The position numbers and the translations under genes were made by a program. Below, one piece after another: positions 1 through 64,000 of a stretch of 64,000 bases of DNA. How positions within the stretch are numbered: the stretch's first letter is position 1; every line of letters begins with the position of its first letter. Origin of the DNA: Escherichia phage vb_EcoM_bov11CS3; the sequence record MT884009.2; one strand, given 5' to 3'. The notes below the pieces were generated by a model. That model was not told where the DNA came from. It saw nothing but the letters and a program-made list of their open reading frames with translations, and ran no database searches.

Positions 1-542
1 GGCGGACGAAATGGGAATACTTCTCATTCTTATAATAATTCTCAAATATCGAGGCAGTGAGGCAAATTAATAGGCCAGGCCGTTCACACAGTGGCACAAC
101 ATTTGCAGCCTATCCTGTGTGGATGAATGAGAATACCTATCATTGTGAGAACTGTTATCATTACGGGCAATTTAACATAATACCCATTATGCGCACCACT
201 GGCGATACATACAGGGGTTGATAACATGAGTTACAGTTTACGCATATAACAATCATATTTCTTACTATTTGTGTGGGATATAGTTAGCAGCCAATAGATT
301 AGATATTGACCTGTGGACTTCCAACCGTCTAGACGTCTAAGCGCCCACACAACAAGGGTTATACATACATCGCTGAATGTAAACAGGGCCGCAAAAATGC
401 TACCATACAAGATTGTAAATTTTTCATGCGGCACTTGACAAAGAGGAGAAAAACTTGTCTGACACACTGGGCATACTCAACACACTGGATACAATAACAA
501 TTGTTACTATTGCATGCCTCACTGTTCACGCATAGATGATAA

Positions 543-821
543 GCCATGCCATTCGTTTGCATGATAACGATTAGCAAGTTAATAATCTTTCGCTGGCTAT
601 GCCAGGTGACTAGGTCACCCCTTCGGGTGTTTCTATGACATAATATAAAAGCAGGGCAACTATTAGAAGATCTATAGTTGCCTTGCTTGTTATGTCATGA
701 TTAACTAAATACAAGGCAACTATGATCTGATTAATAGTTTGCAGACAAACTATCACGGGGGTGATGGTTACTGCTTTTATATTATGTCGCGACTCCGTCG
801 CGCCATGCCATTCGTTTGCAT
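543..821. repeat. Composite palindromic element: 20-bp direct repeats (543-562, 802-821) flanking 18-bp inverted repeats (639-656, 771-788) and two 9-10-9 inverted-repeat sites (655-682, 715-742)
   Basis: Direct repeat gccatgccattcgtttgcat twice; inverted repeat gacataatataaaagcag/ctgcttttatattatgtc; half-site GGCAACTAT in inverted pairs with 10-bp spacers; extra palindrome ggtgactaggtcacc at 606-620. Confidence 0.7.
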
Positions 822-1437
822 AGTTGCCTTATTGTTACAGGTAAAATAATTACATTATTAATTATTTCTTATCTTTCTCTTAGTCATCTAATGATTCCAG
901 TCAGTATAGTAATGCACAGTAAACATTAGACGACTAAAGATTTCTCTGTTTATGATAACTCATCGTGATAATTTCGGACTGTTTACGAAAAATGTTGACA
1001 CCTGAGCTGATTTATGTTATGCAGTTTACACGAATAATTATTTTATGCAGGTATTGACTATTCCGTTATTCTGTGGTTGGAATAAATACTTTGCAGGCTA
1101 TAGAATGGCGTGCGTACGTGAATTCTGAGATCTGGCGGCTATAGTTATACTCGATTTTTCGCGTAGAACACGCTTTCGATGCTGTGTAAGTGTATGACTT
1201 ATAAAGATTTTTAGTTGTTGACAAGATATTGGAGATGTGCATCAGGTTAAAATTTGTGCAATAGCGGCATTACGTGCACTTTTGGGAGAGAAAACGGGTA
1301 AAAATGGACTTGCTACCACACAATGAAAAATTATGCAATAGTTATTTTCCATGTATATTTGTACAGTATGTGGGATTGATGGCTAGTCAATTATTCCACT
1401 TGCCAGGTAGGGCCGTTTATGGTAGGAGAAGAGCAGA

Positions 1438-1462
1438 CAAAAAGAAAGGGGCCTAAGCCCCT
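1438..1462 (-). terminator. Rho-independent terminator (minus-strand sense)
   Basis: Hairpin ggggc-ctaa-gcccc followed on the minus strand by a U-tract; immediately 3-prime of ORF 1482-1901. Confidence 0.6.
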
Positions 1463-1481
1463 TGATAATTCAGTTAAAAAA

Positions 1482-1901
1482 TTATAATGATTCGTATATT
1501 TCAAAAATCCGATTTGCCAGGTCGTTACGGTAGCGGAATTTTTCCTCACGTTTGATCATAAGATCTTTATAGCCGTACTCTTTAAGCACTTCATTAACTT
1601 TATGGCGGCATACTTTCATATTATCCTGCGCGTCACCAATAAATCTGTTGCTATGGTGCATGGCTTTAATTTCTTCTTCCAGGACCAGGGCAACTATGCG
1701 GACCGGATCAAGCTGATAGGCGGTAACATCCATGCGGCATTGTAAACGGCTTTTTACGTCTGCCACCGGATATACTGCAACCTCTTCCCCGTCAACATTG
1801 ACAATAATTAGTTTACCATCGATTTCGAATCCTTTCGCCGCCGGACCGTGACAAAAAGCGTTATCAAAGCTATATGCCGGATTATTAGATTTAATGTTCA
1901 T
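1482..1901 (-). CDS. hypothetical early protein (139 aa)
   Basis: ATG start, SD aagagg upstream, sigma70-like promoter at 1951-1978, terminator downstream. Confidence 0.6.
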   Translation of the reverse strand: MNIKSNNPAYSFDNAFCHGPAAKGFEIDGKLIIVNVDGEEVAVYPVADVKSRLQCRMDVTAYQLDPVRIVALVLEEEIKAMHHSNRFIGDAQDNMKVCRHKVNEVLKEYGYKDLMIKREEKFRYRNDLANRIFEIYESL

Positions 1902-1950
1902 GGTGTTTTTACCTCTTAGTTAATTTTCTTACAACTTCCCTTCAAAAAAG

Positions 1951-1978
1951 AATATAGCAAAACTGCCGATCCTTGTCA
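1951..1978 (-). promoter_or_regulatory. sigma70-like promoter (TTGACA-17-TATATT)
   Basis: Reverse complement of 1951-1978 reads attgacaaggatcggcagttttgctatatt. Confidence 0.6.
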
Positions 1979-2046
1979 ATAAGGATAGCATAATTTTTAT
2001 GTGATCAAGGGGCTTTATTGCCCCCCTGATCGTGCAACTTGTTGTA

Positions 2047-2310
2047 TTATTTGTTACTCATCCAGTTTTCCCAAGCTGCCTGATAATCTGCTTCACTGCG
2101 GCGGATCTCTTCTTGCTCTTCAAGTCGGATCTCTTCTTCCAGGTACCCCAGGATATCGGCTTTTTTGGTCTGGCGTAACATCCAATCATCTTTTTTACGG
2201 GTAAAGATCTTATATGCTTTCTCGCAAACCTCTTTTTTGCTACCTTTTTGGACTTCAAGAACTTTGTAGGCCATGTACTGAACTAGTTTGAGCTGATCAA
2301 GACGTTTCAT
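2047..2310 (-). CDS. hypothetical protein (87 aa)
   Basis: ATG start with SD; same strand as neighbours. Confidence 0.55.
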   Translation of the reverse strand: MKRLDQLKLVQYMAYKVLEVQKGSKKEVCEKAYKIFTRKKDDWMLRQTKKADILGYLEEEIRLEEQEEIRRSEADYQAAWENWMSNK

Positions 2311-2370
2311 GATGTTTACCTCTTTATGCGGTTCTGATTAGTGGGCCTTTTGGCCCGTGTCATTATCTTA

Positions 2371-2643
2371 TTACTTATGGCGGCAGAATTCAAGCGTTTT
2401 TAATTGATAATCTTCCTCAGCCTGGAGTACGACCGCCTCGATCATTTCGTTGGCATTGTTAAAGCCATAACCTTTAGCGAAATCATCCGCGCCACCTTCG
2501 TGATCATGTTCTGCGTTCATCGCTTCCACAAAATGGAATTCAAGATTATTGAGGTAAGGGCTTGATGTTCCGTCCTCTTTTTCGATGAGATCCCAAATAG
2601 CATTAAAACGTGATTCGACTTCTTGATTAATCCAGCTTGACAT
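2371..2643 (-). CDS. hypothetical acidic protein (90 aa)
   Basis: ATG start; GC hairpin in 5-prime leader. Confidence 0.55.
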   Translation of the reverse strand: MSSWINQEVESRFNAIWDLIEKEDGTSSPYLNNLEFHFVEAMNAEHDHEGGADDFAKGYGFNNANEMIEAVVLQAEEDYQLKTLEFCRHK

Positions 2644-2853
2644 GATGTTTTCCTCTCTTCTGGTTGTTGTGTGGGCACTTTTGCCCCTTCAAGATAATGT
2701 TACCCCACCCCATGGCAGATGTCAACGGTTTTTATAGTTCTTATATGACAGGCAGGCCCGGTGATTGTCTCCACCCGTCGCCAGGTGCCTGCCGTGTAAT
2801 AAGTATAACAAAAAACAGGACCATAGCAAGCCCTGTTTTGTAGTTTATAAATA

Positions 2854-3045
2854 TTATATTTTTTCGCCTATGTAGTCCGGTCGGTTTTTCTCTGTCATGC
2901 GCTTTAGCAATTCTTGCATGTTACTTATGGCTTGTAGCGTATCCTCTTCCAGACTTGAATCAACATAATCAGGATCGTCTATAACCTTTCTATGATTATG
3001 ATAACGCAGTACCGCCAATACCTTTCTAACTTGTTCGATATTCAT
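2854..3045 (-). CDS. hypothetical protein (63 aa)
   Basis: ATG start; track ORF. Confidence 0.5.
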   Translation of the reverse strand: MNIEQVRKVLAVLRYHNHRKVIDDPDYVDSSLEEDTLQAISNMQELLKRMTEKNRPDYIGEKI

Positions 3046-3057
3046 TTTTATCGCTCT

Positions 3058-3192
3058 TTAAAACAAGGTGCCAACCGTTTCCAATAGATCACTGACTACA
3101 AGGACAATACTGATCAGCACATATCTAACCATAAGGGGGAAGAGCGCCAGCGATCCCGCCACAATCCCCAAGGTGATAATTATCTTTCTCAT
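3058..3192 (-). CDS. small hydrophobic peptide (44 aa), not in ORF track
   Basis: ATG 2 nt after the stop of upstream gene; predicted transmembrane peptide MRKIIITLGIVAGSLALFPL... Confidence 0.3.
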   Translation of the reverse strand: MRKIIITLGIVAGSLALFPLMVRYVLISIVLVVSDLLETVGTLF

Positions 3193-3194
3193 GG

Positions 3195-3479
3195 TTAACG
3201 GTTCACGTAAGTTTTCCCGTTTACGGTGATGGGCAGATCCTCCAGGTCTGGATCTTCCTTAAGGTCGCGAGCAAGTTCACCGCACCGGACACCCTCGAAT
3301 CCGTAGTACTCTGTTGTACCGTCATTAAAAGTTTTAGCGGCAAGGCATAAGCGATAAGTAACCCCGATTTGATTGACGGCATGAATATCCGTTAGATTAA
3401 CCTCTTTTGCCAGCTCTTTAGCCATTACAGGCGCATTAAGTCCAACAACCAGGGCAACCACTGCGATCATCTTTTTCAT
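3195..3479 (-). CDS. small secreted protein with N-terminal signal peptide (94 aa)
   Basis: N-terminus MKKMIAVVALVVGLNAPVMA resembles a Sec signal peptide. Confidence 0.55.
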   Translation of the reverse strand: MKKMIAVVALVVGLNAPVMAKELAKEVNLTDIHAVNQIGVTYRLCLAAKTFNDGTTEYYGFEGVRCGELARDLKEDPDLEDLPITVNGKTYVNR

Positions 3480-3567
3480 TGTGTCTATCCTCTTTCTGCT
3501 ACGTTTAAGGCGGCAACCGCCTGTTTATGCTTTGTTGGTTAATTTTCGGGTATCGGTATAAATTAAA

Positions 3568-3783
3568 CTATGCTGTACGCTCAACTATAACAACGGCTTG
3601 AGGGATCTCACCTTCCACCACTATCAAGGCTTTTTTCTGCGTAATGGATATCTTTACCCGCTTCAGCGTGGCGGTAAAGTCTTTCATTTCGTCGCGTGGT
3701 GTTTTAGTGCAATGCCAGATCTCAGGCTTACCTATTTGCAAGCCGCGTAAAAATTCTGTTTTGCCTGTTTTGTTAGTGATCAT
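3568..3783 (-). CDS. hypothetical protein (71 aa)
   Basis: ATG start; track ORF. Confidence 0.5.
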   Translation of the reverse strand: MITNKTGKTEFLRGLQIGKPEIWHCTKTPRDEMKDFTATLKRVKISITQKKALIVVEGEIPQAVVIVERTA

Positions 3784-3792
3784 TTGCCAACC

Positions 3793-3897
3793 TCACCTGA
3801 TACCGTTGGAAGACAAGATCACATTAGCCATGGTTGCAATCAGGCCAATACCCAGGGCAATAACCAGGATCACCGCATCAATTAATTTCTGTTTCAT
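3793..3897 (-). CDS. small hydrophobic peptide (34 aa), not in ORF track
   Basis: ATG preceded by SD aagagg; sequence MKQKLIDAVILVIALGIGLIATMANVILSSNGIR. Confidence 0.3.
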   Translation of the reverse strand: MKQKLIDAVILVIALGIGLIATMANVILSSNGIR

Positions 3898-3987
3898 TTT
3901 GTTTTCCTCTTCTTGTTCCAGGTGGCGGACCATTCCACCGCCTTATGTATTATGCTTTGTAAGATGGTTGTTTGTTTTCAAACTATT

Positions 3988-4167
3988 TTAACGATAATCA
4001 TCGTACGCTTTATTAACCTGGCGAATATAACATTCAAAAGCCAGATCAATAGATTTATATTCACGGATATACTCACCATAGGAAACCGCATACATTTCTA
4101 TAGCTTCCTCATATGCGAGGAGAATAGAATCCAAGCCTACGATCTCAGTCTTTGCAATAATAGCCAT
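3988..4167 (-). CDS. small protein (59 aa), not in ORF track
   Basis: ATG with SD aagagg; promoter-like TTGACA-16-TAGTAT at 4215-4242. Confidence 0.35.
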   Translation of the reverse strand: MAIIAKTEIVGLDSILLAYEEAIEMYAVSYGEYIREYKSIDLAFECYIRQVNKAYDDYR

Positions 4168-4214
4168 GATTTTTATCCTCTTTGTGGTTGGTGGGGCTTG
4201 CCCCTTTGATTTAT

Positions 4215-4242
4215 ATACTACAGTCTTATATGGTCATGTCAA
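4215..4242 (-). promoter_or_regulatory. sigma70-like promoter (TTGACA-16-TAGTAT)
   Basis: Hexamers read from reverse complement. Confidence 0.45.
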
Positions 4243-4472
4243 CTATTTTCAAAAAATTTTTCTGCTGTAATATTTTTCCCGGTAGGGTTCGCTACTTTCA
4301 AAATTCTATCATGCACCGGACGCCCAAAAGAATAAGCGCCGTACACAGTAAACCAATAATCGCCGTCAGGCTGTACTATTACCGCCGCATATGGTACGCC
4401 TTTTTCGTTTTTGCTGACAAAATAGATCACATTGCCATTAATAGCCTCAGCGCGTTTAATTTGTTCCATCAT
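4239..4472 (-). CDS. hypothetical protein (77 aa)
   Basis: ATG start; track ORF. Confidence 0.5.
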   Translation of the reverse strand: MMEQIKRAEAINGNVIYFVSKNEKGVPYAAVIVQPDGDYWFTVYGAYSFGRPVHDRILKVANPTGKNITAEKFFENS

Positions 4473-4526
4473 GATGATTTACCTCTCTTTATTTTCATAA
4501 TTGGGGCCTTTTCGGCCCCGCCAGGT

Positions 4527-4811
4527 TTATTTATTGATAGCGTGCAGCGGGAAAGGTACGCCAGGTTGATAGATAACTTTTACAACCTCATCAGGGCAAA
4601 AGAAATTGCAGAATTCCCCCTGATAAGCCTCATCCTCTTTCAATTCTTCATCAACATACTCAAAAAAGTAGTCGATGCTTGGATAATCCTGGCCGGGATT
4701 ATAGTCTACCATCGTTAATAACAATTCTTGATCATTCCGTAGGATATGCATACCCGCTTTTAAGTATTTTGCTTCCATTTCCACTACATCGCCAACGGTG
4801 ACAATAGCCAT
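4527..4811 (-). CDS. hypothetical acidic protein (94 aa)
   Basis: ATG start; track ORF. Confidence 0.55.
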   Translation of the reverse strand: MAIVTVGDVVEMEAKYLKAGMHILRNDQELLLTMVDYNPGQDYPSIDYFFEYVDEELKEDEAYQGEFCNFFCPDEVVKVIYQPGVPFPLHAINK

Positions 4812-5037
4812 GATTTTAACTCCTATCTATCCGGTTAATGATTGGGGGGCCGCCCCCACTGACACGTCCTATTATCCATATTGTAGGACTTGATGCAAGT
4901 ACTTCTTTAAAAATTTTTTAAGCGCCTTGGGGCCGCTGTAACGCTAAAATAATAAAGGCCATGCAACCGCATAGCCTTTATGTGATTATATCGCTGCAGG
5001 CCCTGCTAGGGGCCTTATTTTGCATCATTTGCCGGAA

Positions 5038-5337
5038 TTATTCAGAGAAAACATCGTTCACAATGGCTATAACAATGCCGTTCACCTTGTCACGGTCAAC
5101 AATGCACAAATCACCATAGATCATGTGGTAGTCTGGATGATCTTTGACGGAATAGTCGATAAGTGTTTTCTTGTCATCCAGCTTACTAACTTCCATTCTC
5201 ATAACGATATGAGAATCATCAAAGGCATTATTCCGAAAAGTCATAACCTGACCACCAGGGCACCCGGTGATTTCCACCTCCACGCCGTCTACGATCTGAC
5301 CATCAAAGAAATAAAGATTATTAGCCTGGATAAACAT
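5038..5337 (-). CDS. hypothetical protein (about 99 aa; track start 5358 is GTG)
   Basis: Internal ATG with SD aaggag preferred over GTG. Confidence 0.45.
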   Translation of the reverse strand: MFIQANNLYFFDGQIVDGVEVEITGCPGGQVMTFRNNAFDDSHIVMRMEVSKLDDKKTLIDYSVKDHPDYHMIYGDLCIVDRDKVNGIVIAIVNDVFSE

Positions 5338-5381
5338 GATCATTACTCCTTTTTGCACTGATTATTTTAACAGGGTTTAAA

Positions 5382-5425
5382 TTTACTTTATTGATGGCCC
5401 TGGAGTCAAGGCCATCTAAAAATAA
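5382..5425 (-). repeat. 44-bp repeat copy A: promoter-like element with palindrome GATGGCC-N10-GGCCATC
   Basis: Near-identical to copies at 9127-9170 and 9748-9791; minus strand reads TTGACT-N18-TAAATT. Confidence 0.7.
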
Positions 5426-5428
5426 ATT

Positions 5429-5629
5429 TTACAGGCCTACAATCTCTTTAATTCGTTTTACTGCTGCCTCAGCGCCTTGAGGGTAAAAATTATGGTAACC
5501 AATCACGCGAGTGATACTAATCGCCGTTTGATGATCTTCATAATACCCCTTGAATATTTCTTGACCATCAACCAGCACAGCAATTTTTTCTTCTTTTTTG
5601 AAGTTAATAACGCGGATATTGTTGCTCAT
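5429..5629 (-). CDS. hypothetical protein (66 aa)
   Basis: ATG start with SD; hairpin ggggag-tgt-ctcccc in leader. Confidence 0.5.
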   Translation of the reverse strand: MSNNIRVINFKKEEKIAVLVDGQEIFKGYYEDHQTAISITRVIGYHNFYPQGAEAAVKRIKEIVGL

Positions 5630-5730
5630 TTTGTTTCCCCTTCTGGAACTTTGTCTGTGTGGTGGGGAGTGTCTCCCCGTTGATTGTTATTATCCATATT
5701 CAGGACCGGATTGCAACACCCCGGAAGAAA

Positions 5731-5770
5731 AATTTTTTGAAAAAAGTTAGGCCCCCAGGGATCGGGGGCC
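5731..5770 (-). terminator. Rho-independent terminator (minus-strand sense)
   Basis: Hairpin ggcccccagggatcgggggcc followed on the minus strand by a U-rich tract. Confidence 0.55.
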
Positions 5771-5914
5771 GTTATCAGTTACTTACAGAGATAAAATACA
5801 TCCCTACGCCTAACAATATTTCAAGGGCGATGATCTCAAGCCATACCATAACACGGCGCACCTTATCAGCGCATGGCTTATCCTTGGTTGTCATCGTCTC
5901 CCCCTTCCCTCCTG

Positions 5915-6136
5915 TTAGTAGTGACGTGGTTTACAATGGCCCCCAGGAGTCCTATCACCACGCACACCACAAGAAAAATTATCTCCGCTGTTGTTCGATC
6001 CATTGTTATAAAATTCCTCAAGATCAGGCCTGAAAATAAAGCGTTCGTTATTGAATCCGTCACGCCAGGCGGCTGGCTTCAAATCTTCACTAAAGGGATT
6101 AATTAACGTGGCGTTATTTAAACGGCTGGTCCACAT
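5915..6136 (-). CDS. hypothetical protein (about 73 aa; alternative overlapping frame 5878-6063 exists)
   Basis: ATG with SD gagagga; the track start is TTG. Confidence 0.3.
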   Translation of the reverse strand: MWTSRLNNATLINPFSEDLKPAAWRDGFNNERFIFRPDLEEFYNNGSNNSGDNFSCGVRGDRTPGGHCKPRHY

Positions 6137-6486
6137 ATTTTCTATTCCTCTCAAATAGGCGATCCGCCTCAGTTAAACATATCTCATGGGCTTGGTCTCT
6201 GGTTTTAGCCTCATCAAAAACCTGTTGTGCCAGGCTGCAGCGTAGGGAGACTGGAAGATCACTATAATAGGCGTTGACAAACGTTTGTGCGTCATACAGG
6301 TCGGAAAACACTTTACCCTTTCTATTATCGCCCTTGTCAACAATTGCAAGGATAACCAATACAATAGTTGCAACCACTCCCAGGAAAATAGATATAACAA
6401 ACCATAGAAAAGCGGATCTACCTATCTTGCCAGCGATCCAGGCGTTGAACAAGGCAACTACTACAGCCAAAATAATAAATTCCATT
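6114..6486 (-). CDS. small membrane protein (about 123 aa, two predicted TM segments)
   Basis: Internal ATG with SD agagg chosen; the track start 6620 overlaps the upstream gene by 70 nt. Confidence 0.5.
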
Positions 6487-6549
6487 CTATGTACCTCTTT
6501 TGCAGTTCTGTTTAACAATAAGGCGGCAAATATGCCGCCTGTTACCTGA

Positions 6550-6930
6550 TTAAAAATTATCGCCGTAAATCTTTCCGCTTTCTGCCCACACCACCACGCG
6601 GGGCATGTTATCCCATACATCTTGTTTCAGATTTAACGCGTGCAATTCTTCGGTGGTGCTCATACCAGGCACGGGCTGATTGTATACTGCAAAACGACCA
6701 CCTGCATAATCATAGGCCAGAGTTAAATCACACTGAATCATCTTTTTGATCATGGCGTTAAGCATAGCGTTAGCCGCATACTGGTCACGTTTTAAAGGCA
6801 ACTCTTTGATTAGTTTGCGATAGTTTTCGATATGGTCGCACACTGTTTCACGTGGAAGATCTTTCATATCTTCACGGAATGTAACCAGGTTAAACATAAC
6901 GGTGTCAATAGCTTTAGTAGTGTTTTTCAT
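6550..6930 (-). CDS. hypothetical protein (126 aa)
   Basis: ATG start; promoter 6985-7012 and 8-bp hairpin in leader. Confidence 0.55.
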   Translation of the reverse strand: MKNTTKAIDTVMFNLVTFREDMKDLPRETVCDHIENYRKLIKELPLKRDQYAANAMLNAMIKKMIQCDLTLAYDYAGGRFAVYNQPVPGMSTTEELHALNLKQDVWDNMPRVVVWAESGKIYGDNF

Positions 6931-6984
6931 GATGTTTTCCTCTTTGTTTTGTGTGGGGGCAAACGTCTTGCCCCCTTGAGTTTT

Positions 6985-7012
6985 AATATAGCAGGTTTTT
7001 AGGTTATTGCAA
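6985..7012 (-). promoter_or_regulatory. sigma70-like promoter (TTGCAA-16-TATATT)
   Basis: Hexamers read from reverse complement; followed by hairpin gggggcaa-acgtc-ttgccccc. Confidence 0.5.
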
Positions 7013-7020
7013 CACTTTAT

Positions 7021-7644
7021 TTATGAAAAAGTCATCTCACCATATTCATCGACATCAAACCGCCAATCATTGGCCTCGATAAGGCCGATCAGGTTTTCTG
7101 CGGTGAACTGTTCTAGATAGGCCTCCTCCAGGTCTACGTAAACCTTGCGGGATAGCTCCCGTACCGTCTCGGTGATCAGTTCTTCCAGGTCTTCCACTTT
7201 GTTTTCTTGTTTGGCGGTCAGATCTAGCCAAGTGGTATCAATGTACCCGCTTACAGTGTTTTCATGGCTGTAATGGCTGTACTTGTCGCGTTCAACACTG
7301 GCTGATAACTCGCCATCGTGCATTGTGCCGAACAAGTGACGAATTGATCGGAACTTGGTCAGGGCCTTTACTTTACGCAAAAATTTTTCTAAATCCACGT
7401 TTTCAGCACTGATTGACGCGCCGTCACCCTGGCACCAAAAGCCGGACCAATGTACTTCGGTATCTTCAAGGCCGTACTCTGGAAAGATATATTCTTTGTA
7501 GTGTTCAATTACACTTTCTGCAAAAAAGTCATCCCCGCTGTGTTCTTCTCTTTCGCGTACCATTTCAATGGCTTTTTCTTTTTGTTCGTCGGTCAGCACG
7601 TCGAAAGATAAATTGTAACCTGTGGTAATGTTAACGGTGGTCAT
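7021..7644 (-). CDS. acidic protein of unknown function (207 aa)
   Basis: Strongly acidic composition; ATG start; promoter 7702-7729. Confidence 0.6.
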   Translation of the reverse strand: MTTVNITTGYNLSFDVLTDEQKEKAIEMVREREEHSGDDFFAESVIEHYKEYIFPEYGLEDTEVHWSGFWCQGDGASISAENVDLEKFLRKVKALTKFRSIRHLFGTMHDGELSASVERDKYSHYSHENTVSGYIDTTWLDLTAKQENKVEDLEELITETVRELSRKVYVDLEEAYLEQFTAENLIGLIEANDWRFDVDEYGEMTFS

Positions 7645-7701
7645 GATATTTTCTCCTGTTTTCTTTGTTAGTGGCGGTAAGTTTTCCCGCCTGTGTGTTT
7701 A

Positions 7702-7729
7702 ATTATACTTATTGAGATTTACTTGTCAA
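7702..7729 (-). promoter_or_regulatory. sigma70-like promoter (TTGACA-16-TATAAT)
   Basis: Consensus hexamers read from reverse complement. Confidence 0.6.
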
Positions 7730-7979
7730 CACTATTTTTTAAATTATTGTGGCGCAAAATGTTTAAAATCTCCTCAACGTCATCAACACGGCGGCAATTT
7801 TTAAACGCTACCAATTGCCCCATGATTTTAATCACTGGGCGGCCTTGCCAGTGCCCCTGGAGAAAGCGCGCCTTGACTTTATCGGTGGAACTATCACGCC
7901 ACCAAATGGCCTTGTTGTTGCAGTAGTAAAAATTATTCAGGACAACATCAACTTTATCAAAATTTTTTAATTTACGCAT
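7719..7979 (-). CDS. hypothetical protein (86 aa)
   Basis: ATG start; promoter 8011-8038. Confidence 0.5.
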   Translation of the reverse strand: MRKLKNFDKVDVVLNNFYYCNNKAIWWRDSSTDKVKARFLQGHWQGRPVIKIMGQLVAFKNCRRVDDVEEILNILRHNNLKNSVDK

Positions 7980-8010
7980 GGCGTTTACTCCTTTCTCTCT
8001 TTGATGTGGT

Positions 8011-8038
8011 TAGTATAGCTAACCTGTTTAAGATGTCA
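8011..8038 (-). promoter_or_regulatory. sigma70-like promoter (TTGACA-16-TATACT)
   Basis: Hexamers read from reverse complement. Confidence 0.55.
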
Positions 8039-8183
8039 AGCTTTAAATAAAATCACTGTCAATGATATTTTTAACGCCATAAAACGGCCCTAAGCGATGT
8101 TTTCAGGTTAAAGGGGGGCGATTGCATAGGTGGGGCCTTTTTGGCGCTTACAGGGCCAACCAGGGGCGCTATTCGTAGGATAG

Positions 8184-8212
8184 AAATAAAAAGCCCCGCA
8201 CAATGGCGGGGC
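8184..8212 (-). terminator. Rho-independent terminator (minus-strand sense)
   Basis: Hairpin gccccgc-acaatg-gcggggc followed on the minus strand by a U-tract; 3-prime of gene 8221-8418. Confidence 0.65.
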
Positions 8213-8220
8213 GTTGGTTG

Positions 8221-8418
8221 TTATTTGTCTTTATGGCGGTATCGTTCTGCCTGTCGTTCACGTTCCAAAAGTAGGCCAGGCAATTTACGATCATAATGAT
8301 TTCGCCAGATCTTTCCAAATCTTTTTGGCTTATTCAGTTTATTGTTACGCTGGCGTCGTTCCGGCAGCTCTTCGGAATCATGAGATCGCTTTACAATCTT
8401 CTCAAAATTAATCTTCAT
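8221..8418 (-). CDS. small highly basic protein (about 65 aa; track start 8442 is TTG)
   Basis: ATG with SD aagggggg; Arg/Lys-rich. Confidence 0.45.
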   Translation of the reverse strand: MKINFEKIVKRSHDSEELPERRQRNNKLNKPKRFGKIWRNHYDRKLPGLLLERERQAERYRHKDK

Positions 8419-8779
8419 ATATTCCCCCCTTGCTAACTTCAATATTGGCCTGAATAGCCCGGATACGCCGTTTTATAACCTCCTGATCCTTGCAATCATA
8501 TCCCCAAAAGTCTACGATTTTTGCGCCTCCAGCCTTTAGGCGGTATAGTGTTTCTTGCATCTTGTAGGCCGGGATCGGTCGCGGTGTTACCTGGTCGCCC
8601 TTCTCATTCTTGTACTTAATAATGTAGTCTTCATTGTCGTTGAATATCCAAAATGGGTATTCTGTGAGCGCGTTGCTCTCTTTTTCGTTTTTAGATTGGA
8701 TCTTGTTTACAATTAAAGCCGTAGCAATAGCGCCAATAATAAAACTTGCCCCACTGATCATGTTACTTTCTCCTTTCAT
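8408..8779 (-). CDS. membrane-anchored protein (123 aa)
   Basis: N-terminal hydrophobic segment; ATG start. Confidence 0.55.
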   Translation of the reverse strand: MKGESNMISGASFIIGAIATALIVNKIQSKNEKESNALTEYPFWIFNDNEDYIIKYKNEKGDQVTPRPIPAYKMQETLYRLKAGGAKIVDFWGYDCKDQEVIKRRIRAIQANIEVSKGGIYED

Positions 8780-8837
8780 TGTATTGATAAACTATCTTTA
8801 TAGATGGCCCTGCTACCAGGACCACCGAAAAAACAGT

Positions 8838-9083
8838 TTATTTGACGATACCGACAAAACAGATCCCGCCTTCCCCTATATAGGCAATATCGGTAATTTT
8901 ATAATTTGTCAAGATCCGCGTGTTCAGCTCATTAATAAAATCTGTCATCGCGTTGGTGTAGTTGTCTTCCGTGTCTAAGGCATAATCCCAGGTGTAAACC
9001 TTTTTACGTCCGAAGCCTTTTACCATGATACGGGCGCTTTTGGTGTTGGTAGGGGCATAATATTTGGTGATTAGTGCTGCCAT
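8838..9083 (-). CDS. hypothetical protein (81 aa)
   Basis: ATG start; preceded by 44-bp promoter repeat copy B. Confidence 0.5.
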   Translation of the reverse strand: MAALITKYYAPTNTKSARIMVKGFGRKKVYTWDYALDTEDNYTNAMTDFINELNTRILTNYKITDIAYIGEGGICFVGIVK

Positions 9084-9126
9084 GGTTTTAACTCCTATGC
9101 ATTAGTTCAGTGTTAACAGTATAAAG

Positions 9127-9170
9127 TTTACTTTATTGATGGCCCTGGAGTCAAGGCCATCTAAAAATAA
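9127..9170 (-). repeat. 44-bp repeat copy B: promoter-like element with palindrome
   Basis: Minus strand reads TTGACT-N17-TAAACT; palindrome GATGGCC/GGCCATC flanks the -35 hexamer. Confidence 0.7.
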
Positions 9171-9172
9171 TC

Positions 9173-9514
9173 TTACTCGTTTTCTTCCAGCTCCGCAAGC
9201 TCTTCTTTTGCTTCTTCTAGCTCTGTCTGTAATTCCTGGTATTCTTCATCGTCCTCAATATCCAGGCTGTCGATGTAGTCGCTAAATCCGCAGCGGTAAG
9301 CGATAGGATCTAGCTCCTTGAGGATACGCGACGGAAGAAAAGAAATGTTTCCGATCATGATTTCGCCGTAGATCTCGTCTAACCATTCATCATAGTTTTC
9401 GTCGTACTTGTCCTCGTCGATTTCAAAGGTATCGATCTTGTTCTCAAGGTCTGCGATCTGTTTTTTCAGTGCGGCAACCTGAATAGCTTTTTCTGCGGCG
9501 GTCATAGTAGTCAT
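9173..9514 (-). CDS. acidic coiled-coil protein (113 aa)
   Basis: ATG start; promoter 9566-9593. Confidence 0.55.
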   Translation of the reverse strand: MTTMTAAEKAIQVAALKKQIADLENKIDTFEIDEDKYDENYDEWLDEIYGEIMIGNISFLPSRILKELDPIAYRCGFSDYIDSLDIEDDEEYQELQTELEEAKEELAELEENE

Positions 9515-9565
9515 GGTGTTTTCTCCTTTTGTGTGTTCTGGGAAGTTTTCCCGTTTACGGGTTTA

Positions 9566-9593
9566 AGTATACCGATCTAAGTTAGCTTGTCAA
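9566..9593 (-). promoter_or_regulatory. sigma70-like promoter (TTGACA-16-TATACT)
   Basis: Hexamers read from reverse complement. Confidence 0.55.
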
Positions 9594-9713
9594 TTAAAAA
9601 TTTAAGAAAAATTTTGCAAAACTGTTAGCGCTACTCATTAACATTTGCGCCAGGATGTAACCGACAACGCAGACGATAATAGTTACCTTTGTGTATTGGC
9701 GTGTAGTGCCCAT
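9594..9713 (-). CDS. small hydrophobic peptide (39 aa), not in ORF track
   Basis: ATG with SD aggggg; predicted TM segment. Confidence 0.3.
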   Translation of the reverse strand: MGTTRQYTKVTIIVCVVGYILAQMLMSSANSFAKFFLNF

Positions 9714-9747
9714 CTTAAAGCCCCCTTTTTCGCTTAACTGAGATTAG

Positions 9748-9791
9748 TTTACTTTATTGATGGCCCTGGAGTCAAGGCCATCTAAAAATAA
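9748..9791 (-). repeat. 44-bp repeat copy C: promoter-like element with palindrome
   Basis: Identical to copy B. Confidence 0.7.
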
Positions 9792-9793
9792 AC

Positions 9794-10198
9794 TCAATAA
9801 GTTTTTAGTACTTTCCCGTCCAACCTGTCTAGCTGGATCTCAATGGCTGCAGAAAACCTATTATAAACCACGTCGCCCATGGAATCCAACCAGTCTATGA
9901 CGTTATACACTTGCTCTTTGTTCTTGCAGGTCCGGATCCGTTTCATGATGTAAGCCGGATCAATATTGGTACTCTCGTTGGTGTTCCCCTGTACCTGGTT
10001 TGCCGTATTAGCTACATCTTTAATGGCCTTTACCACCACCTGGAAGGGCTTTAAGGTGCCTTTTGCGTTCATCTCACGCGCTTTTGCGGCGCGGTTGTTA
10101 TAGGTTACACAACGGCGGCAAATGTTCACTAAGTGCATGTCAATAATTTTTTCATCGTTTGCCAGTTCGTTCATGATGCGGCGTACGTTCTTATTCAT
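9794..10198 (-). CDS. hypothetical protein (134 aa)
   Basis: ATG start; promoter 10247-10274. Confidence 0.55.
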   Translation of the reverse strand: MNKNVRRIMNELANDEKIIDMHLVNICRRCVTYNNRAAKAREMNAKGTLKPFQVVVKAIKDVANTANQVQGNTNESTNIDPAYIMKRIRTCKNKEQVYNVIDWLDSMGDVVYNRFSAAIEIQLDRLDGKVLKTY

Positions 10199-10246
10199 GA
10201 TCTTTTTCCTTTGTGCTGGCGGGAAACATTCCCGCCTTTTGTGTCT

Positions 10247-10274
10247 AGTTTACTTAAATTTTGCAGCGTGTCAA
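10247..10274 (-). promoter_or_regulatory. sigma70-like promoter (TTGACA-16-TAAACT)
   Basis: Hexamers read from reverse complement. Confidence 0.5.
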
Positions 10275-10280
10275 TGATTT

Positions 10281-10679
10281 TTATTCGTGGGCGCATGTCA
10301 CAATGTGCTTTTTATAGCCCAGGTGGTCAGCAAGTGCCGACAAAAACTCTTCTTCGTAGATCCAGCCGTCGGCAGTGATCCCCATAGCATTTAATGCACT
10401 CTCAAGTGCTGCGTTAGCTTTATCGTAACCGTGACCGCTCGCCTTGCCGCCAGTATAACCGTACTTATTGTTCTTGTTGTCGTGAATCCAAAACACGCAG
10501 TAGTGAGTGTTACCACTGGCGGCGGCATAATACCGGATCTCAGCTACTTCGTGCAAATTATTGTCATCGTCCAGGCCCACCAGATTATAAGCCTTGTAAA
10601 ATCCACGATCACGGCGGCAGTTCTTGACATCAGAAAAAGAAAAGTCCGCATTATCAAAATTAAAGGTAGTGGTTTTCAT
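10281..10679 (-). CDS. hypothetical protein (132 aa)
   Basis: ATG start; track ORF. Confidence 0.55.
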   Translation of the reverse strand: MKTTTFNFDNADFSFSDVKNCRRDRGFYKAYNLVGLDDDNNLHEVAEIRYYAAASGNTHYCVFWIHDNKNNKYGYTGGKASGHGYDKANAALESALNAMGITADGWIYEEEFLSALADHLGYKKHIVTCAHE

Positions 10680-10742
10680 GATTTTATCCTCTTAGTGTCT
10701 TTTGCGATTTCAGTGTATTTTGTGTCAGACCATATGTCAACA

Positions 10743-10939
10743 TTATTTTTTATTAAACCAGTGGTTGATCTGACCTTTTGTCAGGGCGCAACGGTTAAGC
10801 TGTTGCAGGGTATAGCTATGACCGCGACGAAATTTATAAAGGCCTTGCCCGTTGTTGATGGTTACATCCACCCGGCAAATCACTTGATTGGTGACCACCT
10901 GGCGAGTGTTGCGACGTACTTTAATTCCGTAGGCGTTCA
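10743..10939 (-). CDS. hypothetical small protein (about 65 aa; track extends to 11027)
   Basis: Internal ATG with SD agagg preferred. Confidence 0.4.
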
Positions 10940-11026
10940 TGATTTTTTTATCCTCTCTGTTAATTGGTGTGGTGTTGTTCACCTTGCGAGGATAAGAATA
11001 ACAAGAACTGTCCGAGCTGTCAACCA

Positions 11027-11202
11027 TTAGTTAAAATTATTTTTTGGGTAGAATTCTCCAGCCGCCGCCCCTGCCAGGTTAACCATCATTTTTTCGTACT
11101 CTTCTTTATGTTCCAACGCTCCCGCCATAGCCTTTTCAACCAGGGCGATAGCCTCAGCGTCATTAATAGCTACATTTTCCAGGGGGATCATATTACCTTC
11201 CA
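11027..11202 (-). CDS. small protein (58 aa), not in ORF track
   Basis: ATG with strong SD gaggagg. Confidence 0.35.
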
Positions 11203-11467
11203 TTTTTGTACCTCCTCTTCAATTGTTACCTATCCTATAGCATAGGCCCACCAGGTTTGCAAGCCTTCATTCTCTCCTACCTGGTCAGTTAGGCCCTGCC
11301 AGGCTGGCCCCGCCAGGTTGCAGCGGTCAGCGCATCAGGTTAGAAATTTTTTTTTGAAAAGTGTTGACAGCGGCCCCGCCAGGTGGCAAAATATACCTAT
11401 CGAAAGGACGGCAGGCACCGGTGACGGGGGAGACAACCACCGGGGATGGGCGCTGCATGAAATGAGA

Positions 11468-11484
11468 ACGATTATCATTATCGT
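11468..11484. promoter_or_regulatory. Fur-box-like palindromic operator (imperfect)
   Basis: acgattatcattatcgt resembles the GATAATGATAATCATTATC consensus. Confidence 0.35.
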
Positions 11485-11601
11485 CTAAAAATTTATGCAA
11501 AAACTTCTTGCTTTCTTTGTCCTGTGTGTTACTATAATAACAAGCCGGGGCAGTAGGGGCCGGGAGACAATCACCGGGCCTGCCCGTTATTCTGCAAACG
11601 A

Positions 11602-11616
11602 GAATGATTATCATTC
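11602..11616. promoter_or_regulatory. Fur-box-like perfect palindrome GAATGAT-T-ATCATTC
   Basis: Perfect 7-1-7 inverted repeat; 12 of 13 match to the Fur-box core AATGATAATCATT. Confidence 0.4.
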
Positions 11617-11732
11617 AAAATTCTAAATGAGAACTCCTCGCATTTAATAAATTTAATTAGCACGCTAATTACCCTCCGTAACAATTTCCTATAAAATAGT
11701 ATCCACTAAAATATTCCCATATAGAAATTTTA

Positions 11733-11910
11733 AAAATCCATTTCTGAAAACGAAAAATCGATTTCGTCCCCAAAAATTTCAGGTCGAGAGCCGGAACGAT
11801 TTCCAGAAAATCCGATTCAGAAAACGAAAAACAGATCGAGTACTGAGAAATTTATCGAGAAAAATTTTCAGAAAATTCAATCTTTGAAACGAAAAACAGA
11901 TCGAGTACTT
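11733..11910. repeat. Three degenerate 38-bp direct repeats (iteron-like)
   Basis: Copies at about 11733, 11808 and 11873 share gaaaacgaaaaacagatcgagtact. Confidence 0.6.
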
Positions 11911-12219
11911 GGAAAGCTGCGCCACAACTTCAAGGTAGTGGTCGGATTATTACTATAAAAGGTCAAGGGTAAGTGGGGGAAGTTCTAGTAGAAGGGTGTG
12001 AGCATGTGCGGGAAATCTGTAATGGTGGTCTGGAATATGGTGCAGACGATAGGATGAGTGGTTCATCTCGTCGTGCCTGCTCTGAAAAATCCATTTTAGT
12101 TTTCGATCCATTTTCTGATTTTCTAAGGATTTTAAAATATCCTGGTAGGTAAAATATCAAAAGGAGGAAATCCATTTTAGAAATCCTCCTGATCTCTGGC
12201 AACCTGATAACTTAAAATA

Positions 12220-12552
12220 TCAGGCTCCCAGTGTGTTCTTTCCTTTATACAACCGTAAGGGTATAGTTTTTGTAACAGTCCATCTCCCCAGCCCTTCCCA
12301 GTTCCAGTTGTAGGCATGGTACCCGGTTACGCATGCACTGCTGGAGTGATCATAGGCATAAGAGAACGCTATACGCACCAAATGAAACCAGTCTTTCCAC
12401 GGTTGTGGTCCGTAAGCTTTTCTCCAACACCGACACAAGCTAAATGTCTCAAGAATAGGCAGGATAACAAATCCATACACCGCCACCAGAATAGCCAACG
12501 CAATGATTGTCAGGAATACATACCCTGCAGTTGAAACGATGATCTCTGTCAT
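12220..12552 (-). CDS. membrane protein (110 aa)
   Basis: Hydrophobic N-terminal segment; ATG start. Confidence 0.5.
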   Translation of the reverse strand: MTEIIVSTAGYVFLTIIALAILVAVYGFVILPILETFSLCRCWRKAYGPQPWKDWFHLVRIAFSYAYDHSSSACVTGYHAYNWNWEGLGRWTVTKTIPLRLYKGKNTLGA

Positions 12553-12746
12553 TTGTCGTCCCCTTTCTTACGGATATAGATGTGAGAGCCTGCCTGTATA
12601 TAAATTTCTCGACCATCTTCTGCAAAGATATGAAATACACGATCACCTTCATACTCGATACGTGATATCTTCATAATGGTCTTTCCACCTGGGATGCGGA
12701 TCTCATCCCCCACAGCGATGTTCCATGCAGATTTAAGCTTAAACAT
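12549..12746 (-). CDS. hypothetical protein (about 65 aa; track start is GTG)
   Basis: ATG with SD aaggaggg. Confidence 0.45.
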   Translation of the reverse strand: MFKLKSAWNIAVGDEIRIPGGKTIMKISRIEYEGDRVFHIFAEDGREIYIQAGSHIYIRKKGDDK

Positions 12747-12984
12747 CTGCACCCTCCTTTGGGAGCTCTAACTCTGGCATAGCCATATACGCCACAACAG
12801 GGTTGTAATCAAAGTAGAAATGACCGTTAATTATCCCAGTTTTGTGCACATGGTCACCAGATCCTGCAAGAACAATCTCGCAAGCTCCGAAATCAACCTT
12901 GCCATTCTCATCTGCCATGGCTACAATATACTTTCCTAGAGGCATGTTTTCAACGCCGTCTACAAATGTCCACCCTTTGTTCAT
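12739..12984 (-). CDS. hypothetical protein (81 aa)
   Basis: ATG start; track ORF. Confidence 0.5.
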   Translation of the reverse strand: MNKGWTFVDGVENMPLGKYIVAMADENGKVDFGACEIVLAGSGDHVHKTGIINGHFYFDYNPVVAYMAMPELELPKEGADV

Positions 12985-13004
12985 ACTTTATCTCCTGCAC
13001 TTTC

Positions 13005-13337
13005 TTAAGGTAACCAGTAAACAATTTCGCCTTTCAGTTCCATGTCGTTACCGACATAGATTTTCCAGCCATCCATTTTAGCCACTGCAGGAGTGAAGTC
13101 CGTAGAACCACTAACCTCTTTCCAAGTCCCGTAGTCAGGTTGCCAGATATAGAATCCACCTTCCTTGTCCCATGCTCCATATACCACATCAAGAAGGTTG
13201 CCCATTGCAACAATAGTAGGCCGTGGGAATAATACATCTACAGATGCGCCACAATTTCGGGTAGATTTTAAATTACAATCCCAAAAGATGTCTGCCAGTG
13301 TGGCGGCAATAGCTTTACGTCTTTCTAATGTTACCAT
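13005..13337 (-). CDS. hypothetical protein (110 aa)
   Basis: ATG start; track ORF. Confidence 0.5.
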   Translation of the reverse strand: MVTLERRKAIAATLADIFWDCNLKSTRNCGASVDVLFPRPTIVAMGNLLDVVYGAWDKEGGFYIWQPDYGTWKEVSGSTDFTPAVAKMDGWKIYVGNDMELKGEIVYWLP

Positions 13338-13344
13338 ATCATAC

Positions 13345-13536
13345 TCACTTGTTGTTAATAAGTTCTAAAACTTTCTGTCTTACTTTGTCAAGGTCTGTGG
13401 ATTCAAAAACTGTACGGTATCCCCAACTTTGCCCATAGGAGTGACTGCAATCCCCGTAGCACCATTGCTCAATTTGATAGTATTCAAGGAACGGGTGCTG
13501 TCTAACTATGATACCATCCCGGTTAAAAATTACCAT
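13345..13536 (-). CDS. hypothetical protein (63 aa)
   Basis: ATG start; promoter 13568-13595. Confidence 0.45.
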   Translation of the reverse strand: MVIFNRDGIIVRQHPFLEYYQIEQWCYGDCSHSYGQSWGYRTVFESTDLDKVRQKVLELINNK

Positions 13537-13567
13537 AATACATCGCTCTCTGTTAGTTTATGCGTAT

Positions 13568-13595
13568 ATTATACACTGCAGTTTTCAGATGTCAA
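13568..13595 (-). promoter_or_regulatory. sigma70-like promoter (TTGACA-16-TATAAT)
   Basis: Consensus hexamers read from reverse complement. Confidence 0.55.
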
Positions 13596-13599
13596 CCTC

Positions 13600-13851
13600 T
13601 TACAGATTGCTCCAGTACAATCGGCATTTACATTTTGGGCAATGAGGTTCTTTTATATAATAACCATCAGTCTTTGGAACACTTTTTGGTGCAGTTTTAA
13701 GATTGTACCTGGTAAAACATCGGAAGCAGGTTACCTCTCCCACCTGTTGATCGTTGATCCACTCACCAGAGTAAAGTTCTTTCTTGTTTCTCATAATTCT
13801 CTCCCAAATCATCTGCAATCTTATACCAAAATCTCCAGCCAGAAAGCACAC
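13600..13851 (-). CDS. small Cys-rich zinc-ribbon-like protein (start uncertain; track start is GTG)
   Basis: C-terminal CxxC...CxxC pairs; an internal ATG at 13794 is an alternative start. Confidence 0.45.
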   Translation of the reverse strand: MCFLAGDFGIRLQMIWERIMRNKKELYSGEWINDQQVGEVTCFRCFTRYNLKTAPKSVPKTDGYYIKEPHCPKCKCRLYWSNL

Positions 13852-14020
13852 GGGAACACTTTGAGGATTGAATCTTTACTTGGCTCGGAAGTTCTTTTTC
13901 CGTATGGTAGGTAGAAATACCCTCCTGCAGATTCGAATATAGCTCCTTCGGTTGTATCTACCACAGCAAGAATTAAGATTTTAGTCTCCACAGTGCTCTC
14001 CTCTCTTAGTTGTTGTGGAA

Positions 14021-14049
14021 ACTATATCACCTCAGAAGATGGTCGTCAA
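14021..14049 (-). promoter_or_regulatory. sigma70-like promoter (TTGACG-17-TATAGT)
   Basis: Hexamers read from reverse complement. Confidence 0.4.
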
Positions 14050-14543
14050 CACTTTTTGTACTCTACTACAACCACATCAATATCTGTGGTTGCAAGATTA
14101 ATTACATCTTCTACATGTTCCCACTTTAGACCTCCAATACCGCATCCGATTTTAGGAATGTAGAACGGCAATGACATACCTTTGAATACCTCGTTGACTC
14201 GCTCAAAACCTTTCATGATTGAGAAGTATTCAGCATTGGGCCCTGGGTAGAACTGGGTATACAGGTTGATTCCATATACGACCCTGGTCTTGGCAAAATG
14301 CTCCCAACAAGAAAACATACCCAGCTTGTCTAGATTACCATAAGCAGTCTCTTTGTCGGCTGCCAGTGCTTGAGGGAACTCACGGGCAATATCTTTCGCT
14401 ATACCTGCACCCATTGTGTGAAAGCAGTTACAACCGTGGATCATGTGGCCTGACCCTTTCTTGAAAATGGAGATTAGATCTCCCTTTACAGTATCAATAA
14501 TCACGGTATTCCAGCTCCTCTTCTGCAATTTCCAAAAACTCAT
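14046..14543 (-). CDS. macro-domain protein (ADP-ribose binding or hydrolase family), about 165 aa
   Basis: GDL...IHGCNCFHTMGAGIAKDIAREFP parallels the macro motif GDIT...VNAAN...GGGV..AI; second motif PKIGCGIGG; start adjusted to an internal ATG. Confidence 0.65.
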   Translation of the reverse strand: MSFWKLQKRSWNTVIIDTVKGDLISIFKKGSGHMIHGCNCFHTMGAGIAKDIAREFPQALAADKETAYGNLDKLGMFSCWEHFAKTRVVYGINLYTQFYPGPNAEYFSIMKGFERVNEVFKGMSLPFYIPKIGCGIGGLKWEHVEDVINLATTDIDVVVVEYKKC

Positions 14544-14919
14544 CCCAACCCTGTGGCATATTTGAGTTGCCGAAGTGGCTTTCGTAGTAGAGATTTTTAC
14601 CACTTGGAAGGTAGAAATCTGTTACCTCATAGAATCCACAATCGTCGCACTCACCTTCTTCAAACTTGGCCTCAACCTTAATACCGAGGAAGGTGAAAAG
14701 TTTATGAATATCTTCAGTTTCGAACTCCCAGTGAATGTTGTTTTCCGCATCGGTGTAGAACTGGATCAGCAGACCATTGTCCAGTTTACCAAAATACTCT
14801 GTGAAGTAACTTCCTTCCCAGAAATCTTTATGACAAATAATATCCATGCGTTTGCCCATAATAATGGTGTGAGCGTTTTGGGCATCGTCACGAATCAGTT
14901 TTGGCATTTCATAGATCAT
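14494..14919 (-). CDS. hypothetical acidic protein (141 aa)
   Basis: ATG start; track ORF. Confidence 0.55.
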   Translation of the reverse strand: MIYEMPKLIRDDAQNAHTIIMGKRMDIICHKDFWEGSYFTEYFGKLDNGLLIQFYTDAENNIHWEFETEDIHKLFTFLGIKVEAKFEEGECDDCGFYEVTDFYLPSGKNLYYESHFGNSNMPQGWDEFLEIAEEELEYRDY

Positions 14920-14987
14920 CTTAGTTCTCCGGGTTCAACAGGTGGTGGTGCTACAGGAAGATCATAAAACATGGCTATCACAGTCTC

Positions 14988-15185
14988 TTACACAGGAATT
15001 GCTTCAAATAGACCGTTATCTATACCGTCCTTCAGATAGAGATTATATTCTATGTCGGTATCTGTATAAAGGGCAGCATCCAGCATTCTATCTGTGAGTC
15101 CATCCATCGGGTGGAGAAACCACCACCCACGCCAGTCAAAGTAACAGCCTGGTGCATCTTCTCTTACACGGATTCGATAAATCAT
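14988..15185 (-). CDS. hypothetical protein (65 aa)
   Basis: ATG start; track ORF. Confidence 0.45.
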   Translation of the reverse strand: MIYRIRVREDAPGCYFDWRGWWFLHPMDGLTDRMLDAALYTDTDIEYNLYLKDGIDNGLFEAIPV

Positions 15186-15281
15186 GGGCAGTGGCCTCCT
15201 GTTAGTTATACATCCCAGTTTTCTTCGTTCATCACGTCCTCCCGTTCTATGAAGTTATAATTGCACACCTTTCAATCTGTG

Positions 15282-15698
15282 TCAACAGAAAACTTCAACA
15301 AATTCTTCCACAGTTTTAATGTCGTGGGAAAAAGGTTTACGGCTATAACGGGCAATAGCACTATCAACCACCGCCCGGTACTCCAAATCTTCAGAATATT
15401 TCATGAAGCATTGTAGCGTCTCTGGACAGATAGCTAAATAGCTCCACCACCCCTCTTCAGATTGGTAGTCGAATCCCATACTCTCCAACCATGAAGCATA
15501 TACGCCTGCACCCTCAAGCCAGTGAGTGTTTTCATCCAGGAACTTGTTAACAGACATGTGGGCTTCCAAGCATTTATCCAACTCTTTTCCGTTAACCAGC
15601 CACGCACTGACCGTGGCGCATCCAAGGTCTACAGATTGAGTTGACAGGTTGTATTGGTCATAGTTCTCAGGCTTAACAATGATATCTTCTAATGTCAT
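15282..15698 (-). CDS. hypothetical protein (138 aa)
   Basis: ATG start; track ORF. Confidence 0.55.
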   Translation of the reverse strand: MTLEDIIVKPENYDQYNLSTQSVDLGCATVSAWLVNGKELDKCLEAHMSVNKFLDENTHWLEGAGVYASWLESMGFDYQSEEGWWSYLAICPETLQCFMKYSEDLEYRAVVDSAIARYSRKPFSHDIKTVEEFVEVFC

Positions 15699-15715
15699 TT
15701 TTCAGATCTCCTTAT

Positions 15716-15745
15716 ACAAAAATGCCCCACCCTTTCGGGCAGGGC
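15716..15745 (-). terminator. Rho-independent terminator with GAAA tetraloop (copy 1 of 2)
   Basis: Minus strand reads gccctgccc-GAAA-gggtggggc followed by a U-tract; identical hairpin at 26452-26478. Confidence 0.65.
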
Positions 15746-15760
15746 TATGTTAACTAGATG

Positions 15761-16339
15761 TTAGAAGTATTCATAGAGGTATCCATCGGGAGCTGGAATT
15801 TTTTCATGAATGTAGTAATCAACACATATCCCTGTTTCTCTTCGGCAAGAATTGTGGGATACCCATTCTTTAAGAACGTTACCATTCATGTCCAGCCTCC
15901 TTACATTTTTACATCGTCTACCGCTGGTGCTTCTATGCAACAGAATATCCTCCGTCTGCTTATCTTTATTTTCTCCCCAAGTCGTTAAACAGATATTATC
16001 AAAAGAGTACCCTTTGAAATCATCTATCCTGTCACAAGAAGGCTTTTTCCTTTTGTCGTATCCGCTGGCTACCCACTGATCATACAACTCTTTGTAACCG
16101 TTAAGGTATAGCCACTCCTTAAACTCTTTTTTGGTGTAAGTCGGAGGAGGGTGACCTCTTTGCTTGCTGTTGCACTTTTGAGCCTTGTACAACACACGTA
16201 TTACACCTTTTTCTGAAGAGTCTTTAGCAAATTGGTCAGCCTCCCTGCTGGCCTTCTTGCAACACTCTTTGCACGTTGATTTGTTACTGGTGTAGAAGTC
16301 GGGGGCCTCCTTGTCCTCTCCACAACGTTTGCATTTCAT
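15761..16339 (-). CDS. putative degenerate HNH-family (I-HmuI-like) endonuclease-like protein (192 aa)
   Basis: N-terminal CxxC...CxxC; core DRIDDFKGYSFDNICLTTWGEN resembles the HNH DN-L-x-x-T-x-x-EN core with the histidines replaced. Confidence 0.45.
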   Translation of the reverse strand: MKCKRCGEDKEAPDFYTSNKSTCKECCKKASREADQFAKDSSEKGVIRVLYKAQKCNSKQRGHPPPTYTKKEFKEWLYLNGYKELYDQWVASGYDKRKKPSCDRIDDFKGYSFDNICLTTWGENKDKQTEDILLHRSTSGRRCKNVRRLDMNGNVLKEWVSHNSCRRETGICVDYYIHEKIPAPDGYLYEYF

Positions 16340-16347
16340 AACTGACC

Positions 16348-17574
16348 TCAGAAAGGGATCGAGTCATCGAACTCATACTGTGCTGGATTCTGATCCATCG
16401 GGTCATCTTCCTCGTCATTTACAGGAGGAGCGTCTACAGTGTTTTGCTGTGGAGCTGCTTCCTGTTTGGCAGCTTGAGGTTCTTGATGGTCAGTGGACCC
16501 AGCACCGTTCTTGATCCAATCGTACAACGGCTCAGCCAGATTAGTCAAGACATCTTTTGCTTCTGCAGTAATTGCCGCTGCAAAATCATCAACTTTCGTT
16601 TTCTTGTCAATACGGCGACAAGCGTTCAACACCGCATTACCGACACTGGCACCTACTTCATCTTCAGTTCGGTTGGTGGCTTGAGCATACTCTTTCTTAA
16701 GCTCAATGGTGACTACGTGCAGTGTTTTAGCCACGCCCAGTGGGTCGTCTACCTTAAACCCGCGATCCAGGATGATCTGCAACGCATTGATGCTATGCCC
16801 CGTTTCCACACCGATAGGGTCGTAAGAGGATTTACGCTTGCCACCGGAGCCTTGAGTGCCGTTCTCTGCCTTAGGAGGATAGGCTTTGAAACCACTGATA
16901 ATGTTTCCGGTGTCTTTGTCAACAATGGCTGCAACACGACCACCTACCACCAGGTCTTTAAGCTGCTCATCAGTTACAACCATAGCACCTTCGCCAATCT
17001 TGTGGTCATTAACAGTAACCACGTTGCCAACAATCTGAGTCACATCGCCATAGATGCGTAAAACGTCCTGATTGGCATTCTGCTGAGGTTTCTGCTTCTG
17101 GCCTTGTGATTGTGCACCTTGTTGCTGTTTTTGCTGCTGAGTCGCTGCTGGAGCCTCTCCTGCACCCAGCTTAACCATCTTAGCCAGTGAGCCTTTGTAA
17201 TAGGTCTTACCGTTATGCTCGTTTGCCTTCAAAGGGATATTTACGATCCATCCTGGCGTTACGGTTTCCCACTTGTCATCAATCTTAACAGAGACAGAGT
17301 CTTGATGACCCGGTTTAAGCAGTTTATCACCCATGCTGATCCAGACTTCTTCACCACCTTGAAGCAGGTTATCAGAGGAATCCAGTTCAGAAATCAGTAA
17401 AGAGATGGTGTGGCTGGATTCAATTTTCTTACCTTGCCACACAGTGGTTTTAATACCTGTTGTAGGATCAGCACCTTTGATAGGCTTGATGCTGACACGT
17501 TTAATCATGCCGTGAGCCAGTAAAACAGTTTCACGCGGATTCATCGGGTTAGCGAATTGTTGGATAACGCTCAT
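16348..17574 (-). CDS. SSB-like single-stranded DNA-binding protein (408 aa)
   Basis: Acidic C-terminal tip ...YEFDDSIPF like the SSB DDDIPF tail; Gln/Gly-rich linker. Confidence 0.5.
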   Translation of the reverse strand: MSVIQQFANPMNPRETVLLAHGMIKRVSIKPIKGADPTTGIKTTVWQGKKIESSHTISLLISELDSSDNLLQGGEEVWISMGDKLLKPGHQDSVSVKIDDKWETVTPGWIVNIPLKANEHNGKTYYKGSLAKMVKLGAGEAPAATQQQKQQQGAQSQGQKQKPQQNANQDVLRIYGDVTQIVGNVVTVNDHKIGEGAMVVTDEQLKDLVVGGRVAAIVDKDTGNIISGFKAYPPKAENGTQGSGGKRKSSYDPIGVETGHSINALQIILDRGFKVDDPLGVAKTLHVVTIELKKEYAQATNRTEDEVGASVGNAVLNACRRIDKKTKVDDFAAAITAEAKDVLTNLAEPLYDWIKNGAGSTDHQEPQAAKQEAAPQQNTVDAPPVNDEEDDPMDQNPAQYEFDDSIPF

Positions 17575-17939
17575 TATTTGTCTCCTTGTTCTTCGTTAGT
17601 GTTTGCCGTGTGTGCAAACCCTGCTTGAATTAATTTGTCCTGAACTTGAGCCAGCAGGCCCATTGCAAAACTTGTGGTCCCAGAGAGGGCCATCAGCATA
17701 TCCCGTTGTTGAGCTACCCAACCTAAGGCATAGTCCAAACGACGATATTTTTCTTCTTCACGCAGAGCCTGGAATAATTGTTCAGCCTCTGGCTGTTGTG
17801 TAAGCTCCTGAAGTCTTCCCATGAAAGAAGAAAGCACTAGCAGAAGAGACACTTGATCTTTACTTAACCCTAAGAAAAATTCTTGAGGTTGTTCTTGCTC
17901 GTTCATCGCAACCGACGCTTGATCGTTCATTTGTTCCAT
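17574..17939 (-). CDS. hypothetical protein (121 aa)
   Basis: ATG start; track ORF. Confidence 0.5.
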   Translation of the reverse strand: MEQMNDQASVAMNEQEQPQEFFLGLSKDQVSLLLVLSSFMGRLQELTQQPEAEQLFQALREEEKYRRLDYALGWVAQQRDMLMALSGTTSFAMGLLAQVQDKLIQAGFAHTANTNEEQGDK

Positions 17940-18022
17940 TATGGAATCTCCGATTTTATTTGAACAACATAGAAGGAGACACTATTTTAGCATCCCCTTC
18001 TGTAAATTACAATAGATATTTG

Positions 18023-18268
18023 TTAGCCAATCACTTCAAAAGTTCCCCAATTCCCGTCCAGCAGGCAGGTGATCGGATCCCCATCGTCGTCAAAGATTTC
18101 AAAGTTTTCAGCATCCAGGATGTGGCCCTCGAACACAATACTTTCGTCGCCACCACCAGAAATAACAGCGTATTCCTTACCTTGAGTCAAGTTTTGACAC
18201 CCTTTGCCACCAAAACCTACTTCAACACAACGTACTTTCTGTCCTGCGCGAGCAACTACTTCAGTCAT
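18023..18268 (-). CDS. hypothetical protein (81 aa)
   Basis: ATG start; track ORF. Confidence 0.5.
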   Translation of the reverse strand: MTEVVARAGQKVRCVEVGFGGKGCQNLTQGKEYAVISGGGDESIVFEGHILDAENFEIFDDDGDPITCLLDGNWGTFEVIG

Positions 18269-18285
18269 CTTAAGGTCTCCTGATA

Positions 18286-18606
18286 TTAATCGTCAAGTTC
18301 AAAATAGATTTTAACAGCTTCATCAAAGATTGGAATCCCGATGTTGTTGATAAGCTGCCAAACTACCATATCTTTACCTGGATCTGGGAGAATGTCAACC
18401 TTTCTCCATGCGCTGTATACCCAGTTCGGACCGCCTTCTGCACTAACTGGCAGATTTTCACCAGCTTCCTGTAGATACTTATACAGCAAAAGATATTCTG
18501 GATACTCTAGAACACTGTCCTCTGTAGTATATAGCAGTTCACGGTATACTTTTAAGAACCCTGCTGGGGTAATGTTTTCAGTCTTCATTTGCCGCTTCTC
18601 CTGCAT
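18286..18606 (-). CDS. hypothetical protein (106 aa)
   Basis: ATG start; track ORF. Confidence 0.5.
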   Translation of the reverse strand: MQEKRQMKTENITPAGFLKVYRELLYTTEDSVLEYPEYLLLYKYLQEAGENLPVSAEGGPNWVYSAWRKVDILPDPGKDMVVWQLINNIGIPIFDEAVKIYFELDD

Positions 18607-18967
18607 TCATCAGGTCTGCCATAGCGTCACCCACGAAGAGAACAACCACATCGTTGACAGCGTCAGCATCATCTTTGTTGACGTTGCTGAATTTAGGACA
18701 CACAGCAATGATCATATAGACACCGTTACCCACCTGAACTGTCCGTGTGGTGCACATCATGGCTGTATTTGTGCCTTCTTTGAAGGCGAAGCCTTGAAGA
18801 CGCTCCTCTAAAGTGTTACCGGTAGATTTCAGAAGCGCCAGCTCGTCCAAGGCATAGATGATATCTCCTGAAGTTAGTGTTGCCTTGCCATCAGACACCA
18901 TAATCACTCCATCAGCACCGTCAAGCTTAGAGGCTTCAAAGATATCAATATCCCAAATATTTTTCAT
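18578..18967 (-). CDS. hypothetical protein (about 129 aa)
   Basis: ATG one codon inside the track GTG start. Confidence 0.5.
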   Translation of the reverse strand: MKNIWDIDIFEASKLDGADGVIMVSDGKATLTSGDIIYALDELALLKSTGNTLEERLQGFAFKEGTNTAMMCTTRTVQVGNGVYMIIAVCPKFSNVNKDDADAVNDVVVLFVGDAMADLMNAGEAANED

Positions 18968-19239
18968 CACGCTTCCTCGTCGTCTAAGTAATCATCAAGA
19001 GAGGTGAAGATTTCACCGAAGTATTCTAAGATTTCTAGCTCACGTGTGGTGCAGAAAACACAGTCACCGTTGTCATCCTCGATAACGGCCTTTTTACCCA
19101 GCACATCTACTTCAAGTTTATCGTTCAACAGGACAGCTCCTGTGTAAACTTTGTCGGCTGTACAGTCCCGAAAAGCAGAATCCTTCTCCAGATAGTCTGG
19201 CTTAACCTTGGCTTTAATTCGTTGATATTGTTTAGTCAT
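18967..19239 (-). CDS. hypothetical protein (about 90 aa; track start 19299 is TTG inside a promoter)
   Basis: ATG with SD aagggg; the track TTG start overlaps the promoter at 19271-19299. Confidence 0.45.
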   Translation of the reverse strand: MTKQYQRIKAKVKPDYLEKDSAFRDCTADKVYTGAVLLNDKLEVDVLGKKAVIEDDNGDCVFCTTRELEILEYFGEIFTSLDDYLDDEEA

Positions 19240-19270
19240 TGCTGTGGTCCCCTTTCGTTTTGATAGGGCC

Positions 19271-19299
19271 ATTATATTAGGCCCCATCACTGTTGTCAA
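19271..19299 (-). promoter_or_regulatory. Consensus sigma70 promoter (TTGACA-17-TATAAT) with the -10 inside palindrome GGGCC-N9-GGCCC
   Basis: Perfect consensus hexamers read from reverse complement; palindrome at 19266-19284. Confidence 0.6.
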
Positions 19300-19302
19300 G
19301 TA

Positions 19303-19557
19303 TTAATGTTCAGGTTTTACAAAAACTACTTCGTTAACAGTGCACCAGACAGAATCTCCTTCGTCATCTTTAAAGGTAAGGCACTGGGCTGAGTTTTCCA
19401 GCTCATCAATCTCTTCTTGTGATAAAGGAGCCCCTTCTTCCAAAAGGGCTTTTACTAAAGGGTTCTCACAAAACTCTGCTTCATAAATAGCACCAAGCGT
19501 GCAATCTTTAAAAGCTCGGTCATTTGCAACGCATGCTGGTTTCAACATGATTTTCAT
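19303..19557 (-). CDS. hypothetical protein (84 aa)
   Basis: ATG start; track ORF. Confidence 0.5.
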   Translation of the reverse strand: MKIMLKPACVANDRAFKDCTLGAIYEAEFCENPLVKALLEEGAPLSQEEIDELENSAQCLTFKDDEGDSVWCTVNEVVFVKPEH

Positions 19558-19633
19558 TTTAGCAGTCTCCTCAATTATTTAAAAATCAACTCTCTGTTTG
19601 TGTGAAGCATCTTATATCTAATCTTACTTCTTG

Positions 19634-20005
19634 TCAATGACTATTTTCAATCAGCCACACAGGGTCGAGGTAAATTTGTTGGCGTGTTGCCCAATGACAA
19701 ACTTCATTGTACGTCTGAACCTCTTTGTCTGTCAATTCACGAATAGGCTCATCTATACCCTCATTTTTGTGGTAATCCCAGTCGGCATCGATTTCCCACA
19801 GCCATGACTTGTTGTCACCACGCTTACGCACACAGAAGTCACCAGGACGGCCTGCCAGTGCATTTAAGAACTCGTTCTCTGCTCGCTCCTGAAGAATGCT
19901 AAGGAGCAAAACGTTGGAGCATGACCGTAAAATATGCTTCAGCTCGCAGTCATCAATCTCAACTTCAATACGTTGTTTGACTGTGTGGGTACCTTTTACT
20001 AACAT
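19634..20005 (-). CDS. hypothetical protein (about 123 aa; track start is TTG)
   Basis: ATG with strong SD gaggagg. Confidence 0.5.
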   Translation of the reverse strand: MLVKGTHTVKQRIEVEIDDCELKHILRSCSNVLLLSILQERAENEFLNALAGRPGDFCVRKRGDNKSWLWEIDADWDYHKNEGIDEPIRELTDKEVQTYNEVCHWATRQQIYLDPVWLIENSH

Positions 20006-20015
20006 TCTACCTCCT

Positions 20016-20210
20016 CTATACAAACTCTGCAAGTGTTGTGTTGTTCACTGCACCGCAGTAAATGGAGTATCCCAGCCCATTAGGGTGCAGAAACCACGGC
20101 GTGCCGAAATTATCTTTCACGTAGACATCGCCGTTGCTTGTAAAGGGCCAATATTCTTCACCAAGGGTGAAATACCTACTCATGCCCTCAGCCAGATACT
20201 TTACTTTCAT
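20016..20210 (-). CDS. hypothetical protein (64 aa)
   Basis: ATG start; track ORF. Confidence 0.45.
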   Translation of the reverse strand: MKVKYLAEGMSRYFTLGEEYWPFTSNGDVYVKDNFGTPWFLHPNGLGYSIYCGAVNNTTLAEFV

Positions 20211-20434
20211 AGGTCCTCTTCAACAGCTACAAACTTGGCAAGCAGGGTGGTTCCGTAGATATGATACTCACCGTTTGCCAGATGGGAGATAAACCAGGCA
20301 ATCCCTTCCTCGTCTTTAATCATCTTGTTTGCACGAGCTTTATCGTAATAAACCTCGTAGGTCTTTCCTTCTTTAAAGAATGACAGGTCTGTCATCTTTT
20401 CTTCTACAAAGGTAGCTTTAACCAAAGTCGTCAT
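20207..20434 (-). CDS. hypothetical protein (75 aa)
   Basis: ATG start; overlapping stop/start with neighbours. Confidence 0.5.
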   Translation of the reverse strand: MTTLVKATFVEEKMTDLSFFKEGKTYEVYYDKARANKMIKDEEGIAWFISHLANGEYHIYGTTLLAKFVAVEEDL

Positions 20435-20715
20435 TGATCAGTCTCCTTCTTGTTAAGTCTGAATACTGCAATAATAGCATTCCCAAGGTGCAGTGTCAAA
20501 TCATTTCCAAGATACCACAGCATTCCACGGTCATCTTTGATGAAAGGGTGACAATCTGGTGCCTTCCAGACATTGTACACTTTCCCAACCTGAAAGAAAT
20601 CAGGCCCTGTTGGGATTTTAGTGCCTGGCCACACTTGAGATACCTGAACACACTCCACCTGCATAATAACAGGGATAGTCATGGATGTAAATGTTTTTGT
20701 TGGTTCTACTACCAT
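20431..20715 (-). CDS. hypothetical protein (about 94 aa; start uncertain)
   Basis: Internal ATG with SD agaggag preferred over the track GTG at 20805. Confidence 0.4.
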   Translation of the reverse strand: MVVEPTKTFTSMTIPVIMQVECVQVSQVWPGTKIPTGPDFFQVGKVYNVWKAPDCHPFIKDDRGMLWYLGNDLTLHLGNAIIAVFRLNKKETDQ

Positions 20716-20764
20716 AAAAGTCTCCTCTTTGCTCAACAACACTTCCATGTGTTGATAGTTTACA

Positions 20765-23542
20765 TTAGTGACAATCACCCCAATTACGACCACACAGGTA
20801 TTCACCTGTGATCTGGAACGGGACGCCCATCATTTTAGAAGCTTGCCAGAAGCAATGCACCACCATTTCACCCACAGGGCTCCAGATAAGTTCAAGCTTT
20901 CCGTCATCGTTCAGGATAGGATCGTACACCGTGTTTCCGTCTCTGTCAACCACTTCGTTTCCGTCCTCATCCTTGCGTGCCTTTTTGTACTTATGACCGT
21001 CGAACACATGAAGTTTGGCCTCCTGCTCTGCCTTAAATGCTTCCAGTTCTTCGATTGTGTCGAAGGTGTACACAGTCTTATACTTCGGTGTGTCAGGGAC
21101 TTGAAGCTGATATTCGTCATGGTAATAGATAATACGACGAACACCTTCATCGTACCACCCACGCTTCACCATTTGATGGTGCATGAGTATCCCAACTAAG
21201 TCACACAACGATGCGCCGCCATTTTGTTGGTATGCATTAAGTAAAGAGTGTTTAGATCGGGTCCAGATAGCATGACCATCAAAAGAGTAGATAAACTTCT
21301 TACCCGTTGCTTCCCAGAACTTCTCCAGATCTTCTTTACGCCCCTTAAGACCAGGGTTGGCATCCCAGAGTGCATCGATTACCCTTTGTCCCAACTCTGG
21401 AGAGATGTCCAGCATATCTGCAACTTTATCTTTTTGTGCCCCATACATAACCCCATACGTGATAGGTTTACCGTCGTTACGAGACACCTCTCTACCTGCT
21501 ACTTTTGTATATGCCTCAGCATTGTTTTGGTGTGCGTCCCCGTTACTTACAACATCGTAATACAGGCCGTTGTCGAACTCAAAGGCACCCCAAGCCCCGA
21601 TAAGCTGCTCTAAGTTGGACCCGTCAATACCGATCTCAAAGTATCCTGGAGGAACACCCCACAGACTACGCATCTCTTTACCCATAACCACTTTAGGAGA
21701 TGGTTTAGGCATGTTTGCACAAATACTGTGTTTCTGTCGGGAAGTGTTTGTTAATCCAGAACTTTTAGCAGGAAGCTTATGGTCAATCTTCAAACGTGGG
21801 TGATTAAGAAGACCAGTATCAACCTTATCCTCCTTGATTGGATCAAGGACCGATCTGCGGTTTCGCAATGATAACCACAAGACGATATCTTTAGCCATCT
21901 CTCCGTTCAATTTTTCAAGATTCGGGCATAGGTGTCCAAACGTATCTTTCAGTTGCGGAGAAGTAATAAGTGCCCTAGCTTTTCTACGTATTTTCCCGAA
22001 TACTTCCTTTTTAATCCTTTCGGAGTTAGGAAAGCTTCGGAACTTGTGCACGGTTGTCTGGAACTTAGCATCAGTTTTGTTCCAGAAGTTGATAATTAGG
22101 TCACAATACTCTGACTCTAAAAGCTCGTCCATATATGCATACACTCGTGCATCAACATCTGCATCAGGTAGAGCTTTCTTCTTGCTGTCTTTAGTTACAT
22201 CCTTAGTTCTCCACATTGTCGGAAGCCAACCAGCACTGATCAGGTATCGCTTAATATCGTCCTGATTGCTGATTTTCATAGGTATCTTGCAGTCAGGCAT
22301 TCGCTTCTGCTGTAGATCACTTATTGCCTGATCCATTAGCTCTTTAGGTAAAGGTTGTGGTGTGGAGGTGCCCTTGATATAGCCCCTCAAGAAATCCGCC
22401 ATCTTATCAGGGTCTTTACAGCCCATCTCTTCACACCATTTTATCCCCATCTTACTGACATCTCCTGTGGAGGTAAATGCTCGCTTAGGAGGAGCTTTGA
22501 ATTCTAAAGCACTCATGTCCACAGGGTAGCCAAGCTTGTCTTTTAACCATTTCCAACCATTATTGGAGATTGTCCCATCCTGGTTAAACGGCTTTTCAGG
22601 GAACTTAGGCCGCTGAGACATTGATAACTCTTTTAAAGGAAGTTGTGGTTCAACACGATCAGCGATCTCTTTCATCCACGCATCGCAGCGGTCACGTAAA
22701 GCAATAGCCCCATCTATGTCGAAATACACACCCTGTCGAGCCTGCAGCTCCATCAGGAAATGCTGCAGCATGCCTCGGCGTAATGCATTCTTCCAGGTAA
22801 TCTTCTTGAATCCTTTAGGCTTCTCTTTGGCAGGGTCATACATAAAGTTCTGCATGTCAGATTTGCCGTAGAATACACCTTTTGATTCCGCTACCAACTC
22901 TTTCCAGAGCAACTCCTGGATGATAACGTCCTCGAACACACGATCCACATATTTCCACAGCGGAAGATCGCGCCAGTCATCAATTTGAACTTTCTGGTTA
23001 CCAAGGGCGTAGCCCCATGCCATAAGGCCGTGAGGACCAACAGGTTGCATTTTCTTAGTAACCGGGTTGAATACAGCGTCCGGACAACCTTTTGGTAAAG
23101 GGCGATCAGGCCACAAGATTCGGCTCATAGCCAACGTATCAAACAGGTTAACCTGGTGGTCGTTGATAGTCCCCATGCATTTAGGATCACGGAACATATC
23201 AAAATGAATACCGGATAATCTTTCCATTAGCATAAAGTCATAACTGTAGCAGTTATGGCAGTTCAAAGCTGTTGGTGACCAGTCAGAATTGCCTGTAAGC
23301 CAACCTTCCAACTCCGAAAAATCTGCTATGCGAACTTCAAAATCTTTATAAAGAGTTTTCTTTGCCAGAATGAAGTTCTTAGCCTTTTCTATATCCTCCT
23401 CGGAGTAGTGTGTGCGGTCATTTAGAGGAAGGAACAGCATAAAACGGTTCTTATTCAGCTCTTTAAACAGACCGCAGTGATAATAAAGATCTGGGTCTTC
23501 CAGCAAACCGGATGACTCAAAATCGAAAGACCACATACTCAT
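20765..23542 (-). CDS. DNA polymerase, family A (Pol I-like), 925 aa
   Basis: Motif B-like RNDGKPITYGVMYGAQ and motif C-like YYHDEYQ; ATG with SD aaggaga. Confidence 0.9.
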   Translation of the reverse strand: MSMWSFDFESSGLLEDPDLYYHCGLFKELNKNRFMLFLPLNDRTHYSEEDIEKAKNFILAKKTLYKDFEVRIADFSELEGWLTGNSDWSPTALNCHNCYSYDFMLMERLSGIHFDMFRDPKCMGTINDHQVNLFDTLAMSRILWPDRPLPKGCPDAVFNPVTKKMQPVGPHGLMAWGYALGNQKVQIDDWRDLPLWKYVDRVFEDVIIQELLWKELVAESKGVFYGKSDMQNFMYDPAKEKPKGFKKITWKNALRRGMLQHFLMELQARQGVYFDIDGAIALRDRCDAWMKEIADRVEPQLPLKELSMSQRPKFPEKPFNQDGTISNNGWKWLKDKLGYPVDMSALEFKAPPKRAFTSTGDVSKMGIKWCEEMGCKDPDKMADFLRGYIKGTSTPQPLPKELMDQAISDLQQKRMPDCKIPMKISNQDDIKRYLISAGWLPTMWRTKDVTKDSKKKALPDADVDARVYAYMDELLESEYCDLIINFWNKTDAKFQTTVHKFRSFPNSERIKKEVFGKIRRKARALITSPQLKDTFGHLCPNLEKLNGEMAKDIVLWLSLRNRRSVLDPIKEDKVDTGLLNHPRLKIDHKLPAKSSGLTNTSRQKHSICANMPKPSPKVVMGKEMRSLWGVPPGYFEIGIDGSNLEQLIGAWGAFEFDNGLYYDVVSNGDAHQNNAEAYTKVAGREVSRNDGKPITYGVMYGAQKDKVADMLDISPELGQRVIDALWDANPGLKGRKEDLEKFWEATGKKFIYSFDGHAIWTRSKHSLLNAYQQNGGASLCDLVGILMHHQMVKRGWYDEGVRRIIYYHDEYQLQVPDTPKYKTVYTFDTIEELEAFKAEQEAKLHVFDGHKYKKARKDEDGNEVVDRDGNTVYDPILNDDGKLELIWSPVGEMVVHCFWQASKMMGVPFQITGEYLCGRNWGDCH

Positions 23543-23600
23543 ATACAGTTCTCCTTAAAGGGGAGGCGGTTGTACTACCCCTCCCACTCTTTGTTAAACA

Positions 23601-25679
23601 TTAAAAAGGCGTTTCATCATCCTCAAAACCAGGGACCGGGTCAGAGGATGGATCATCGTACTGGAGGTCTTCCTGCGTGTCAACAGGCTTAACAGTAGGA
23701 GTTACAACCTTATCAGCCACAACCTTGCCCATAGGTGTTTCTACAACTGCATGCTCCTGATCCTCAAACATAGCCTGAGGTCTCCAAACAACCTCCCCAC
23801 CTTCTCCGTCTGTAAACATTTGCATTTCTTTGTCCCAGTACCAATTACTGGCATCATGGAACTTACCTGTGTGCGGGTCCATAACCAAAGTGTCAGCAAT
23901 ACCTAAAGTTTTTGCTGGACGGTTTTTAAGACCTACCAGACGGACACGTCCACGAGAACGATCCACCATTTCTTCGGCCTCGACACCTATGACTACCCAA
24001 CTCAACTGTTCAAGCCCCGCCGATCCTCGCAAATTCTCTTTTCGCACAGGATACCAGAAAGGTAACGGGTTACCATCCTTGTCCTTAGGAGGCACAATCT
24101 CTGTACGTTTGAGGTGAGCGATCACCAAGATAAACACGTTAAACTGCTTACAAAACGCAGCCAGCTGAGTCATAGCCATGTCCAGTTCTTTTCGCTCATC
24201 CTTAACATTAAGCCCTGAAATTACCATGGACAGGTGATCCAGCACAATATAACGGCAATGGTACAGGCAAACCATTTGCTTAAGCTTGGTAATCAACTCG
24301 TCCACCGGAATAGATCCGAAATGTTTGAACACTTTGATTTTTCCAGCTTTTGCCCATGATTGGTGAATCTCTGCGTGTTCTTGATCAGTTAAAAACTGGC
24401 TAGGATCTTCAACAAACTCTTTAACATCAAACCCTAACTGGTTTGCATACAAGGAGTTAATTGCTTCCTCTGGGTCCTCCTCAAGATGGATCATACATAG
24501 ACGATCATCCTCTTCATAGTCATCAGCCTTCGGGCATGTCGGGTCCATTAGGTATCTTGCAATACAATGTTCCAGTTTTTTAGCTACAGTTGTTTTACCG
24601 CCCCCTGATGGCCCTGTAAGCATTACGAGTGTCCCTTTGTGCAAGCCTTTTAGCATTTTTTGCAGTTTTGGGAACTCTGCGCTGATATCTACCCCGTTGG
24701 AAGTCTTTTTCCGCAAAGACTCGATAGAGAAGTCTTCTAAGTCCGACACAGCATCAGGCACATATTTAACAGGATGCCGGAACATGTTGACAATATCTTC
24801 CAGCTTTTTAGCCTTCAGCATGTCTCGGATATCTTTTACACCGTCAGGGTCGTTTACTTCACCAGGGTATTCTACGTGGTAAACGTTATCAGCCATCAAA
24901 AATGCTGCGATATTGTGCGTGGCCTCAACACCTTTAATGACGTGTTTTTGCTTCTCTACCTCGTTAGCTGCATCGTTATCCATTGCCAGCACAACTGTTC
25001 CATAGCTACGGATAAACTTCTCATTGTTTGCAAAAGTATCTACTGCGTTTGCACATCCACAGTTAATTCCAACAAAAGGTAGGCAGGGTTTTCCTGCCAG
25101 ATCACCACCGTTGATAACTGCGTCGATCCCGTCCTGGACCTCTTTAGCCCACTGCTTCACCTTTGCCGGGGCTTTAGCGTTGGTGAGAATCCCTTTTACT
25201 TGTATCTGATATGCAGCCTGCCATGCTGCAATAACATCACCTTCTCCCTCACAAACGTTAATCTGCTTACGGTTGTTGGAAGATGCACACAGCTTTTGAC
25301 CAAACATCTGGGAGTTGGCCTTTACGATGCCAACAACGGAGAAATGGCCCCTTTGCTCTTTAGGAATAGTCCAGTCACGCTTTTTGAAACCAGACAGATT
25401 TCCGTAGCGGTCGTAATATGGGAAATATGTTGCAGTGACTGTCACACCGTCTTCTTGGGACAATGCTGATCGCACACCAAAATATTGTGCAGCCATCAGA
25501 CCGATATTTTGTTGTGGGACAGGGACAATTTTAGTATTTTCTAAAACAGTCTCTACAGTTTCAACTTCTTTTTCATCACGATAGTCTCGTTTCACACTTC
25601 CCCCACTTTTATACTTAGTTGCTTTCGGGTTTGGCTCACCGAAACGGTTGTATGCAGATGCCATAAATTTACTTCCCAT
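23601..25679 (-). CDS. Primase-helicase (T7 gp4-like; TOPRIM plus DnaB-type helicase), 692 aa
   Basis: TOPRIM-like VCEGEGD and AMDNDAAN; Walker A LTGPSGGGKTT; ATG with SD aaggag. Confidence 0.9.
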   Translation of the reverse strand: MGSKFMASAYNRFGEPNPKATKYKSGGSVKRDYRDEKEVETVETVLENTKIVPVPQQNIGLMAAQYFGVRSALSQEDGVTVTATYFPYYDRYGNLSGFKKRDWTIPKEQRGHFSVVGIVKANSQMFGQKLCASSNNRKQINVCEGEGDVIAAWQAAYQIQVKGILTNAKAPAKVKQWAKEVQDGIDAVINGGDLAGKPCLPFVGINCGCANAVDTFANNEKFIRSYGTVVLAMDNDAANEVEKQKHVIKGVEATHNIAAFLMADNVYHVEYPGEVNDPDGVKDIRDMLKAKKLEDIVNMFRHPVKYVPDAVSDLEDFSIESLRKKTSNGVDISAEFPKLQKMLKGLHKGTLVMLTGPSGGGKTTVAKKLEHCIARYLMDPTCPKADDYEEDDRLCMIHLEEDPEEAINSLYANQLGFDVKEFVEDPSQFLTDQEHAEIHQSWAKAGKIKVFKHFGSIPVDELITKLKQMVCLYHCRYIVLDHLSMVISGLNVKDERKELDMAMTQLAAFCKQFNVFILVIAHLKRTEIVPPKDKDGNPLPFWYPVRKENLRGSAGLEQLSWVVIGVEAEEMVDRSRGRVRLVGLKNRPAKTLGIADTLVMDPHTGKFHDASNWYWDKEMQMFTDGEGGEVVWRPQAMFEDQEHAVVETPMGKVVADKVVTPTVKPVDTQEDLQYDDPSSDPVPGFEDDETPF

Positions 25680-26433
25680 TAATTCTGCTCCTTACTACAG
25701 GCTCGTTTGCTAAGAATACGGCTTTTGCCCAGCCACGTGGTGTGAGGCTTCGAATCATCTTCGTTCTTGCACTCTTTCCACCCAGCTTGGCGTGTTGCAT
25801 GGAATACCCGCTAACCACGTCAACTATTTGCGGGACAGGTTTTGTGGCCGGGATTATAAATCCATTACCTATCCAGCCGCAAGTTATTTTTGGATAGGCA
25901 TCACGTGGAGCTATAAATTCAGGAAACCATGGGTTTACATCATCTTCCGGTAAATACCCGCCATAATCCGAAGGGTGAAAACGGTAATCAGGTTTGCGCC
26001 ACAGTGTGGACATAACACCCACAGGGTTCTCTACATGCCACGGGCAATCGTAAATCTCTCCCAGCTCTTCCGCAACCCGAGCATCCTTTACAGCATTAAT
26101 TTGGATCATGGGGTCCTTAGCCAGCTTTTTCTTAAAATGTGCAGCACCTGATACCGCTAAATGCGTGCACGGAGGAAATGCAAGAATAAAGTCTGGAGCC
26201 GGATACATGCAAAAAGTTTCCTGTGGGAACCACGGGTCAATCCAATAGTCCACATAGTGAATGTTGGGATGATCGGTGATCACCTCTGCATAACTGCCGT
26301 GATCAGCGCCTTCTGCATTAAAGCACAGGCACAGGTACCCAGCTTTTGCCCAGTCAATGACTGCACCACCAGACCCGTCAAATAGACTCCACACAACACC
26401 TTTGTGGTAGTGCTCTTTGTAGATAAATTTCAA
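25669..26433 (-). CDS. DNA cytosine-C5 methyltransferase-like protein (about 254 aa), probable TTG start
   Basis: Motif I LFDGSGG, motif IV-like FPPCTH (PCQ-like), motif VI-like VENPVG; TTG with SD aggaga; the track GTG lies inside the terminator stem. Confidence 0.5.
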   Translation of the reverse strand: MKFIYKEHYHKGVVWSLFDGSGGAVIDWAKAGYLCLCFNAEGADHGSYAEVITDHPNIHYVDYWIDPWFPQETFCMYPAPDFILAFPPCTHLAVSGAAHFKKKLAKDPMIQINAVKDARVAEELGEIYDCPWHVENPVGVMSTLWRKPDYRFHPSDYGGYLPEDDVNPWFPEFIAPRDAYPKITCGWIGNGFIIPATKPVPQIVDVVSGYSMQHAKLGGKSARTKMIRSLTPRGWAKAVFLANEPVVRSRINGK

Positions 26434-26451
26434 TTTGCTGTCTCCTAATGC

Positions 26452-26478
26452 AAAAAGCCCCACCCTTTCGGGCAGGGC
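26452..26478 (-). terminator. Rho-independent terminator with GAAA tetraloop (copy 2 of 2)
   Basis: Same hairpin as 15716-15745; 3-prime of gene 26485-26967. Confidence 0.65.
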
Positions 26479-26484
26479 CTAGTG

Positions 26485-26967
26485 TTAAACCCGGATACCT
26501 ATTGTATACTCGGTGGATACCAATGTCAAATCTAAATTTAAAATTTCTTGCATCTCATAATATGCGTCCAGGGTTAGATACATTTCCCCATCCTTTTCTG
26601 CATACTTGTCCAAGTGCTTAAGGCATTTCGGATAACTATCGAGTGCAGCTTTCAGACACTCAAATTCTGTGCTGTTAATGAATCCTTCCATCTTAGCTAC
26701 CCGTTCTGGAGTAACGATAGCACTGTAGTGAGATTTAGCTTCCTGAATGCAATGGGTCCAAGCATCAACTTTCTCTTCGAAAAGCCCGAAGAACTTCTTT
26801 TTGGTGAGCTTCAAATTCTTTAAGTGCTTAAGCACTCGGTTGCCGATCACAGCCACATCACGAAACTTAAGGATCACTTTGTCGATATCCTCGCGGCCTA
26901 TTTTCACAAAGCAAGCCTCGCACATTTCAGGAGTGGCATAGCCTACTTTCCACATAAAATCTGACAT
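26485..26967 (-). CDS. hypothetical protein (160 aa)
   Basis: ATG with SD aaggagag. Confidence 0.55.
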   Translation of the reverse strand: MSDFMWKVGYATPEMCEACFVKIGREDIDKVILKFRDVAVIGNRVLKHLKNLKLTKKKFFGLFEEKVDAWTHCIQEAKSHYSAIVTPERVAKMEGFINSTEFECLKAALDSYPKCLKHLDKYAEKDGEMYLTLDAYYEMQEILNLDLTLVSTEYTIGIRV

Positions 26968-26979
26968 AACACCCTCTCC

Positions 26980-27375
26980 TTATTCCTGAAAAGCAACGAT
27001 ATCATATGAACTTGCAGATGATCCTGGTGAAGAATGACTCCAGTCTAGGTCATCAGAGTAGTCAGCGTACTGTGCACCACTACGTAGTTTGTATTTTACC
27101 CACTTGCCTGGTGCAGGGTTTTCACCACCTTCCCATACTTCCCAGCCTTCTGGCAGGCCGTCCTGGGGGTAGTCATCCACCTCACTAATAATCTTAGGGT
27201 TTGGCACCAAGATCCCTGCAGGCTCTTCCTTCCGGATAAGTGTCCACACAGCGTAGGTGTCTGAGCAGGCGCATGATAGCAAAGTATATCCACTATTCAG
27301 AACTTCTGCAAGCTCTTTCTCAGCATCTTCCAACTTGGTTAAGTGGTATTGGACAATCTTCACATCTGTAATCAT
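26980..27375 (-). CDS. hypothetical protein (131 aa)
   Basis: ATG with SD gggagg. Confidence 0.55.
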   Translation of the reverse strand: MITDVKIVQYHLTKLEDAEKELAEVLNSGYTLLSCACSDTYAVWTLIRKEEPAGILVPNPKIISEVDDYPQDGLPEGWEVWEGGENPAPGKWVKYKLRSGAQYADYSDDLDWSHSSPGSSASSYDIVAFQE

Positions 27376-27719
27376 CAGAAACCTCCCACTTCTTCGGCAA
27401 ATGCAGCTGCTGTCGTCGCTGCATCAAGATAGGACTCTAGTTCACGGGCTGCACGTTTGTAAATTGAGTGGCGCATATCGTTTGGCAGTTTGTGGAAGTC
27501 CACCTCTTCACCGTTGTGGTAAACATGCACATCAGTGATCTGTCTAAATCCATAATAGTCAACATCAGAATCACGACACTCCGGGTCTGGCAACTGGACA
27601 ACTGCCTGAGCTTCCACAGTGAACATATCGTCAAGTTCGAAATCGATTTCAAAAGTGTATGGTTTATAACGTTTCATCATTTGATTGTACTCTTTATTGA
27701 TCAGACTTATCTTTCGCAA
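27375..27719 (-). CDS. hypothetical protein (114 aa by track; TTG start, alternative ATG at 27680)
   Basis: Track ORF; start uncertain. Confidence 0.45.
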   Translation of the reverse strand: MRKISLINKEYNQMMKRYKPYTFEIDFELDDMFTVEAQAVVQLPDPECRDSDVDYYGFRQITDVHVYHNGEEVDFHKLPNDMRHSIYKRAARELESYLDAATTAAAFAEEVGGF

Positions 27720-29019
27720 CTAAGGCCGGGGCAAGTTTGTAATAACGGAAGCCACCACCACCTTGCCAGTTTACAGACTTAGAAATACCACCTTGATCTT
27801 CGCCATCGATCACTTTTTCCAAGCGCGGAATAATATGGGTATGACAATGATCACCTAGCTCGATTGAGATCCAGCGTCTTTTCATCTTATGAGCTACAGC
27901 AGCAGTAGTTCCCGAACCACCGAATGAATCCAATACCAAATCGCCTTCTCGCGTACACATTTCGAAAATCCGCTTCAAAAGCGCTTCTGGTTTTTTCCCA
28001 TTTTTGAAACTAACGCCGCCTTCATTTGCTATTCCATTCCAACTAATGTCTGTCCAAACATCAGTTATTAGTTCCGCAGGTTGCATCTCACCGTCAATTT
28101 CCAAAAGCCTATTGGAGTAAAAGACCATTTGCCTACCATTTGCGATATAAAATCCTTCAACATCCTCATTTGGATGTACATAAACCTTATCCCTATCTTT
28201 CTTTGACTTCTCGATAGTTTCTTTTCTCTTTATTTTAGCACCACCACCAATTGCAACAGATTGAAATACACGTTCTGCATTATCAATTGCGAATTGTGCT
28301 AATTCATCATCGAATGTGTCAGGCAGTTTTTTCTTGGCTTCTTTTGCATCCTTATAGCCATTGGCCTTTGCAAACGCATCGGCAATACCGCACCACGTCC
28401 AATTTTTATAATGGTCATCCGGGTTTAATAGGTATTTGTTATATCCTGTATCGTACCCTTTAGGTATATAGATTTTGTTAAGCGGTTTCTGGGTGCGATC
28501 TTTTGCATATACAAGCAAAAAGTTTGCTGTGGAGAAAACTGTGGCTCCTGTTGCCTTAAATCCTGAAGGGGAATTTGTGGTCATCGATATGGTATTTAAC
28601 TGATTTGCACGACCAAAAATCTCGTCCATCAAAACTTTTAAATACGCCATTTCGCAATCATCTAAGTGAACGAATATTACCCCATCATCACTTAGAAGAT
28701 TACGAATTATTTCTAACCTATCCCTCATTAAGCCCAGCCAAATGGAATGCTCCAGGCTATCATCGTAGTGCTCAAAAGCCCTCCCGGTATTGAATGGCGG
28801 GTCTATGTAAACACACTTCACTTTGCCTGCATACTCTTGCTCTAGCGCCTTCAATGCTAATAAGTTATCTCCAAAAATCAGTTTATTATCAAAAATATCG
28901 TTTTCTGTCACTTTCTGGCTGCGGTAAGACTTGCTAGAATCTTCTAATAAAATGTGCGGCTCTAACTTTTTGCGCTCGTTTTTACCTATCCAGGTAAGTT
29001 CTAATTTGGTTTTGCTCAT
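27694..29019 (-). CDS. DNA methyltransferase, beta-class N6-adenine/N4-cytosine type (Mod-like), 441 aa
   Basis: Motif IV VYIDPPFNTG precedes motif I DSFGGSGTT; ATG with SD taaggagag. Confidence 0.85.
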   Translation of the reverse strand: MSKTKLELTWIGKNERKKLEPHILLEDSSKSYRSQKVTENDIFDNKLIFGDNLLALKALEQEYAGKVKCVYIDPPFNTGRAFEHYDDSLEHSIWLGLMRDRLEIIRNLLSDDGVIFVHLDDCEMAYLKVLMDEIFGRANQLNTISMTTNSPSGFKATGATVFSTANFLLVYAKDRTQKPLNKIYIPKGYDTGYNKYLLNPDDHYKNWTWCGIADAFAKANGYKDAKEAKKKLPDTFDDELAQFAIDNAERVFQSVAIGGGAKIKRKETIEKSKKDRDKVYVHPNEDVEGFYIANGRQMVFYSNRLLEIDGEMQPAELITDVWTDISWNGIANEGGVSFKNGKKPEALLKRIFEMCTREGDLVLDSFGGSGTTAAVAHKMKRRWISIELGDHCHTHIIPRLEKVIDGEDQGGISKSVNWQGGGGFRYYKLAPALVAKDKSDQ

Positions 29020-29080
29020 CGTTTGGTGCTCTCCTTAGTTTTTTGTGGGGAGGAGGCCTCCCCTTTATACTCACATCTTA

Positions 29081-29422
29081 CTACTCAAGGTCTTCAGAGT
29101 CAAGCTCAAAAAGAATCAAACTGTGCATGCCTGCAGATAGATTAACACACCCTGCAACAATAAGGGTCTGATAGTAAGGTTCAGCACCCTCGATGTCTTC
29201 GTTAAAATCCACAACAAGGTAGTCACCTTTGTTAAAGGTGTATTTGTCCGATGTAAACGCAAAACCTGCCCAGTCCCCTACTGCAGGGTCTTTATCGGTC
29301 ACCTTTGTTAACAGTAGATCTTTTTCACGGGATCTTTTAGTAAAATCGTGAATCACAACATCCTTCTCTTCAGGAGTTGGATTGCCACACACGTAGTTAA
29401 CTATATTTCTCCACAAACTCAT
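29081..29422 (-). CDS. hypothetical protein (113 aa)
   Basis: ATG start; overlapping stop/start with the helicase. Confidence 0.5.
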   Translation of the reverse strand: MSLWRNIVNYVCGNPTPEEKDVVIHDFTKRSREKDLLLTKVTDKDPAVGDWAGFAFTSDKYTFNKGDYLVVDFNEDIEGAEPYYQTLIVAGCVNLSAGMHSLILFELDSEDLE

Positions 29423-30789
29423 ACGTCCCCCTCTTCGGCTCTGGTTTCAAAATCTTTCCTGACAATTTTGTCTAAGTCAGGGAATGTTGTATTGTAAAAC
29501 TCTACGACTCGCGGGTCAACAATAATGTCAACTTCTCTTAGTGGACGCAACAAGTTTATTCCTTGTATTGTCTTAACCCTACTCAAAGCAACATACGTCA
29601 TCCCAGGAGAGAAAGCTCCGTTCTTTCCAAGGTCCAGGTTGTAACAATCTAGCGTAAGTCCTTGACTTTTATGAGATGTTACGGCATACCCAGATTTCAG
29701 AGGAAGTTGCCTGTATGACCCAATCACTACCCTCTCTATAAACTTCTCCATCTTCCTTTCTGCAATGTTGTATCTCTGAGATGGCTTATACTCGTTATTC
29801 TCCCACAACCTTTGCTCTATGTCAACCTGTGTTCCATCTTCAAGCTCTACCACCACTGCCTTGTTCTTAAATTTAACAATTGTGGCACGTGTTCCGTTAA
29901 CATAATAAGGTACTTTGTGCGTCGGGTCAACATCGTTGGCGGTTATCATAACTTTCATGCCAATTTTCAACTTCATCTCCTGCTCAACTGGCAGGGTGGA
30001 GGGAAACTTACCCTTCATTTCACCAGTGTATACCTTCTCTGGGGCGTTGATGGCATCATAGAACCTTCTGTTCACTTCCTCTGCTTGTTTGTTGGTGGCG
30101 CAAATTGTGAGAGCATCTGTTGGTACACCACCTTTGTAACAGCGAGCATTAAGTTCTGCTACAACCTCTTTTATGCGACGACCCTCACGAACACAGTTGA
30201 GCATTGTGGCAAATCGAATAGACTCCTGTCGGAACTGGTCTATTAGGGCTATGTTGTGAAGGTCAAGCTCTTTCCAAGATTCGGTATAGCAACATAGGTC
30301 TGTGTGGTAGAAGTTGAAGTAGGCCTCCTTCTCCATAGAAGAGACAACAGGAGGTGCCTGGTAAAAATCGCCAAACAATATGACCTGTATGCCTCCGAAA
30401 GGTTTGTCATTTTTTCGAAGGAAGCGGAGTTTCCTATCCATCTCTATAAACTTATCAGCACGGATCATAGAGATTTCATCGATAATTAGGATGGTAAATG
30501 CCTTGCTTTTCAAAGGCTTTGCTGTTTTTGCCCTTATTGCAGTCCAGTCAGACTCCATGCTCACACCTGCTGCAAGATCGAAGGTTCGGTGTGCTGTTGC
30601 TCCATTAACGTTTAAAGCGGCTACCCCTGTCGGGGCAACCGTTATGCAAGAGTCTCCATACATTGACTGGATCATGTTGATGAGGTACGTCTTCCCACAA
30701 CCTGCGGGTCCTGAAACGAAGACATTCTCACCGCTCATGATTGCAACGAGGGCAGCATCTGTGCCTACATCATACTGCCCTTTTTCCAT
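29419..30789 (-). CDS. SF1B DNA helicase (Dda/PIF1/RecD-like), 456 aa
   Basis: Walker A VSGPAGCGKTYL and motif Ia APTGVAA; ATG with SD gaggagg. Confidence 0.85.
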   Translation of the reverse strand: MEKGQYDVGTDAALVAIMSGENVFVSGPAGCGKTYLINMIQSMYGDSCITVAPTGVAALNVNGATAHRTFDLAAGVSMESDWTAIRAKTAKPLKSKAFTILIIDEISMIRADKFIEMDRKLRFLRKNDKPFGGIQVILFGDFYQAPPVVSSMEKEAYFNFYHTDLCCYTESWKELDLHNIALIDQFRQESIRFATMLNCVREGRRIKEVVAELNARCYKGGVPTDALTICATNKQAEEVNRRFYDAINAPEKVYTGEMKGKFPSTLPVEQEMKLKIGMKVMITANDVDPTHKVPYYVNGTRATIVKFKNKAVVVELEDGTQVDIEQRLWENNEYKPSQRYNIAERKMEKFIERVVIGSYRQLPLKSGYAVTSHKSQGLTLDCYNLDLGKNGAFSPGMTYVALSRVKTIQGINLLRPLREVDIIVDPRVVEFYNTTFPDLDKIVRKDFETRAEEGDV

Positions 30790-31994
30790 TACGCCTCCTC
30801 GTAAAGAATGTCGATAGTGTTGCCGTCTCGGTCAACCACGTATTCAATCGGGTCTCCGTCCTTGCGTGCTTCCGGAGCTACCACAATCTCATAGCGGCAT
30901 GCACGGCACTTAGCGCTATTGTGTTGGTATGGCACACTAACCACATCTGCAGGGTCAACCATAACAGTCATTACAGTGCCGTAGCTCTTTGCATACTCTT
31001 TGCTGGCGCAGTGTAAGCCATAGGAGCACGCAGCTTCAGGATCATCCTCTACAAAGTTACGAGGCATGGATACAAAAGCACCTTGGTATTGTGGGACTTT
31101 ACCACTGTGCCAATCCACCCACTTGCTGCCGTTAAACTGAACCCCTTTGTAGCAAATGATTCGACCATCTTCTGCAATCTGGATATCGTTGGCCTGCATA
31201 AAATCGTAGAGCATGTTTACAGATTTTGCAGAAGGATTGCGTAGCAGGCGAACGAGGAATTTCACATAGCGGTCATCCAGTGTTCCGTCTGCATAGTCTT
31301 TCTCAATTTTCTTTGCAATGGTGGATCGCATCTCTACACCGTAGTAGTAGAGCTTACCATCTTTCATGATCAGGTTGTCTGCAAGTGTGGTGAACTCATT
31401 CTTGCGTTCCAGCCAGACAAGGATTTCACCAATTGCCTCATCATATTCCTGAACAGAGATATGGTCGAAGACTTTCTGGTAAACTTCCTCACTTTCGCTG
31501 CGGCGAATTTCAAAAATGCCTTCGTTGCAGGTGATCTGGAGGAGTTCCCCACAAATAACTACTAAAGGCTCGATGCTTCGAGTCTGTTGCTGAGACACAC
31601 TGCTCACCACCTCCAGCACCGGGTCTTTGACTTCTACTAAAGGTTCTTCTGACTTGATTGCCACCCCAGTGAACCCCACACCGTGAACAACACACAGTGG
31701 GTATACCACGCCCCAACGTTTAACGGAACCTTCGCCTAAGTCTAAGATCATGGCGTACTTACCATTATCTTCCAGCCCATATCGAAATAGACGGGCCTCT
31801 TCACGGGTTTCAAAATCCTCACGGGTGTAGCAGACGCTGTCACGGTCAGGATCGAACAACTCTGGGGCACCAACTGCCAGTGTCCAGGTTGTGTCGCCTT
31901 TCTCAATGGCACATGTGAAACCCTTCTTCTCAAGTTCTGCACGGCGGTCGCGTGCTTCTTTACGAGTTTTGAAGTGTTCGTAGATGAAAATCAT
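30789..31994 (-). CDS. hypothetical protein with tandem N-terminal repeats (about 401 aa; track start is TTG at 32030)
   Basis: ATG with SD aaggaga; two similar N-terminal segments of about 35 aa. Confidence 0.5.
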   Translation of the reverse strand: MIFIYEHFKTRKEARDRRAELEKKGFTCAIEKGDTTWTLAVGAPELFDPDRDSVCYTREDFETREEARLFRYGLEDNGKYAMILDLGEGSVKRWGVVYPLCVVHGVGFTGVAIKSEEPLVEVKDPVLEVVSSVSQQQTRSIEPLVVICGELLQITCNEGIFEIRRSESEEVYQKVFDHISVQEYDEAIGEILVWLERKNEFTTLADNLIMKDGKLYYYGVEMRSTIAKKIEKDYADGTLDDRYVKFLVRLLRNPSAKSVNMLYDFMQANDIQIAEDGRIICYKGVQFNGSKWVDWHSGKVPQYQGAFVSMPRNFVEDDPEAACSYGLHCASKEYAKSYGTVMTVMVDPADVVSVPYQHNSAKCRACRYEIVVAPEARKDGDPIEYVVDRDGNTIDILYEEA

Positions 31995-32004
31995 AACTGT
32001 CTCC

Positions 32005-33987
32005 TTATTTGGTGTTATTCTTTGTATCAATCAGCTCACGGTATTCAATCATAGCAGGGGTGTCCCAATATTTCAAGCCTACATGCTTCAAAAGTGGGTA
32101 TTTCTTTTCCAATCTTGCAATATAGGCCTTCCCGCATTTAACTCGGTTGGCGATTAAGATTTTGGCACGATGATTTAGCTCACTGTGCTTCCACGTGGTG
32201 TTACCTTCCCACTTGTGGAAATGTGGCCGATAATTTCCAAAATCTTGCATGGGAATAATTTTCCCTAATTGTCTATACAGGCTGTCATAAGAAGTCTCAT
32301 TTGCTGCACGGGTCAGTAAGAATTTCCAAGCATCCTCTTTCAACAGGTGCTCCACATTCTTCTCTGTAACATACTGGCAATCAGGATCAGTCCAAAGCAG
32401 ACGAGATTCAGATACCAGATACAGATCTTCACCTTCAGGAATCTGAAGTGCCGCACGTACACGGTCATAATCTTGCTGGTAGATGTTACTCATCTGCCCC
32501 AGCCAACAACTTCCACGTTGGATATCACCCTCATAAGGGATGCAGTGTTTAATCTTCCGGAACTCTGCCTTAGTAATACGCTCACGGCGGAAGTAACCAT
32601 CCTTCTCAAGTTTTTTAACCCAATAGCCTGGCTCATAATGAGTTTTTGTTTCACCTTTCTTCGCAGGTCGGCGAGGGAGCTCTGATAACAATTTGATCGT
32701 ATCTGCAAAGAACGGGTGGTGTGCTGCCTCTTTAAACTCTTTCACCAGATCAGTGTTCCGGCAATAGAAAACGTTGCGTCCGGTGATCTCGCTTAAGTAG
32801 TTACACTTATTTCGGTTATATTTGCCGTCTCCGTCGTTAAATACTAAATAAACTCCCCGTAAGAATTCTACCTTTCCGTAACAAGCGTAACCTATGCGGC
32901 CTTTATTTAAGCCGCCAGCGAAGATCTCACAGTCCCCCAAATTTCCTAGGCCTGTCTCTTCCCATCGTTCCCACATAAAATTCTTACCGAAGATGTGCCC
33001 GAACACTCCACTGTTCTTCATCATCTCGCGTGCTTCTGAGGATGTTTTTGCTGTCTCCAATTCCGCAACAACTTCTGCCCCACGTAAACGGATACCCTCT
33101 TTGACAAAAGCCTCCAGGCGATCCTGGAATCCACCGTCGTCATGGCCCTCTATGGTCCATTCGCGCCCAGGGTTAATATTGCAATCCCCAATAGGAATCT
33201 CTACACAGATTGCAGGGTAGTCTGTCAATGTTTCCAGGAATTTAGATCGGTAAGGTTGGTGACCCATTACCACGCGACTCTCGTCAGAGCTGGTATAACC
33301 TTTCAGGATAGTCATTTTCCAACCATCTTTCTCGTAGCGATACTGCGCCTCAACCTTGTCACCTTCCAGCATCTTACTGGTCATAGGGTCGGTAACGGTA
33401 AACGGAAACTTTGCATAGCGTAGGCATGACGCAATAGCAGTGCGATATTTCAGAACATGCTCTTTCTTAACATGGAACTGAACTTTTACCCCGTTGTGCT
33501 CTTCAGTCTTCCGCTCGCGGATCTTGGTAACGTTTGGGATACCCTGATCCAAGAACAATAGATATGTGCTTTCAACACCGTTGTGCACACTAATCACATC
33601 GAAAGTGTCCACCATGCTGAACGGGGCCTTTGAACCTACACCTTTATTACCTACCAGAGCGTTGCTGTTGCGCTTGGTTGACTCCCCGAGGTTCATGAAA
33701 GTGTTGCGGACCATCTCTTCTGACATACCCAATCCAACGTCCTGCACAAAGAAGTATGGTTCAAGGTCTGTAGGGGAGTGAATGATGATCGGTACATCAC
33801 CCCGTCCAGACTCAACATGGGAGTCCACAGCATTGAAGATTGGTTCACGGCAGCTTGCCAGCACCTTATCTTCGTAAATCCCTTTAATGATTAGCCCAAA
33901 AGTCTCTTTGTTCAGAGAAATTGAGCCCCTGGTGACCTCCATATTCCCGGTTAGTACTGCTTTAGTTTCATTACTGTTTACAATCAT
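32005..33987 (-). CDS. GHKL-superfamily ATPase (Hsp90/MutL/MORC-like fold) of unknown function, 660 aa
   Basis: Bergerat motifs EPIFNAVDS, VQDVGLGM...NLGESTK, GNKGVGSKAPF; ATG with SD aaggag. Confidence 0.6.
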   Translation of the reverse strand: MIVNSNETKAVLTGNMEVTRGSISLNKETFGLIIKGIYEDKVLASCREPIFNAVDSHVESGRGDVPIIIHSPTDLEPYFFVQDVGLGMSEEMVRNTFMNLGESTKRNSNALVGNKGVGSKAPFSMVDTFDVISVHNGVESTYLLFLDQGIPNVTKIRERKTEEHNGVKVQFHVKKEHVLKYRTAIASCLRYAKFPFTVTDPMTSKMLEGDKVEAQYRYEKDGWKMTILKGYTSSDESRVVMGHQPYRSKFLETLTDYPAICVEIPIGDCNINPGREWTIEGHDDGGFQDRLEAFVKEGIRLRGAEVVAELETAKTSSEAREMMKNSGVFGHIFGKNFMWERWEETGLGNLGDCEIFAGGLNKGRIGYACYGKVEFLRGVYLVFNDGDGKYNRNKCNYLSEITGRNVFYCRNTDLVKEFKEAAHHPFFADTIKLLSELPRRPAKKGETKTHYEPGYWVKKLEKDGYFRRERITKAEFRKIKHCIPYEGDIQRGSCWLGQMSNIYQQDYDRVRAALQIPEGEDLYLVSESRLLWTDPDCQYVTEKNVEHLLKEDAWKFLLTRAANETSYDSLYRQLGKIIPMQDFGNYRPHFHKWEGNTTWKHSELNHRAKILIANRVKCGKAYIARLEKKYPLLKHVGLKYWDTPAMIEYRELIDTKNNTK

Positions 33988-34484
33988 TTATTGCGCTCCT
34001 TGTAGTAGATATGACTCCCGAATTGAGCTGTCCTCTGCATCTTTTTTGCCCATTTCGGTCGTACTTTGGTTGTATGGTAGTGTGTTGCTCCACCTGTTAT
34101 GTCCATAGCCATGTATGCAACATGGTTGTTATTATAGACCTTTAGAAGCATCTTTGCAAGACTTTTAGCGTGATCCCATGAATCTTTTTCTGTCACCTTA
34201 AAAGTTTTGCCGTGGTTTGTCCACGAAAACTGGTTAGGTTGGTAGACAATCTTTCTTATAGTGTCTGGGTATTTGGGGTGAGATTTCCTGTTTAGTGTGG
34301 CAAACCCTGATGCCAGCATACCCATCGTGCCATCCCCTCTAGCCTCCCTGTAGATATTGCATGCCAGAATGTTTTCCTTAGTATCTGAGGGCTTGCAAGT
34401 ATGATATACTTTTTGTTTTGGTGCTGCAACAACAGGCAGCGATAAAAATGCGCTCAAAATAATAGCAAAGATCTTAATTTTCAC
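33984..34484 (-). CDS. Secreted cell-wall hydrolase (SleB/CwlJ-like), candidate endolysin, 166 aa, GTG start
   Basis: Signal peptide VKIKIFAIILSAFLSLPVVAAP; NIYREARGDG resembles the SleB EARGE motif. Confidence 0.55.
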   Translation of the reverse strand: MKIKIFAIILSAFLSLPVVAAPKQKVYHTCKPSDTKENILACNIYREARGDGTMGMLASGFATLNRKSHPKYPDTIRKIVYQPNQFSWTNHGKTFKVTEKDSWDHAKSLAKMLLKVYNNNHVAYMAMDITGGATHYHTTKVRPKWAKKMQRTAQFGSHIYYKERNK

Positions 34485-34493
34485 AATAACTCC

Positions 34494-34520
34494 AAATAGA
34501 AAATCCCCGCCGAAGCGGGG
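34494..34520 (-). terminator. Rho-independent terminator; hairpin ccccgccgaagcgggg (copy 1 of 2)
   Basis: 6-bp stem with 4-nt loop followed on the minus strand by a U-rich tract; identical hairpin at 60949-60964. Confidence 0.6.
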
Positions 34521-34533
34521 GAGGTCTTAGAAA

Positions 34534-34914
34534 TTAATCGTAGTGTGCCAAAATCTCTCCATCGTTGCAAGTTCCCTCTACAAAGTTATGAAGATTCATG
34601 CACTCATCTTGATAGAAGAATTTACCGCTTTTCAGCCGTAAGCCAAACAACTCCGCATCTCCACGATGGCAAGCCTCTACAAGTTCATAGATTTCATACG
34701 GCAACTCTCCGTCGTCATGGAAGAACCCAGCCTTATCGTTGACATAGATGAAGAAATAATCACTGCTATCGCAAGCGTCCAATATTTTAAACCAGATTTC
34801 ATCTACATCTTTTTCTCGGATATCAATCACGCAAGTGGAGCTGCATTCGTACTCCTTCTCCGGCTCCTCGGTCAATACCACCCGGTAATTTCCCCGCTTA
34901 CCTACTTTAGCCAT
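34534..34914 (-). CDS. hypothetical acidic protein (126 aa)
   Basis: ATG start; track ORF. Confidence 0.5.
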   Translation of the reverse strand: MAKVGKRGNYRVVLTEEPEKEYECSSTCVIDIREKDVDEIWFKILDACDSSDYFFIYVNDKAGFFHDDGELPYEIYELVEACHRGDAELFGLRLKSGKFFYQDECMNLHNFVEGTCNDGEILAHYD

Positions 34915-34923
34915 ACAACCCCC

Positions 34924-36108
34924 TTAAGCTTTAGCTAAAATGGCGCTAAACTCTTCACCAAACTCTTTTACAATCTTCATCAGGTTTGGGTACGCTTTGA
35001 TCAGTTGAGCAACGATCTTGTCACGCCCTTTACCGATAAGCAAGGCATTTCCTAAGGCATTAGGTTTCATCATCGCCATAAAGACTGAGAATACAAAATC
35101 TCGGTTCTCGTCCTTGAAGTTTTCCCAAAGGAAATCGAGGAAGTTTGCCACGCAGCTGACAAGATCTTCATCTGAGATACTTGCATTTTCCATCATATTA
35201 CGAATAGCGATACAACCTTCAGATCCAAGAATCCACAAGATGTCTGGCTGCTTAGGACCTACGTATTCTTTGCAACCCCCTGCCATAATCCGACCGATTT
35301 CCGGTAAATTGCGTTTCTTGGTGTGGTAGGTCCAGATCTCTACCGCTGCAGTGTGACCAATAGCACCTTGCAGAAGAACACGGGCCATAGCGTCAGAAAT
35401 AATACCGCTGTCAAAATCGTGCAGGATATCAGATGCAGCAACCCAAGATCGCGGTGTGGCAAAAGATGGGCAATTAATCTCAGCCATAGCCTCATAATTA
35501 TCAATAGCTGACGGAACTCTTTTCAGATACCCAATTACAGAGGAGTGCACTCCATTAAGGAATGCGTAGTCCTCAATAAACACCTCTGCATTGCTTGTAA
35601 CTTCTACAATGATAAAACGGTTAGCCAGAGGGGCTTCAAGCGCCGAAAGAACCGCACCATCTGTAGAACGGTTACCTGCAGCTACAAAAACAGAGCCCTT
35701 AGGGAATGCATAGGTGCCGCACTTGTGGTCGAGCATAATTTGCATTGCAACCTTTTGCAGGTAATTATCTGCATGAGTAAGCTCATCCAGAAAGATAATT
35801 CCGCTCCAGTCCGGATCTGCAGGCCAGAATTCTGGAATTGCAAACACTGTACGTGTAGTTCCATCCGCTTCTACAGGGATAGGTAGCCCAGATAAGTCGG
35901 CAGGATCTTTATCTGACAGTCGCACGTCAACCAGGTTGTCATCTCGCTCACCGAACATATTATCGGCGATCTGCTTCATCACCTGGCTCTTCCCCACGCC
36001 CATTGGTCCTAAAATCAGGACAGATCGGTTATGACGTTGGGCAAACTGAATGATAGCTGGCAACTCACGGACAGTGATTTGACCACTTTCAAATACGTTT
36101 CTTGACAT
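34924..36108 (-). CDS. MoxR-like AAA+ ATPase, 394 aa
   Basis: Walker A VLILGPMGVGKSQ and Walker B IIFLDE; ATG start. Confidence 0.8.
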   Translation of the reverse strand: MSRNVFESGQITVRELPAIIQFAQRHNRSVLILGPMGVGKSQVMKQIADNMFGERDDNLVDVRLSDKDPADLSGLPIPVEADGTTRTVFAIPEFWPADPDWSGIIFLDELTHADNYLQKVAMQIMLDHKCGTYAFPKGSVFVAAGNRSTDGAVLSALEAPLANRFIIVEVTSNAEVFIEDYAFLNGVHSSVIGYLKRVPSAIDNYEAMAEINCPSFATPRSWVAASDILHDFDSGIISDAMARVLLQGAIGHTAAVEIWTYHTKKRNLPEIGRIMAGGCKEYVGPKQPDILWILGSEGCIAIRNMMENASISDEDLVSCVANFLDFLWENFKDENRDFVFSVFMAMMKPNALGNALLIGKGRDKIVAQLIKAYPNLMKIVKEFGEEFSAILAKA

Positions 36109-36416
36109 TAGTAAAAGTCCTCTACTTGTGTGTAAGTGTTTTCAAAGTTTTCCAAAACAGATGCCACATCGGATCTGTCAATATCGTACACAACTTCCCA
36201 GTTGTATGCAACCCTTTCTGCTGTTGCTTCTTCAGGACTTAGCCGTCTACTGGGGTGAAAGAATGTTGGGGTACACCTTCTTAGTTGTCTTCCGGTTTTC
36301 CCATAACAATATCTGTGGATAACTTTGTCAAAATTTAACTCTTTTTCTGCACAAAGTTCGTGTTTCTGGTATAACATGTTTATTACTCTTCTAAGCGGCA
36401 TCCCTGCCACCACCAC
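36108..36416 (-). CDS. hypothetical protein (102 aa)
   Basis: Track ORF; overlapping stop/start. Confidence 0.5.
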   Translation of the reverse strand: MVVAGMPLRRVINMLYQKHELCAEKELNFDKVIHRYCYGKTGRQLRRCTPTFFHPSRRLSPEEATAERVAYNWEVVYDIDRSDVASVLENFENTYTQVEDFY

Positions 36417-36419
36417 CTG

Positions 36420-36800
36420 CTAGAATGCAGTTCGAATCCAGACAAGGTTCTTATCTGCCCAATCATAGAGGCAAGTCATTGCGCTATTGAATTGCTCACA
36501 CGGAGGATAATCTTCTTCCATCTGGCGCATAGCAGATCCTTGTGGGTAAAGCTCCCGTGCTGCAAGCCACGCATCGTAGTCATCCACGGTATCGAAGTAG
36601 TATACAACATCCTCCAACTCAGGATCGAACTTTGAATTATCAGGATCCAGTTGTTCAGGGAACTTGGAGCGTAACTTGCCAGCCACAATGCTTGCCAACT
36701 CGCTAACATGCTTATTGTCCCACTCTACTAGTTTCCCGTCTTCAGCGATGCGTCCTAACCACTGATCATGAAGGTCAACTGTTGTCTTCCACCGGGCCAT
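36420..36800 (-). CDS. hypothetical protein (126 aa)
   Basis: Track ORF. Confidence 0.5.
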   Translation of the reverse strand: MARWKTTVDLHDQWLGRIAEDGKLVEWDNKHVSELASIVAGKLRSKFPEQLDPDNSKFDPELEDVVYYFDTVDDYDAWLAARELYPQGSAMRQMEEDYPPCEQFNSAMTCLYDWADKNLVWIRTAF

Positions 36801-36802
36801 TA

Positions 36803-37060
36803 TCAGTCCACCTCTTCTTCTCGTTGCAGTTCAAGATACCCGTAGGTCTGGATATCTTCAAGGGTGTGGAAATCCCCATCTGCCGCTAAGGCACGAACAA
36901 CTTGGCACAAAACTTTATGAGGAACTTCATCCAGACCCAGATTCAGTGCAGGGAACACCTTATCTAAGTCAACAAAATAAACGAACTGTAGCTCACCAGC
37001 TTCAAAAGGTGTATCTTCAATAAACATCTTCTCGGCATTAGTCAAGATCTGCACTTTCAT
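36803..37060 (-). CDS. hypothetical acidic protein (85 aa)
   Basis: Track ORF. Confidence 0.5.
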   Translation of the reverse strand: MKVQILTNAEKMFIEDTPFEAGELQFVYFVDLDKVFPALNLGLDEVPHKVLCQVVRALAADGDFHTLEDIQTYGYLELQREEEVD

Positions 37061-37437
37061 TATTCTGCCTCCTCTTCTTTTTCTTCGGCGTTAGTTTCAG
37101 TGCTACCCCACTCTGGAGTTTCCACCTCGATAGTAAACTCACGCACTACACGGTAATTGCCCATGAAGCGCTCCACCTCGTCAAGGCTTATGGCGAGGCC
37201 ATTGGCAACCAGGTCTGCAGCACCCTCTTCTACCAGATAGTCCAGATTGGCTTCCAAAGCTTCAGGCTCGAACCCTGTCAATGCAATCAGATAACCTTTC
37301 CCTTCATCAGGTAGGACAATACAGCCCAACTGATTTTCTTTAAAAAGGCAGTGACCATCATTATTGATGGGGTGTTCATTGCAGTAAATAGCTGCACGAT
37401 AAGTAGCTTTAGACATCGGTAAGGCCTCCTTAGGCAA
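37060..37437 (-). CDS. hypothetical protein (125 aa)
   Basis: Track ORF. Confidence 0.5.
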   Translation of the reverse strand: MPKEALPMSKATYRAAIYCNEHPINNDGHCLFKENQLGCIVLPDEGKGYLIALTGFEPEALEANLDYLVEEGAADLVANGLAISLDEVERFMGNYRVVREFTIEVETPEWGSTETNAEEKEEEAE

Positions 37438-37708
37438 TTGTCATTTTACATTCTTGAAATTTTAACACAAGACGGTGATTGTGTCTAGTGTCTAAAAAGA
37501 TTTTTTCAACCATCAGGCACACGGTATAACCGTCCATCTTGTTAACAACAAAATCTCCAAGGTGAGGGAGGATGTCCCCTGGATTGGGGAAACATAACCC
37601 GCTCAAGAAGGCATCATCGGTGGTGGACTTAATGGATTTCCACACATTGTCTGCCTGAACATTTTCACCCACATAGTATACACTACCACATGCCTTCATC
37701 ATAGTCAA
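37430..37708 (-). CDS. hypothetical protein (92 aa)
   Basis: Track ORF. Confidence 0.5.
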   Translation of the reverse strand: MTMMKACGSVYYVGENVQADNVWKSIKSTTDDAFLSGLCFPNPGDILPHLGDFVVNKMDGYTVCLMVEKIFLDTRHNHRLVLKFQECKMTIA

Positions 37709-38604
37709 ATCTCCGCGTAAATTAAACTGGAATCAGTATACTTCTTTAACGGGTAAATATCCTGTCCATAGATGCCGTCATTAAACACCTCATCTACCCA
37801 AAGGCTACACTTATATCCCATCATTTCTAAAACGCCCATCTCTTCTTCGGTGAACTTATCACCGCTCTTGCAAGATGTCAATACCTCATTCTGTACTCTT
37901 GCTACCTCGAAGCGGTTATTGGCAATATCACTATTGGCAATCAAATACTCACCTAAAGGGTGTGCAGCATTAAAGATGCACAGTGGACGGTTGACGTAAT
38001 AGTCTCCTGGTGTATAAAAATTGTTGAGATCCTTCACCAGAACATTCTTATCAGTCACTTCATTTATAACATCATGCATATCACACATCTTTATATGTTT
38101 GAGGATTCCATCCCCCATCACAAAATAAAAACTTGCTGAGACACTCTCGGCATAGATCTTACTAGATCCGTTGTAGTTGTATTTTACGCGAATGCTTACA
38201 GGGGTTTTGCCTGTCGCGTTAGCCATCATCCAAAGGAACGGAAGTTCAAACCTCTCCTCTGAGGAAACAAAAGGTGAAGTTGCCAGAGATCGGAAACCTC
38301 CAGAAAAGTTGAAAGTTACAGAGCCGCTCCGGCGATATGATACCGCATATTCTACTTTTATATCGACATAGCCGTTGGAGTAAGTGTGGCCTCCATTATC
38401 CAGATATGTCCACTTATCAGATCCGGATACCAGCCTACGCTCAATAACCTTCATTACTATAGGAATTAGCGGGTTGGTACAAACCGATTTTGAAGTAGCT
38501 TTATCATCCAAAGCCTCATAAATTGCAGAAAGGATATCACCTGCTGAGAGATTGGTTGTGATATCTTGTTTCCACCGAGTGCTAAAGCTGTTAAGATTTG
38601 CCAT
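37705..38604 (-). CDS. hypothetical protein (about 299 aa; track GTG start 38646 lies upstream of the predicted promoter)
   Basis: ATG with SD aggag; first gene of the minus-strand unit. Confidence 0.5.
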   Translation of the reverse strand: MANLNSFSTRWKQDITTNLSAGDILSAIYEALDDKATSKSVCTNPLIPIVMKVIERRLVSGSDKWTYLDNGGHTYSNGYVDIKVEYAVSYRRSGSVTFNFSGGFRSLATSPFVSSEERFELPFLWMMANATGKTPVSIRVKYNYNGSSKIYAESVSASFYFVMGDGILKHIKMCDMHDVINEVTDKNVLVKDLNNFYTPGDYYVNRPLCIFNAAHPLGEYLIANSDIANNRFEVARVQNEVLTSCKSGDKFTEEEMGVLEMMGYKCSLWVDEVFNDGIYGQDIYPLKKYTDSSLIYAEI

Positions 38605-38644
38605 GATTAAGTGCTCCTGTGTTCGTTTTCTTTCGAATGGGTGC

Positions 38645-38715
38645 ACTATATCGTAGATTTATAGTAAAGTCAACACGTTTTTGAGGTTGACATCTGTCGA
38701 GGCACTTGATAAGAT
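38645..38715. promoter_or_regulatory. Divergent promoter region (minus TTGACT-17-TATAGT at 38645-38673; plus TTGACA-17-TAAGAT at 38687-38715)
   Basis: Back-to-back sigma70-like hexamers at the strand switch. Confidence 0.45.
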
Positions 38716-38746
38716 TTCTTCACCTGCAGAGCACGAGAGACAACTC

Positions 38747-39724
38747 ATGAATCTTGAAAAATATTATACACCAGAAGAGTTAGAGCGCCTGCTCAAAAAA
38801 TACAGACGCAAACAAAATAATGCACGGAAACGAGATATAGAGTTCAACCTGTCATGGGAAGAATACCTCCTATTTGGTAAAAAACTTTTAGGAGAGGGGG
38901 TATGCGACTATACCCTTATACCTTTCGACATGCACACAGATGAAAACGGGCTGGGGAATCCTTTCTACCCATCTCTGGAGCGGATAGATGATGAAGGTCC
39001 TTACGCAATTGACAATTGTTGTGTGGTAGGGTTGAGGTGCAACGCTCTGAAAGACTGTCTGGTAGATAAAAAGACTGCAATATTGATAAAAGACAAAACT
39101 GATCGAAAAATTGTCCAGCAGATGATGCTTCACCTGAGCGAAGAGCGTATGGAGAAATTGAAAGGTGATTATACTTTTGAAGATTTCATCTTGCAATATG
39201 GGACAGAAGAAGATAAACTAGCACTTTTTGACGAAGAGGAAGAAGATATGTCACCAATGCAGGACTTTAAAAATTTCATGGCTGATCGTGCAGCCAACAA
39301 ACACATTTCAGACATCGTAAACGAAACTGTGACAGAAGAAATTGGAGAACAGAACTCTGAAGAGGAAAAAGAGCCTCAGGAGGTCGAAGAGGAGATTGCA
39401 GAAGAGGTTCCTGCACTGCCTGATGATGTTGAGGTTGCTAAGGCTTACACTTTCTATTGTCAAACGTTCTACGATGCAGGTATGAAAGTTGATCTGTCGT
39501 TCAGCCAATTTAAGAGTTCGTATGTTCGCAAATGCTGTGCTTTAACTGGTGAACGTCTCGGAGCTGGACTTAAGCCCCTGTTAGTGACCGACTGGAATAA
39601 AGGTTTCACCAAAGGTAACTTTATGGTAGTATCTCCAATTATGGAGAAAGCTATGACAGATCTTATGAAGACCACCCGCATGACAATGACAGAGTTGGCA
39701 GGTATTTTCAAACACGTTAAATAA
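38747..39724 (+). CDS. Tandem HNH-like domain protein (about 325 aa; track start is TTG at 38681)
   Basis: SLERIDDEGPYAIDNCCVVGLRCNALK and C-terminal CALTGERLG...LVTDWNKGFTKGN; acidic linker; ATG with SD gagaga. Confidence 0.4.
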   Translation: MNLEKYYTPEELERLLKKYRRKQNNARKRDIEFNLSWEEYLLFGKKLLGEGVCDYTLIPFDMHTDENGLGNPFYPSLERIDDEGPYAIDNCCVVGLRCNALKDCLVDKKTAILIKDKTDRKIVQQMMLHLSEERMEKLKGDYTFEDFILQYGTEEDKLALFDEEEEDMSPMQDFKNFMADRAANKHISDIVNETVTEEIGEQNSEEEKEPQEVEEEIAEEVPALPDDVEVAKAYTFYCQTFYDAGMKVDLSFSQFKSSYVRKCCALTGERLGAGLKPLLVTDWNKGFTKGNFMVVSPIMEKAMTDLMKTTRMTMTELAGIFKHVK

Positions 39725-39757
39725 TGACAGGGGCCATTGGCCCCTTCTGGAGTTTTA

Positions 39758-41218
39758 ATGGATAGCAGAAGTTCAGAAATCATTGCCTCACAAAAAGATG
39801 ATGCCCTGAGAATGTTGCAGGCTGCACGTATGTATCTCCTTGAAAAGCTGCCGTTTTACGGCACACTGCTGTCAGGGTTGCAGTTCGTAGAAAACCACAC
39901 ATGGTGCTCCACCATGGCAACCGACCATAAACGCATCTACTACAGCCCCGAATTCATTATGGGATTGGCAGATGAGCGCAAAACAATTCTTAAAGCATCT
40001 CTGACTGACGAGCAGTTTGAAATGGCTGAGGTTTTCTATTCCCCTAAATCTGTGAAAGAGGTGGCCTTTCTTCTGTCACATGAGGTGGGGCATATTATCT
40101 GTGATCACCTAGTCCGTGGTAAAAGCTTTGAGCCAGAGCTGTTCAATATTGCTTGTGATCACGTTATCAACACAGGCCTTGTGGTGGACTTTAGCAAGCC
40201 TCCTTGTGTTTTCTTCCCGAAGGGGAAAAGCACTACGTTCGTAAAAGGTAAGCCTTTTGGTTTCTTAGCCAGCTGCTACTGCGACATGAGGTTTCATGGA
40301 TGGATTGCTGAGAACGTCTATGCAGTTCTTGATAAGCAAAGAGATCAGAATAACGGTAAAAGTAAGAGTGGTAAAGGTGATAACTCTCAGGGGGATAAGC
40401 GACAAACCGATGATCACATGAGTGGGAACGGTGGCACCAGTGATGATCTCGGAAAGGCTATGGGGTATGATCAGCCACAACCTGTAATCAGCCAATCTGA
40501 TAAAGATCAGGCCATGCAAGACTCTGGTGACATGCTGGAAGCAGCAATGCAAGCTTCTGGAGGTAGTTGCCCTGAGGCGGTGCGTGAGTTTGTCAAGAAC
40601 AGAGGTAAGCCTGTAATCAACTATATAGACATCATTAAGCAACGTATGTTGTCTAAACGAAAGGCTGAACTAACCTACAGAAAGCCTGGTCGCCGATCTG
40701 GATCTTTGACCAGCACAATGCGAAAAGTTGGGGCTATAAACAAGAACCAGCACGTTATTGTTCCTGGTCGTAATCCGGAAAACACTATAGATATTGTGGT
40801 GGCTTTAGACGTTTCTGGCTCGATCTCTCAAAGAACTTTAAAGAAAATGTTCAATGAGATCACCGGATTGTGCAATCTGTATAAAGAGTTTAAGGTTACG
40901 ATGTTCTGTTGGTCAACCGAGGTTGGAGAGGTCAAAGTATACACTCGCGGCAACATAGACGAGATGATCAACTATGAGGTCCACTCAACATGGGGCACAA
41001 CAGCTGCTTGCGTGTTCGAGTATCTGGATGCCAATATACCGAATGCAAAAGATGTCATCGTCCTGACCGACCTATACTTTGAGCATAACTTTGAACAAAA
41101 GGCTGTTGACAACAAGTGGAAAAAGTACGATACTTTATGGGTTCTCACCGAGGGGTATAATAAAAATTATATCCCGAGCTTTGGGAAAACTGTGGAATTA
41201 ATCGAATACGCCAAGTAA
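39758..41218 (+). CDS. VWA-domain protein with N-terminal HExxH metallopeptidase-like domain (about 486 aa)
   Basis: HEVGHIICDH zinc-binding-like motif; MIDAS-like VVALDVSGSIS; ATG with SD ggag; the track TTG start is upstream. Confidence 0.75.
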   Translation: MDSRSSEIIASQKDDALRMLQAARMYLLEKLPFYGTLLSGLQFVENHTWCSTMATDHKRIYYSPEFIMGLADERKTILKASLTDEQFEMAEVFYSPKSVKEVAFLLSHEVGHIICDHLVRGKSFEPELFNIACDHVINTGLVVDFSKPPCVFFPKGKSTTFVKGKPFGFLASCYCDMRFHGWIAENVYAVLDKQRDQNNGKSKSGKGDNSQGDKRQTDDHMSGNGGTSDDLGKAMGYDQPQPVISQSDKDQAMQDSGDMLEAAMQASGGSCPEAVREFVKNRGKPVINYIDIIKQRMLSKRKAELTYRKPGRRSGSLTSTMRKVGAINKNQHVIVPGRNPENTIDIVVALDVSGSISQRTLKKMFNEITGLCNLYKEFKVTMFCWSTEVGEVKVYTRGNIDEMINYEVHSTWGTTAACVFEYLDANIPNAKDVIVLTDLYFEHNFEQKAVDNKWKKYDTLWVLTEGYNKNYIPSFGKTVELIEYAK

Positions 41219-41233
41219 GAGAGGACGTTATTT

Positions 41234-41491
41234 ATGGCAACAGAAGTAGTAATCAAATCTGAACGCCCAGTTAAAAAAGCTATCAACACGTTCCCTGTGG
41301 GAACCATTGTGAGCATGATCACAGAGTCAGGCCGTGTATCTACGCTGCTGATTGTGAAATCTGCATGTTCTTCTTGTGTGTGGGCTTACGATCTGGACGA
41401 GAAAGAACTAAAAGATTTTGTTGGGGAGCTGAAAGCAACAGAGCTCGATGCTCGTATCGAAGTATTTGGTGAAACTGTGGAGGAAGAGTAA
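41234..41491 (+). CDS. hypothetical protein (85 aa)
   Basis: ATG with SD aagagagg. Confidence 0.5.
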   Translation: MATEVVIKSERPVKKAINTFPVGTIVSMITESGRVSTLLIVKSACSSCVWAYDLDEKELKDFVGELKATELDARIEVFGETVEEE

Positions 41492-41754
41492 TGACCACGA
41501 AAATCACTATTGCAGAACCGAAAGCTAACACGCAACCTATCGAAAAATTTAAATGTGGTGAGGTGGTAACATTTACACCAGATAATGAGGATGCTAAGAT
41601 TTTCGCCATGGTCACAGCTGAGTGGATGTGCGACAATACCACACAGGTTCTGCGTTTTGACACCTATCTTACAGATGAAATCAGGAACGACAAGATCGTG
41701 ACTGGTGTTGATACTGAAATTGTTTTCTACAAGAGCTTTTTAGAGGGTTTCTGA
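41491..41754 (+). CDS. hypothetical protein (87 aa)
   Basis: ATG with SD ggaggaag; overlapping stop/start. Confidence 0.5.
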   Translation: MTTKITIAEPKANTQPIEKFKCGEVVTFTPDNEDAKIFAMVTAEWMCDNTTQVLRFDTYLTDEIRNDKIVTGVDTEIVFYKSFLEGF

Positions 41755-41755
41755 T

Positions 41756-41989
41756 ATGGCAAAAATTCGTAAATTATCCAACAATCAGGTTGTGAAAGAC
41801 TTTGAATCTGGAGAGATTCTTTATGTTCGTGATGCAGATGACGAAGGTGAAGATCTTGTTATGTTGGTAGGGCACGCTGAGGACGGATGCATCCAAGCTG
41901 TTTTTCTTGAAACAGCTATGGTGCACTGGATAGAGCTGGACCTGAAAGCACGAAAACCTAAAGCAGAAATCTTGATTTACGAAGATTAA
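41756..41989 (+). CDS. hypothetical protein (77 aa)
   Basis: ATG start; track ORF. Confidence 0.5.
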   Translation: MAKIRKLSNNQVVKDFESGEILYVRDADDEGEDLVMLVGHAEDGCIQAVFLETAMVHWIELDLKARKPKAEILIYED

Positions 41990-42005
41990 CAAAAAGGAGA
42001 GAGCC

Positions 42006-42455
42006 GTGTTGAGCAAACGTGAATGCGACAGCATTAGCCTAAATTCTTATAAGAAACAATGGTTTGGGGTGGAAGTTTGCCGACTGCGGCTAGGCTCCTA
42101 CCTGAACTTCGTTTATTATGAGAGCGACAGCCGTATCGTTTCTTATGAAGTGTTCTACACTAAGAACACATTCGAACTGCGCCGTAAAGCAGAGGGAGGG
42201 AGAACTACCACCCAGAATAATTGGGAAACTATTCTGCCTCCAGATGTTATAGGAAGTCCCCTGAATGTATCTGAAGATGAAAATCTTATGGTTCATGCTA
42301 TGATGGGACTTGACAGCTTAGAGCTGGCGATCTATGATATGTCCATCGAAGCAGTTAAGCTGGACTACATCGAAAACACTTTAGAGGAAGGTATCAAGAA
42401 GTTTCTCAGTGAGAAATTAAAAGATCACTTTCATAAGGAGCTATACCTGTTATGA
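42006..42455 (+). CDS. hypothetical protein (149 aa), GTG start
   Basis: GTG with SD aaggaga. Confidence 0.5.
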   Translation: MLSKRECDSISLNSYKKQWFGVEVCRLRLGSYLNFVYYESDSRIVSYEVFYTKNTFELRRKAEGGRTTTQNNWETILPPDVIGSPLNVSEDENLMVHAMMGLDSLELAIYDMSIEAVKLDYIENTLEEGIKKFLSEKLKDHFHKELYLL

Positions 42456-42697
42456 AGACTCGTAAAGAACGTAACAAAATTTTACCTGGAGCTCTCGAAC
42501 ACCTGATGAAGTGCAGATCTATTTGGCACTCTGCCAAGGAAGGGCAGAAGGTGGTTGTGGTTAGTGACAATACCAACCCGTTTGGAGATTATACCACTAT
42601 GATGGCCCCATATGTCCGTGATGGCGTTGTGGAAGTGGTCCCTTACAACGGTCTGCATGAACGGCACTTTGAAAGCACTTTGCTAGTGGAGCTATAG
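42452..42697 (+). CDS. hypothetical protein (81 aa)
   Basis: ATG with SD taaggag. Confidence 0.5.
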   Translation: MKTRKERNKILPGALEHLMKCRSIWHSAKEGQKVVVVSDNTNPFGDYTTMMAPYVRDGVVEVVPYNGLHERHFESTLLVEL

Positions 42698-42699
42698 TC

Positions 42700-43266
42700 A
42701 TGGCGGTCAATGTGGCTTACAACACAGGAAAGCTTGACAGAGACATTGGGTGTCTTGTCCTTTCAGATACAGAAGAGTATTGGGGTTATGGGTTGCTGTC
42801 AGACCCACACCCGAGCAACCTTGTATCAACAGTGCTATACCGCTACGACCCTGTGCCAACGGTACACGACAAAGACATTCACGACCTTCGGATCAAGTGT
42901 CTGGAAGATCTGCTGAACAATGGTTGCAACGATCTGCAGGTAGCCAAGGAGAAGCTTACAAACATTCACAAAGAGGAAGTGATGAGCACCCTTAGTAAAA
43001 GATCAGTGCACAAAAAGATGATGCTGAACTTTGCAATGGGTATCTACATGGACGGGTATAAGGGAGGGGATCCGATCCTCAAGCTTCGCTGCCCAACACT
43101 GTGGGAAAGAGTGGTTGACAGTAAGGACGGTACTGCCCTGCTCGAACTCCACACTGCAGGTTGGATTTGGCGGTATGTAGACGGATACCCTTTATGGGCA
43201 TGTGGGCCAGGGGAATTTGTTGACAGACCTAGCGCGGTGGTGGATTTACTATTGCAGTTTGAATAA
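42700..43266 (+). CDS. hypothetical protein (188 aa)
   Basis: ATG start; track ORF. Confidence 0.5.
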   Translation: MAVNVAYNTGKLDRDIGCLVLSDTEEYWGYGLLSDPHPSNLVSTVLYRYDPVPTVHDKDIHDLRIKCLEDLLNNGCNDLQVAKEKLTNIHKEEVMSTLSKRSVHKKMMLNFAMGIYMDGYKGGDPILKLRCPTLWERVVDSKDGTALLELHTAGWIWRYVDGYPLWACGPGEFVDRPSAVVDLLLQFE

Positions 43267-43323
43267 AAAGGTGAGTTATAAGGTATTCATACACCTACCA
43301 ACAATACAACAGGGGAGACTGAC

Positions 43324-43599
43324 ATGACAAAAGAAGAGGCCGACGTATTAGATTTTGCACTAGAGGCTACGCAGGAGGCTTTGGTGTTAGCTTGGAAAAT
43401 GAACCAGCGTGCTGCAGAATGCAACCACCGCATCAATGAGATTCTGGGAATGTCTATGTATGATTTCACTATGCATGCCGGAGAGATTCCTGAATTAACT
43501 GCAGAGATGAATGATCTTGACAATAAAATTAATATCATTCTGAAGACAGCAGAAACAACTCACCAAACCGCCCGTAAATTTATCAACGAGAAGGTGTGA
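43324..43599 (+). CDS. hypothetical protein (91 aa)
   Basis: ATG with SD ggggaga. Confidence 0.5.
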   Translation: MTKEEADVLDFALEATQEALVLAWKMNQRAAECNHRINEILGMSMYDFTMHAGEIPELTAEMNDLDNKINIILKTAETTHQTARKFINEKV

Positions 43600-43601
43600 A
43601 T

Positions 43602-44066
43602 ATGGACTACAGCTACTGCGGGGAAGAAGTTCCTTTTAACTACAGCAATCTTACCACGAGCAATCCATATGAGACTCGCCACGGCACACACATCATTGCC
43701 ATTGACTTTGATGGAACGTTTAATGCGAGCCCTTTCATCTTCTCCCGCCTGATCAGGGATCTGAAGAAGGAGGGGTGGACAGTCTACCTTGTGACTTCCA
43801 GATTCATTACTCAAGACAATGTAGACATTGAGTATTGGCGCAAGGAGCTTGATGTTGGTGTGTTTTATACTGGAGGTGTTCAGAAGGCAGCCTATCTGGC
43901 GCAGTTTGATATCTACCCAGATATCTGGATTGATGATTCTCCGGCATGTATTCCGGCTAAGAATCAGTTAGAGTTTGCAATGAAGGAGATCGAGTATAAG
44001 TCTGAGGCTAAGCGGAACGGATGGCCCTTTATTATTGAAGATTACCCAGATCCTGAACCGGAGTAA
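43602..44066 (+). CDS. HAD-superfamily phosphatase-like protein (about 154 aa)
   Basis: Motif I IIAIDFDGTFN (DxDGT); ATG two codons inside the track GTG start. Confidence 0.5.
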   Translation: MDYSYCGEEVPFNYSNLTTSNPYETRHGTHIIAIDFDGTFNASPFIFSRLIRDLKKEGWTVYLVTSRFITQDNVDIEYWRKELDVGVFYTGGVQKAAYLAQFDIYPDIWIDDSPACIPAKNQLEFAMKEIEYKSEAKRNGWPFIIEDYPDPEPE

Positions 44067-44071
44067 GAGCC

Positions 44072-44242
44072 ATGAGGCGAAGATATCATTACCTGATGTG
44101 GAAGTTATATCAAAATGCTGCCAAAGCCTATCATATCATGTTTGGCAATGACGATCACTACATCATGTTACATCTCACCGCTATTAAGCATCACAATGAG
44201 TGGATTCATGCAATCGTGGCAGGTGATAAAGACTTTAAGTAA
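44072..44242 (+). CDS. small His-rich protein (56 aa), not in ORF track
   Basis: ATG with SD ggag overlapping the upstream stop. Confidence 0.35.
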   Translation: MRRRYHYLMWKLYQNAAKAYHIMFGNDDHYIMLHLTAIKHHNEWIHAIVAGDKDFK

Positions 44243-44369
44243 GATATGCCTTAAAACGCAACAGGAGTCCCTGTAGCGCACTTAACTCACCGCAGGTATA
44301 AGATTGCATTGCTGGGTAGTTTTGTGCGTTATTTTTAGTTACATAGCTTTCTAGACGGAGACCGATTAA

Positions 44370-44750
44370 ATGTGCAAGTGCAAATCCTATAATTGGAAAG
44401 TGAAAGGTGCCAAGCATCCAAATGTTATCGTTGATGTGCCTAAAAAACTTCGAGACGGCAAAAAACGTGTGTGCCTTGATAAGTGCATGGCTAAGCCTAT
44501 CATGAGTCTATGGGCGGCAGGATTGAAAACTCTAAACTGCTGCTGTGGTCATAACAAAGATGTTCCAAGCATCATTATCCCAGAGGATGCAGACCCTAAA
44601 GCTTATGCCAAAATATTGACCCGCTACCCCAGCACCTTTCTGATCGGAAAATGGTGTCACGATGAACTTCAATGGTGGATAGCGTACGGCAGTGTAGGTG
44701 CTGCTTTTGGCTTCCCAGCTTTGTCAGAGCGCTACGTCAAAGCATCATAA
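44370..44750 (+). CDS. Cys-rich protein (126 aa)
   Basis: Multiple Cys clusters CKCK, CLDKC, CCCGH; ATG with SD ggag. Confidence 0.5.
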   Translation: MCKCKSYNWKVKGAKHPNVIVDVPKKLRDGKKRVCLDKCMAKPIMSLWAAGLKTLNCCCGHNKDVPSIIIPEDADPKAYAKILTRYPSTFLIGKWCHDELQWWIAYGSVGAAFGFPALSERYVKAS

Positions 44751-44856
44751 TCTGTTTTAAGGCCTCAAACGAGGCCTGTGCCTTCAATAACTCTACCCTC
44801 CCTTGTGATTACACCCACCTTTCAAAAAACTTCCCCAAAACGCTTAAAAAATGTTG

Positions 44857-44886
44857 TTGACAGCACACACCCCAGTTTGCTATTCT
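44857..44886 (+). promoter_or_regulatory. sigma70-like promoter (TTGACA-18-TATTCT) with A-rich upstream tract
   Basis: Hexamers read directly on the plus strand; 34 nt upstream of gene 44920. Confidence 0.45.
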
Positions 44887-44919
44887 CATTATCACAGATA
44901 CAGAACGGAGTAACAAAAA

Positions 44920-45249
44920 ATGGCACATGTGAATATTAAACTACATTATCATGGTAGAAAACCAAAATATCCAATGCATAAAGTATTTTGGGGGTTGCAT
45001 ATCCAAGAAAAAGAAGGTATTGGTTACTGGTTTTGTGACCACGATAGACAATGGCATACCCATGAAGAAGTGTGCACTATGATAGAGCAGGGTATTAAAT
45101 TTAATTTCTCAAACTATGATCATGGTGTTAATTGCATTCGAAAATTGAAACGATTTCTTAGAAAGAATCCTGAACTTAAAGGGCTTACATTCTTTATGTC
45201 TCATAACTACATGGGGTATAGCGCTACTGTAACTGCAAGGATTAAGTAA
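44920..45249 (+). CDS. hypothetical protein (109 aa)
   Basis: ATG with SD ggag. Confidence 0.5.
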   Translation: MAHVNIKLHYHGRKPKYPMHKVFWGLHIQEKEGIGYWFCDHDRQWHTHEEVCTMIEQGIKFNFSNYDHGVNCIRKLKRFLRKNPELKGLTFFMSHNYMGYSATVTARIK

Positions 45250-45250
45250 T

Positions 45251-45469
45251 ATGAGCAAAGTAAAATTTGTTAAATTTAAAAATCCTAACGGAATAACAGC
45301 CCTTATGATGGGTGTACACTTTACACCGGGCAAAGAGTATGAGGCAGATGTATACAATGGGATAGATGGTAAAGTTGGGATAGGTGTGTGGACAAACCGT
45401 GGAGAAAGATACTTTATCAAGGATATGGATGCTCACTGGGGTATTTGGGAAGTTGTTGGAGATCTGTGA
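45251..45469 (+). CDS. hypothetical protein (72 aa)
   Basis: ATG start; track ORF. Confidence 0.5.
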   Translation: MSKVKFVKFKNPNGITALMMGVHFTPGKEYEADVYNGIDGKVGIGVWTNRGERYFIKDMDAHWGIWEVVGDL

Positions 45470-45538
45470 TGATGAAATGAAATACTGTTTCTTCGGCAAT
45501 ATGTAATATAGATTGGTTAAATATGGAGACTGATAGAG

Positions 45539-45739
45539 ATGGCTGATTTTTGTAAAGACTGTTCTGAAGAGTTGTTTGGTCGTGACTGCGGAGATCTGAA
45601 AGGATTGATCACGGAGAAGCAGTGGAAGGAAGGTTATGCGGCACCTGTTATCTGTGAAGGCTGTGGTTACACCTATGTCGATCATGAAGGTAAGCGTGTC
45701 CAGCCGTCTGAAGATGGGTCGTGTTGGGAATATTACTAA
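45539..45739 (+). CDS. small zinc-ribbon-like protein (66 aa)
   Basis: CKDC...CEGC Cys pairs; ATG with SD ggaga. Confidence 0.5.
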   Translation: MADFCKDCSEELFGRDCGDLKGLITEKQWKEGYAAPVICEGCGYTYVDHEGKRVQPSEDGSCWEYY

Positions 45740-45750
45740 TTATAAAAAGA

Positions 45751-45778
45751 AAGGGGCCAAACGGCCCCTTTTTATTTT
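45751..45778. terminator. Bidirectional rho-independent terminator between convergent blocks
   Basis: Hairpin aggggcc-aaac-ggcccct with A-tract upstream and T-tract downstream. Confidence 0.8.
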
Positions 45779-45785
45779 CCTCCTG

Positions 45786-48700
45786 TTAACTAGGGAAGTT
45801 TGTATAAGCTTCGAGATGGTATTGCTGGTTACCAGGTAGCATAACACCTATGCTTGCAATACCTAATGTTCTACCACCAGGGTTCCACTGAAACTTAAAT
45901 CCAATCCAACCCGAGCTTCTGGCTGCATCAATGTTGTCACTGTACCCAAAAGTGGCTAGACCATCAACACCTGCTCCGAAAAGCAGTTGTATCTGGTTCC
46001 TTGGTAGGCCAATAATTTCAGGTATGTAAGCACCAAAAAATGTAGGGTTGGTGGTTGTGGTCGGATTGTTCATTACCGGACCGGTAAAGACCCTCATATT
46101 AGACGTTCCTGCAGGTCTAGGGTAGGCCCCGTCAAGAGGATTTCCTTCCCAAATAAACCACTGAGGTGCCATCTGTTTGACAGTGAATGATGTTGAGGAC
46201 GTTTTGCGGCCTGCATCATCTGTAACTACAAACTTTATGGTGACATTCCCAGTAGCTTTAAATGTTACCAGTCCTGTGGTAGCATCCACTGTTGCAATGT
46301 TGGTATTGCTACTTTCCCAAGTCTTTCTAATCCCAGATACGTTGGAAGGGGTAATAGAAGGTTCCTGCATCTGCAGTTGACCACCCACAATCCCTATGCC
46401 GTTGCCAGGATTATACAGTGCACCAACCTCGTCTATAATGTTCCCTGCTTTGAGACTATACTTCCTTGAGAAATTGTAGGTTCCGTTATAAGTGTGTGTC
46501 CCTGAGAAGGTGACATCTGCCTTCCCGTAAGAGATGCAAACCAACGCATACTTCCTGTCAGGCAACGTTTCTCCAGTCTCTGGGTGAGTTTTACCCACCT
46601 GGAACACGCTCGGGTCAGTAGAGTCGTGACTATCGCTAATGGAGCTTGGACCGCCCATCAACTGTGACAAACAATTCCTTACCCATGTCCAGTTATTATC
46701 ACTGGAGAAGTCCACAGTCAAATCAAACACAACCCACTCATTCGGCTTCCACACAGGTGTTGCAATGGACTTGCCTACACCGCCTCCTTGGAGTGTTGCC
46801 GACTGTTCGGTGATCAGGGCCGCATAGGCCAGAGTCCCTAAACTCAGAGTCTGGCTTGCTGTCCTTACTACCTTAGAATCAGCATCTGTGAAGTTGTTGA
46901 TGATTTGGAATGTGCCATAAGTGTTTTTACAGGTAATTCTGGCGTTCAGTGTGTCAATCTTCCTCACATCTGCCATAGCAGTGTTAGACACAGAGAAGTC
47001 AGAAGCTTTAGCTGAGTTTGCCGCAACAGCAGGATCAACGTTAAGAGTTGCGTTGAACTGACAGGCAGGGGTAACCAGCAGCTTGTTATCACCTATTTGC
47101 TTCCATGAAACACTTTGAACAGGGAGATTCCATTTAATACCTGAGAAAACCTTAGCAACCCTTGGCCCCAAAGCTCCAGTCCTGTTGTCTTTACAGCACA
47201 TAGACATGGTGATCGTTGACGGAGTGGCCTGACCAAATAATTGCTGTGCTTTTGCAGAGGACATGGTGTAGAAATTGTCCTTAACAAACTCATCAGCGGC
47301 TAAAGATCCATCAGCCCTCCACCACTGGACCTGATACCCCGTTTTATCCCAACCACCGACCTGCTTCAAGTCCTCCCAGGAGATTTCCAGATCCCCAGTG
47401 GTAGGGTTGATTGCAGCAGTTCCCGGTGCTCCTGGTGACCACAATGGGATATCGAACCACGCTGGTTTAACCGACTGCACTGCATTAGGACCTATTGCAG
47501 CAGCAAGTTGTTGACCCATCAGCACGCGAGCATCTTTCACCAGGCCCCATTCTATCATAGACCCAGAGTAACCTTCTTTCTTGTAGGCAGAGGATCCGTT
47601 CAAATGGATGAGCCTGCTGCAGTCGAAGCCATACGCTCCACCACCGTTAGGATCTGCAAAGTTGGTTATGATTCTATCCCTAATATTTTTCCATGCCCTA
47701 CCTCCAATCTCGTAGTCATGGTCATAACATCTTTGCAACGTTGTCCAGCAAATGATTGCCATTCTTCTGCCACCTGTGAACCCGAAAGCGCCGTCATTCA
47801 GCTCTTTCCACAGGTAACAGTTGGTTGTCCACATAGCCCTGTGGATATTGAACCAGTTTATAGATTTAGCGGAGTTGTTCCACTGAGTTCCGGGTAATTC
47901 AGGCCACACTGCATTGACTAGCATGTCCTCTGTACCGGCATCCATTAAGAAACCTCTTACCTTCTTGCCCATACCTACCCTGTCTTTAGCAATCCAATTG
48001 CCAAACAGTCTCAGTTTTGGACCATAAACAACATCCTCTGGGTGCTCAAAAGAGACATACTTTAAATAGATTGTTGGGTCACCGTAGGTGCCATCACAAA
48101 CACTTTTGTGCATGTTTTCGCCAAGGTCTAGACGAAGCCCCGTCACTACTTTAGACGTGTCGGTGAATTTGTCTGTTAAGTCAAATTCATACCACCACCA
48201 CCCGCCACCTAGCATAAATTTCTTGCATCGCACAGCGTCTGTGTCAGATATTCTCTTATCCCCTGCAAAAGGTGAATCAGCAAACTGATAGTGCAGAGCA
48301 GTCTCAAATAGGTGGGTGGAAGTTCCGTTCTCTGCAAGAACTTGCTTACCTATCAGATCGCACTTAATGATCATCACAACACGCTTGTATCCGTTTGTTA
48401 CCGGAACTTGCATAGATATGGATGTTCCATCCATGTTCGATCTTAGATCACTCATGATGATATAGGGGTCGACAGCGTTACCTAAAGTTTCAGGCCCTGG
48501 AATTATCTTGTATTTCTTGACCTGGCCCATAAATCTGTCACTGGCGTAAGTTGCAGCCTCAAAACAAGAGCCACCACCAGGTAATTCTCCAGGTCCCCAG
48601 AAAAATGCCCCGTAGCAGTTATAGAACCACTTATTAGGATCGTATTTGTTCTTGAAGGTCTGGACCTCGTTGGCCTGTTTTGTCAAGAAAACCTGCGTAT

Positions 48701-51413
48701 CTGTAAAGATTGCAGGATTTACCCTTGCCTGACGCGGAGGGTAACCTGTAGTTTGGTTAAACCACAAATTACAAGAGTAATCCCTCATATAGTCATAATC
48801 AGAGTATTTGTTTACATCTTCGTTCCAACACATGTTTAGGTTGGTACCGCCCATGCATACAATATATTCTGCGACATACTTATCACTTCTGGTAGGAATA
48901 CCTATGAACCATCTGTTAACAGGCTCATCCCAAGCTGTGCGCTCATCTTTAACGCAGATAGCAATCCAGTCATGTGTTCCTGTTTTCTTGCACACATCGC
49001 GCTTCATACCGTAGTAGAACTCTTTAGTATTTGGCTCAGGTGCGCTTATCAGGTAGCTCCACGCCTGGTCTGCATAGGTTCCGTTGGTGCGAGGGTCATG
49101 ATCAAAGGCATACATGATGATCCTTTCCCCACCAAGATGTTCGCCAAGAGTAACTTTGACATTAACATCGCCGTAACCGTTGCGAACAACATCCATATTG
49201 TCAATAGAGATGCCTCTAGGGGTATAGGCAATCTTCAGCGAGTTATCCTCACTAGTGCCACCAAGTGTAATCCCTATGTTATTTGTTGTCCCGTCGGCAT
49301 ATCTTACTGTAGCTTCCCAGCGTATTCCGAAATATCCTACATCATGGCTGACAATTTTCAGTGTACGAGCGCCAGGGTGAGGTTTTCCAGGATCAGGCCA
49401 GGGGTCTGGGTGTTCGTGGACAGTCAACGACGTTCCGTTTTGCTCGTTAACCTGCAACATTTTACCACCTCTGCCGTTAGGGTTGAACTCCCATACGGCC
49501 TGTGTCTGCACCAAGTTGTTGTAGGTATTTCGTCTCTGATCATAAATCTCTTGGGTAACATCATAAGTGACTGATCCAGCATCCATTCTGTGGAGTCTGA
49601 CCATATACGATGTATCCCCTTCTACTGCAGGCTGAGTCCCATTCAGTCCGAAGTATACAGTATCGTTGACATGGAACTGTTTGTTTCTACCGACAGTATG
49701 CCACTTGCCGTTGGACGGATACGCAGGAACTATGGTGTTCCAGTTCAAAGTCCTTGTCGTGTAAGTTCTGCCTGTGCCATGCTTGTCATGATAGGTTATT
49801 TTTACAGAGTACAGGCCACGTCTGTTAACATTTCTGTTATACTGGGTAACAACAACTTCGTTGGCCCCGCCGTGGTTCCAGTTGGTGGAGAATTGGTAAT
49901 TTGCATCTGTAACAACCGTGCCTGCAGCATTTACCAGCTCAATCTTGTCAATAATGAACGTAGCCCCTTCTGGCTGAGGCTTCAATTTCATCTTGACCGT
50001 GTCACCAATGTAAATATTGCTAACGCTGCTAACACCGTTAACGTCGAAAATATCATCAACACCCCAACTGTCTACTGGGACATTTTTATACCAATTCTCA
50101 GGAACCTCTGTGAACCCCTGACTGTTAAGTCTGCCGCCAAACAGGTTGTTAGAGCCTGCAAAACTTCCCCTTGGGATGCCTGACCACCAAAGTTTACCAT
50201 TAACAACAGTAAAGGTCCCTAAGAAGCCTTCCCTGTGGATGCCTTGGAAATAAACACTCTCTGTCCAGCTAACTGGCAGGCGTTGCTCAACATATTTAGC
50301 TGTAGCAAGAGCTTGATAGTGGATAAAATTGGCCCTAGGGCTATTGTTTGCAGATTGTGCACCAATATCATTACACAAGTTGCGAGAGAATCCACGATAC
50401 TGCTTAGTGCCATTATTGAAGAAAATGCCACTTGTGCCGTACCCACGAGCCATTATTACCTCATGGGTGTAGGTGATATTTAAGGAACGCCATGTGTCAT
50501 CTCCCCAAACGTCTTGCCCGTAGAATACGTTAACAAGCTGCTGGTCATCGGGTCTATGCATCCTCTGTGTGGCAATTATTGCCCCGTTAGGACCACACAT
50601 AAACCCTTTCCACTCCTCATCTGCAGGAATGCCCCTCAAATCGTTACGAGTGATCTGCACAGGAGGCCAAACAAGGTCGTTTCTACTGTTATTTCTCAGA
50701 AAGTCGTATCCAGCAATCCAGAAGCCCCTAGGGCCACCGAAAATAACAGAGTTGTCATGCACCTCGCAGTTGATGCTTGGGTTTTTCCAAGGGCCTGTTT
50801 CAGGATTTTCCGATGTCTCACCGATCTTTACAGGGGTTGCATGCTGATTTTTGTCAACATGAAGAGAGCCGTAAGTATTATTGCCAGAGCCGTACAGGTG
50901 AAGCATACCATCAGCCTCTGGTGCAGCAATTACCCACACTGTATTGTTTACGCCACCCATTACTTCAACAAGTCTCTCAGGATGGGTGTCCAAATGCAAC
51001 CCTGTTACGATCTGTTCCGGCAAAGGTGTCCACTCTCTGACACAAACATCGTTTCCACCTGCTGCCTCCGATCCGATAAGACCAGCTGTGCAACCAATAT
51101 AGAAAAATTTATTATCGAATGTGCGGATTACAAATGCACGGTCAGCTCTCCAAACATGGTCTACGTTCCAAGCTGCCTCATTAGGATAGTTTATTGTATC
51201 AAGATCTCCAGTCCGACACTCTCCGAACCTATTATAGCCAGTAATATTAAGCTGACCATCATCAAAAAGTATAGCTAAGCTATTTACATAGGATACTGTG
51301 TTGCTTGTACCATCACTGTTGTCTATTGGGTATGACAGAACAGCAAGTTCCTTAATTCCACCCCTCTTATCGAGGAAATGACGACCAAGTTTTAGCAAAG
51401 GGATTGGAAGCAT
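45786..51413 (-). CDS. Large virion structural protein (1875 aa), putative tail fibre or adhesin with Ig-like domain
   Basis: C-terminal segment WESSNTNIATVDATTGLVTFKATGNVTIKFVVTDDAGRK resembles a bacterial Ig-like (Big_2) domain; ATG with SD ggaga. Confidence 0.7.
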   Translation of the reverse strand: MLPIPLLKLGRHFLDKRGGIKELAVLSYPIDNSDGTSNTVSYVNSLAILFDDGQLNITGYNRFGECRTGDLDTINYPNEAAWNVDHVWRADRAFVIRTFDNKFFYIGCTAGLIGSEAAGGNDVCVREWTPLPEQIVTGLHLDTHPERLVEVMGGVNNTVWVIAAPEADGMLHLYGSGNNTYGSLHVDKNQHATPVKIGETSENPETGPWKNPSINCEVHDNSVIFGGPRGFWIAGYDFLRNNSRNDLVWPPVQITRNDLRGIPADEEWKGFMCGPNGAIIATQRMHRPDDQQLVNVFYGQDVWGDDTWRSLNITYTHEVIMARGYGTSGIFFNNGTKQYRGFSRNLCNDIGAQSANNSPRANFIHYQALATAKYVEQRLPVSWTESVYFQGIHREGFLGTFTVVNGKLWWSGIPRGSFAGSNNLFGGRLNSQGFTEVPENWYKNVPVDSWGVDDIFDVNGVSSVSNIYIGDTVKMKLKPQPEGATFIIDKIELVNAAGTVVTDANYQFSTNWNHGGANEVVVTQYNRNVNRRGLYSVKITYHDKHGTGRTYTTRTLNWNTIVPAYPSNGKWHTVGRNKQFHVNDTVYFGLNGTQPAVEGDTSYMVRLHRMDAGSVTYDVTQEIYDQRRNTYNNLVQTQAVWEFNPNGRGGKMLQVNEQNGTSLTVHEHPDPWPDPGKPHPGARTLKIVSHDVGYFGIRWEATVRYADGTTNNIGITLGGTSEDNSLKIAYTPRGISIDNMDVVRNGYGDVNVKVTLGEHLGGERIIMYAFDHDPRTNGTYADQAWSYLISAPEPNTKEFYYGMKRDVCKKTGTHDWIAICVKDERTAWDEPVNRWFIGIPTRSDKYVAEYIVCMGGTNLNMCWNEDVNKYSDYDYMRDYSCNLWFNQTTGYPPRQARVNPAIFTDTQVFLTKQANEVQTFKNKYDPNKWFYNCYGAFFWGPGELPGGGSCFEAATYASDRFMGQVKKYKIIPGPETLGNAVDPYIIMSDLRSNMDGTSISMQVPVTNGYKRVVMIIKCDLIGKQVLAENGTSTHLFETALHYQFADSPFAGDKRISDTDAVRCKKFMLGGGWWWYEFDLTDKFTDTSKVVTGLRLDLGENMHKSVCDGTYGDPTIYLKYVSFEHPEDVVYGPKLRLFGNWIAKDRVGMGKKVRGFLMDAGTEDMLVNAVWPELPGTQWNNSAKSINWFNIHRAMWTTNCYLWKELNDGAFGFTGGRRMAIICWTTLQRCYDHDYEIGGRAWKNIRDRIITNFADPNGGGAYGFDCSRLIHLNGSSAYKKEGYSGSMIEWGLVKDARVLMGQQLAAAIGPNAVQSVKPAWFDIPLWSPGAPGTAAINPTTGDLEISWEDLKQVGGWDKTGYQVQWWRADGSLAADEFVKDNFYTMSSAKAQQLFGQATPSTITMSMCCKDNRTGALGPRVAKVFSGIKWNLPVQSVSWKQIGDNKLLVTPACQFNATLNVDPAVAANSAKASDFSVSNTAMADVRKIDTLNARITCKNTYGTFQIINNFTDADSKVVRTASQTLSLGTLAYAALITEQSATLQGGGVGKSIATPVWKPNEWVVFDLTVDFSSDNNWTWVRNCLSQLMGGPSSISDSHDSTDPSVFQVGKTHPETGETLPDRKYALVCISYGKADVTFSGTHTYNGTYNFSRKYSLKAGNIIDEVGALYNPGNGIGIVGGQLQMQEPSITPSNVSGIRKTWESSNTNIATVDATTGLVTFKATGNVTIKFVVTDDAGRKTSSTSFTVKQMAPQWFIWEGNPLDGAYPRPAGTSNMRVFTGPVMNNPTTTTNPTFFGAYIPEIIGLPRNQIQLLFGAGVDGLATFGYSDNIDAARSSGWIGFKFQWNPGGRTLGIASIGVMLPGNQQYHLEAYTNFPS

Positions 51414-51463
51414 TGTGTTCTCCAGATAAGAAAACCGCCCCGTCAGGAGCGGTTAGATATATA

Positions 51464-53209
51464 TTAACGTTGTGCAATTACTACGTCTACGATATCACCA
51501 ACACCACAATATGTTAATTGCAGCAAGGTAACACTATTAGCCTTGTTATTAATAACAGGCGTTGCCGACAGGATAGCATACTTATCGTGCAAAGTCACGT
51601 TGTGACCTACAGCATCCTGAATGACATAGATAACCGCAGTGAATGGATAAGGTTTATCTTCCGCTGATGTACCAGGCCATTGTCCTATTGTAAAATCCCC
51701 TTTCGCGTGGACAACATACATACTGGCCTGCCCGTTAGGTGTCCATGTCCCACTGGACGCGTCAACCTCCTCTAAATCAAAATCTACCTTTCCTGCGTGG
51801 AAAGTAGGGGCAGTAATGGTTTTACCCGCCTCAATTTCTTGAGAGGTGGTTATCTTGCCACTGGAGTTAATGCCATTACAAACAAAGTTGACATTAGAGA
51901 AGTCTGGCAGCCACCCAGTCACTGTGCCGGATATTTCAAGGTTGTGAAGGTAGGTGGTGCCCGTCCCTGCTGCGTTTAAACTAACATCTCCATTTACCTG
52001 CAAGTTTCTGGTAACGTTGCAGTTTTCAGAGTTTGCAGTTGTTGCAGTTAAAGTAGTGGTTGTCAGCTCGGTAATTACACCTTTGTTGGCTGTAAGCCCT
52101 TCCCCTTCAAAAGTTGCACGCTCATTGACTCTTAGGGTATTCAGAGCTATGTTTTGGATAGAGGCTGTACCTCGAATAACTACAGATCCGCCAACTTCTA
52201 AATCACCATTTATTAATGCGTCCCCCGTGCTTTCAATATAGCTAGGGTAAATCATGGTGCCATCGACAGAGTAGGTTATCCCTGTAACAGTGCCTGTCAC
52301 CTCAAGGTTCTTAACCTTGGTGGTTCCATCTACCTGCAATGTCGGTTCGGTTGCTGCCTTCATGGCATTACCACGAATGTACACGTAGTCAAAAAAGTTA
52401 TTACCTAGACCATCAAAATGCACATCGTTATTATTAGCCACTGGTTTCCCAGAAGTTATAGTGTCAGCTATAACCCTGTGGGTGGACACTTCATGAGGTT
52501 GCAGCTCTGTGCTTCTCCAGTCTGCATGCTTAGGATCACTCCACGCAAAAGTAAGTGTAGAAGTATTTGCCGTGAGGATTAGGTTCCTGAAGCGTGCAGT
52601 AGAATCTGCTCCATTAACAGGCCCATGTAAGGTGAGTGTGCCACCAACTATAGTGTTAGCAAGTTCTGTAAGACCTTTTACCACCAAAGACCCTACAGTA
52701 ACTTTCATTCCCTCCATGGCTTCAAATATGCTATCCACATAGTCAACAACAAACTCTGTGTTTGCTATAGACTCGGATTTGTCGTCCATTGGAGGCGTAG
52801 GTACTCGCGGGTCACCTTCGAACCTCGGACTGTTAAGTTTTGCGTAGTATTTTGCCATTACTGCAGAATCGGTATATAATCTCCAGTTTGGAGATTGTGA
52901 AGGATCTGCTGGCATTCTAACCGGGTTAGATTTTGATGCTGCGGGAGCGTACCACCACTGAGGGCCTGTGTCCCCTTTAAACTCGTACAGCTGGTTAAAA
53001 ACTGTTGTGGATGCACCATACGCCCAAGGGATCGGTGGCGTTTTAAAATAAAGGGTGTCAAGCATGGCTTTTCGTACCGTAGGGATGGTGGTCCCATCCT
53101 CTACGACAACTTCATCCACAGCGTTACCGTTGACAATCAGGTGCAAACGTTCAGAATCAACAATTACTTGATCTACCGCCTGCTCAAAGCTTGTCATGTC
53201 TTGCGCCAT
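51464..53209 (-). CDS. Putative tail fibre or tailspike protein (581 aa)
   Basis: Thr/Gly/Asn-rich beta-strand repeats; ATG with SD aaggaga. Confidence 0.55.
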   Translation of the reverse strand: MAQDMTSFEQAVDQVIVDSERLHLIVNGNAVDEVVVEDGTTIPTVRKAMLDTLYFKTPPIPWAYGASTTVFNQLYEFKGDTGPQWWYAPAASKSNPVRMPADPSQSPNWRLYTDSAVMAKYYAKLNSPRFEGDPRVPTPPMDDKSESIANTEFVVDYVDSIFEAMEGMKVTVGSLVVKGLTELANTIVGGTLTLHGPVNGADSTARFRNLILTANTSTLTFAWSDPKHADWRSTELQPHEVSTHRVIADTITSGKPVANNNDVHFDGLGNNFFDYVYIRGNAMKAATEPTLQVDGTTKVKNLEVTGTVTGITYSVDGTMIYPSYIESTGDALINGDLEVGGSVVIRGTASIQNIALNTLRVNERATFEGEGLTANKGVITELTTTTLTATTANSENCNVTRNLQVNGDVSLNAAGTGTTYLHNLEISGTVTGWLPDFSNVNFVCNGINSSGKITTSQEIEAGKTITAPTFHAGKVDFDLEEVDASSGTWTPNGQASMYVVHAKGDFTIGQWPGTSAEDKPYPFTAVIYVIQDAVGHNVTLHDKYAILSATPVINNKANSVTLLQLTYCGVGDIVDVVIAQR

Positions 53210-53218
53210 GATTTCTCC

Positions 53219-53485
53219 TTAAGCTTTTTGCTCTTCGTTTTTAACGTGGTCAGGGTGCTGGCAACCCCACCGGAGCGAGATGAATTTGCTAATAAGCTGG
53301 GGGCAAGCTACTGAAGGCGCGTATATCCACGCATACCATTCAGGAAGCGTATCATTATACCCCATATGAATAAACACCCCAGTCATCACCGCCATGCCTA
53401 TGTTCGACCATAGCTTAGATTGGGACACTTTCGTAGGGTCATCAGATGCCGCAACCAGTCCCCATAAAAACTGAGTTAGTTTCAT
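53219..53485 (-). CDS. small membrane protein (88 aa)
   Basis: Hydrophobic segments; ATG with SD aagaggg. Confidence 0.45.
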   Translation of the reverse strand: MKLTQFLWGLVAASDDPTKVSQSKLWSNIGMAVMTGVFIHMGYNDTLPEWYAWIYAPSVACPQLISKFISLRWGCQHPDHVKNEEQKA

Positions 53486-53496
53486 TTACCCTCTTT

Positions 53497-54540
53497 TTAA
53501 GCATAAGATATAGTGATCCATTGACCATTTACAAGTTTTTGGATAGCACCTGTCCAGTAATCACCTTGATAAGGGTGTTTATAAGCGTAGTTACCAGAGC
53601 ACATCACATGTCCAGGGTAGACTCTTGACTCTCTGTAGGTGGTTTTAAAACGGTTTGCTATCCTTACATCATCAACCCCTCTGCTAGGCATAGGGATAGT
53701 AAGGTTACCGCTACTGTCTGCGCCGTTACCATTTACCCTGCGGACCACGTTTCTTCCACCAACTGTTGCATATTGGCCCCTGACGGTTTCATCGTTACAA
53801 TCAACTCTTCCACCTATTTGAGCGCTTCCGCAGGATTGTTGTCCATTAACAGTGGCTCTTGGTATAGTAACTGCATTGGCATTTGCAGAGGAACTTTTTG
53901 CATCGTTGCATTCAAGATTTCCTTGGATAGCCAGTCTTGCACGGTTGGCAGTTATAGCATTGAGCTTCATAGCCGAAAACACAGGCTGCCCACCAGAAGG
54001 CTGAAATCTCCAACGGAACCCGTCTATTTGGTGAGAAGGATCATCAAGGTCTGTGCCGTCAGCACCACCGATGTTGTCCATAATCCAGAAATCCATAGTC
54101 GTCTTGTCTGGCGTTATGGTGGTATATATTGCCGCACTGTCTGTTGACGCAGATGCAAACTCGATTCTTTGGAGACCTAAAGTTTGAGTCTGAGTCATTA
54201 TGTCTCCAGACTTGTCAACATATAGATCGTCCATTTCTTCAGGTGAGTATACATTGAGAACTTGACGTGCAGCAGCTTTGTCTGGAACGTCTGCTAGATT
54301 ATTAGTGACCCTTAAGAATCTATTATCCCATCCTGGGACAACATCTTCTGTTAAATGCTTTAACCACGCAGAAAGCATGTGAAGTTCAAAGTTAACAACT
54401 TCACATGCCATTCTTTGTGTCATATCCCAACCTTTCAATCTCTCTTCTTTTTTTGGTTGAGACTTATTCAACTCTCCCGTATTTTCAAGCACAACATCCT
54501 GATTGGCCCAAATATCAAGAGGGATAACTGGTTTAGTCAT
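53497..54540 (-). CDS. Tail fibre or receptor-binding protein, paralogue 1 (about 347 aa)
   Basis: Paralogous to 55555-56595: shared N-terminus PL(D/E)IWA and C-terminus QKLVNGQWIT(I/V)(S/N)YA; ATG with SD aggaga. Confidence 0.6.
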   Translation of the reverse strand: MTKPVIPLDIWANQDVVLENTGELNKSQPKKEERLKGWDMTQRMACEVVNFELHMLSAWLKHLTEDVVPGWDNRFLRVTNNLADVPDKAAARQVLNVYSPEEMDDLYVDKSGDIMTQTQTLGLQRIEFASASTDSAAIYTTITPDKTTMDFWIMDNIGGADGTDLDDPSHQIDGFRWRFQPSGGQPVFSAMKLNAITANRARLAIQGNLECNDAKSSSANANAVTIPRATVNGQQSCGSAQIGGRVDCNDETVRGQYATVGGRNVVRRVNGNGADSSGNLTIPMPSRGVDDVRIANRFKTTYRESRVYPGHVMCSGNYAYKHPYQGDYWTGAIQKLVNGQWITISYA

Positions 54541-54629
54541 CACGTTCTCCTGAGAAAATTCCTTAGGACTATTTTAACACTTTAGAGAACAAAATGCAAG
54601 AACGGAGTCCTTTCCGTTCTGACCTTTGT

Positions 54630-54944
54630 TTACCTTTTACTATGCTCTACGAGCATGTGCAAAATCTTTTGTACATCAGCTCGGATGCCGGAGACATCTG
54701 TCCTGACATCCTGCTTAAGGTCGTTAATATCGGCCTCTAGCTTGCTTAACCGGGTCTCGATAACGGAATCAAGTCTATCTTTTGTAACCATACTGTTTTT
54801 CACTAAGATGAGGTCTTTCTCCAGCTCATCTAACCTCTTGGAAATGCCTTTCCATTTGGTGTGCCACTGGTTGAAAGCCCATACACAGATCGGGACAACG
54901 GTACCCATGCAGATACCGTATAATGCCGCCAAATCCAACTCCAC
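54630..54944 (-). CDS. membrane-anchored coiled-coil protein (104 aa), GTG start
   Basis: N-terminal TM segment; GTG with strong SD gaggagg. Confidence 0.45.
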   Translation of the reverse strand: MELDLAALYGICMGTVVPICVWAFNQWHTKWKGISKRLDELEKDLILVKNSMVTKDRLDSVIETRLSKLEADINDLKQDVRTDVSGIRADVQKILHMLVEHSKR

Positions 54945-54955
54945 AACACCTCCTC

Positions 54956-55540
54956 TTAGAGGGTAGGTCGCTCCGGGAAGAAAATGTCAGGGGCTTTAGA
55001 TGTATCTATTTCAAGAAGTTTTACCCTGTACATTTTCAAATCTCTGATGTTACGTTTCTGGTCATCAGTAAGATCATATTCAAGGTCAATCATGTCTTGA
55101 TAGGCACCAATTCTAGCAGTAGCCCAAGCAAGTTCTGTCTCTATGACACCCTCTGCCTGTTGAACAAAGAATTCATTGTCTGTGACAAATTCATCACCAA
55201 CTAAACGCAAAGCGTCGTGGTGAAGCATAATGTTTTCTGGTACCTCTTCTTTTTTGGCGATAACCACACGAAGACCTGGAGCAGGCCATAAGGCATCAGG
55301 TTCTTCTGTAGATGTCTTAAGAATTCCCTTTTCGTCAACAAGTAGGAAGATACAACCCGGATTTTCTTGTCGTAATGTTCGTGACTGCACATACCAATCG
55401 CCATCATCATTACGTAAAAAATACCCAGTGTATGCGGTGTAATCCTCAACCTCTTGAGGGGTCAGCTCTTTGGTTTCCTTGTTGGCGTGGTATTCGCCAG
55501 ATCCCGGCTGGTAAAGTTTAAACTCTTGAAGTATTTTCAT
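54956..55540 (-). CDS. hypothetical protein (194 aa)
   Basis: ATG start; track ORF. Confidence 0.5.
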   Translation of the reverse strand: MKILQEFKLYQPGSGEYHANKETKELTPQEVEDYTAYTGYFLRNDDGDWYVQSRTLRQENPGCIFLLVDEKGILKTSTEEPDALWPAPGLRVVIAKKEEVPENIMLHHDALRLVGDEFVTDNEFFVQQAEGVIETELAWATARIGAYQDMIDLEYDLTDDQKRNIRDLKMYRVKLLEIDTSKAPDIFFPERPTL

Positions 55541-55554
55541 GCTAGTCCTCCGAT

Positions 55555-56595
55555 CTATGCATAATTAACAGTGATCCATTGACCGTTTACAAGTTTTTGT
55601 AAAGGTCCTGCCCAGTAAGTTGAACCACGCATCTCTTTTTTGTCACCGAAATGCCAGCCTGTGACAACGTAGCCGTTGCGGATTGGAGATTCAGAAACGC
55701 CGTCCACAAGTCTTGCACCGATTCTGATGTCTTGCACACCTGTCTGCGGGATAGTGATCGTTACATCACCGTTACCGTTAGCCGTCACTCCGTTCACAGA
55801 GCGAACCACATTTCTGTTACCGACAACACAGTGCTGGCTTCTTACAACCATACTGTCACAACTTGCACCACCATTAACATATACTGACCCAGCAGTCAAT
55901 TGACTAGCCACATTACAGTTGGTGAATGTTGCGGTATTGCTGATAGTAAGGTTATTACACCTCATGTTATCGACAACTTCAACATTGCCTACCACTTTCA
56001 ACAGCGCACGGTTAGCTGTGATCGCGTTAAGGTACATCAAAGTGAACTCTGGATTAATATCCGGCTGAGTTGGCTGGAATCTCCAACGAAACGCATCTAT
56101 TGTAGATGTGCCACCATCATCAAACGACCCAAAATTATCACTTAACCCAAAGTCGAGAGTTGTCTTATCTGGGCCAATAGTTGTCTCTATCCAAGCCTTA
56201 TCTGTCTCGGCAGCTTTAAAGTTGATACGTTGCAAACCCAATGGGCCTGTCATTGTATCACCTGTAACTTTTACATACCTGGCGTCTGCCTCTTCCTTGG
56301 TAATAATCCCAAGGTTTCTACGGGCAACAGGAATGTTCAAAAGATCACTCAAGTTATTATCACGTACCAGATAACGGCCTTCTTGAGCGGGGATCTGCTC
56401 GTCAGCAATGTATTTTGCCCAAGTTCCGAGCATATTGAAAATATAGTTAAGTTCTTCACATGAGGGCTTTTGACCAAGATCCCAACCTTTTCTCCACAAA
56501 TCATCAATCGGGCGTAGCCTGTTCTGTCTGTGGGTGTTAGGCAGAACCTGATCCTCCTCTGCCCAAATCTCTAATGGAAAACTAGGTTTTGACAT
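55555..56595 (-). CDS. Tail fibre or receptor-binding protein, paralogue 2 (346 aa)
   Basis: Paralogous to 53497-54540. Confidence 0.6.
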   Translation of the reverse strand: MSKPSFPLEIWAEEDQVLPNTHRQNRLRPIDDLWRKGWDLGQKPSCEELNYIFNMLGTWAKYIADEQIPAQEGRYLVRDNNLSDLLNIPVARRNLGIITKEEADARYVKVTGDTMTGPLGLQRINFKAAETDKAWIETTIGPDKTTLDFGLSDNFGSFDDGGTSTIDAFRWRFQPTQPDINPEFTLMYLNAITANRALLKVVGNVEVVDNMRCNNLTISNTATFTNCNVASQLTAGSVYVNGGASCDSMVVRSQHCVVGNRNVVRSVNGVTANGNGDVTITIPQTGVQDIRIGARLVDGVSESPIRNGYVVTGWHFGDKKEMRGSTYWAGPLQKLVNGQWITVNYA

Positions 56596-56607
56596 TTTAT
56601 CTCCTGA

Positions 56608-58680
56608 TTATGAGAAGTCTGGCGGGACAACATCTTCTACATACCCTTTCAGAGCAACCTGCCCCATATGAAGCACGGTAGAATCTCTAGCGGTAACAGT
56701 GATGCTGTCAGACATTACTTGCGGGTATGCCCACACATACTGTTTTACCTCAGGGTATCTATACTCTATAGTTGCCATGTTTCCGCAAATACATCTCCAT
56801 AAAAATTCTTGGTAATTCCTAGTTGGGTCGTAGCCATATACCGGAGCAAGCTCTTTACTAGGAACGAACCCTGCAAGGTATTGTATTTCAGACGGTTGCC
56901 AACCTAACTTAACGATAGGTATGTTTACAGACTCTTTTGCCTTTTCAATACCTCCCTGCATCACCCAATCGTAGCACTCGGTGCAGAAGAAATCAAGAGC
57001 ACCTGCTTCCTTTTTATATTGGTCAGCAAGGTTCAGCTTTTGTGTAAGCTCAGTTTCCATAATGGTTGGGAAAAACAACAAAGCTGTCATCTGAGCTGAT
57101 GCAGCGTGTGCCTTTATTGCCTTTGAAATAGCCGCAATACGAGCGCCAAGCTTACCACGACAAAATGCTACATACTTGTCGTAAACACCGCCAGTTTTAG
57201 GATCGTCAATAGTCCCAATATCTAATGCATACTCACCTGTCTCATCATAAAACGCCTGTTTTGTAGGGTAATCATAAATACAAGGTCTACGAGTATCGGT
57301 ATTGTACCACCACCACGGTTCACCAACCTGCATAATCACTGGCAGGTTGTTTCTCATAGCGGCTGATGCAAAATTCTTAAATACTGCAGTAAGGAAATTC
57401 ATACCCTCTTCAATGGTTGGAGACAGGAGGTAGCTACAAGGTGTATACCCTGTTTTAGCGTAATTATCGTTCCAGTCTCTTTGGGTCCATTCCAACGGGC
57501 AGGCATCGCTGAAAAGCTCAAAACTTACAGATTGCATAACGTCGAAGTTATGTCGTTTGGCATTGTACATAAAATCATCATGCCATTTATAAGCTGCAGC
57601 GTTTAGCGCTCCTGTTCTGTTTATAGACCATTGAGTTCCTGACCATGTGTAGTCATAATAATGACTCATACCAACATAATGGTTTATGGTTCCGGTATAG
57701 CCCAGACGCTTGATATTGTTCAACACCCTTAAAGGAGATACGTTCCACATATCGTCATATGCGGTGCAGATCCCAACGTCGTGCTCTCTCACCTGAATAT
57801 TGTTAAGTTGCATCATTTTCCAGCCTGTGTCTGGCTGAAGCAGATCTAGGCGCAACTCACACTCTACGTTTTCCGTTCTCGGGTCTGTGCTGTTACTTAC
57901 CCAGTCTTTAGGCATAAGCGGTATTAAAATCCTTCTCACCTGCCGAGGATCAACACCCATCATGCTGTTGTTCTGGTCCATCCCGACGCAGTCCTCAAAA
58001 TCAATATGAATTTCTGCAACATTCTTATCCTCTGAGATGCTGACAGCATATTGAGCTAAAGGAACATAGATGATTGTGCCATCAACAAGGTCTACAGTCA
58101 TAATCATCTTTTCAGGAGTGGAGAAGTTGCTGGCGTTGGTTATTGACATTCTGAACCAAAGCTTGGTATTTCTCATCTCATAATGATCATCAAACCCAAT
58201 ACCGAAATGATCATACTTGTCAACTGTTTCCCAAATGCACCCGGCCATACCTCCATATGTTCTTGACACTAAACGGTTAATACAACAGTTATTATCTGCA
58301 ACAATACAGGTACTTTCAGTCTGCTGAGTAGTTGTAACCCAATATCTTGGGTGGAACATTCTCTCCTCAACAGTATCCCAAGATATCCTGTCAAGATTCT
58401 CATCTGAAACTATTGTACATTTCGCCCTTTGTGTTCCAATCATCACCCCTTGGGATTTTGATGAAAACTCCATAAAGAAGCTTCTTGGCAACCTATTGGG
58501 TAATTTGTCAACAATTTCCACCGGGATCTCAATACTGGTTGCCCCAATTGGGATAGTTACATCGCCCTCAACATGATTATAATCCCTACCAGGAACGGCA
58601 GTATCCTGAACTGTTCGGTAATGAAACTGTGCAGCCATTGTAGAGTAATCACGGTAAGGTTTAAAAACAGCTGTTGCCAT
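56608..58680 (-). CDS. Putative virion structural protein, tail or baseplate associated (690 aa)
   Basis: Located between the baseplate-associated protein and the tail-fibre paralogues. Confidence 0.5.
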   Translation of the reverse strand: MATAVFKPYRDYSTMAAQFHYRTVQDTAVPGRDYNHVEGDVTIPIGATSIEIPVEIVDKLPNRLPRSFFMEFSSKSQGVMIGTQRAKCTIVSDENLDRISWDTVEERMFHPRYWVTTTQQTESTCIVADNNCCINRLVSRTYGGMAGCIWETVDKYDHFGIGFDDHYEMRNTKLWFRMSITNASNFSTPEKMIMTVDLVDGTIIYVPLAQYAVSISEDKNVAEIHIDFEDCVGMDQNNSMMGVDPRQVRRILIPLMPKDWVSNSTDPRTENVECELRLDLLQPDTGWKMMQLNNIQVREHDVGICTAYDDMWNVSPLRVLNNIKRLGYTGTINHYVGMSHYYDYTWSGTQWSINRTGALNAAAYKWHDDFMYNAKRHNFDVMQSVSFELFSDACPLEWTQRDWNDNYAKTGYTPCSYLLSPTIEEGMNFLTAVFKNFASAAMRNNLPVIMQVGEPWWWYNTDTRRPCIYDYPTKQAFYDETGEYALDIGTIDDPKTGGVYDKYVAFCRGKLGARIAAISKAIKAHAASAQMTALLFFPTIMETELTQKLNLADQYKKEAGALDFFCTECYDWVMQGGIEKAKESVNIPIVKLGWQPSEIQYLAGFVPSKELAPVYGYDPTRNYQEFLWRCICGNMATIEYRYPEVKQYVWAYPQVMSDSITVTARDSTVLHMGQVALKGYVEDVVPPDFS

Positions 58681-59366
58681 TAACCCTCCTGTCTAGTTGC
58701 GTTTACTGTAATACTTTCACAATAAATGGTTGTGGTGTCCCAATCAGGTCTTACGTCAGGAACATACAGCAAAGTAGCCAGCCCACCAACTCCGAATTGG
58801 TTTTCTTCCCACACTGATCCGAAGCCAAGAGCTGTAGAGTCCCCTTCAAAACCAAAAGCTTGCCCTTGCGATTCTGTAAGACGCAAATGACAAGGTAATG
58901 GTAGCATATCTAAGATCTGATCGATAGACTGCAATATGTCAAAGCAAGTTTTTCTAATATTTATGTCAAACCTGAAGTTGTCTCCTTTCCACGTATCGAA
59001 ATTGTCTCTTCCGAACAATTGTCGCAAGGTGGAGATGACATCTTCGCGAGTCCCGCCCCTTGATGCTGCGGCCTGCTGAATAATTAGTGTGGCACGAAAA
59101 TCAGCATCTGAAAGTCCATTCCTAAGAATACCAAGTTGATTACCAACTTCGTCAAGGTATCTTCCGCTGGCATTGTTAAGCAATCTTCCTTCAGCCAAAC
59201 CTACCAGCATCTTATCAACATCCTCCAACCTTTTAAGGTATACGGTTAAGAATGTGACTAAATTAACCTTCTCAGCCAGAAAATCTCCAGGTAGGTAGTC
59301 AAGACCTCCCTGAACAAAATCTGGCAGAGTGTGGATGTGGTTAACATCCGACTTAATCTCTGCCAT
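58680..59366 (-). CDS. Putative baseplate-associated protein (228 aa)
   Basis: Directly downstream of the baseplate J-like gene with overlapping stop/start. Confidence 0.45.
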   Translation of the reverse strand: MAEIKSDVNHIHTLPDFVQGGLDYLPGDFLAEKVNLVTFLTVYLKRLEDVDKMLVGLAEGRLLNNASGRYLDEVGNQLGILRNGLSDADFRATLIIQQAAASRGGTREDVISTLRQLFGRDNFDTWKGDNFRFDINIRKTCFDILQSIDQILDMLPLPCHLRLTESQGQAFGFEGDSTALGFGSVWEENQFGVGGLATLLYVPDVRPDWDTTTIYCESITVNATRQEG

Positions 59367-59377
59367 ATCTCGCCGCC

Positions 59378-60868
59378 TTAAATAGTTTGTTGGAAAGTTA
59401 TATTACTTTCGTCGAGGTCAAACACCTCGGTCATGTTCGCAACAATATCGTTTGTAGTGTAAGCTTCATCAGAAGCTCCTACGGATTTAACTTGAATTAC
59501 CAGTCTATTAAATCTGCCTATTGACACAGCAGCGGATGCAGCACCGACCAATTGGATATTGTATAACGTATCTGCAACATCCAGTCCGTTAACAACCTGC
59601 AAAAGAGCCTCTACAATGGCATCTTTTTCGGTTGTGGAAAGCGCAGCACCGGAGTAGGTAATTCTTACATCCAAGCGGTAGGTATTTGCCTTGGAGTAAT
59701 AAATTCTTTCAGTTTGACCGTCAGATGTAATGACATCGTAGAAAATATTACCATAAGTCCTGTTCGTACAGGCTATAGTTTGGTAAAGTGCTTGGCAAAT
59801 GTCCTCCGTTGCACCACCAAACACAACCACTTGGAACTTGTAAGGAGGTATACCTTTAGCATCAGTTTTATCAGTGTTGTTGGAGAACACTCTCACTTTC
59901 TCAACACCTTTCACCTCGCTTACAGCGCTAAGGATTGCAGGACGGGTAGCCTTCGATGTTAACTGTTTTGTGCTGGAAGCTCTTAAGCGATACTCTGAGT
60001 CTTTCTCAACATCCCTGCCCTCATTGAATCTTTCTCTGTTGGTAAGCTTGATAAATCCACTGGGAGTAGGTGACATTGTTGTCACGGTTTCTGCCTCTCT
60101 TGACAGCTCACCAGCCTCGTTAGCGATAACATCTAGGGTGATAGTTCTTTCCCCTACAATCGGAGATACTCTGAAATCTACCCTACTATTAAGTCCAACT
60201 TGATCAAGATTCGAATTGTACCCTATCCACAACGTTCCTGTCAACATATCGATCTGAATCAAATCGTCGTTCAACAGGGTTGTATTATCGACAATGAACT
60301 GCTTAATCTCTCCGTAAAAGCTTGGCAGATCAGAGGAGTCCAGAGACTTATCTGTTAAAACCAGACTTTTTGTTTTGATACTTCCATCTGTCTGGTTGGT
60401 GATTTGAAAGTTGTATTTACCAATCCTTAGGTCTGGAGCATTTATTCTGTGGGCAATAAGATTCCCTGCCACCTGCACATCATTGCTAAGAATAAAGTTG
60501 CCACTATCCAGCGTATAAGTTTTGGAATCATAAATCATATTGTACGGCACAGTTGTGTTGATTGTCAACTGGCAGGTACCTGATGATTTAGAACGGCCTC
60601 TTCGGTAAATACCCTGTCTTCCAAGAAGCTCATCTAGGTAAATACCTTCTGCCCCATACAGCGTCTGTGATGCGTATACAGATGCTGCCATAAGAATAAG
60701 TTGATACTCTCGCTCGTTGAAGATAGTGGTCAGCTTATCTGCAACGGAGTTACTCTGTACGTTGAAGTTTTCGCCAAAAGCACGGATCAGGCTTTGCTTA
60801 GTTTCAACGATTAGGTCATTTAGGGTTGGTATAACGAAACCAGCCTCTGTCAATCCATACTTAGCCAC
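59378..60868 (-). CDS. Baseplate J-like protein (496 aa), GTG start
   Basis: N-terminus MAKYGLTEAGFVIPTLNDLI resembles baseplate J family proteins; GTG with SD ggagga. Confidence 0.65.
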   Translation of the reverse strand: MAKYGLTEAGFVIPTLNDLIVETKQSLIRAFGENFNVQSNSVADKLTTIFNEREYQLILMAASVYASQTLYGAEGIYLDELLGRQGIYRRGRSKSSGTCQLTINTTVPYNMIYDSKTYTLDSGNFILSNDVQVAGNLIAHRINAPDLRIGKYNFQITNQTDGSIKTKSLVLTDKSLDSSDLPSFYGEIKQFIVDNTTLLNDDLIQIDMLTGTLWIGYNSNLDQVGLNSRVDFRVSPIVGERTITLDVIANEAGELSREAETVTTMSPTPSGFIKLTNRERFNEGRDVEKDSEYRLRASSTKQLTSKATRPAILSAVSEVKGVEKVRVFSNNTDKTDAKGIPPYKFQVVVFGGATEDICQALYQTIACTNRTYGNIFYDVITSDGQTERIYYSKANTYRLDVRITYSGAALSTTEKDAIVEALLQVVNGLDVADTLYNIQLVGAASAAVSIGRFNRLVIQVKSVGASDEAYTTNDIVANMTEVFDLDESNITFQQTI

Positions 60869-60938
60869 GTCACTCCTCCGGTATGAAAATCTCTACAAGG
60901 TATTTTACCAAATTTTGTAACAATAGTCAATCTGAGCA

Positions 60939-60964
60939 TAAAAATAAACCCCGCCGAAGCGGGG
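60939..60964 (-). terminator. Rho-independent terminator; hairpin ccccgccgaagcgggg (copy 2 of 2)
   Basis: Identical hairpin to 34505-34520; U-tract follows on the minus strand. Confidence 0.6.
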
Positions 60965-60973
60965 CTTTAAAGG

Positions 60974-63900
60974 TTAGTCGTGAGACTCGTTCCAAGGTCC
61001 CTGGAAGCTTGAGTTAGAACGACTAACGATCACAGTGGGACAGGAGATTGTGACACCTGTCACGCTAGACGTTGACCACGGTGTGTAAATCTCGATAACA
61101 ATGTCTATAGTTTGTTCACCCAGACCTGTTATCCCTACCGCACACATGCCGTTGTTGTCGTTAAAATACTTCTTGCCAGCAAGGATCTGATGACCAGCTA
61201 TCCATGCATTCAATTGGGAGCTGGCAAGAGTACCATTCAGTTTAAAGAAGAATGTTACGTTCTTACCCTGACCTGAAACGTTATCTACGTATCTCCACCT
61301 CCAACGGCAAACCCTTTGCTGGGAGTTATATACTGGAGCACAATCCCCGTAAGTCCTGTGTGCAACAATTGCACCTTCGAACTGGTTAGCGCGGATAACA
61401 GAAGCTTCTACACGACCACGGAAGGTACCTCCGGTTGCATCTATGGTGCCTCTAAAGCTACCATTATTGGCATAAACATCCCCACGGAAGGTACCGCTAG
61501 TGGCGTTAACTGCCCCTGTGAAGTTACCAGAACTGGCGTTGATGTTGCCTTTCACCCACACATCCATAAATTGGGCGTGCCCGTTCTTGTTAATATACCA
61601 ACCGTATTTATGGTACCCGTTGCCATCGTAGTTGTTTGACGAAATTTCTTGTGCGATCTTGGCAGAGGAGATCGTGCCATTCTCTATAAAAGCGTCTTTC
61701 AAGAACGCTTGGTTGTTCTTGATTGCGAAAGCAAGGGTTGCTGTTCCATTGCCAGGGTTGTATACCGCAAAATTGTTTGCGCTAACCATGAAGTAGGATT
61801 GAACTTGGCCTCCAGACCCTTCCATCCCCAACTGAATACCTGCAACATATTTATTCCCTGCGGAGTCTACCTGTATTTTTGTGCCCCATTGAGCATTTAC
61901 TTTACCCTCTAAGTCGGTTACAGCCTTAGATGTTGTAGCTACTGCAGCCCTGATCTCAGACACATCCCCAACATCATCAATGATCTCCTGCTTAGCAACA
62001 GCAAGTTCTTGACGAATAGCTGACGCTGTGCCGTTGATAAGGTCCACAGTGGCTTTGTTGGTATCGGAAATTGTAGCATCCAGCGCTGTTTTTGTGGAGG
62101 TCAGTTTTCCATCCAAAGCATCAATCGCTTGCTTGTTGGTAGAAATCTCCCCACGTGCAGAAGTTATCTGCTCTGACAGTGCAGATGTTTTCTGATTCAG
62201 CAAGTCAGTTGTGGCCTTGTTGGTATTGGCAATCAAGGTGTTGAGGTCAGTTTTTGCGGTAGTTATCTTGCCGTCAAGGGTGGTATAGTTTTTAGATACC
62301 GTCGCGTTTGTCTGACTAATCTTTTGATCCAGAGTTTCAGATGTCCTGTTCAAAAGATCTACAGTGGCTCGGTTAGTGCTCAAGATGCTTGCGTCAAGTT
62401 CTGTTCTCTGAGTATTGATCTTACCATCCAGAGTTTTATCTCCGGCTAAATACCCGCTCTCAACTCCCTCTATCTGCTCTACCAGCTCACCTTTGGCGGC
62501 AACCAATTTCTCATCTAAAGCCTCTGTCTTTTTGTTCAGAAGATCAGTAGTTGCTTTATTGGTTGTCTCAATCAGGGATGCCAATCTTCCACTTTCAGTG
62601 TTCAGATCGTTGGTGAACTTGTTCTGTGCAGCAACAAGTTTCCTATCCAGCGCTGTGATATTGCCATTGACATCCTCAAACTTCTGAGTTGTCTCTGTAA
62701 CTACCGCACCTATTCTGTCTCCAAGTTGCTGGAATGCCTCATCTACCCTACCATCCATGTACCTGTTAAGTTCTGTGACCCTATTTTCAACCTCTTCAAT
62801 AGATGAATCTAAAGTGCTCATCAACTCTTTATAAGTTTCTGTCTTTTTAAATTCAGCATCTATCTGAGGCATCAAATCCTCAATAGAGGTGTAGCAGCGT
62901 GCAGCGCATTCTACAAACTGAGAACTACCAAAAGCGTTTGTGGTTCGAATATACCAATAATAAACCTTATCGTTCTGCAGACCTTCAGATGTCCAAGTTG
63001 AACCAACACCCATACGGGTGGCGTTTGAAGTAACGGTTGCATCACTGGTGTCGGGCAACCTTGTCATACCGGATGTCCAAAAGTCATACTGGGTGCTAAC
63101 ACTTGCTAAATCCCTACTATGCGGAATCAAGGTGATAGCAAAGTATCCTTGCTTAACCTCTACAGAAACCGGAGCTTCAGGTGCCTGAATGTTAAACTCA
63201 CAATACGCTTCTGGAGATACACCACCTTTATAAGATGTTGCAACCACGGTTGCTGTGTATGACCCTTTTGTCAAACCTTCTACTCTGACAAACTGCTCAA
63301 CTGTCTGTGCTGTCCAAACAATCTCTCCGTTCTTTCTTACCTGCACAATGTTTTGAGCATAAGTCCCAACGTTGTCCCAAGCCAAAACACCGTGAGTTAC
63401 TTCCCCAGCTTGGAGAACGGAGTATCTGAAGTTTTGCGGCTGAGCTACACCGGACGGGGATATCGGAATATCTACATCGCCGGAATCCGGAAGTTGCCCT
63501 GTGGCATCATTCCACTCTTTAGCATCTTGACGAAGTTTTACCTTGACACCGCCCTTTTTGGTGAACTCCCATTCAAGAACCCTCATTTCTTGGCCCACTA
63601 TACCAATACTTGGAAGATCCATTGTGACGTAACGACCAGGCTTAAATTTAAAACCTCGCATATTGCAGGTGACTTCAATAATCCTGCCAGCTCTGGCACG
63701 TCTTAAGAATATTGCAGAAACACGCTGAGCTTGATAAGGGCTGGTAACAAAGCGATAGTCTATATCGATTATCTTTCTTTCTCCATCCTTCTCTATCCAC
63801 TCTGGGACAAACACTGATGGAAAATCTGTTTCAGAATACCCTTTGGTCGGACTAGTGAATCTGCCAGTTATTGTGTTAGATCTTTTGTCAAATGAGGCTT

Positions 63901-64000
63901 CAGGATAGATCTTAACCTCACCGCAGACACAATCCTCACTTAGTGTCATTGTTGCCGGGCCATAGTATGCACCTACCAGCAGTCCATACTTACCAGCTAC
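60974..64000 (-). CDS. Tail fibre or central fibre protein with repeated coiled-coil segments, 5-prime end beyond the window
   Basis: Track ORF 60974-63949; the frame stays open upstream to position 64000; repeated NKATTDLLN segments; C-terminal GxFxG repeats. Confidence 0.65.
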   Translation of the reverse strand, partial: VAGKYGLLVGAYYGPATMTLSEDCVCGEVKIYPEASFDKRSNTITGRFTSPTKGYSETDFPSVFVPEWIEKDGERKIIDIDYRFVTSPYQAQRVSAIFLRRARAGRIIEVTCNMRGFKFKPGRYVTMDLPSIGIVGQEMRVLEWEFTKKGGVKVKLRQDAKEWNDATGQLPDSGDVDIPISPSGVAQPQNFRYSVLQAGEVTHGVLAWDNVGTYAQNIVQVRKNGEIVWTAQTVEQFVRVEGLTKGSYTATVVATSYKGGVSPEAYCEFNIQAPEAPVSVEVKQGYFAITLIPHSRDLASVSTQYDFWTSGMTRLPDTSDATVTSNATRMGVGSTWTSEGLQNDKVYYWYIRTTNAFGSSQFVECAARCYTSIEDLMPQIDAEFKKTETYKELMSTLDSSIEEVENRVTELNRYMDGRVDEAFQQLGDRIGAVVTETTQKFEDVNGNITALDRKLVAAQNKFTNDLNTESGRLASLIETTNKATTDLLNKKTEALDEKLVAAKGELVEQIEGVESGYLAGDKTLDGKINTQRTELDASILSTNRATVDLLNRTSETLDQKISQTNATVSKNYTTLDGKITTAKTDLNTLIANTNKATTDLLNQKTSALSEQITSARGEISTNKQAIDALDGKLTSTKTALDATISDTNKATVDLINGTASAIRQELAVAKQEIIDDVGDVSEIRAAVATTSKAVTDLEGKVNAQWGTKIQVDSAGNKYVAGIQLGMEGSGGQVQSYFMVSANNFAVYNPGNGTATLAFAIKNNQAFLKDAFIENGTISSAKIAQEISSNNYDGNGYHKYGWYINKNGHAQFMDVWVKGNINASSGNFTGAVNATSGTFRGDVYANNGSFRGTIDATGGTFRGRVEASVIRANQFEGAIVAHRTYGDCAPVYNSQQRVCRWRWRYVDNVSGQGKNVTFFFKLNGTLASSQLNAWIAGHQILAGKKYFNDNNGMCAVGITGLGEQTIDIVIEIYTPWSTSSVTGVTISCPTVIVSRSNSSFQGPWNESHD

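Follow-up and report, generated by a model that had tools for sequence, protein, structure and literature searches.

A compound palindrome of about 150 bp, together with its flanking direct repeats, lies approximately 84-180 bp inside the inner boundary of the direct terminal repeat (DTR) in the genome of an rV5-like Vequintavirus. Judged from its composition and its place, we tentatively favor the reading that this element (543-830) acts in cis as a sub-terminal DNA module at the concatemer junction, where it may have a role in junction recognition or in terminal-repeat processing. Most likely it is not an operator that controls genes, nor a mobile element that inserted recently, and genome comparison indicates that the module is conserved across the Vequintavirinae and the Stephanstirmvirinae. 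No packaging signal or small terminase subunit has so far been defined for the rV5-like and phAPEC8-like phages. The analysed window is the first 64 kb of the 135,884-bp genome, and all coordinates are window positions. The features of the region are as follows.

1-459, no strand: left copy of the DTR, the context of the module and not a part of it.
460-542, plus strand: hypervariable spacer directly inside the DTR, with degenerate short direct repeats (TGACAYAMT, ACTGTTYAC) of varying copy number.
543-562, plus strand: left 20-nt direct repeat (DR-L), GCCATGCCATTCGTTTGCAT, identical to 802-821 at 20/20 positions.
563-636, plus strand: variable linker with indels, containing the hairpin GGTGAC-TAG-GTCACC (606-620) and a weak terminator-like hairpin (616-629).
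637-654, plus strand: left outer arm (IR-L), GACATAATATAAAAGCAG, complementary to 771-788 at 18/18 positions.
655-682, no strand: Site 1, GGCAACTAT-N10-ATAGTTGCC, a perfect 9-10-9 palindrome with GATC in the spacer.
686-711, no strand: AT-rich centre of the inner palindrome (77% AT), with the symmetry centre at about 698.5.
715-742, no strand: Site 2, GGCAACTAT-N10-ATAGTTTGC, with an exact left half, a degenerate right half and GATC in the spacer.
745-770, plus strand: asymmetric hairpin AACTATCAC-GGGG-GTGATGGTT (hairpin 748-769, GGGG loop), its G-run standing directly before the right arm.
771-788, minus strand: right outer arm (IR-R), CTGCTTTTATATTATGTC.
789-801, plus strand: GC-rich motif GCGACTCCGTCGC, which continues into the GCCA of DR-R and is homologous to GTCGCTCCCTACGGTCGCGCCA in other classes.
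802-821, plus strand: right copy of the 20-nt direct repeat (DR-R).
820-830, minus strand: fourth exact half-site (ATAGTTGCCTT; half-site proper 820-828), which overlaps DR-R at its end and is not part of the palindrome.
836-900, no strand: conserved AT-rich tract on the gene-proximal side of the module (77% AT compared with 56% for the genome).

The position of the element was fixed by the genome ends. The virion DNA has its physical left end at window position 1. Phage Gotham (MT682716) carries an annotated terminal repeat of 459 bp in two identical copies, and this repeat aligned exactly to 1-459. The DTR was found at both ends of the ECP2309 and YN3 records and at the end of the ECP2303 record, and the Pr121LW record begins at the 459 boundary. 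The DTR length in the literature is 459 bp (PMC7471380) or 458 bp (PMC6563267). The element thus starts 84 bp inside the DTR boundary, with DR-L 84 nt and IR-L 177 nt inward. Mapping of the genome ends, which the sequence-only reading had proposed as a check, was informative in that it placed the element beside the terminal repeat.

The 20-bp direct repeats and the 18-bp inverted repeats described in that reading are both real. When up to 3 mismatches were allowed, GCCATGCCATTCGTTTGCAT occurred in two copies, in the window as in the entire 135,884-bp genome, where 0.01 were expected. DR-L was present in all Vequintavirus loci examined, some of which carry C7A in the left copy only. The outer arms are separated by 116 nt, and the gaps between direct and inverted repeats are 74 nt on the left and 13 nt on the right; GC-rich hairpins are located at 606-620 and 789-801. 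The paired 9-10-9 sites claimed earlier held in part. The geometry is present at both places and Site 1 is perfect, its arms extending to 15 nt (649-663 / 674-688) with one mismatch and both of its half-sites being invariant in 12/12 aligned Vequintaviruses, but the right half of Site 2 contains 2 mismatches and varies between relatives. This imperfect half (734-741) pairs with 746-753 as an 8-4-8 hairpin. The spacing of about 60 bp between the sites is not a fixed arrangement, as about 10 records, including rV5, have a 33-nt insertion between them in the AT-rich centre.

Exact GGCAACTAT occurs 9 times in 136 kb, compared with approximately 1.1 copies expected from base composition, and 4 of the 9 copies lie within 174 bp (scan P ~2e-6). 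With up to 3 mismatches, the 9-N10-9 geometry was found genome-wide at these two places only. When folded as single-stranded DNA, both strands behaved equally (z = -9.1 and -9.3), which fits a palindrome acting at the DNA level.

The surrounding junction is a gene-free zone of 2.6 kb, labelled merely "non-coding" in the rV5 genome paper (PMC3606486), and the module core (631-840) is its most conserved non-coding DNA. No credible ORF was found in the element region, which agrees with the earlier claim that it is gene-free. The element also lies, as had been noted, downstream of the minus-strand early genes; a strong terminator of this unit stands at 1446-1463, at a distance of about 600 nt, and the nearest gene, with its own promoter and terminator, is 650 nt from the element. 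In the promoter and terminator scan, no sigma-70-like promoter was found in 543-830, and the element contained weak terminator-like hairpins only, the real terminator of the early unit being that at 1446-1463. An Rfam 15 search of 1-1600 at permissive E-values gave a best match of 24.8 bits to His_leader, against a gathering score of 49, and all other matches were weaker still. The window contained no exact DnaA box, and consensus scans for IHF and DnaA detected nothing in the module.

Between the DTR and the element, the mean identity of the spacer is 0.58-0.71 (461-540), compared with 0.9-1.0 around it, and a TGACAYAAT / ACTGTTYAC array of variable copy number occupies 460-540, the array of rV5 being longer. 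On the far side of the DTR, CCTGAAGAG occurs four times. The DTR is flanked by short direct-repeat arrays, a feature of T7-type junctions. No palindrome was found on its other side, which speaks against the packaging reading. The inner end of the DTR reads CTTGTC/TGACAC (the slash marks the cut site), and the motif GACAYAMT, which forms the outer end of the arms, also stands directly after this cut, with 3 repeats in rV5. Of the 16 copies of GACAYAMT in the genome, three fall within 360 bp in this region. The likeness between the arm ends and the cut-site flank was seen in Vequintavirus and was not clear in Phapecoctavirus or Mydovirus; we therefore use it as weak support for a packaging role.

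The segment was present in 115 of the 117 Vequintavirus records. The core (631-840) was at least 99% identical in 75/117 records, compared with 21/117 for the neighbouring non-coding DNA (900-1110) and 1/117 for the DTR, and identity over 661-820 was 0.97-1.00. Furthermore, the same architecture was found at the same place in six diverged lineages in two subfamilies. The outer arms are 15-21 nt long, class-specific and perfectly complementary in 6/6 arm classes. Of 15 arm positions, 8 had changed on both sides and 0 on one side only, so that 100% of the cells pair. The direct repeats of the homologous modules in other genera and in another subfamily co-vary too, in both copies. Each class has its own 10-12-mer in 3-5 copies and in both orientations, as expected of sites that co-evolve with a phage protein. 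The G-run before the right arm, preceded by a small hairpin, is kept in classes 1-5, and class 6 has a TGATAA-N4-TTATCA palindrome instead. Wider scans yielded few loci: only 8 came from a protein-based scan of metagenomes, only 3 from a protein-based scan of viral contigs and 2 from a later DNA-pattern scan of viral contigs.

The ends have been mapped in three lineages, and in each the module lies 177-309 nt inside the DTR, always on the side of the DTR that faces the early genes. Schickermooser (Phapecoctavirus) has a DTR of 329 bp with a different sequence, and its module arms begin 209 nt inside. In KPP-1 (Mydovirus), whose packaging is T7-type by PhageTerm (PMC9862379), the DTR is 514 bp long and the arms begin 309 nt inside. 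The position of the module beside the DTR is correlative evidence for packaging.

Comparison with related genomes, proposed earlier as a check for presence or absence of the segment, yielded one empty record. The FV3 record has lost the whole module by an exact repeat-to-repeat deletion; the DTR is kept, as are one hybrid copy of the direct repeat and the fourth half-site (820-828). SYGMH1, a sister of FV3 in the same species, has the module. Since a hybrid repeat is retained and SYGMH1 carries the module, the empty site is a derived deletion or a cloning artefact rather than an ancestral state. Given this record, the module may be dispensable, and should a viable phage truly have this sequence, the module could not be a packaging signal that the phage needs. 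As the FV3 deletion shows, precise excision of the module through the flanking 20-nt repeats can occur, a point of importance for cloning and assembling these genomes.

That the half-site occurs four times in both orientations and each lineage has its own repeated motif suggests that the module is recognised by a lineage-specific phage protein; sequence-specific, probably dimeric binding, as suggested in the sequence-only reading, is plausible. Such a protein would bind the repeated 9-12-mer (RGGCAACTAT in this phage) and the inverted outer arms, and the most economical candidate would be the small terminase subunit (TerS) or a terminase accessory factor. Binding, possibly aided by hairpin or cruciform extrusion, would build a nucleoprotein complex that labels the junction and directs nicks to the DTR boundaries. 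These nicks would in turn allow unit genomes to be cut out and the single junction copy of the repeat to be duplicated. The binding, the kind of protein and the packaging role are inferred; the anatomy, the place relative to mapped ends, the conservation and co-variation, and the lack of coding, promoter or known-RNA signals were observed directly.

Several candidates for the partners of the module were discarded. The small ORFs upstream of TerL, considered as TerS, both proved to be Rz-like spanins, so that no TerS gene, and hence no cognate protein, was found in this phage, a point against the packaging reading. ORF164 has no Pfam family and belongs to a PHROG of unknown function, and its single-sequence AlphaFold model (pLDDT 57) was too poor for a fold search. 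Its amino acid identity of approximately 85-92% makes it too conserved to be the binder of class-specific motifs, and KPP-1 has the module without ORF164. The RGGCAACTAT at 1688, within ORF164, is a coding coincidence and not a fifth site, as all module classes encode (G/A)TAGTTGCCCTG there. Phage L004, considered because comparison with a module-swapped close relative might have pointed to the cognate protein, is not such a relative, since only its ORF164 is highly similar and its flanks are at most 78% identical. The PhageMaP study (PMC11482910) was considered for essentiality data; its non-model phage, Bas63, is a Felixounavirus and not relevant here.

The main rival to the packaging reading is a DNA replication origin, which we regard as possible though rather unlikely. 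In this case, a phage initiator would bind the inverted and repeated half-sites and melt the adjacent AT-rich DNA. The lineage-specific inverted sites around the 77% AT centre (686-711), the directly adjoining conserved tract of 77% AT (836-900) and the high single-strand folding potential, as in palindromic origins, are consistent with this. Repeated sites next to an AT-rich region are, however, not specific to origins. Inverted initiator-type sites, an AT-rich centre and an adjacent AT-rich tract also characterise palindromic or iteron origins such as oriL and oriS of herpes simplex virus, the SV40 core origin and the lambda ori iterons. HSV oriL is known for cloning instability, and the precise deletion in the FV3 record may likewise reflect loss on cloning. 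Moreover, phages often have redundant origins or recombination-dependent replication, so the dispensability suggested by FV3 would be easier to explain for an origin. Nevertheless, unlike those viral origins, the module showed no adjacent initiator gene and no priming promoter, no exact DnaA box was found in the window, and the replication genes are tens of kb off. The fixed sub-terminal place is not shared by those origins either, and an origin leaves unexplained why the module keeps this place just inside the DTR in three lineages that share neither the length nor the sequence of the DTR. The cumulative GC-skew has an extreme at about 2 kb, and the rV5 paper describes a skew change across this zone (PMC3606486); since the extreme coincides with converging transcription, with which that paper agrees, it is uninformative.

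The remaining explanations are less probable. A device that directs terminal-repeat duplication through hairpin or cruciform formation, by a nick near the DTR boundary, fold-back of the palindrome and primed or templated strand displacement, would make use of the same anatomy and is improbable on present evidence. The outer 18-bp stem and the inner hairpins would fold back, and a lineage-specific protein would recognise the arms and half-sites; the outer stem with inner hairpins is reminiscent in arrangement of the terminal hairpins of parvoviruses. An insulating element, whose hairpin terminators would keep read-through from the converging units out of the terminal repeat, seems still harder to sustain. 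The Site 1 homologue in phage Murica is annotated as a minus-strand terminator, on the minus strand a 15-bp stem is followed by TTTTATATT, and weak plus-strand terminator-like hairpins occur at 616-629 and 748-769. The rV5 authors also expected bidirectional terminators between genes 163 and 164 and found none (PMC3606486). However, a strong canonical terminator at 1446-1463 already serves the early unit, the stem at 616-629 is disrupted in several relatives, and the strict Watson-Crick co-variation without G-T intermediates argues against an RNA stem. Nor does a terminator require direct repeats at its flanks, four identical half-sites with one outside the palindrome, or perfect arms of 15-21 nt at a distance of 73-188 nt from each other. 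The lack of wobble intermediates in the arms and the equal folding of both strands likewise speak against a structured non-coding RNA (an sRNA with inverted-repeat stems), which we weighed together with a local operator or regulatory site, as proposed in the sequence-only reading, and consider very unlikely. A 9-10-9 palindrome would suit a dimeric protein and the region folds strongly, but 543-830 contains no promoter-like site, there is no gene to regulate within 650 nt, the site recurs nowhere else in the genome, and no Rfam family reached its threshold. The footprint of an inserted element, also suggested earlier, is close to refuted. A MITE-like non-autonomous element, with the 20-nt direct repeats as its target-site duplication, would fit the layout of direct repeats outside inverted repeats, and FV3 would offer the exact empty site with a single repeat copy. 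Yet 20 nt is atypically long for a target-site duplication of transposable elements, gaps separate the direct from the inverted repeats, and the element is single-copy genome-wide, with no copy seen elsewhere. It is present in 115/117 records, and co-varying homologous modules occupy the same locus in other genera and in another subfamily; since SYGMH1 and all other genera carry the module, the empty site of FV3 is derived.

For the packaging reading, the nearest known systems are lambda cosB, in which gpNu1 binds R-sites with IHF, and the pac-site arrays of SPP1 (pacL/pacR) and P1. Like these, the module has several copies of short motifs in both orientations (here four exact GGCAACTAT, with class-specific motifs in the other lineages), in lineage-specific, non-coding DNA a few hundred bp from the cut; its distance from the terminase cleavage site or genome end is 84 or 177 nt in this phage and 209 and 309 nt in the two others. 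P1 pac contains embedded GATC, as do both 10-bp spacers here. In contrast to cosB and pac, the ends here are short direct terminal repeats rather than cohesive ends or headful cuts, the binding is putative and without an assigned TerS, and the record of one isolate is without the module. CosB and pac in turn have no compound palindrome, perfect 18-nt outer arms or flanking 20-nt direct repeats.

T7 has short-repeat arrays (SRL/SRR) abutting its terminal repeat, and processing there requires the phage RNA polymerase as well as pause sites at the junction. We know of no 150-bp compound palindrome in T7 that is comparable to the module. The present phage resembles T7 in its short DTR with fixed ends, the T7-type packaging of its relative KPP-1 (PMC9862379), the variable short-repeat arrays abutting the repeat and a hairpin-capable element beside the junction, which could support nick-and-copy duplication of the repeat. 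At the T7 concatemer junction, a hairpin-ended processing intermediate has been described (Chung, Nardone and Hinkle 1990, according to the citing passages in PMC11482910 and PMC4281155). Unlike T7, the rV5-like phages use the host polymerase (PMC3606486), and any homology with T7 would be functional at best and not based on sequence. A large gene-free zone near the genome end, rich in direct and inverted repeats, is also found in the injection-stop region of T5, which lies inside a 10-kb repeat downstream of the pre-early genes. Here, however, the DNA ahead of the element amounts to only about 0.5 kb and contains no genes, which would leave a two-step transfer with nothing to express.

Phage-therapy and biocontrol work makes use of rV5-like and phAPEC8-like myophages, which are isolated widely, and a discrete, strongly constrained, lineage-co-varying element pinned beside a mapped terminal repeat is a concrete experimental target. 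Should the module prove to be an origin, this group would have its first one; should it be a terminal-repeat-duplication device, a cis element for this process would be defined for the first time in a large group of therapeutic myophages. If it is a packaging or terminal-repeat signal, it would help genome engineering, the design of transducing particles and the end annotation of more than 100 deposited genomes.

The nested repeats that the sequence-only reading had described at 543-821 were all present. The 20-nt direct repeats, DR-L (543-562) and DR-R (802-821), were identical at 20/20 positions, and the 18-nt inverted repeat that forms the outer arms (637-654 and 771-788) matched at 18/18. 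Site 1 (655-682) was a perfect GGCAACTAT-N10-ATAGTTGCC. The claim of two sites with identical geometry held for the 9-N10-9 layout and failed for the right half of site 2 (715-742); the left half there was exact, and the right half, ATAGTTTGC, was degenerate and differed among relatives. A fourth exact half-site (820-828) overlapped the end of DR-R. The other features of the region are listed below.

606-620, hairpin
734-753, hairpin
748-769, hairpin with a GGGG loop
789-801, hairpin
1482-1901, minus strand, ORF164 homologue, with a near-consensus sigma-70 promoter at ~1951-1979 and a strong terminator at 1446-1463

Nine exact half-sites were observed in the 135,884-bp genome (bov22_2, MT884010.2) vs ~1.1 expected, 4 of them inside 174 bp, and no further copy of the 9-N10-9 geometry, the 20-mer or the 18-mer arms was found there. 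Since every repeat was in place, the half-sites were in excess and the geometry and repeats were unique genome-wide, the repeats are real and far beyond chance. GATC was noted inside both 10-bp spacers (669-672 and 724-727) and was otherwise scarce in the junction (5 sites per 2.8 kb vs ~1 per 210 bp genome-wide); a DNA N6-adenine methyltransferase is encoded by the phage (MT884010.2, 122622-123155). Recognition of P1 pac is methylation-sensitive, and by analogy a methylation-sensitive recognition of the GATC spacers of the module is conceivable.

The window covers positions 1-64000 of Escherichia phage vb_EcoM_bov22_2 (MT884010.2), and this source phage is a Vequintavirus (rV5-like myophage). 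In agreement with the gene-free setting claimed at the outset, the rV5 counterpart of the element was located in a 2.6-kb gap without genes between ORF163 (+) and ORF164 (-), and no gene lay within 650 nt of 543-830. The rV5 genome paper named this gap only "non-coding" and reports no origin there, nor the bidirectional terminators that had been expected (PMC3606486). The element had also been placed at the downstream end of the minus-strand early unit; the side was right, but the strong terminator of that unit is ~600 nt away. Mapping of the genome ends, suggested earlier as a check, put the module close to the inner boundary of the direct terminal repeat (DTR). The Vequintavirus Gotham has terminal repeats of 459 bp and a single fixed packaging start (Dias et al. 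2020, PMC7471380), and the two identical copies of its annotated repeat aligned exactly to window 1-459. In records from other laboratories, the DTR was present at both ends (ECP2309 and YN3) or at the end (ECP2303), the Pr121LW record began at the 459 boundary, and terminal redundancies of 458 bp have been published for two further Vequintaviruses (Korf et al. 2019, PMC6563267). Therefore, the virion DNA has its physical left end at window position 1, and DR-L and the outer arm begin 84 and 177 nt inside the inner DTR boundary, respectively. In the bov genome announcement, the rV5-like members, four in number, have lengths of 135,960-135,961 bp, and at least two of them are described as 'circular permutated' (PMC8407724). 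The bov22_2 record in its version 2 has 135,884 bp, with the DTR start as first base and one repeat copy; its ends have apparently been re-set since publication.

Within Vequintavirus, all 11 relatives examined had retained the two copies of the direct repeat, the two arms and all four exact half-sites. When eight genomes were aligned over the entire concatemer junction, identity was 0.97-1.00 over 661-820, and the most variable stretches were directly outside the two DTR boundaries (0.32-0.75 over -99 to -20; 0.58-0.71 over 461-540). The core (631-840) was at least 99% identical in 75 of the 117 matching records; the same level was reached by non-coding 900-1110 in 21 records and by the DTR in one. 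The linker (563-630) carried indels among relatives, and because a ~33-nt insertion separated sites 1 and 2 in ~10 records including rV5 (2316-2348 of its locus), the spacing of the two sites is not fixed. This insert holds a small GGCTATGCC hairpin and may be a very short hairpin element that is mobile or prone to slippage; a similar insert directly followed DR-L in SYGMH1 (compare window 595-606). Eighteen records named 'Campylobacter phage' (MG065644-MG065682, host C. jejuni) were 85-96% identical to the source phage across the region, and their host and organism labels look doubtful.

The same nested layout was found at the homologous locus of diverged lineages, 430-713 nt past the stop codon of the ORF164 homologue. 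Every lineage had its own sequence, with outer arms perfectly complementary.

Outer arms of the module by lineage class (arm sequence, arm length, distance between arms)
Class 1, Vequintavirus: GACATAATATAAAAGCAG, 18 nt, 116 nt
Class 2, two metagenomic contigs: GACATAATAACGCTGAG, 17 nt, 82 nt
Class 3, Phapecoctavirus (subfamily Stephanstirmvirinae): GCTAATAATAAGCCA, 15 nt, 97-98 nt
Class 4, a metagenomic lineage: GACACAATAACGCAGTAG, 18 nt, 138 or 188 nt
Class 5, A7_1 / W70: GACACTATAAAACGAG, 16 nt, 73 nt
Class 6, Klebsiella phage KPP-1 (Mydovirus): AGCGACACAATAACACGGGAG, 21 nt, 164 nt

In the 1.5-3.5 kb examined per locus, no further perfect inverted repeat of 15 nt or longer was found. In the five classes having the GACA anchor, 75/75 arm cells paired, with 8 of 15 positions changed on both sides and none on one side, and 24-55% of cells paired in slid controls; this count is partly circular, since the arms had been picked as perfect repeats. 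The independent recurrence of the arms at a homologous position is not circular. The class 2 direct repeats (21 nt, both copies identical) were homologous to those of class 1. A second class-4 module, at 8883-9106 of the locus from IMGVR_UViG_2706795553_000001 (121 kb), shared with ERZ1090862 the arms (18 nt) and the inner inverted repeat (16 nt), with a loop of 188 vs 138 nt owing to ~50 nt of additional hairpin-rich DNA; loop content thus changed while arms and inner sites stayed constant. The right side ran in a common order: a G-run with a small hairpin ahead of it (classes 1-5), the right arm, a GC-rich motif (GTCGC...GTCGCGCCA in classes 1, 2, 4 and 5, CGCTACGCTCGCGCCA in class 6, and a hairpin for class 3), the right direct repeat in those classes that have one, and, in most, AT-rich DNA. 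Each class carried its own 10-12-mer in 3-5 copies and both orientations, such as CTCAGCGTTAT (class 2), ACAATTTTGCA (class 4) and GCCACGATAAC with TGATAA-N4-TTATCA (class 6). A DnaA-box-like TGTGGATAA was clustered in 3-4 copies in a class-2 relative (locus 5339-5386 and 5526-5540), in the zone corresponding to the terminal repeat; the junction of the window held no exact DnaA box.

Genome ends were mapped in three of the six lineages. For KPP-1, a 514-bp DTR with T7-type packaging was obtained from coverage and PhageTerm (PMC9862379), and the module arms begin 309 nt inside its inner boundary. The 329-bp DTR of Schickermooser (Phapecoctavirus) is unrelated in length and, for the most part, in sequence, with arms beginning 209 nt inside the inner boundary. 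This boundary was homologous across all three lineages (GAAAAACTTGTC, GAGAACTTGCT and GAGAATTGTGT, each read up to the boundary), and the module was always on the early-gene side of the DTR. On the opposite side no palindrome was found, only direct repeats: CCTGAAGAG occurred there in four same-orientation copies (window -660, -245, -210 and -126), with just six in 69 kb. An invariant non-coding block with a G-run, GGGGGGAGGGGGG, was also seen on the right-end side (window -740 to -540; ~4145-4345 of a sequence spanning the concatemer junction), and this block and the CCTGAAGAG copies may form another cis element, one that serves the opposite end of the genome. Variable stretches abutted the DTR at window 460-542 and ~100 nt left of position 1 (~4786-4866 of the junction-spanning sequence). 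In the 460-542 array, rV5 had 4-5 copies of TGACAYAAT and ~9 of ACTGTTYAC, and the source phage had about one of each. The T7 terminal repeat is flanked by short-repeat arrays, which the variable array here resembles.

The direct repeats had been likened to the footprint of an inserted element, a reading that the presence/absence comparison did not bear out. The module interior was missing in 2 of 117 records, FV3 (NC_019517) and a second assumed to be its GenBank duplicate. FV3 kept one repeat copy, GCCATGACATTCGTTTGCAT, bearing the typical variant base of the left copy and joined straight to ATAGTTGCCTT, a precise loss of all between the repeats. Since SYGMH1, classified in the species of FV3, and all other genera have the module, the gap in FV3 is a derived deletion mediated by the repeats, or arose artificially when a long palindrome was cloned or amplified, rather than being an ancestral empty site. 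Precise excision is thus possible, and if the deletion is real, the module is dispensable.

An RNA or an operator was also considered. No Rfam family came near its threshold. As single-stranded DNA the two strands folded equally well (-51.6 and -51.5 kcal/mol, z ~ -9) and arm co-variation had no wobble intermediates; both results speak for a palindrome of duplex DNA and against an RNA. The paired sites had been called operator-like; because 543-830 held no sigma-70-like promoter, the nearest gene is distant and the sites have no copy elsewhere in the genome, an ordinary operator is not indicated. An extended half-site match at 1688, within ORF164, was rejected as a member of the system, being a coding-sequence coincidence common to all module classes. 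The ORF164 homologue itself is monocistronic and 84-89% identical in nucleotides across genera whose flanking DNA either reaches no more than 78% identity or is undetectable; FV3, in which the module is also missing, has no such gene, and KPP-1 apparently has none either. A single-sequence AlphaFold prediction for the ORF164 product was too low in quality for classification.

A DNA site that acts in cis and is recognised by a sequence-specific protein of the phage is indicated by the strict constraint, lineage-specific repeated motifs, co-varying perfect arms, single copy and lack of any coding or promoter signal. The most economical reading, favoured tentatively, would be a role at the concatemer junction, since the position just inside the terminal repeat is kept in three lineages with terminal repeats of unlike length and sequence. 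Phages with short DTRs have to cut at each boundary of the repeat and make a second copy of the one present at the junction (PMC4281155), and for T7 an intermediate with hairpin ends has been documented (Chung et al. 1990, as cited in PMC11482910 and PMC4281155). GACAYAMT, the motif of the arm ends, recurred directly after the DTR cut site (three copies there in rV5), which weakly favours the junction role. No small terminase subunit was identified in the phage. A replication origin, the main rival, seems rather unlikely: the inverted arrangement of sites about an AT-rich centre, next to a 77% AT tract, would suit it, and it would fit dispensability better, but it leaves the sub-terminal position unexplained and is not backed by an initiator gene, DnaA box or promoter. 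A terminator or insulator, then an operator or RNA, and then a mobile element are progressively less likely. Cis elements beside phage genome ends are already known as a general kind; the sub-terminal palindromic module described here is real, highly conserved and new to the literature, its function is putative, and it opens a concrete way into how genome ends form in a phage group that is large and of practical importance.

Follow-up and report, generated by a model that had tools for sequence, protein, structure and literature searches.

A leftward block of small genes and its promoters

The DNA analysed, here called the window, is a 64-kb stretch (64,000 nucleotides) of Escherichia phage vb_EcoM_bov11CS3 (MT884009.2), which matches MT884010.2 (Escherichia phage vb_EcoM_bov22_2) at 100% and rV5 at 94% and belongs to the genus Vequintavirus (rV5-like). 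The distal end of a long leftward transcription unit (rV5 ORF164-197) is made up of a block of small ORFs and a closing terminator:

1482..11203, (-), block of 28 annotated ORFs of 34-207 aa, all on this strand
1446..1463, (-), terminator closing the leftward unit, AAGGGGCTTAGGCCCCTT then TCTTTTTG

All 28 ORFs match PHROGs of unknown function, and a Pfam domain search with the eight largest found none. An SD is present in 26 of the 28 (typical form AAAGAGGnAAAnCATCATG); the likely true ATG of one gene is at 3897 and the likely true start of another at 10940, downstream of the promoter at 10995..11023. Positions 1438-11250, of which 23% is non-coding, form a natural block bounded by the terminator at 1446-1463 and a 1-kb non-coding block at 11204-12219, and σ70 promoters go on beyond it to 38.7 kb. 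A gene for a phage endonuclease VII is found at 15761-16339.

We scored promoters as matches out of 12 to TTGACA-N16-18-TATAAT, with 200 dinucleotide shuffles as the control. At a score of at least 10/12, positions 1438-11250 hold 10 sites on the minus strand and none on the plus strand, against 1.75±1.35 per shuffle (maximum 7); at 9/12 or better the counts are 30 and 5, against 11.5±3.1. Nine of the 10 stronger sites lie directly 5' of a gene with an SD, the remaining one (7960..7932) being within a CDS, which bears out the claim of the sequence-only reading that at least eight near-consensus σ70 promoters precede small minus-strand genes. With three further gene-upstream promoters, at 7012 and 5716 (9/12) and at 4898 (8/12), there are 12 plain promoters:

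1951..1979, (-), TTGACA-17-TATATT, 11/12, rV5 P164, without leader hairpin
2697..2725, (-), TTGACA-17-TAACAT, 10/12, rV5 P168
4215..4242, (-), TTGACA-16-TAGTAT, 10/12
4871..4898, (-), TTGCAT-16-GATAAT, weaker, AAAAAATTTTT upstream
5689..5716, (-), TTGCAA-16-GATAAT, 9/12, AAAAAATTTTT upstream
6985..7012, (-), TTGCAA-16-(TGc)TATATT, 9/12
7702..7729, (-), TTGACA-16-TATAAT, 12/12, -35 inside the end of the upstream gene
8012..8039, (-), TTGACA-16-TATACT, 11/12, rV5 P186, -10 overlapped by a weak hairpin at 8008-8024
9566..9593, (-), TTGACA-16-TATACT, 11/12, rV5 P192, strong A/T UP tract
10247..10274, (-), TTGACA-16-TAAACT, 10/12
10712..10740, (-), TTGACA-17-TACACT, 10/12, rV5 P195A, without hairpin
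10995..11023, (-), TTGACA-17-(TGt)TATTCT, 10/12, rV5 P195B

Six of these (P164, P168, P186, P192, P195A and P195B) had already been annotated in rV5 (Kropinski 2013, PMC3606486). A/T-rich, UP-like tracts lie 5' of the -35 in the cassettes. We infer the early timing of the region from the σ70 consensus only.

Hairpins follow eight of the promoters at a set distance

The region contains 26 hairpins with dG ≤ -8 where shuffles give 6.7±2.8, and at dG ≤ -6 hairpins are 4.5 times as dense in intergenic as in coding DNA (10.2 versus 2.25 per kb). Promoters and hairpins thus occur far more often than chance predicts, with strand specificity and in intergenic DNA. Behind eight of the promoters a GC hairpin begins about 9-12 nt after the -10 and stops 19-34 nt short of the ATG:

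2673..2686, (-), GGGCAAAAGTGCCC, tail ACACAACAAC, 10 nt after -10
4193..4204, (-), GGGGCAAGCCCC, 5' end set at 4204 by the scan; the gap from -10 is 9 nt if it is set at 4205
4843..4858, (-), TGGGGGCGGCCCCCCA, 12 nt after -10
5664..5678, (-), GGGGAGACACTCCCC, 10 nt after -10
6955..6975, (-), GGGGGCAAGACGTTTGCCCCC, 9 nt after -10, compensatory variants in relatives
7673..7691, (-), GGCGGGAAAACTTACCGCC, 10 nt after -10
9540..9552, (-), GGGAAAACTTCCC, weak, about 12-13 nt after -10, kept in 10/10 phages
10218..10236, (-), GGCGGGAATGTTTCCCGCC, 10 nt after -10

The order in all eight cassettes is promoter, GC hairpin, CA-rich spacer, strong SD and ATG. A strict composite scan (promoter, hairpin start 7-13 nt after -10, SD-ATG) returned six matches in the region, against none when the plus strand is scanned over the whole window and 0.02 per shuffled sequence, so that the GC hairpins which the sequence-only reading had placed between promoter and ribosome-binding site in several leaders are well founded; a scan of the window found only one more leader-hairpin cassette outside the block, at 29103. 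In the predicted folds of the eight leaders the hairpin forms at the 5' end and the SD is mostly unpaired in seven (P(unpaired) 0.59-0.99), the exception being the leader of gene 4527 (0.16).

Five hairpins of the region lack a convincing promoter. The hairpins and terminators outside the eight leaders are:

2003..2031, (-), 10-bp stem-loop upstream of the promoter at 1951..1979
2343..2356, (-), GGGCCAAAAGGCCC, without strong promoter, 32 nt 5' of ATG; the leader 3' of it is the repeat flanking rV5 ORF166
2743..2790, (-), long imperfect hairpin, core GGAGACAATCACC, z = -2.6, part of it an inverted repeat of 11563-11590
2802..2839, (-), composite terminator and promoter: 11-bp hairpin and T-run, loop holding TTGCTA (-35), then TG-TATACT; sense strand favoured by 6 kcal/mol through G·U pairs
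3508..3522, (-), AGGCGGTTGCCGCCT, without promoter, 28 nt 5' of ATG; loop indels in relatives, stem retained
3920..3943, (-), AGGCGGTGGAATGGTCCGCCACCT, 22 nt 5' of the likely true ATG at 3897
4503..4519, (-), GGGGCCGAAAAGGCCCC, without promoter, 30 nt 5' of ATG
4952..4981, (-), terminator, 13-bp stem then TATTTT
5750..5770, (-), terminator, GGCCCCCGATCCCTGGGGGCC then TAACTTTTTT
6521..6540, (-), AGGCGGCATATTTGCCGCCT, without promoter, tail TATTGTTA; may be a weak terminator
8193..8212, (-), terminator, GCCCCGCCATTGTGCGGGGC then TTTTTATTT

The hairpins could be terminators or attenuators that limit read-through from upstream cassettes, the function proposed for the stem-loops of the PeSL (promoter-early-stem-loop) cassettes of T4-type phages. 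The record of phage Alma gives the homologous hairpins as terminators, a survey of Vequintavirus puts terminators at 37-48 per genome (PMC10698182), and T-runs are present at five hairpins of the region (1463, 2839, 4981, 5770 and 8212). Moreover, the RB49 PeSL211/210 stem-loop, which has no obvious U-tract, lowered downstream lacZ to the same degree as rrnB T1 did (Arbiol et al., PMC2839356), long U-tracts being likewise absent from the RB49 stem-loops. The eight leader hairpins, however, have 0-3 T among the first 8 nt past the stem, with CA-rich sequence following, and they lie 9-12 nt 3' of their own -10, where efficient termination would also cut short the transcripts of the cassette itself. 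Their position is also fixed relative to the -10, whereas the distance from hairpin end to ATG varies from 19 to 35 nt. Lacking a U-tract and standing 3' of the promoter that serves them, the leader hairpins are unlikely to be terminators, although the RB49 lacZ result leaves an attenuator role some probability on sequence evidence.

A four-copy repeat folds into longer hairpins

D1 is a 49-nt repeat with four copies, each folding into a 20-23 bp hairpin with an internal loop:

5380..5428, (-), copy 1, TTGACT-18-TAAATT, z = -4.4; 10-bp GC upper stem, internal loop, AU lower stem
8790..8838, (-), copy 2, diverged (65% identity), without TTGAC, z = -7.1
9125..9173, (-), copy 3, TTGACT-18-TAAACT inside the hairpin, z = -5.2
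9746..9794, (-), copy 4, z = -5.9

Such elements would suit a T7-like scheme in which hairpins serve as RNase III sites, or as entry or barrier sites for RNase E, and cleave a polycistronic early transcript to yield stable monocistronic mRNAs. Consistent with this, the z-scores of the four D1 elements run from -4.4 to -7.1, the diverged copy still pairs both stems despite its sequence, and the promoterless hairpins are placed between cistrons. As in the early region of T7, the D1 hairpins stand between short early cistrons; unlike the T7 sites, they number only four and carry promoter-like hexamers, and their cleavage is hypothetical. RNase III needs about 20 bp, so the 13 short hairpins, with stems of only 4-8 bp, are too short as substrates and only the four D1 hairpins are plausible ones. 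Most short hairpins also have their own conserved promoter, which makes processing unneeded for a monocistronic mRNA. Three of the D1 copies have an unchanging TTGAC, with free variation at the two remaining loop bases, which points to promoter selection as well. As a general account of the hairpins, transcript processing thus seems quite improbable.

Promoters and stems are conserved, and genes come and go between them

We compared 10 phages, the window phage and nine relatives. Variable positions make up 6 of 132 in the promoter hexamers against 46 of 179 in the spacers (p = 2e-7), and variable columns amount to 9.3% in stems, 35% in loops and 19.8% in other intergenic DNA (p = 7e-9 and 2e-6). 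Compensatory and register-shifted variants retain the hairpins, as with GGCGGGC..GCCCGCC in SYGMH1 at the 6975 site. Judged from this variation, promoters and hairpins are shown to be under purifying selection.

This pattern bears on whether the leader hairpins are binding sites for a phage or host protein that would control the early genes jointly, be it boxB-like antitermination, a translational repressor or a shield from host RNA-targeting defence. A GGCGG..CCGCC hairpin follows CAYRTAG 10 times in vB_EcoM_REC and four times in CR3, five hairpins of the window belong to the GGCGG type, and one has the loop GAAAA, which is also the loop of λ boxB. The window hairpins, however, are unlike one another in stem, loop and length, and variation is greatest in their loops, which speaks against recognition of a particular sequence. 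The window lacks the CAYRTAGSGS motif, no hairpin matched an Rfam family, and a gene named "anti-termination" has no Pfam support. We regard a shared binding site as extremely unlikely.

Indels of at least 25 nt among the 10 phages all have intergenic boundaries, a pattern that plain selection against disrupted genes would also produce. The sequence-only reading had proposed comparing cassette content among related phages, and close relatives do differ by whole-gene indels with junctions in leader/SD sequence or stem-loops. At single-gene indels these junctions are overlaps of 18-36 nt that fall either in the common leader/SD or in the arms of stem-loops. In phage Alma the gene at 1482-1901 is deleted by a crossover within two similar stem-loops, namely the one at 2003..2031 and the 3' arm of the terminator at 1446..1463.

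The hairpins might matter mainly as DNA, with GC palindromes and shared leader motifs acting as recombination hot spots through which gene cassettes are moved (PeSL mini-circles) and any RNA effect incidental. Besides the Alma deletion, the crossovers in repeated leaders (rV5 ORF166 and the SophiaRose insert) and the endonuclease VII gene agree with this, and the differing place of the hairpin, within the spacer for CR3 and RB49 and within the leader for the window, fits a position-independent role. Recombination nevertheless leaves unexplained why the hairpins start so regularly 9-12 nt after the -10, and no indels were seen among the 10 phages in 5030-11250, where cassettes are dense, all of them falling in 1458-5030. 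Furthermore, the sense-RNA form is the more stable in 17 of 22 informative hairpins through G·U pairs (p = 0.012), much more so than the complement for the longer ones; the short leader hairpins have only Watson-Crick pairs and so offer no strand bias that could tell an RNA role from a DNA role. A role mainly as DNA is very unlikely.

Relation to known cassette systems

The region is a variant of the mobile promoter-stem-loop cassettes of T4-like phages and no novel kind of system. We compared it with the PeSLs of RB49/phi1, PST/T4 and nt-1/KVP40 (Arbiol 2010, PMC2839356; Comeau 2014, PMC4122927), and the resemblance suggested by the sequence-only reading holds for modular layout, components and shuffling, but not for stem-loop position or near-identical repeats. 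Both have an A/T-rich tract, near-consensus σ70 promoter, Gn-loop-Cn stem-loop, CA-rich leader, SD and ATG, and small ORFs of unknown function flanked by cassettes in a gene-variable region. PeSLs likewise show single-ORF indels among close relatives, with crossovers in the element, including inside the stem-loop (PMC2839356, PMC4122927).

The PeSL carriers are T4-like, whereas the window phage is not. The stem-loop is in the -35/-10 spacer or over the -10 in RB49 and upstream of the promoter in PST, and the Vequintavirinae phage CR3 has it in the spacer, as in RB49; among the promoters of the region none has a hairpin within -35..-10, and 7-8 have it downstream of the -10, in the predicted transcribed leader. 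While the RB49 element is a near-identical repeat of ~70 nt (PeSLs span ~70-100 bp), the window cassettes are alike only at the level of motifs, the exceptions being the 49-nt four-copy repeat and the SD leader. Phapecoctavirus vB_EcoM_REC has a window-like layout, with 7-12 promoter and leader-hairpin cassettes in 12 kb and gaps of 8-11 nt.

In the work on rV5 (PMC3606486), with its annotated σ70 promoters and rho-independent terminators, and on Certrevirus CB7/CR3 (PMC7344957), with its σ70-like early promoter clusters, such clusters are likewise taken to mark a short early-gene block. The rV5 and CB7 papers list promoters and terminators separately, the fixed promoter-hairpin-SD order and cassette shuffling being absent from both; "stem-loop" occurs once in the former, in a figure legend, and nowhere in the latter.

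A model for the leader hairpin

We propose, with a probability of roughly 0.55, that the hairpin is a 5'-terminal stem-loop that would stabilise and insulate each early mRNA in a cassette array read by host RNA polymerase. The region is the promoter-distal, gene-variable end of the leftward unit, which that polymerase would transcribe, and comprises more than 20 cassettes, each with an optional UP tract and σ70 promoter, a Gn-loop-Cn GC hairpin, a CA-rich unstructured spacer with SD and ATG, and a small ORF. With transcription predicted to start ~7 nt after each -10, the hairpin would form the extreme 5' end of the cassette mRNA, with ~3-7 unpaired nt ahead of it; since the +1 positions are predicted, so is the 5'-terminal status. 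There it could slow 5'-end-dependent decay by RppH and RNase E and shield the open ribosome-binding site from upstream sequence, so that a cassette's output would be equal wherever it is inserted. On read-through transcripts, leader and promoterless hairpins alike may act as 3' exonuclease barriers and as protected 5' ends after processing, and the four D1 hairpins as possible RNase III sites plus weak promoter. As DNA, the motifs that the cassettes have in common would provide short homologies for cassette gain and loss, as proposed for PeSLs.

Stem-loops at the 5' terminus make E. coli mRNAs more stable (Emory 1992; Bouvet & Belasco 1992; Bricker & Belasco 1999, as listed in PMC3997798). The ompA and papA 5' UTRs and the T7 φ10 leader resemble the window leaders in having a stable hairpin a few nt from the 5' end (predicted here), an unstructured ribosome-binding region and no set sequence; unlike in these, the window hairpin is repeated before many short genes within a movable cassette.

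Annotation of the small-gene region

The window matches Escherichia phage vb_EcoM_bov22_2 (MT884010.2; Vequintavirus, rV5-like) at 100% identity over positions 1-64000. Its region 1438-11250, of which 23% is non-coding, carries 26 annotated small minus-strand CDSs and two unannotated ORFs with PHROG matches. All 28 ORFs are of unknown function by their PHROG matches, Pfam domains are absent from the eight largest, and together they correspond to rV5 ORF164-197. The rV5 genome paper (Kropinski et al., PMC3606486) places these genes at the end of a transcription unit termed "10-1-238-164", annotates the σ70 promoters P164, P168, P186, P192, P195A and P195B among them, and counts 33 promoters and 20 terminators genome-wide. 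Since six promoters of the region had been annotated earlier in rV5, the observation is partly in the public record.

Inspection of the gene models revealed unannotated small ORFs at 3058-3192 and 9594-9713 (44 and 39 aa), which match PHROG families end to end and carry annotation in rV5 and other relatives. The annotated starts of CDSs 3793-3933 and 10743-11027 are probably too far upstream: the PHROG profile fits a 34-aa product starting at 3897 in the former and residues 44-94 in the latter, where an ATG with a Shine-Dalgarno (SD) sequence lies at 10940, downstream of promoter P195B. The surplus "coding" sequence of both is really hairpin or promoter. The sole match in an Rfam scan of 1-13000 at E <= 1 was Clostridium-PBP, a chance hit at 33 bits versus a gathering score of 94; a tRNA scan of the window returned zero genes and Tandem Repeats Finder no relevant repeat.

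Promoters and hairpins exceed chance on the minus strand

We scored promoters against TTGACA-N16-18-TATAAT as matches out of 12. On the minus strand of 1438-11250, 10 sites reach at least 10/12, against 1.75±1.35 in dinucleotide shuffles and 0 on the plus strand; at a threshold of at least 9/12 the counts are 30 (minus), 5 (plus) and 11.5±3.1 (shuffles). With three weaker sites included, the plain promoters directly upstream of genes number 12, which bears out the sequence-only reading that near-consensus σ70 promoters stand ahead of small minus-strand genes. The 25 nt upstream of the -35 boxes are 74% A+T versus 58% region-wide, with AAAAATTTTT tracts. Hairpins of dG <= -8 number 26 versus 6.7±2.8 in shuffles and are 4.5 times as dense in non-coding as in coding DNA of the region. 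A strong SD, typically AAAGAGGnAAAnCATCATG, stands ahead of 26 of the 28 ORFs.

That reading had also placed GC hairpins between promoter and SD, and eight such cassettes were indeed found (type A below). A strict scan for this composite layout counted six cassettes in the region and a single one in the rest of the window (29103); the plus strand had none and shuffles averaged 0.02. Hence the layout is real and clusters in the region, where six of the seven composite cassettes of the 64-kb window lie; plain promoters extend beyond it to 38.7 kb.

Elements of region 1438-11250
2686, 4204, 4858, 5678, 6975, 7691, 9552, 10236 (hairpins); minus; type A, promoter with leader hairpin, eight cassettes
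2356, 3522, 3943, 4519, 6540 (hairpins); minus; type B, hairpin without convincing promoter, placed relative to the ATG as in type A
5380-5428, 8790-8838, 9125-9173, 9746-9794; minus; type C, hairpin over the -35, four copies of the 49-nt repeat D1
2802-2839; minus; type C, terminator with promoter, TTGCTA in the loop and TG-TATACT beyond the T-run
1463, 4981, 5770, 8212; minus; type D, ordinary terminators, hairpin with U-tract

Type A cassettes follow a set order of promoter, 9-12 nt gap, GC hairpin of 4-8 bp, CA-rich tail, SD and, 19-34 nt past the hairpin, the ATG. Each of the four D1 copies folds as a 20-23 bp hairpin interrupted by an internal loop (z = -4.4 to -7.1), and TTGACT-18-TAAAYT is present in three. 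A GC hairpin directly precedes a U-tract at 1463, 2839, 4981, 5770 and 8212, but at none of the eight leader hairpins; the 2802-2839 element is a predicted true terminator. Outside the region, we noted a 12/12 promoter at the site 19261-19299 whose TATAAT lies in the loop of a 10-bp hairpin (19289-19261), and a further promoter and leader-hairpin cassette at 29047-29103 (GGGGAGGCCTCCTCCCC) upstream of a methyltransferase gene.

Stems and promoter hexamers are conserved

Across ten phages (the window phage and nine rV5-like relatives), 9.3% of alignment columns vary in stems, 35% in loops and 19.8% in other intergenic DNA (Fisher p = 7e-9 and 2e-6), and variable columns number 6 of 132 in promoter hexamers versus 46 of 179 in spacers (p = 2e-7). 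Hairpin variants among the ten preserve the fold: the 6975 hairpin reads GGCGGGC..GCCCGCC in SYGMH1 and takes another stem register in B9-1 and naam, the 4858 hairpin of B9-1 has another sequence of equal stability, and hairpins 3522 and 4204 carry indels in their loops. In the three intact D1 copies all changes are confined to the last two loop bases and TTGAC is invariant across the ten phages, a pattern suggesting that both stem and -35 are under selection. The diverged copy has lost TTGAC and kept both stems through other sequence.

The sense RNA form is more stable than the antisense in 17 of 22 informative hairpins (p = 0.012), an effect of G·U pairs; the short leader hairpins contain Watson-Crick pairs only and are uninformative here. 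We rejected G-run-first polarity as a strand marker because a Gn-loop-Cn palindrome is identical on both strands.

Leader hairpins as candidate 5'-terminal stem-loops

The leader hairpins keep to a narrow range of gaps from the -10 (9-12 nt), whereas their distance to the ATG varies from 19 to 35 nt, and the predicted leaders fold with a hairpin at the 5' end and, after it, an SD that is mostly unpaired. Such spacing together with this fold fits the class of stabilizing 5'-terminal stem-loops. These are established as shielding E. coli mRNAs, among them ompA and papA, from 5'-end-dependent decay (references listed in PMC3997798). Hairpins of the ompA/papA type lie a few unpaired nucleotides from the 5' end; with the start site assumed 7 nt past the -10, the leader hairpins would begin about 3-7 nt from it, mostly after 4 unpaired nucleotides. 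We infer from this analysis that the leader hairpins would act in protection and insulation, the 5'-terminal stem-loop protecting cassette mRNA from 5'-end-dependent decay and keeping the ribosome-binding site (RBS) open whatever the context. Transcriptome or start-site data for Vequintavirus, Vequintavirinae or phAPEC8 were not found in the literature.

Other annotators list hairpins of this kind as terminators. That the leader hairpins are attenuators or terminators is nevertheless unlikely: they lie downstream of their own promoters, the 8 nt past the stem contain 0-3 T in all eight, and a hairpin without a U-tract in that position is a poor terminator candidate. On these two grounds, termination was rejected as their main function. 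Somewhat more doubtful is that the hairpins, mainly D1, are RNA processing sites. RNase III sites of the T7 early type measure about 20 bp or more, mostly paired and often with an internal loop, a size that the four D1 hairpins fit (20-23 bp with internal loop); the short hairpins, at 4-8 bp, were rejected as RNase III sites on stem length. That the hairpins are protein-binding regulatory elements we rate lowest, as very improbable. Protection and insulation by a 5'-terminal stem-loop stay our preferred account of the leader hairpins.

Cassettes resemble PeSLs with a distinct build

The sequence-only reading had likened the region to promoter-early stem-loop (PeSL) cassettes, described from T4-like phages. 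In a PeSL, an A/T-rich tract and a σ70 promoter are combined with a stem-loop of the form Gn-loop-Cn and an SD/ATG. The stem-loop of RB49/phi1 elements mostly overlaps the -10 or lies in the spacer between it and the -35; in PST it precedes the promoter. PeSLs are repeated, lie in hyperplastic regions and at indel junctions, and form mini-circles, and one of their stem-loops cut read-through into lacZ as a strong terminator would (PMC2839356, PMC4122927). The likeness stood for most components: near-consensus σ70 promoters (-35, N16-18, -10) with hexamers conserved over the ten phages, an A+T-rich stretch upstream of the -35 (74% A+T), elements that end 3' in an SD and start codon, concentration in a region of small ORFs of unknown function, and junctions of indels between close relatives within the element. 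It failed on hairpin position and repeat conservation. Gn-loop-Cn stem-loops are present, but not in the spacer, over the -10 or upstream: none of 30 promoter-like sites has a hairpin inside -35..-10, and 7 have one 7-13 nt past the -10. Partial exceptions are D1 and 2839-2812, which overlap the -35, and 8008-8024, which overlaps the -10. Instead of a conserved repeat of ~70-100 bp, the region has only the four 49-nt D1 copies and SD-leader repeats of 19-31 nt, whereas the elements in the ORF185-211 block of RB49 (AAAAAGTTGTTGACA-GGGGATCnnnGATCCCC-TATAAT...) are almost the same across ~70 nt and have their hairpin in the spacer. On these two points the region is outside the canonical PeSL class; as read from its sequence, it is a set of PeSL-like cassettes in a non-T4-like phage, with a distinct leader-hairpin build and apparent shuffling.

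We ran a position scanner on the sense strand of every locus with the same settings, with RB49 and the Cronobacter phage CR3 chosen by accession. RB49 was not among the matches listed in a tblastn search with ORF 2371-2643; a tblastn search with the macro-domain protein matched 2733 records, more than could inform the selection.

Promoter-like sites with a hairpin, by position
Window region 1438-11250: 0 inside -35..-10; 7 in leader
Phapecoctavirus vB_EcoM_REC (12.2 kb): 0 inside -35..-10; 12 in leader
Cronobacter phage CR3 (Certrevirus, Vequintavirinae) 20000-32400: 17 inside -35..-10; 4 in leader
RB49: 6 inside -35..-10; 3 in leader

The counts in CR3, vB_EcoM_REC and the window show that PeSL-like cassettes exist outside T4-like phages. 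The CR3 small-gene block shares the RB49 build, a GGGGCC..GGCCCC hairpin in the promoter spacer (TTGACnGGGGCC..GGCCCCATAAT; 17 sites), from which the window differs in having the hairpin in the predicted transcribed leader. The leader build recurs with high regularity in vB_EcoM_REC, ~20 intergenic regions reading promoter-GTATCACATAG-GGCGGCAATGGTGCCGCC-CA-rich-SD; about 12-20 cassettes there join a promoter to a CAYRTAG-GGCGG..CCGCC leader hairpin. A fixed promoter and stem-loop arrangement is absent from the rV5 (PMC3606486) and CB7/CR3 genome papers, and the CR3 spacer-hairpin and vB_EcoM_REC leader-hairpin cassettes seem to be undescribed so far. A bolder proposal, which we hold improbable, is that PeSL-type cassettes would not be confined to T4-like phages: unrelated large enterobacterial myoviruses (Vequintavirinae, Stephanstirmvirinae, Krischvirus) would share or exchange them as a module in two interchangeable builds (spacer or 5' leader). 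The leader build with CAYRTAG-GGCGG..CCGCC (Phapecoctavirus, Certrevirus) would then be an element recognized specifically, for co-regulation or protection of candidate early mRNAs, beyond the part of a passive stabilizer.

The relevance lies mainly in phage genome evolution, annotation practice and a natural test of PeSL stem-loop action. On this view of the PeSL idea, movable units of promoter, stem-loop and RBS bearing accessory genes would reach past T4-like phages to the rV5 and phAPEC8 groups, both in wide use for phage therapy and biocontrol. Spacer hairpins (CR3, RB49) and leader hairpins (Vequintavirus, Phapecoctavirus) form a natural comparison that could decide whether the stem-loops act as RNA (terminator or stabilizer) or as DNA (recombination site). 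For annotation, such hairpins are routinely entered as rho-independent terminators, and several start codons of the region were placed within regulatory elements; for engineering, the cassettes would be ready-made insulated expression units for E. coli.

Cassette gain and loss among relatives

Cassette content among related phages, to which the sequence-only reading had pointed, was compared across the ten by chained BLAST and MAFFT alignment (events of at least 25 nt). About eight indel or replacement events emerged, all within 1458-5030, with every boundary in intergenic DNA or at most 3 nt from a CDS end and with junction overlaps of 18-36 nt in leader/SD sequence or stem-loop arms. An extra ORF (ORF166) in rV5 and EduardKellenberger has the same leader on both sides (ACTAATCAnAAC..CACAnAAAGAG), and a 291-nt insert comprising ORF, hairpin and leader is set between repeats of leader/SD sequence in SophiaRose, A6-1 and naam. 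In Alma, gene 1482-1901 is missing along with its promoter, with the crossover within two similar stem-loops (2031-2003, 1463-1446); SYGMH1 lost this gene in a separate event and also lacks gene 3195-3479, a loss running precisely from ATG to ATG. Selection that removes disrupted genes can partly explain the intergenic boundaries; the junction overlaps of 18-36 nt are, on sequence grounds, the more specific sign of apparent recombination between cassette motifs. That the hairpins themselves are DNA-level recombination sites we regard as quite improbable.

Two further sites bear possible traces of rearrangement. At 5023-5037 (ATGATGCAAAATAA), where SophiaRose, A6-1, Alma and EduardKellenberger have a ~116-aa gene, the sequence looks like the scar of its deletion. 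At 3201-3226, the 3' end of CDS 3195-3479 includes a copy, at 88%, of the leader hairpin from 9535-9560 (CCGTAAACGGGAAAACTT...), which seems to be a former leader absorbed into coding sequence.

Flanking DNA and database records

A 1-kb non-coding block at 11204-12219 holds three direct repeats of ~57 nt (11720-11915) and recurring AAAATGGATTT words, along with two imperfect hairpins whose core is GGAGACAATCACC. It may be an origin or other cis-acting site, and may be the non-coding box on the rV5 genome map. The arms of a 28-nt inverted repeat (2745-2772 / 11563-11590; 93% complementary) lie 8.8 kb from each other, with most of the cassette region between them; both sit in long imperfect hairpins that have no Rfam match. 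Segment 1-1438 contains no annotated CDS or tRNA and has short inverted and direct repeats (637-654/771-788, 706-724/819-837, 543-562/802-821); its position in relatives is about 2.5 kb of unannotated DNA between convergent units.

The product of 38747-39724 is named "anti-termination" without Pfam support; its homolog is an anti-sigma factor in other records, and the rV5 paper names gp11 Srd-like. Finally, 23 GenBank "Campylobacter phage" records (MG0656xx) are about 95% identical to the window phage over 10-20 kb, which suggests that they are mislabelled or contaminating rV5-like genomes.

Follow-up and report, generated by a model that had tools for sequence, protein, structure and literature searches.

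The 64,000-nucleotide stretch of phage DNA analysed here (the window) carries a short repeat that recurs between genes on its minus strand, and we asked what kind of element this repeat is. The window is 100% identical to positions 1–64000 of Escherichia phage vb_EcoM_bov22_2 (Vequintavirus, MT884010.2). The original prediction read the repeats as a co-regulated family of promoters in which a palindromic operator surrounds the -35 hexamer. Our analysis places them with a kind of element that is already known from T4-like phages, the promoter-early stem-loop (PeSL), of which these repeats would be a further instance, cassette shuffling included. On balance, we consider it probable that each repeat is a composite element of the PeSL kind, located in the early arm of small genes of an rV5-like phage and combining a likely promoter, a hairpin in read-through RNA and a substrate for recombination.

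Repeat copies in the small-gene arm

Exactly three copies of the 44-mer TTTACTTTATTGATGGCCCTGGAGTCAAGGCCATCTAAAAATAA lie in the window, at 5382–5425 (copy 1), 9127–9170 (copy 2) and 9748–9791 (copy 3), and no further exact copies are present elsewhere in the 135,884-bp genome that was searched. Similarity between these copies continues past the 44-mer and reaches 49 nt. The palindrome GATGGCC-N10-GGCCATC has four matches at up to two mismatches, compared with 0.12 expected. A diverged fourth copy was found at 8790–8838 with 65% identity to the repeat (copy 4, whole unit 8787..8841). The prediction of three repeat copies between minus-strand genes is therefore correct.

All four copies are located in intergenic gaps of 76–91 nt in the minus-strand arm of small genes, which is rich in indels among relatives. 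Copy 1 (5379..5429) lies between genes 5429..5629 and 5038..5337, copy 2 (9124..9174) between genes 9173..9514 and 8838..9083, copy 3 (9746..9794) between gene 9794..10198 and a small ORF at 9597..9716, and copy 4 between genes 8838..9083 and 8408..8761, with all four units read on the minus strand. The GC-rich hairpin of copies 1–3, which is described below, starts 11–12 nt past the stop codons of genes 5429..5629, 9173..9514 and 9794..10198, in agreement with the predicted position just 3' of a minus-strand gene. The next start codon is 43–44 nt beyond the end of copies 1 and 2, and copy 3 ends 31 nt ahead of the small ORF, which is unannotated and encodes 39 amino acids (PHROG 16391). Copy 4 is conserved in every genome examined. 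Copy 3 has decayed through a 5-nt deletion in phage Gotham, and at least this copy is therefore dispensable.

A two-tier hairpin in the sense RNA

Each 49–55 nt unit is an imperfect palindrome that spans the whole unit, well past the 7-nt arms, and its sense (minus-strand) RNA folds as a two-tier hairpin of 20–23 bp. The lower stem is AU-rich, contains 10–13 bp, and begins at or in the upstream stop codon; its base coincides with the boundaries of the repeat. Above the lower stem, all four copies have a 2-nt bulge on the 5' side and a 3-nt internal loop on the 3' side. The upper stem is GC-rich and consists of 10 Watson-Crick or G·U pairs with a non-canonical A·A or C·U at its base and a tetraloop on top (GUAG in copy 4). 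It occupies positions 5393–5416, 9138–9161, 9759–9782 and 8803–8826 in copies 1 to 4, respectively. Sense-strand folds of the units have energies of -21 to -28 kcal/mol and z-scores of -4.9 to -8.3, with individual values of -23.6 kcal/mol (z -5.8) for copy 1, -21.1 kcal/mol (z -4.9) for copy 2, -25.1 kcal/mol (z -6.9) for copy 3 and -28.2 kcal/mol (z -8.3) for copy 4. Antisense folds of copies 2 and 4 reach -12 to -15 kcal/mol (-12.2 for copy 4). Copy 4 scores 68.5 bits with a covariance model, and no Rfam family matches over the elements at E<=1.

The fold is maintained by compensatory and G·U substitutions in the four paralogous copies and their orthologues. In an alignment of 30 distinct sequences from 17 genomes, pairing is kept in 96.5% of cells, compared with 35–56% when the partners are slid, and the observed pairing and covariation scores were reached by none of 500 shuffles. 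Four pairs are altered on both sides (18 cells). Between copy 4 and copies 1–3, four lower-stem pairs differ in both partners, and G·U pairs preserve the pairing of the upper stem. Two G·U pairs are fixed, one throughout the alignment and one across copies 1–3, and copy 4 has three more. Pairs that are possible solely on the antisense strand account for about 7 cells of the alignment, in the lower stem of copy 2 (A·C and C·A). Independent covariation events are few, since most of the covariation derives from one old split between copy 4 and copies 1–3.

We compared this architecture with the RNase III sites of phage T7 by folding R0.3, R0.5, R1, R1.1 and R1.3. The upper stems of these sites are approximately 9–13 bp long, and four of the five have a 3-nt 3' internal loop over the lower stem; the R1.3 fold has single-nucleotide bulges only. 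Of the T7 site coordinates used, those of R1.1 were checked against a paper (GCAA loop, A9:U30, U12:G27, C13:G26). The T7 sites and the repeats are both intercistronic in a polycistronic early mRNA of a coliphage, and in both the members resemble one another within the genome. In both, a GC-rich upper stem of 9–10 bp ends in a tetra- or pentaloop and is joined to a lower stem through a short asymmetric internal loop that has 3 nt on its 3' side, for about two helical turns overall. There is no sequence homology, and a covariance model of the repeat family finds no T7 site. T7 promoters adjoin RNase III sites, for example phi3.8/R3.8 and phi6.5/R6.5 (PMC6938266), whereas the likely promoter here is host-type and lies inside the hairpin rather than beside it.

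RNase III substrates typically span two helical turns, and internal loops limit cutting to one strand, which leaves a protective 3' hairpin (PMC1540722). U·G is required as the second pair of the distal box, and G-C at position 2 of the proximal box blocks binding (PMC1540722). With 20–23 pairs in all, the repeat hairpins have the length of such substrates, and the 2-nt bulge and 3-nt loop of all four copies provide the internal loop. Individual positions were read against a consensus of UA, UG for the distal box and GC, AU/UA, AU, AU/UA for the proximal box, with no G-C at proximal positions 2 and 4. By direct reading, distal-box position 2 is U·G in copies 1–3 and C-G in copy 4, proximal-box position 2 is A-U in copies 1–3 and G·U in copy 4, and proximal-box position 4 is not G-C. 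T7 R1.1 likewise has U·G at distal-box position 2 and A-U at proximal-box position 2. Three positions are off the consensus, namely distal-box 1 (C-G), proximal-box 1 (U-A) and proximal-box 3 (G-C); natural T7 sites such as R0.5 also stray from it. The repeat hairpin has an RNase III-like layout and would most likely serve in RNA processing or in stabilising 3' ends.

Promoter-like sequences and cassette exchange

Read on the minus strand, copies 1–3 contain TTGACT, an 18-nt spacer and TAAACT (copies 2 and 3) or TAAATT (copy 1), matching the promoter consensus at 9 of 12 positions. The -35 hexamer (5409–5404, 9154–9149 and 9775–9770 in copies 1 to 3) runs from the end of the upper 5' arm into the apical loop, and the -10 hexamer (5385–5380, 9130–9125 and 9751–9746) forms the 3' strand of the lower stem. 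A T-rich stretch precedes the -35 in each of these copies, and the AT-rich stretch TTTATTTTTA overlaps or directly follows the upstream stop codon. TTGAC is fixed in all but one of approximately 40 copies from 17 genomes, the exception being TTGATA in one IMG/VR contig. The sixth base of the -35 varies (T, A or C), as does the base that follows it. The -10 context AAGTAAACTA also appears in a canonical TTGACA-16-TAAACT promoter at 10274–10247, and AATAAAGTAAACT is also present in phage UAB_1, where it belongs to a TTGCAA-16-TAAACT arrangement that lacks a hairpin. Copies 1 and 2 are called as promoters in the PhagePromoter annotation of phage Gotham, and other intergenic regions of the small-gene arm carry promoters at the place where the element sits. 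Copy 4 is without the -35 hexamer, and its best promoter-like match is only 8 of 12 with a 19-nt spacer; the succession of AT-rich stretch, -35 and -10 is found in copies 1–3 only.

The promoter match is of moderate quality. Matches of 9 out of 12 are expected by chance approximately 22 times per 10 kb on both strands, which gives an estimated chance of roughly 5% for a single 49-nt element, and copies 1–3 count as one promoter observation owing to their common descent. The 18-bp spacer is longer than the 16–17 bp of strong promoters nearby, and all of the loop variation fits an unconstrained loop equally well. Copies 1–3 are likely to be sigma-70-type (host-type) promoters. This part of the original prediction is supported at the level of sequence only, by the 9/12 match, the T-rich upstream stretch, TTGAC conservation, the shared -10 context and the PhagePromoter calls. 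The searchable literature yielded no mapping of transcription starts, RNA 3' ends or cleavage sites for any Vequintavirus.

Copies 2 and 3 bound a facultative 572-nt cassette (9174..9745, minus strand), which together with one repeat copy makes a 621-bp unit. The cassette encodes a 113-aa protein (9173..9514, minus strand), whose stop codon is inside the repeat and whose promoter, TTGACA-16-TATACT (9593–9566, minus strand), is accompanied by a 5'-UTR hairpin; it also includes the 39-aa ORF on the same strand. The cassette is absent from ime, magaca, ECP26, ECP32 and phiWec189 (GenBank) and from one IMG/VR contig. These have a single chimeric repeat with its left flank from copy 2 and its right flank from copy 3, the two partners of the 621-bp indel. 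BLAST blocks stop at 9173 and resume at 9746, with the 49-nt repeat in common. Among 118 records, the chimeric junction was found in 6, one of which is an assembly artefact, and the cassette in 110. The cassette-less genomes are not mutual nearest relatives in either flank. These alignments indicate at least two independent gains or losses of the 621-bp unit that lies between copies 2 and 3, with the identical copies recombining through their homology. For both cassette proteins, and for five proteins of neighbouring genes, the only PHROG matches are to families of unknown function.

Segment 9121–9594 is present at 94% identity in Justusliebigvirus KKE7M, a member of another subfamily, which indicates that the cassette gene, with its repeat, has been transferred into this phage. 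Both junctions in KKE7M are inside promoter sequence. At the right junction, the element is fused to the -10 region of a resident promoter, and the -10 stays in register.

A probable composite element and its alternatives

PeSLs were described in the T4-type phages RB49, phi1, PST and nt-1 (Arbiol et al. 2010, PMC2839356; Comeau et al. 2014, PMC4122927). Their anatomy comprises an AT-rich region with the upstream stop codon, a sigma-70 promoter and a stem-loop that may lie over the -35, and excision leaves a chimeric element (PMC2839356). All four copies of the present repeat resemble them as a repeated intergenic motif among small genes of unknown function. In copies 1–3, an AT-rich stop-codon stretch is followed by sigma-70-like -35 and -10 sequences, a likeness that does not extend to copy 4. 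The stem-loop overlaps the promoter, as in PeSL subclasses that include overlap with the -35, and a Shine-Dalgarno sequence and start codon come next. The PeSL signature of recombination, in which the gene between two copies is deleted, inserted or replaced and a single chimeric element remains, is seen here as the precise 621-bp indel. The differences are that these repeats belong to a different phage family (Vequintavirinae), with no homology to PeSLs claimed, and number four per genome rather than dozens. Instead of a polyG/polyC stem, they have a two-tier hairpin of 20–23 bp running from the stop codon through the -10, with no U-tract, and one copy is without a promoter. The likeness is one of sequence. 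Measured promoter activity, terminator or attenuator activity of the stem-loop, and encapsidated mini-circles are further marks of PeSLs.

As double-stranded DNA, copies 1–3 would act as sigma-70 promoters with the form TTGACT-18-TAAACT/TAAATT, from which transcription would restart approximately 7 nt past the -10, near positions 5373, 9118 and 9739 on the minus strand. The hairpin would be present only in transcripts that read through from an upstream promoter, and there it would most likely direct processing or stabilise 3' ends, in the manner of T7 RNase III sites, rather than terminate transcription efficiently. A more specific reading, which we put forward tentatively, is that one 49-nt sequence is under two constraints, as an RNase III-type processing hairpin in RNA and as a sigma-70 promoter in DNA, and moves as an insulated unit. 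If so, every read-through transcript would be cleaved at the very site at which a new one begins, and a 3' hairpin would cap the upstream portion. The insulated unit would then comprise a gene, a processing site and a promoter, moved by homologous recombination between phage subfamilies.

It is rather unlikely, in our judgement, that the repeats are RNA elements only. They would then be intercistronic processing or stability hairpins (T7 RNase III sites or protective 3' hairpins) in a polycistronic early mRNA, and TTGACT-18-TAAACT would be a by-product of a GC stem with AU arms. The layout shared with T7 RNase III sites (PMC1540722), the agreement between repeat boundaries and lower-stem base, and the estimated chance of a 9/12 match are consistent with such an origin. 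Copy 4 retains the full fold with compensatory changes and without the -35 in all genomes examined, and where the -10 has T in copy 1 but C in copies 2 and 3, the opposite arm has A or G to match. However, the near-invariance of TTGAC is set against variation in two adjoining loop bases, and loop positions 2 to 4 are variable in copy 4. The recurrence of the -10 context in promoters without a hairpin, the in-register fusion to a resident -10 region in KKE7M, and the location of the element where other intergenic regions of the arm have promoters also favour a promoter function in addition to the RNA fold.

Efficient termination is disfavoured by the sequence. Intrinsic (Rho-independent) terminators share a stable GC-rich hairpin a few nucleotides past a stop codon with the repeats, but no terminator-like T-run follows any copy. 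A terminator scan that found canonical terminators nearby at 8212–8193 and 5770–5750 lists none of the four elements. The strand 3' of the upper stem is A-rich (AAUAAAG or UAUAAAG), and the T-run is on the 5' side instead. We therefore rejected intrinsic terminators, as the original prediction had done on the basis of the missing U-tract. A non-canonical terminator or attenuator acting on the upstream gene, whether combined with a promoter or not, appears improbable. This function has been proposed for PeSL stem-loops, one of which cut downstream lacZ expression as strongly as rrnB T1 (PMC2839356), and the position of the hairpin 11–12 nt past the stop codon would suit it. However, genes 8408..8761 and 8221..8418 follow copy 4 and lack any better promoter match themselves, and since copy 4 is itself without a good promoter, read-through must be substantial.

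The overlapping operator of the original prediction is not supported, and we now regard a promoter family controlled by a dimeric repressor or activator bound to GATGGCC-N10-GGCCATC as very improbable. An exact 7+7 palindrome does surround the -35 in three identical promoter-like copies, and their identity would permit co-regulation. However, pairing extends beyond these arms to 20–23 bp in two tiers, lower-stem pairs co-vary, and half-site sequence is not what is conserved. The fold is also far more stable in the sense than in the antisense strand. The arms of copy 4, which folds without a -35, differ as DNA (GGTGGTC compared with GGCCATC), and it is only as sense RNA, with G·U pairs, that they can pair. 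The half-site centres are 17 bp apart, or approximately 1.6 helical turns, which would be an unusual spacing for the site of a dimeric helix-turn-helix protein. There is no known regulator, and no function is assigned to any of the seven proteins scanned from the cassette and the neighbouring genes.

A DNA-level element, in which a nuclease or a recombination or replication protein recognises a cruciform or a single-strand hairpin and the RNA and promoter features are incidental, would account for the long imperfect palindrome and for recombination junctions inside the element, but it is scarcely plausible given that the wobble asymmetry favours the mRNA sense strand, that plain homology over 49 identical bases explains the junctions, and that other indels in the region use unrelated overlaps of 10–13 nt.

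Repeat copies and their predicted RNA fold

The 44-mer occurs exactly three times in the window, at 5382-5425 (copy 1), 9127-9170 (copy 2) and 9748-9791 (copy 3), all between minus-strand genes as the original prediction held. Neither the rest of the window nor the 72 kb of genome beyond it contains another. Similarity between the copies runs beyond the 44-mer and reaches 49 nt, and a diverged fourth copy with 65% identity lies at 8790-8838 (copy 4). The palindrome GATGGCC-N10-GGCCATC gives 4 matches at up to 2 mismatches, with 0.12 expected. A covariance model of the repeat family identified no members beyond the four when the 136-kb genome was scanned, and an Rfam search returned no family over the elements. 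All genes around the repeats lie on the minus strand. The hairpin starts 11-12 nt past the upstream stop codon in every copy, and the distance from the end of the element to the following start codon is 31-44 nt. The first ORF after copy 3 is an unannotated 39-aa ORF (9597..9716) that matches PHROG 16391. By megablast, window 5000-10200 is 100% identical to the same positions of Escherichia phage vb_EcoM_bov22_2 (MT884010.2, Vequintavirus, 135,884 bp), and matches about 120 rV5-like genomes at 90-98%.

Each intergenic RNA was folded in the sense orientation, and the whole unit forms a single two-tier hairpin in 4/4 copies. The lower stem is AU-rich with 10-13 pairs, and its 5' strand begins at or in the stop codon. 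Above it are a 2-nt bulge (UA; UC in copy 4), an upper stem of 10 pairs (GAUGGCCUUG/CAGGGCCAUC), an ACUC tetraloop, and a 3-nt internal loop on the 3' side (AAU; UAU in copy 4). Sense folds have energies of -21.1 to -28.2 kcal/mol (z -4.9 to -8.3 against dinucleotide shuffles), and the antisense RNAs of copies 2 and 4 reach merely -12.2 to -15.0. A generic genome-wide search returned 360 hairpins of at least 18 bp, too unspecific a set to judge enrichment of the layout.

The fold was compared across copies gathered from 17 genomes, comprising that of the window, 13 further phages in GenBank, and three stretches of two IMG/VR contigs. These two were the only Vequintavirus contigs in an IMG/VR scan with CTTTATNGATGGCCCTG; the 120 single matches to the bare palindrome in IMG/VR were all unrelated. 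Using tblastn with the 81-aa neighbouring gene, homologues outside Vequintavirus were located in unrelated phages at no more than 46% identity. There are 32 distinct copy sequences, 30 of which are of equal length and align without gaps. In these 30, 96.5% of cells pair under the imposed two-tier structure; shifting the 3' partners by 1-3 columns leaves 35-56% paired, and 0/500 column shuffles equalled the observed pairing or covariation score. Four lower-stem pairs are changed on both sides (18 cells). Most of these double changes date to one ancient divergence of copy 4 from copies 1-3, which leaves few independent events. Relative to copies 1-3, the lower stem of copy 4 shows A-U to U-A, U-A to G·U, U-A to C-G and G-C to A-U, and its upper stem is altered on one side at three pairs, all still able to pair and two of them now G·U. 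C-G also interchanges with U-A among copy 4 orthologues, and where copy 1 and copies 2/3 differ by T/C within the -10 hexamer, they differ by A/G on the opposing arm. Two G·U pairs are fixed, one alignment-wide and one throughout copies 1-3; only about seven cells of the alignment, in the copy-2 lower stem, would pair solely on the antisense strand (A·C, C·A). Taken together, the pattern points to selection acting on the RNA helix of the mRNA sense. The palindrome had been predicted to be an operator around the -35 hexamer. That proposal is not borne out: pairing spans the whole unit in two tiers and favours one strand, the copy-4 changes keep RNA pairing, and the covariation and G·U pattern speaks against an operator whose protein reads a pair of symmetric DNA half-sites.

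Recombination at the repeats and transfer between subfamilies

Comparison between genomes makes recombination the best-supported function of the repeats. Copies 2 and 3 flank a cassette, which together with one repeat makes a 621-bp minus-strand unit that carries a 113-aa gene (9173..9514), its TTGACA-16-TATACT promoter and the 39-aa ORF. In cassette-less genomes, BLAST blocks against the window stop at 9173 and resume at 9746, and their overlap is precisely the 49-nt repeat. Genomes thus either have or lack the whole 621-bp unit, and the repeat forms the junction. A single copy occupies the site in ime, magaca, ECP26, ECP32, phiWec189 and one IMG/VR contig, and is chimeric, flanked on the left as copy 2 is and on the right as copy 3 is. 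Among GenBank records, 110/118 have the cassette junction and 6/118 the chimeric one. One of the six, MG065644.1, has the chimeric junction at its start (26-144) and a normal copy-2 junction at its end (142550-142668), and is probably an assembly broken or mis-joined at the repeat.

Cassette-less genomes are nearer to cassette-bearing ones than to each other on both flanks; ime and magaca, for example, group with WalterGehring or Gotham, and ECP26 together with ECP32 groups with S127. Since they are not mutual nearest relatives, the unit was gained or lost independently at least twice. The nearest neighbours on the left flank are not those on the right, a sign of crossovers in or close to the repeats. 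In some genomes, two copies have a variant in common that is missing in the orthologues: in rV5, for example, copies 1 and 2 share the loop ACUU, and those of an IMG/VR contig share ACAC. This suggests gene conversion among the copies of one genome.

Other length differences occur in the same arm. Phage rV5_ev146 lacks window 2767-8272 and 9702-10211, and thus copies 1 and 3, with junction overlaps of just 10-13 nt; indels of this arm therefore also arise without the 49-nt repeat. At about 5025-5036, an extra 351-nt gene is present in ime, magaca, ECP26 and phiWec193 and absent from the window genome. It adjoins a hairpin at 4998-5015 (AGGCCCTGCTAGGGGCCT) similar to the copy-4 upper stem.

The cassette is also found in KKE7M (Stephanstirmvirinae, Justusliebigvirus), where the shared part of this stretch is window 9121-9594 only, at 94% identity. 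Relatives of KKE7M have another gene, of 71 aa, at the same site. The left junction lies within the spacer of a resident TTGACA promoter, and the right within AATAAAGTAAA, the -10 region. By this comparison, the cassette is one that has passed across the subfamily boundary between Vequintavirus and Justusliebigvirus. Three further single-gene islands in KKE7M have 76-92% identity with the window: 1659-1938 (window 3570-3848), 7588-7781 (window 3986-4179) and 8965-9298 (window 6564-6897). Their presence suggests that small early genes have been exchanged repeatedly between the two subfamilies.

Probable promoter function and possible role of the hairpin

A consensus scan of the minus strand found both predicted hexamers, as TTGACT-18-TAAACT in copies 2 and 3 and TTGACT-18-TAAATT in copy 1 (9/12 each); the spacer, predicted at 17-18 bp, is 18 in all three. 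Promoter function of copies 1-3 is somewhat more probable than not on the balance of several observations. In favour, TTGAC is unchanged in all but one of about 40 copies of types 1-3 (the exception is TTGATA), with the sixth -35 base being T, A or C and the next base variable too. The loop of copy 4 is variable at each of positions 2 to 4. The -10 context AAGTAAACTA recurs in a canonical TTGACA-16-TAAACT promoter at 10274-10247, and in UAB_1 (Justusliebigvirus) AATAAAGTAAACT forms the spacer end and -10 of a hairpin-less TTGCAA-16-TAAACT, itself an 8/12 match under the scan threshold. PhagePromoter calls copies 1 and 2 of phage Gotham promoters, and other gaps of the arm bear strong promoters where the element sits. 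Against a promoter, about 22 matches at 9/12 are expected by chance per 10 kb on both strands, copies 1-3 count as one observation because of shared descent, and their 18-bp spacer compares with 16-17 bp in neighbouring promoters. On the fold, TTGACT comprises the final three bases of the upper 5' arm and the first three loop bases, and the lower stem has TAAACT/TAAATT as its 3' strand. The repeat edges are thus the hairpin base, and the apparent independent support for the -10 falls away.

Also weighing against a promoter is the rV5 GenBank record, which annotates neither promoter nor terminator at the repeat sites. The rV5 genome paper, which totals 33 promoters and 20 terminators, does not describe the repeats in its text, nor does other searchable literature, where coverage is incomplete; that literature yielded no Vequintavirus transcription starts or transcriptomes. 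In Gotham, the copy 3 orthologue (5127-5170) has a 5-nt deletion (GGCCC) that takes part of the upper stem and leaves a spacer of only 13 nt between -35 and -10. This copy has decayed in Gotham and is therefore dispensable there.

The hairpin would form solely in read-through RNA started at a promoter further upstream. Judged by where promoters and terminators lie, one transcription unit would start at 9593 and take in the 113-aa gene, copy 2, 8838..9083, copy 4, and 8408..8761 with 8221..8418, ending at a canonical terminator at 8212-8193. Neither copy 4 nor the genes behind it have a good promoter match, so the hairpin is very unlikely to be an efficient terminator. A role in processing or 3'-end stabilization is conceivable, at somewhat under even chances, and is favoured over attenuation, which is improbable. 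This preference arises from a layout like that of the RNase III sites in the T7 early region and from the pairing of promoters with such sites in T7.

For the comparison, the T7 sites were folded at coordinates that we take to be theirs, with R1.1 alone matched to a published structure. All five T7 sites as folded here have an upper stem of roughly 9-13 pairs with a tetra- or pentaloop, and 4/5 have a 3-nt 3' internal loop over a lower stem, a layout that the repeat hairpin shares. The covariance model of the repeat family matched no T7 site and gave no sequence link to T7. RNase III substrates are typically two helical turns long, with a minimum helix of 11 bp up to the tetraloop, and internal loops confine the cut to one strand, leaving a protective 3' hairpin (PMC1540722). 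A U·G is required at the second distal-box pair, and G-C at proximal-box position 2 prevents binding (PMC1540722). The repeat element has U·G and A-U at these respective positions, and a non-G-C position beside the presumed cut; three other box positions are off-consensus. T7 promoters are paired with RNase III sites (PMC6938266).

Two other assignments fail. The original prediction that the repeats are not terminators agrees with the terminator scan, which shows no terminator-like site at any copy; an intrinsic terminator is rejected on the absent U-tract and the promoter-less genes following copy 4. A T4-late-type promoter, suggested by an 8-nt PhagePromoter call adjoining copy 4 in Gotham, is rejected because the motif is just CTATAAAG, within the lower stem.

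Relation to promoter-early stem-loops and neighbouring features

The nearest described kind is the promoter-early stem-loop (PeSL) of T4-type phages (PMC2839356, PMC4122927). In a PeSL, an upstream stop codon in an AT-rich stretch is followed by a promoter of sigma-70 type, by a stem-loop which can overlap the -35, and by a Shine-Dalgarno sequence; recombination excises or inserts the flanked orphan gene and leaves a chimeric element (PMC2839356, PMC4122927). The repeats show every sequence-level and comparative PeSL feature, and on that footing are a real feature of PeSL type. They differ in their host family, in having four copies rather than dozens, in the two-tier RNase III-like hairpin spanning the whole unit, in the absent U-tract, and in one copy without a promoter. 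If confirmed, PeSL-type shuffling would extend beyond T4-like phages to rV5-like and phi92-like coliphages, which are widely used in therapy and biocontrol, with cassettes exchanged between two subfamilies at junctions within promoters. It would also account for part of the gene-content variation in the 118 matching GenBank records. The repeats mark places where engineered inserts may be gained or lost, can break assemblies (one GenBank record begins and ends at them), and are a short candidate element in which a promoter and an RNase III site may be combined.

Several other features appear in the region. Many early minus-strand genes have short GC-rich hairpins between the -10 and the ribosome-binding site, often GGCGGGAAA...CCCGCC-like, at plus coordinates 10218-10236, 7667-7686, 6955-6975 and 5660-5682. 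These look like 5'-UTR hairpins, and the motif also occurs in Justusliebigvirus KKE7M and UAB_1. The gene-free stretch 11204-12005 contains three 57-nt direct repeats (11720-11915, spacing 65-74 nt) and 20-nt repeats (11460-11644), and Tandem Repeats Finder reports only a short 12-nt array there; the map in the rV5 genome paper bears a 'non-coding' box. Long near-perfect palindromes at 637-727 (up to 26 pairs, -30.6 kcal/mol, both strands) fall in the first 1.4 kb of the record, where nothing is annotated. Finally, 17-22 GenBank MG0656xx records are titled 'Campylobacter phage' and give Campylobacter jejuni as the host. They share 94-100% identity with rV5-like or phi92-like phages of E. coli, and their host labels look doubtful.
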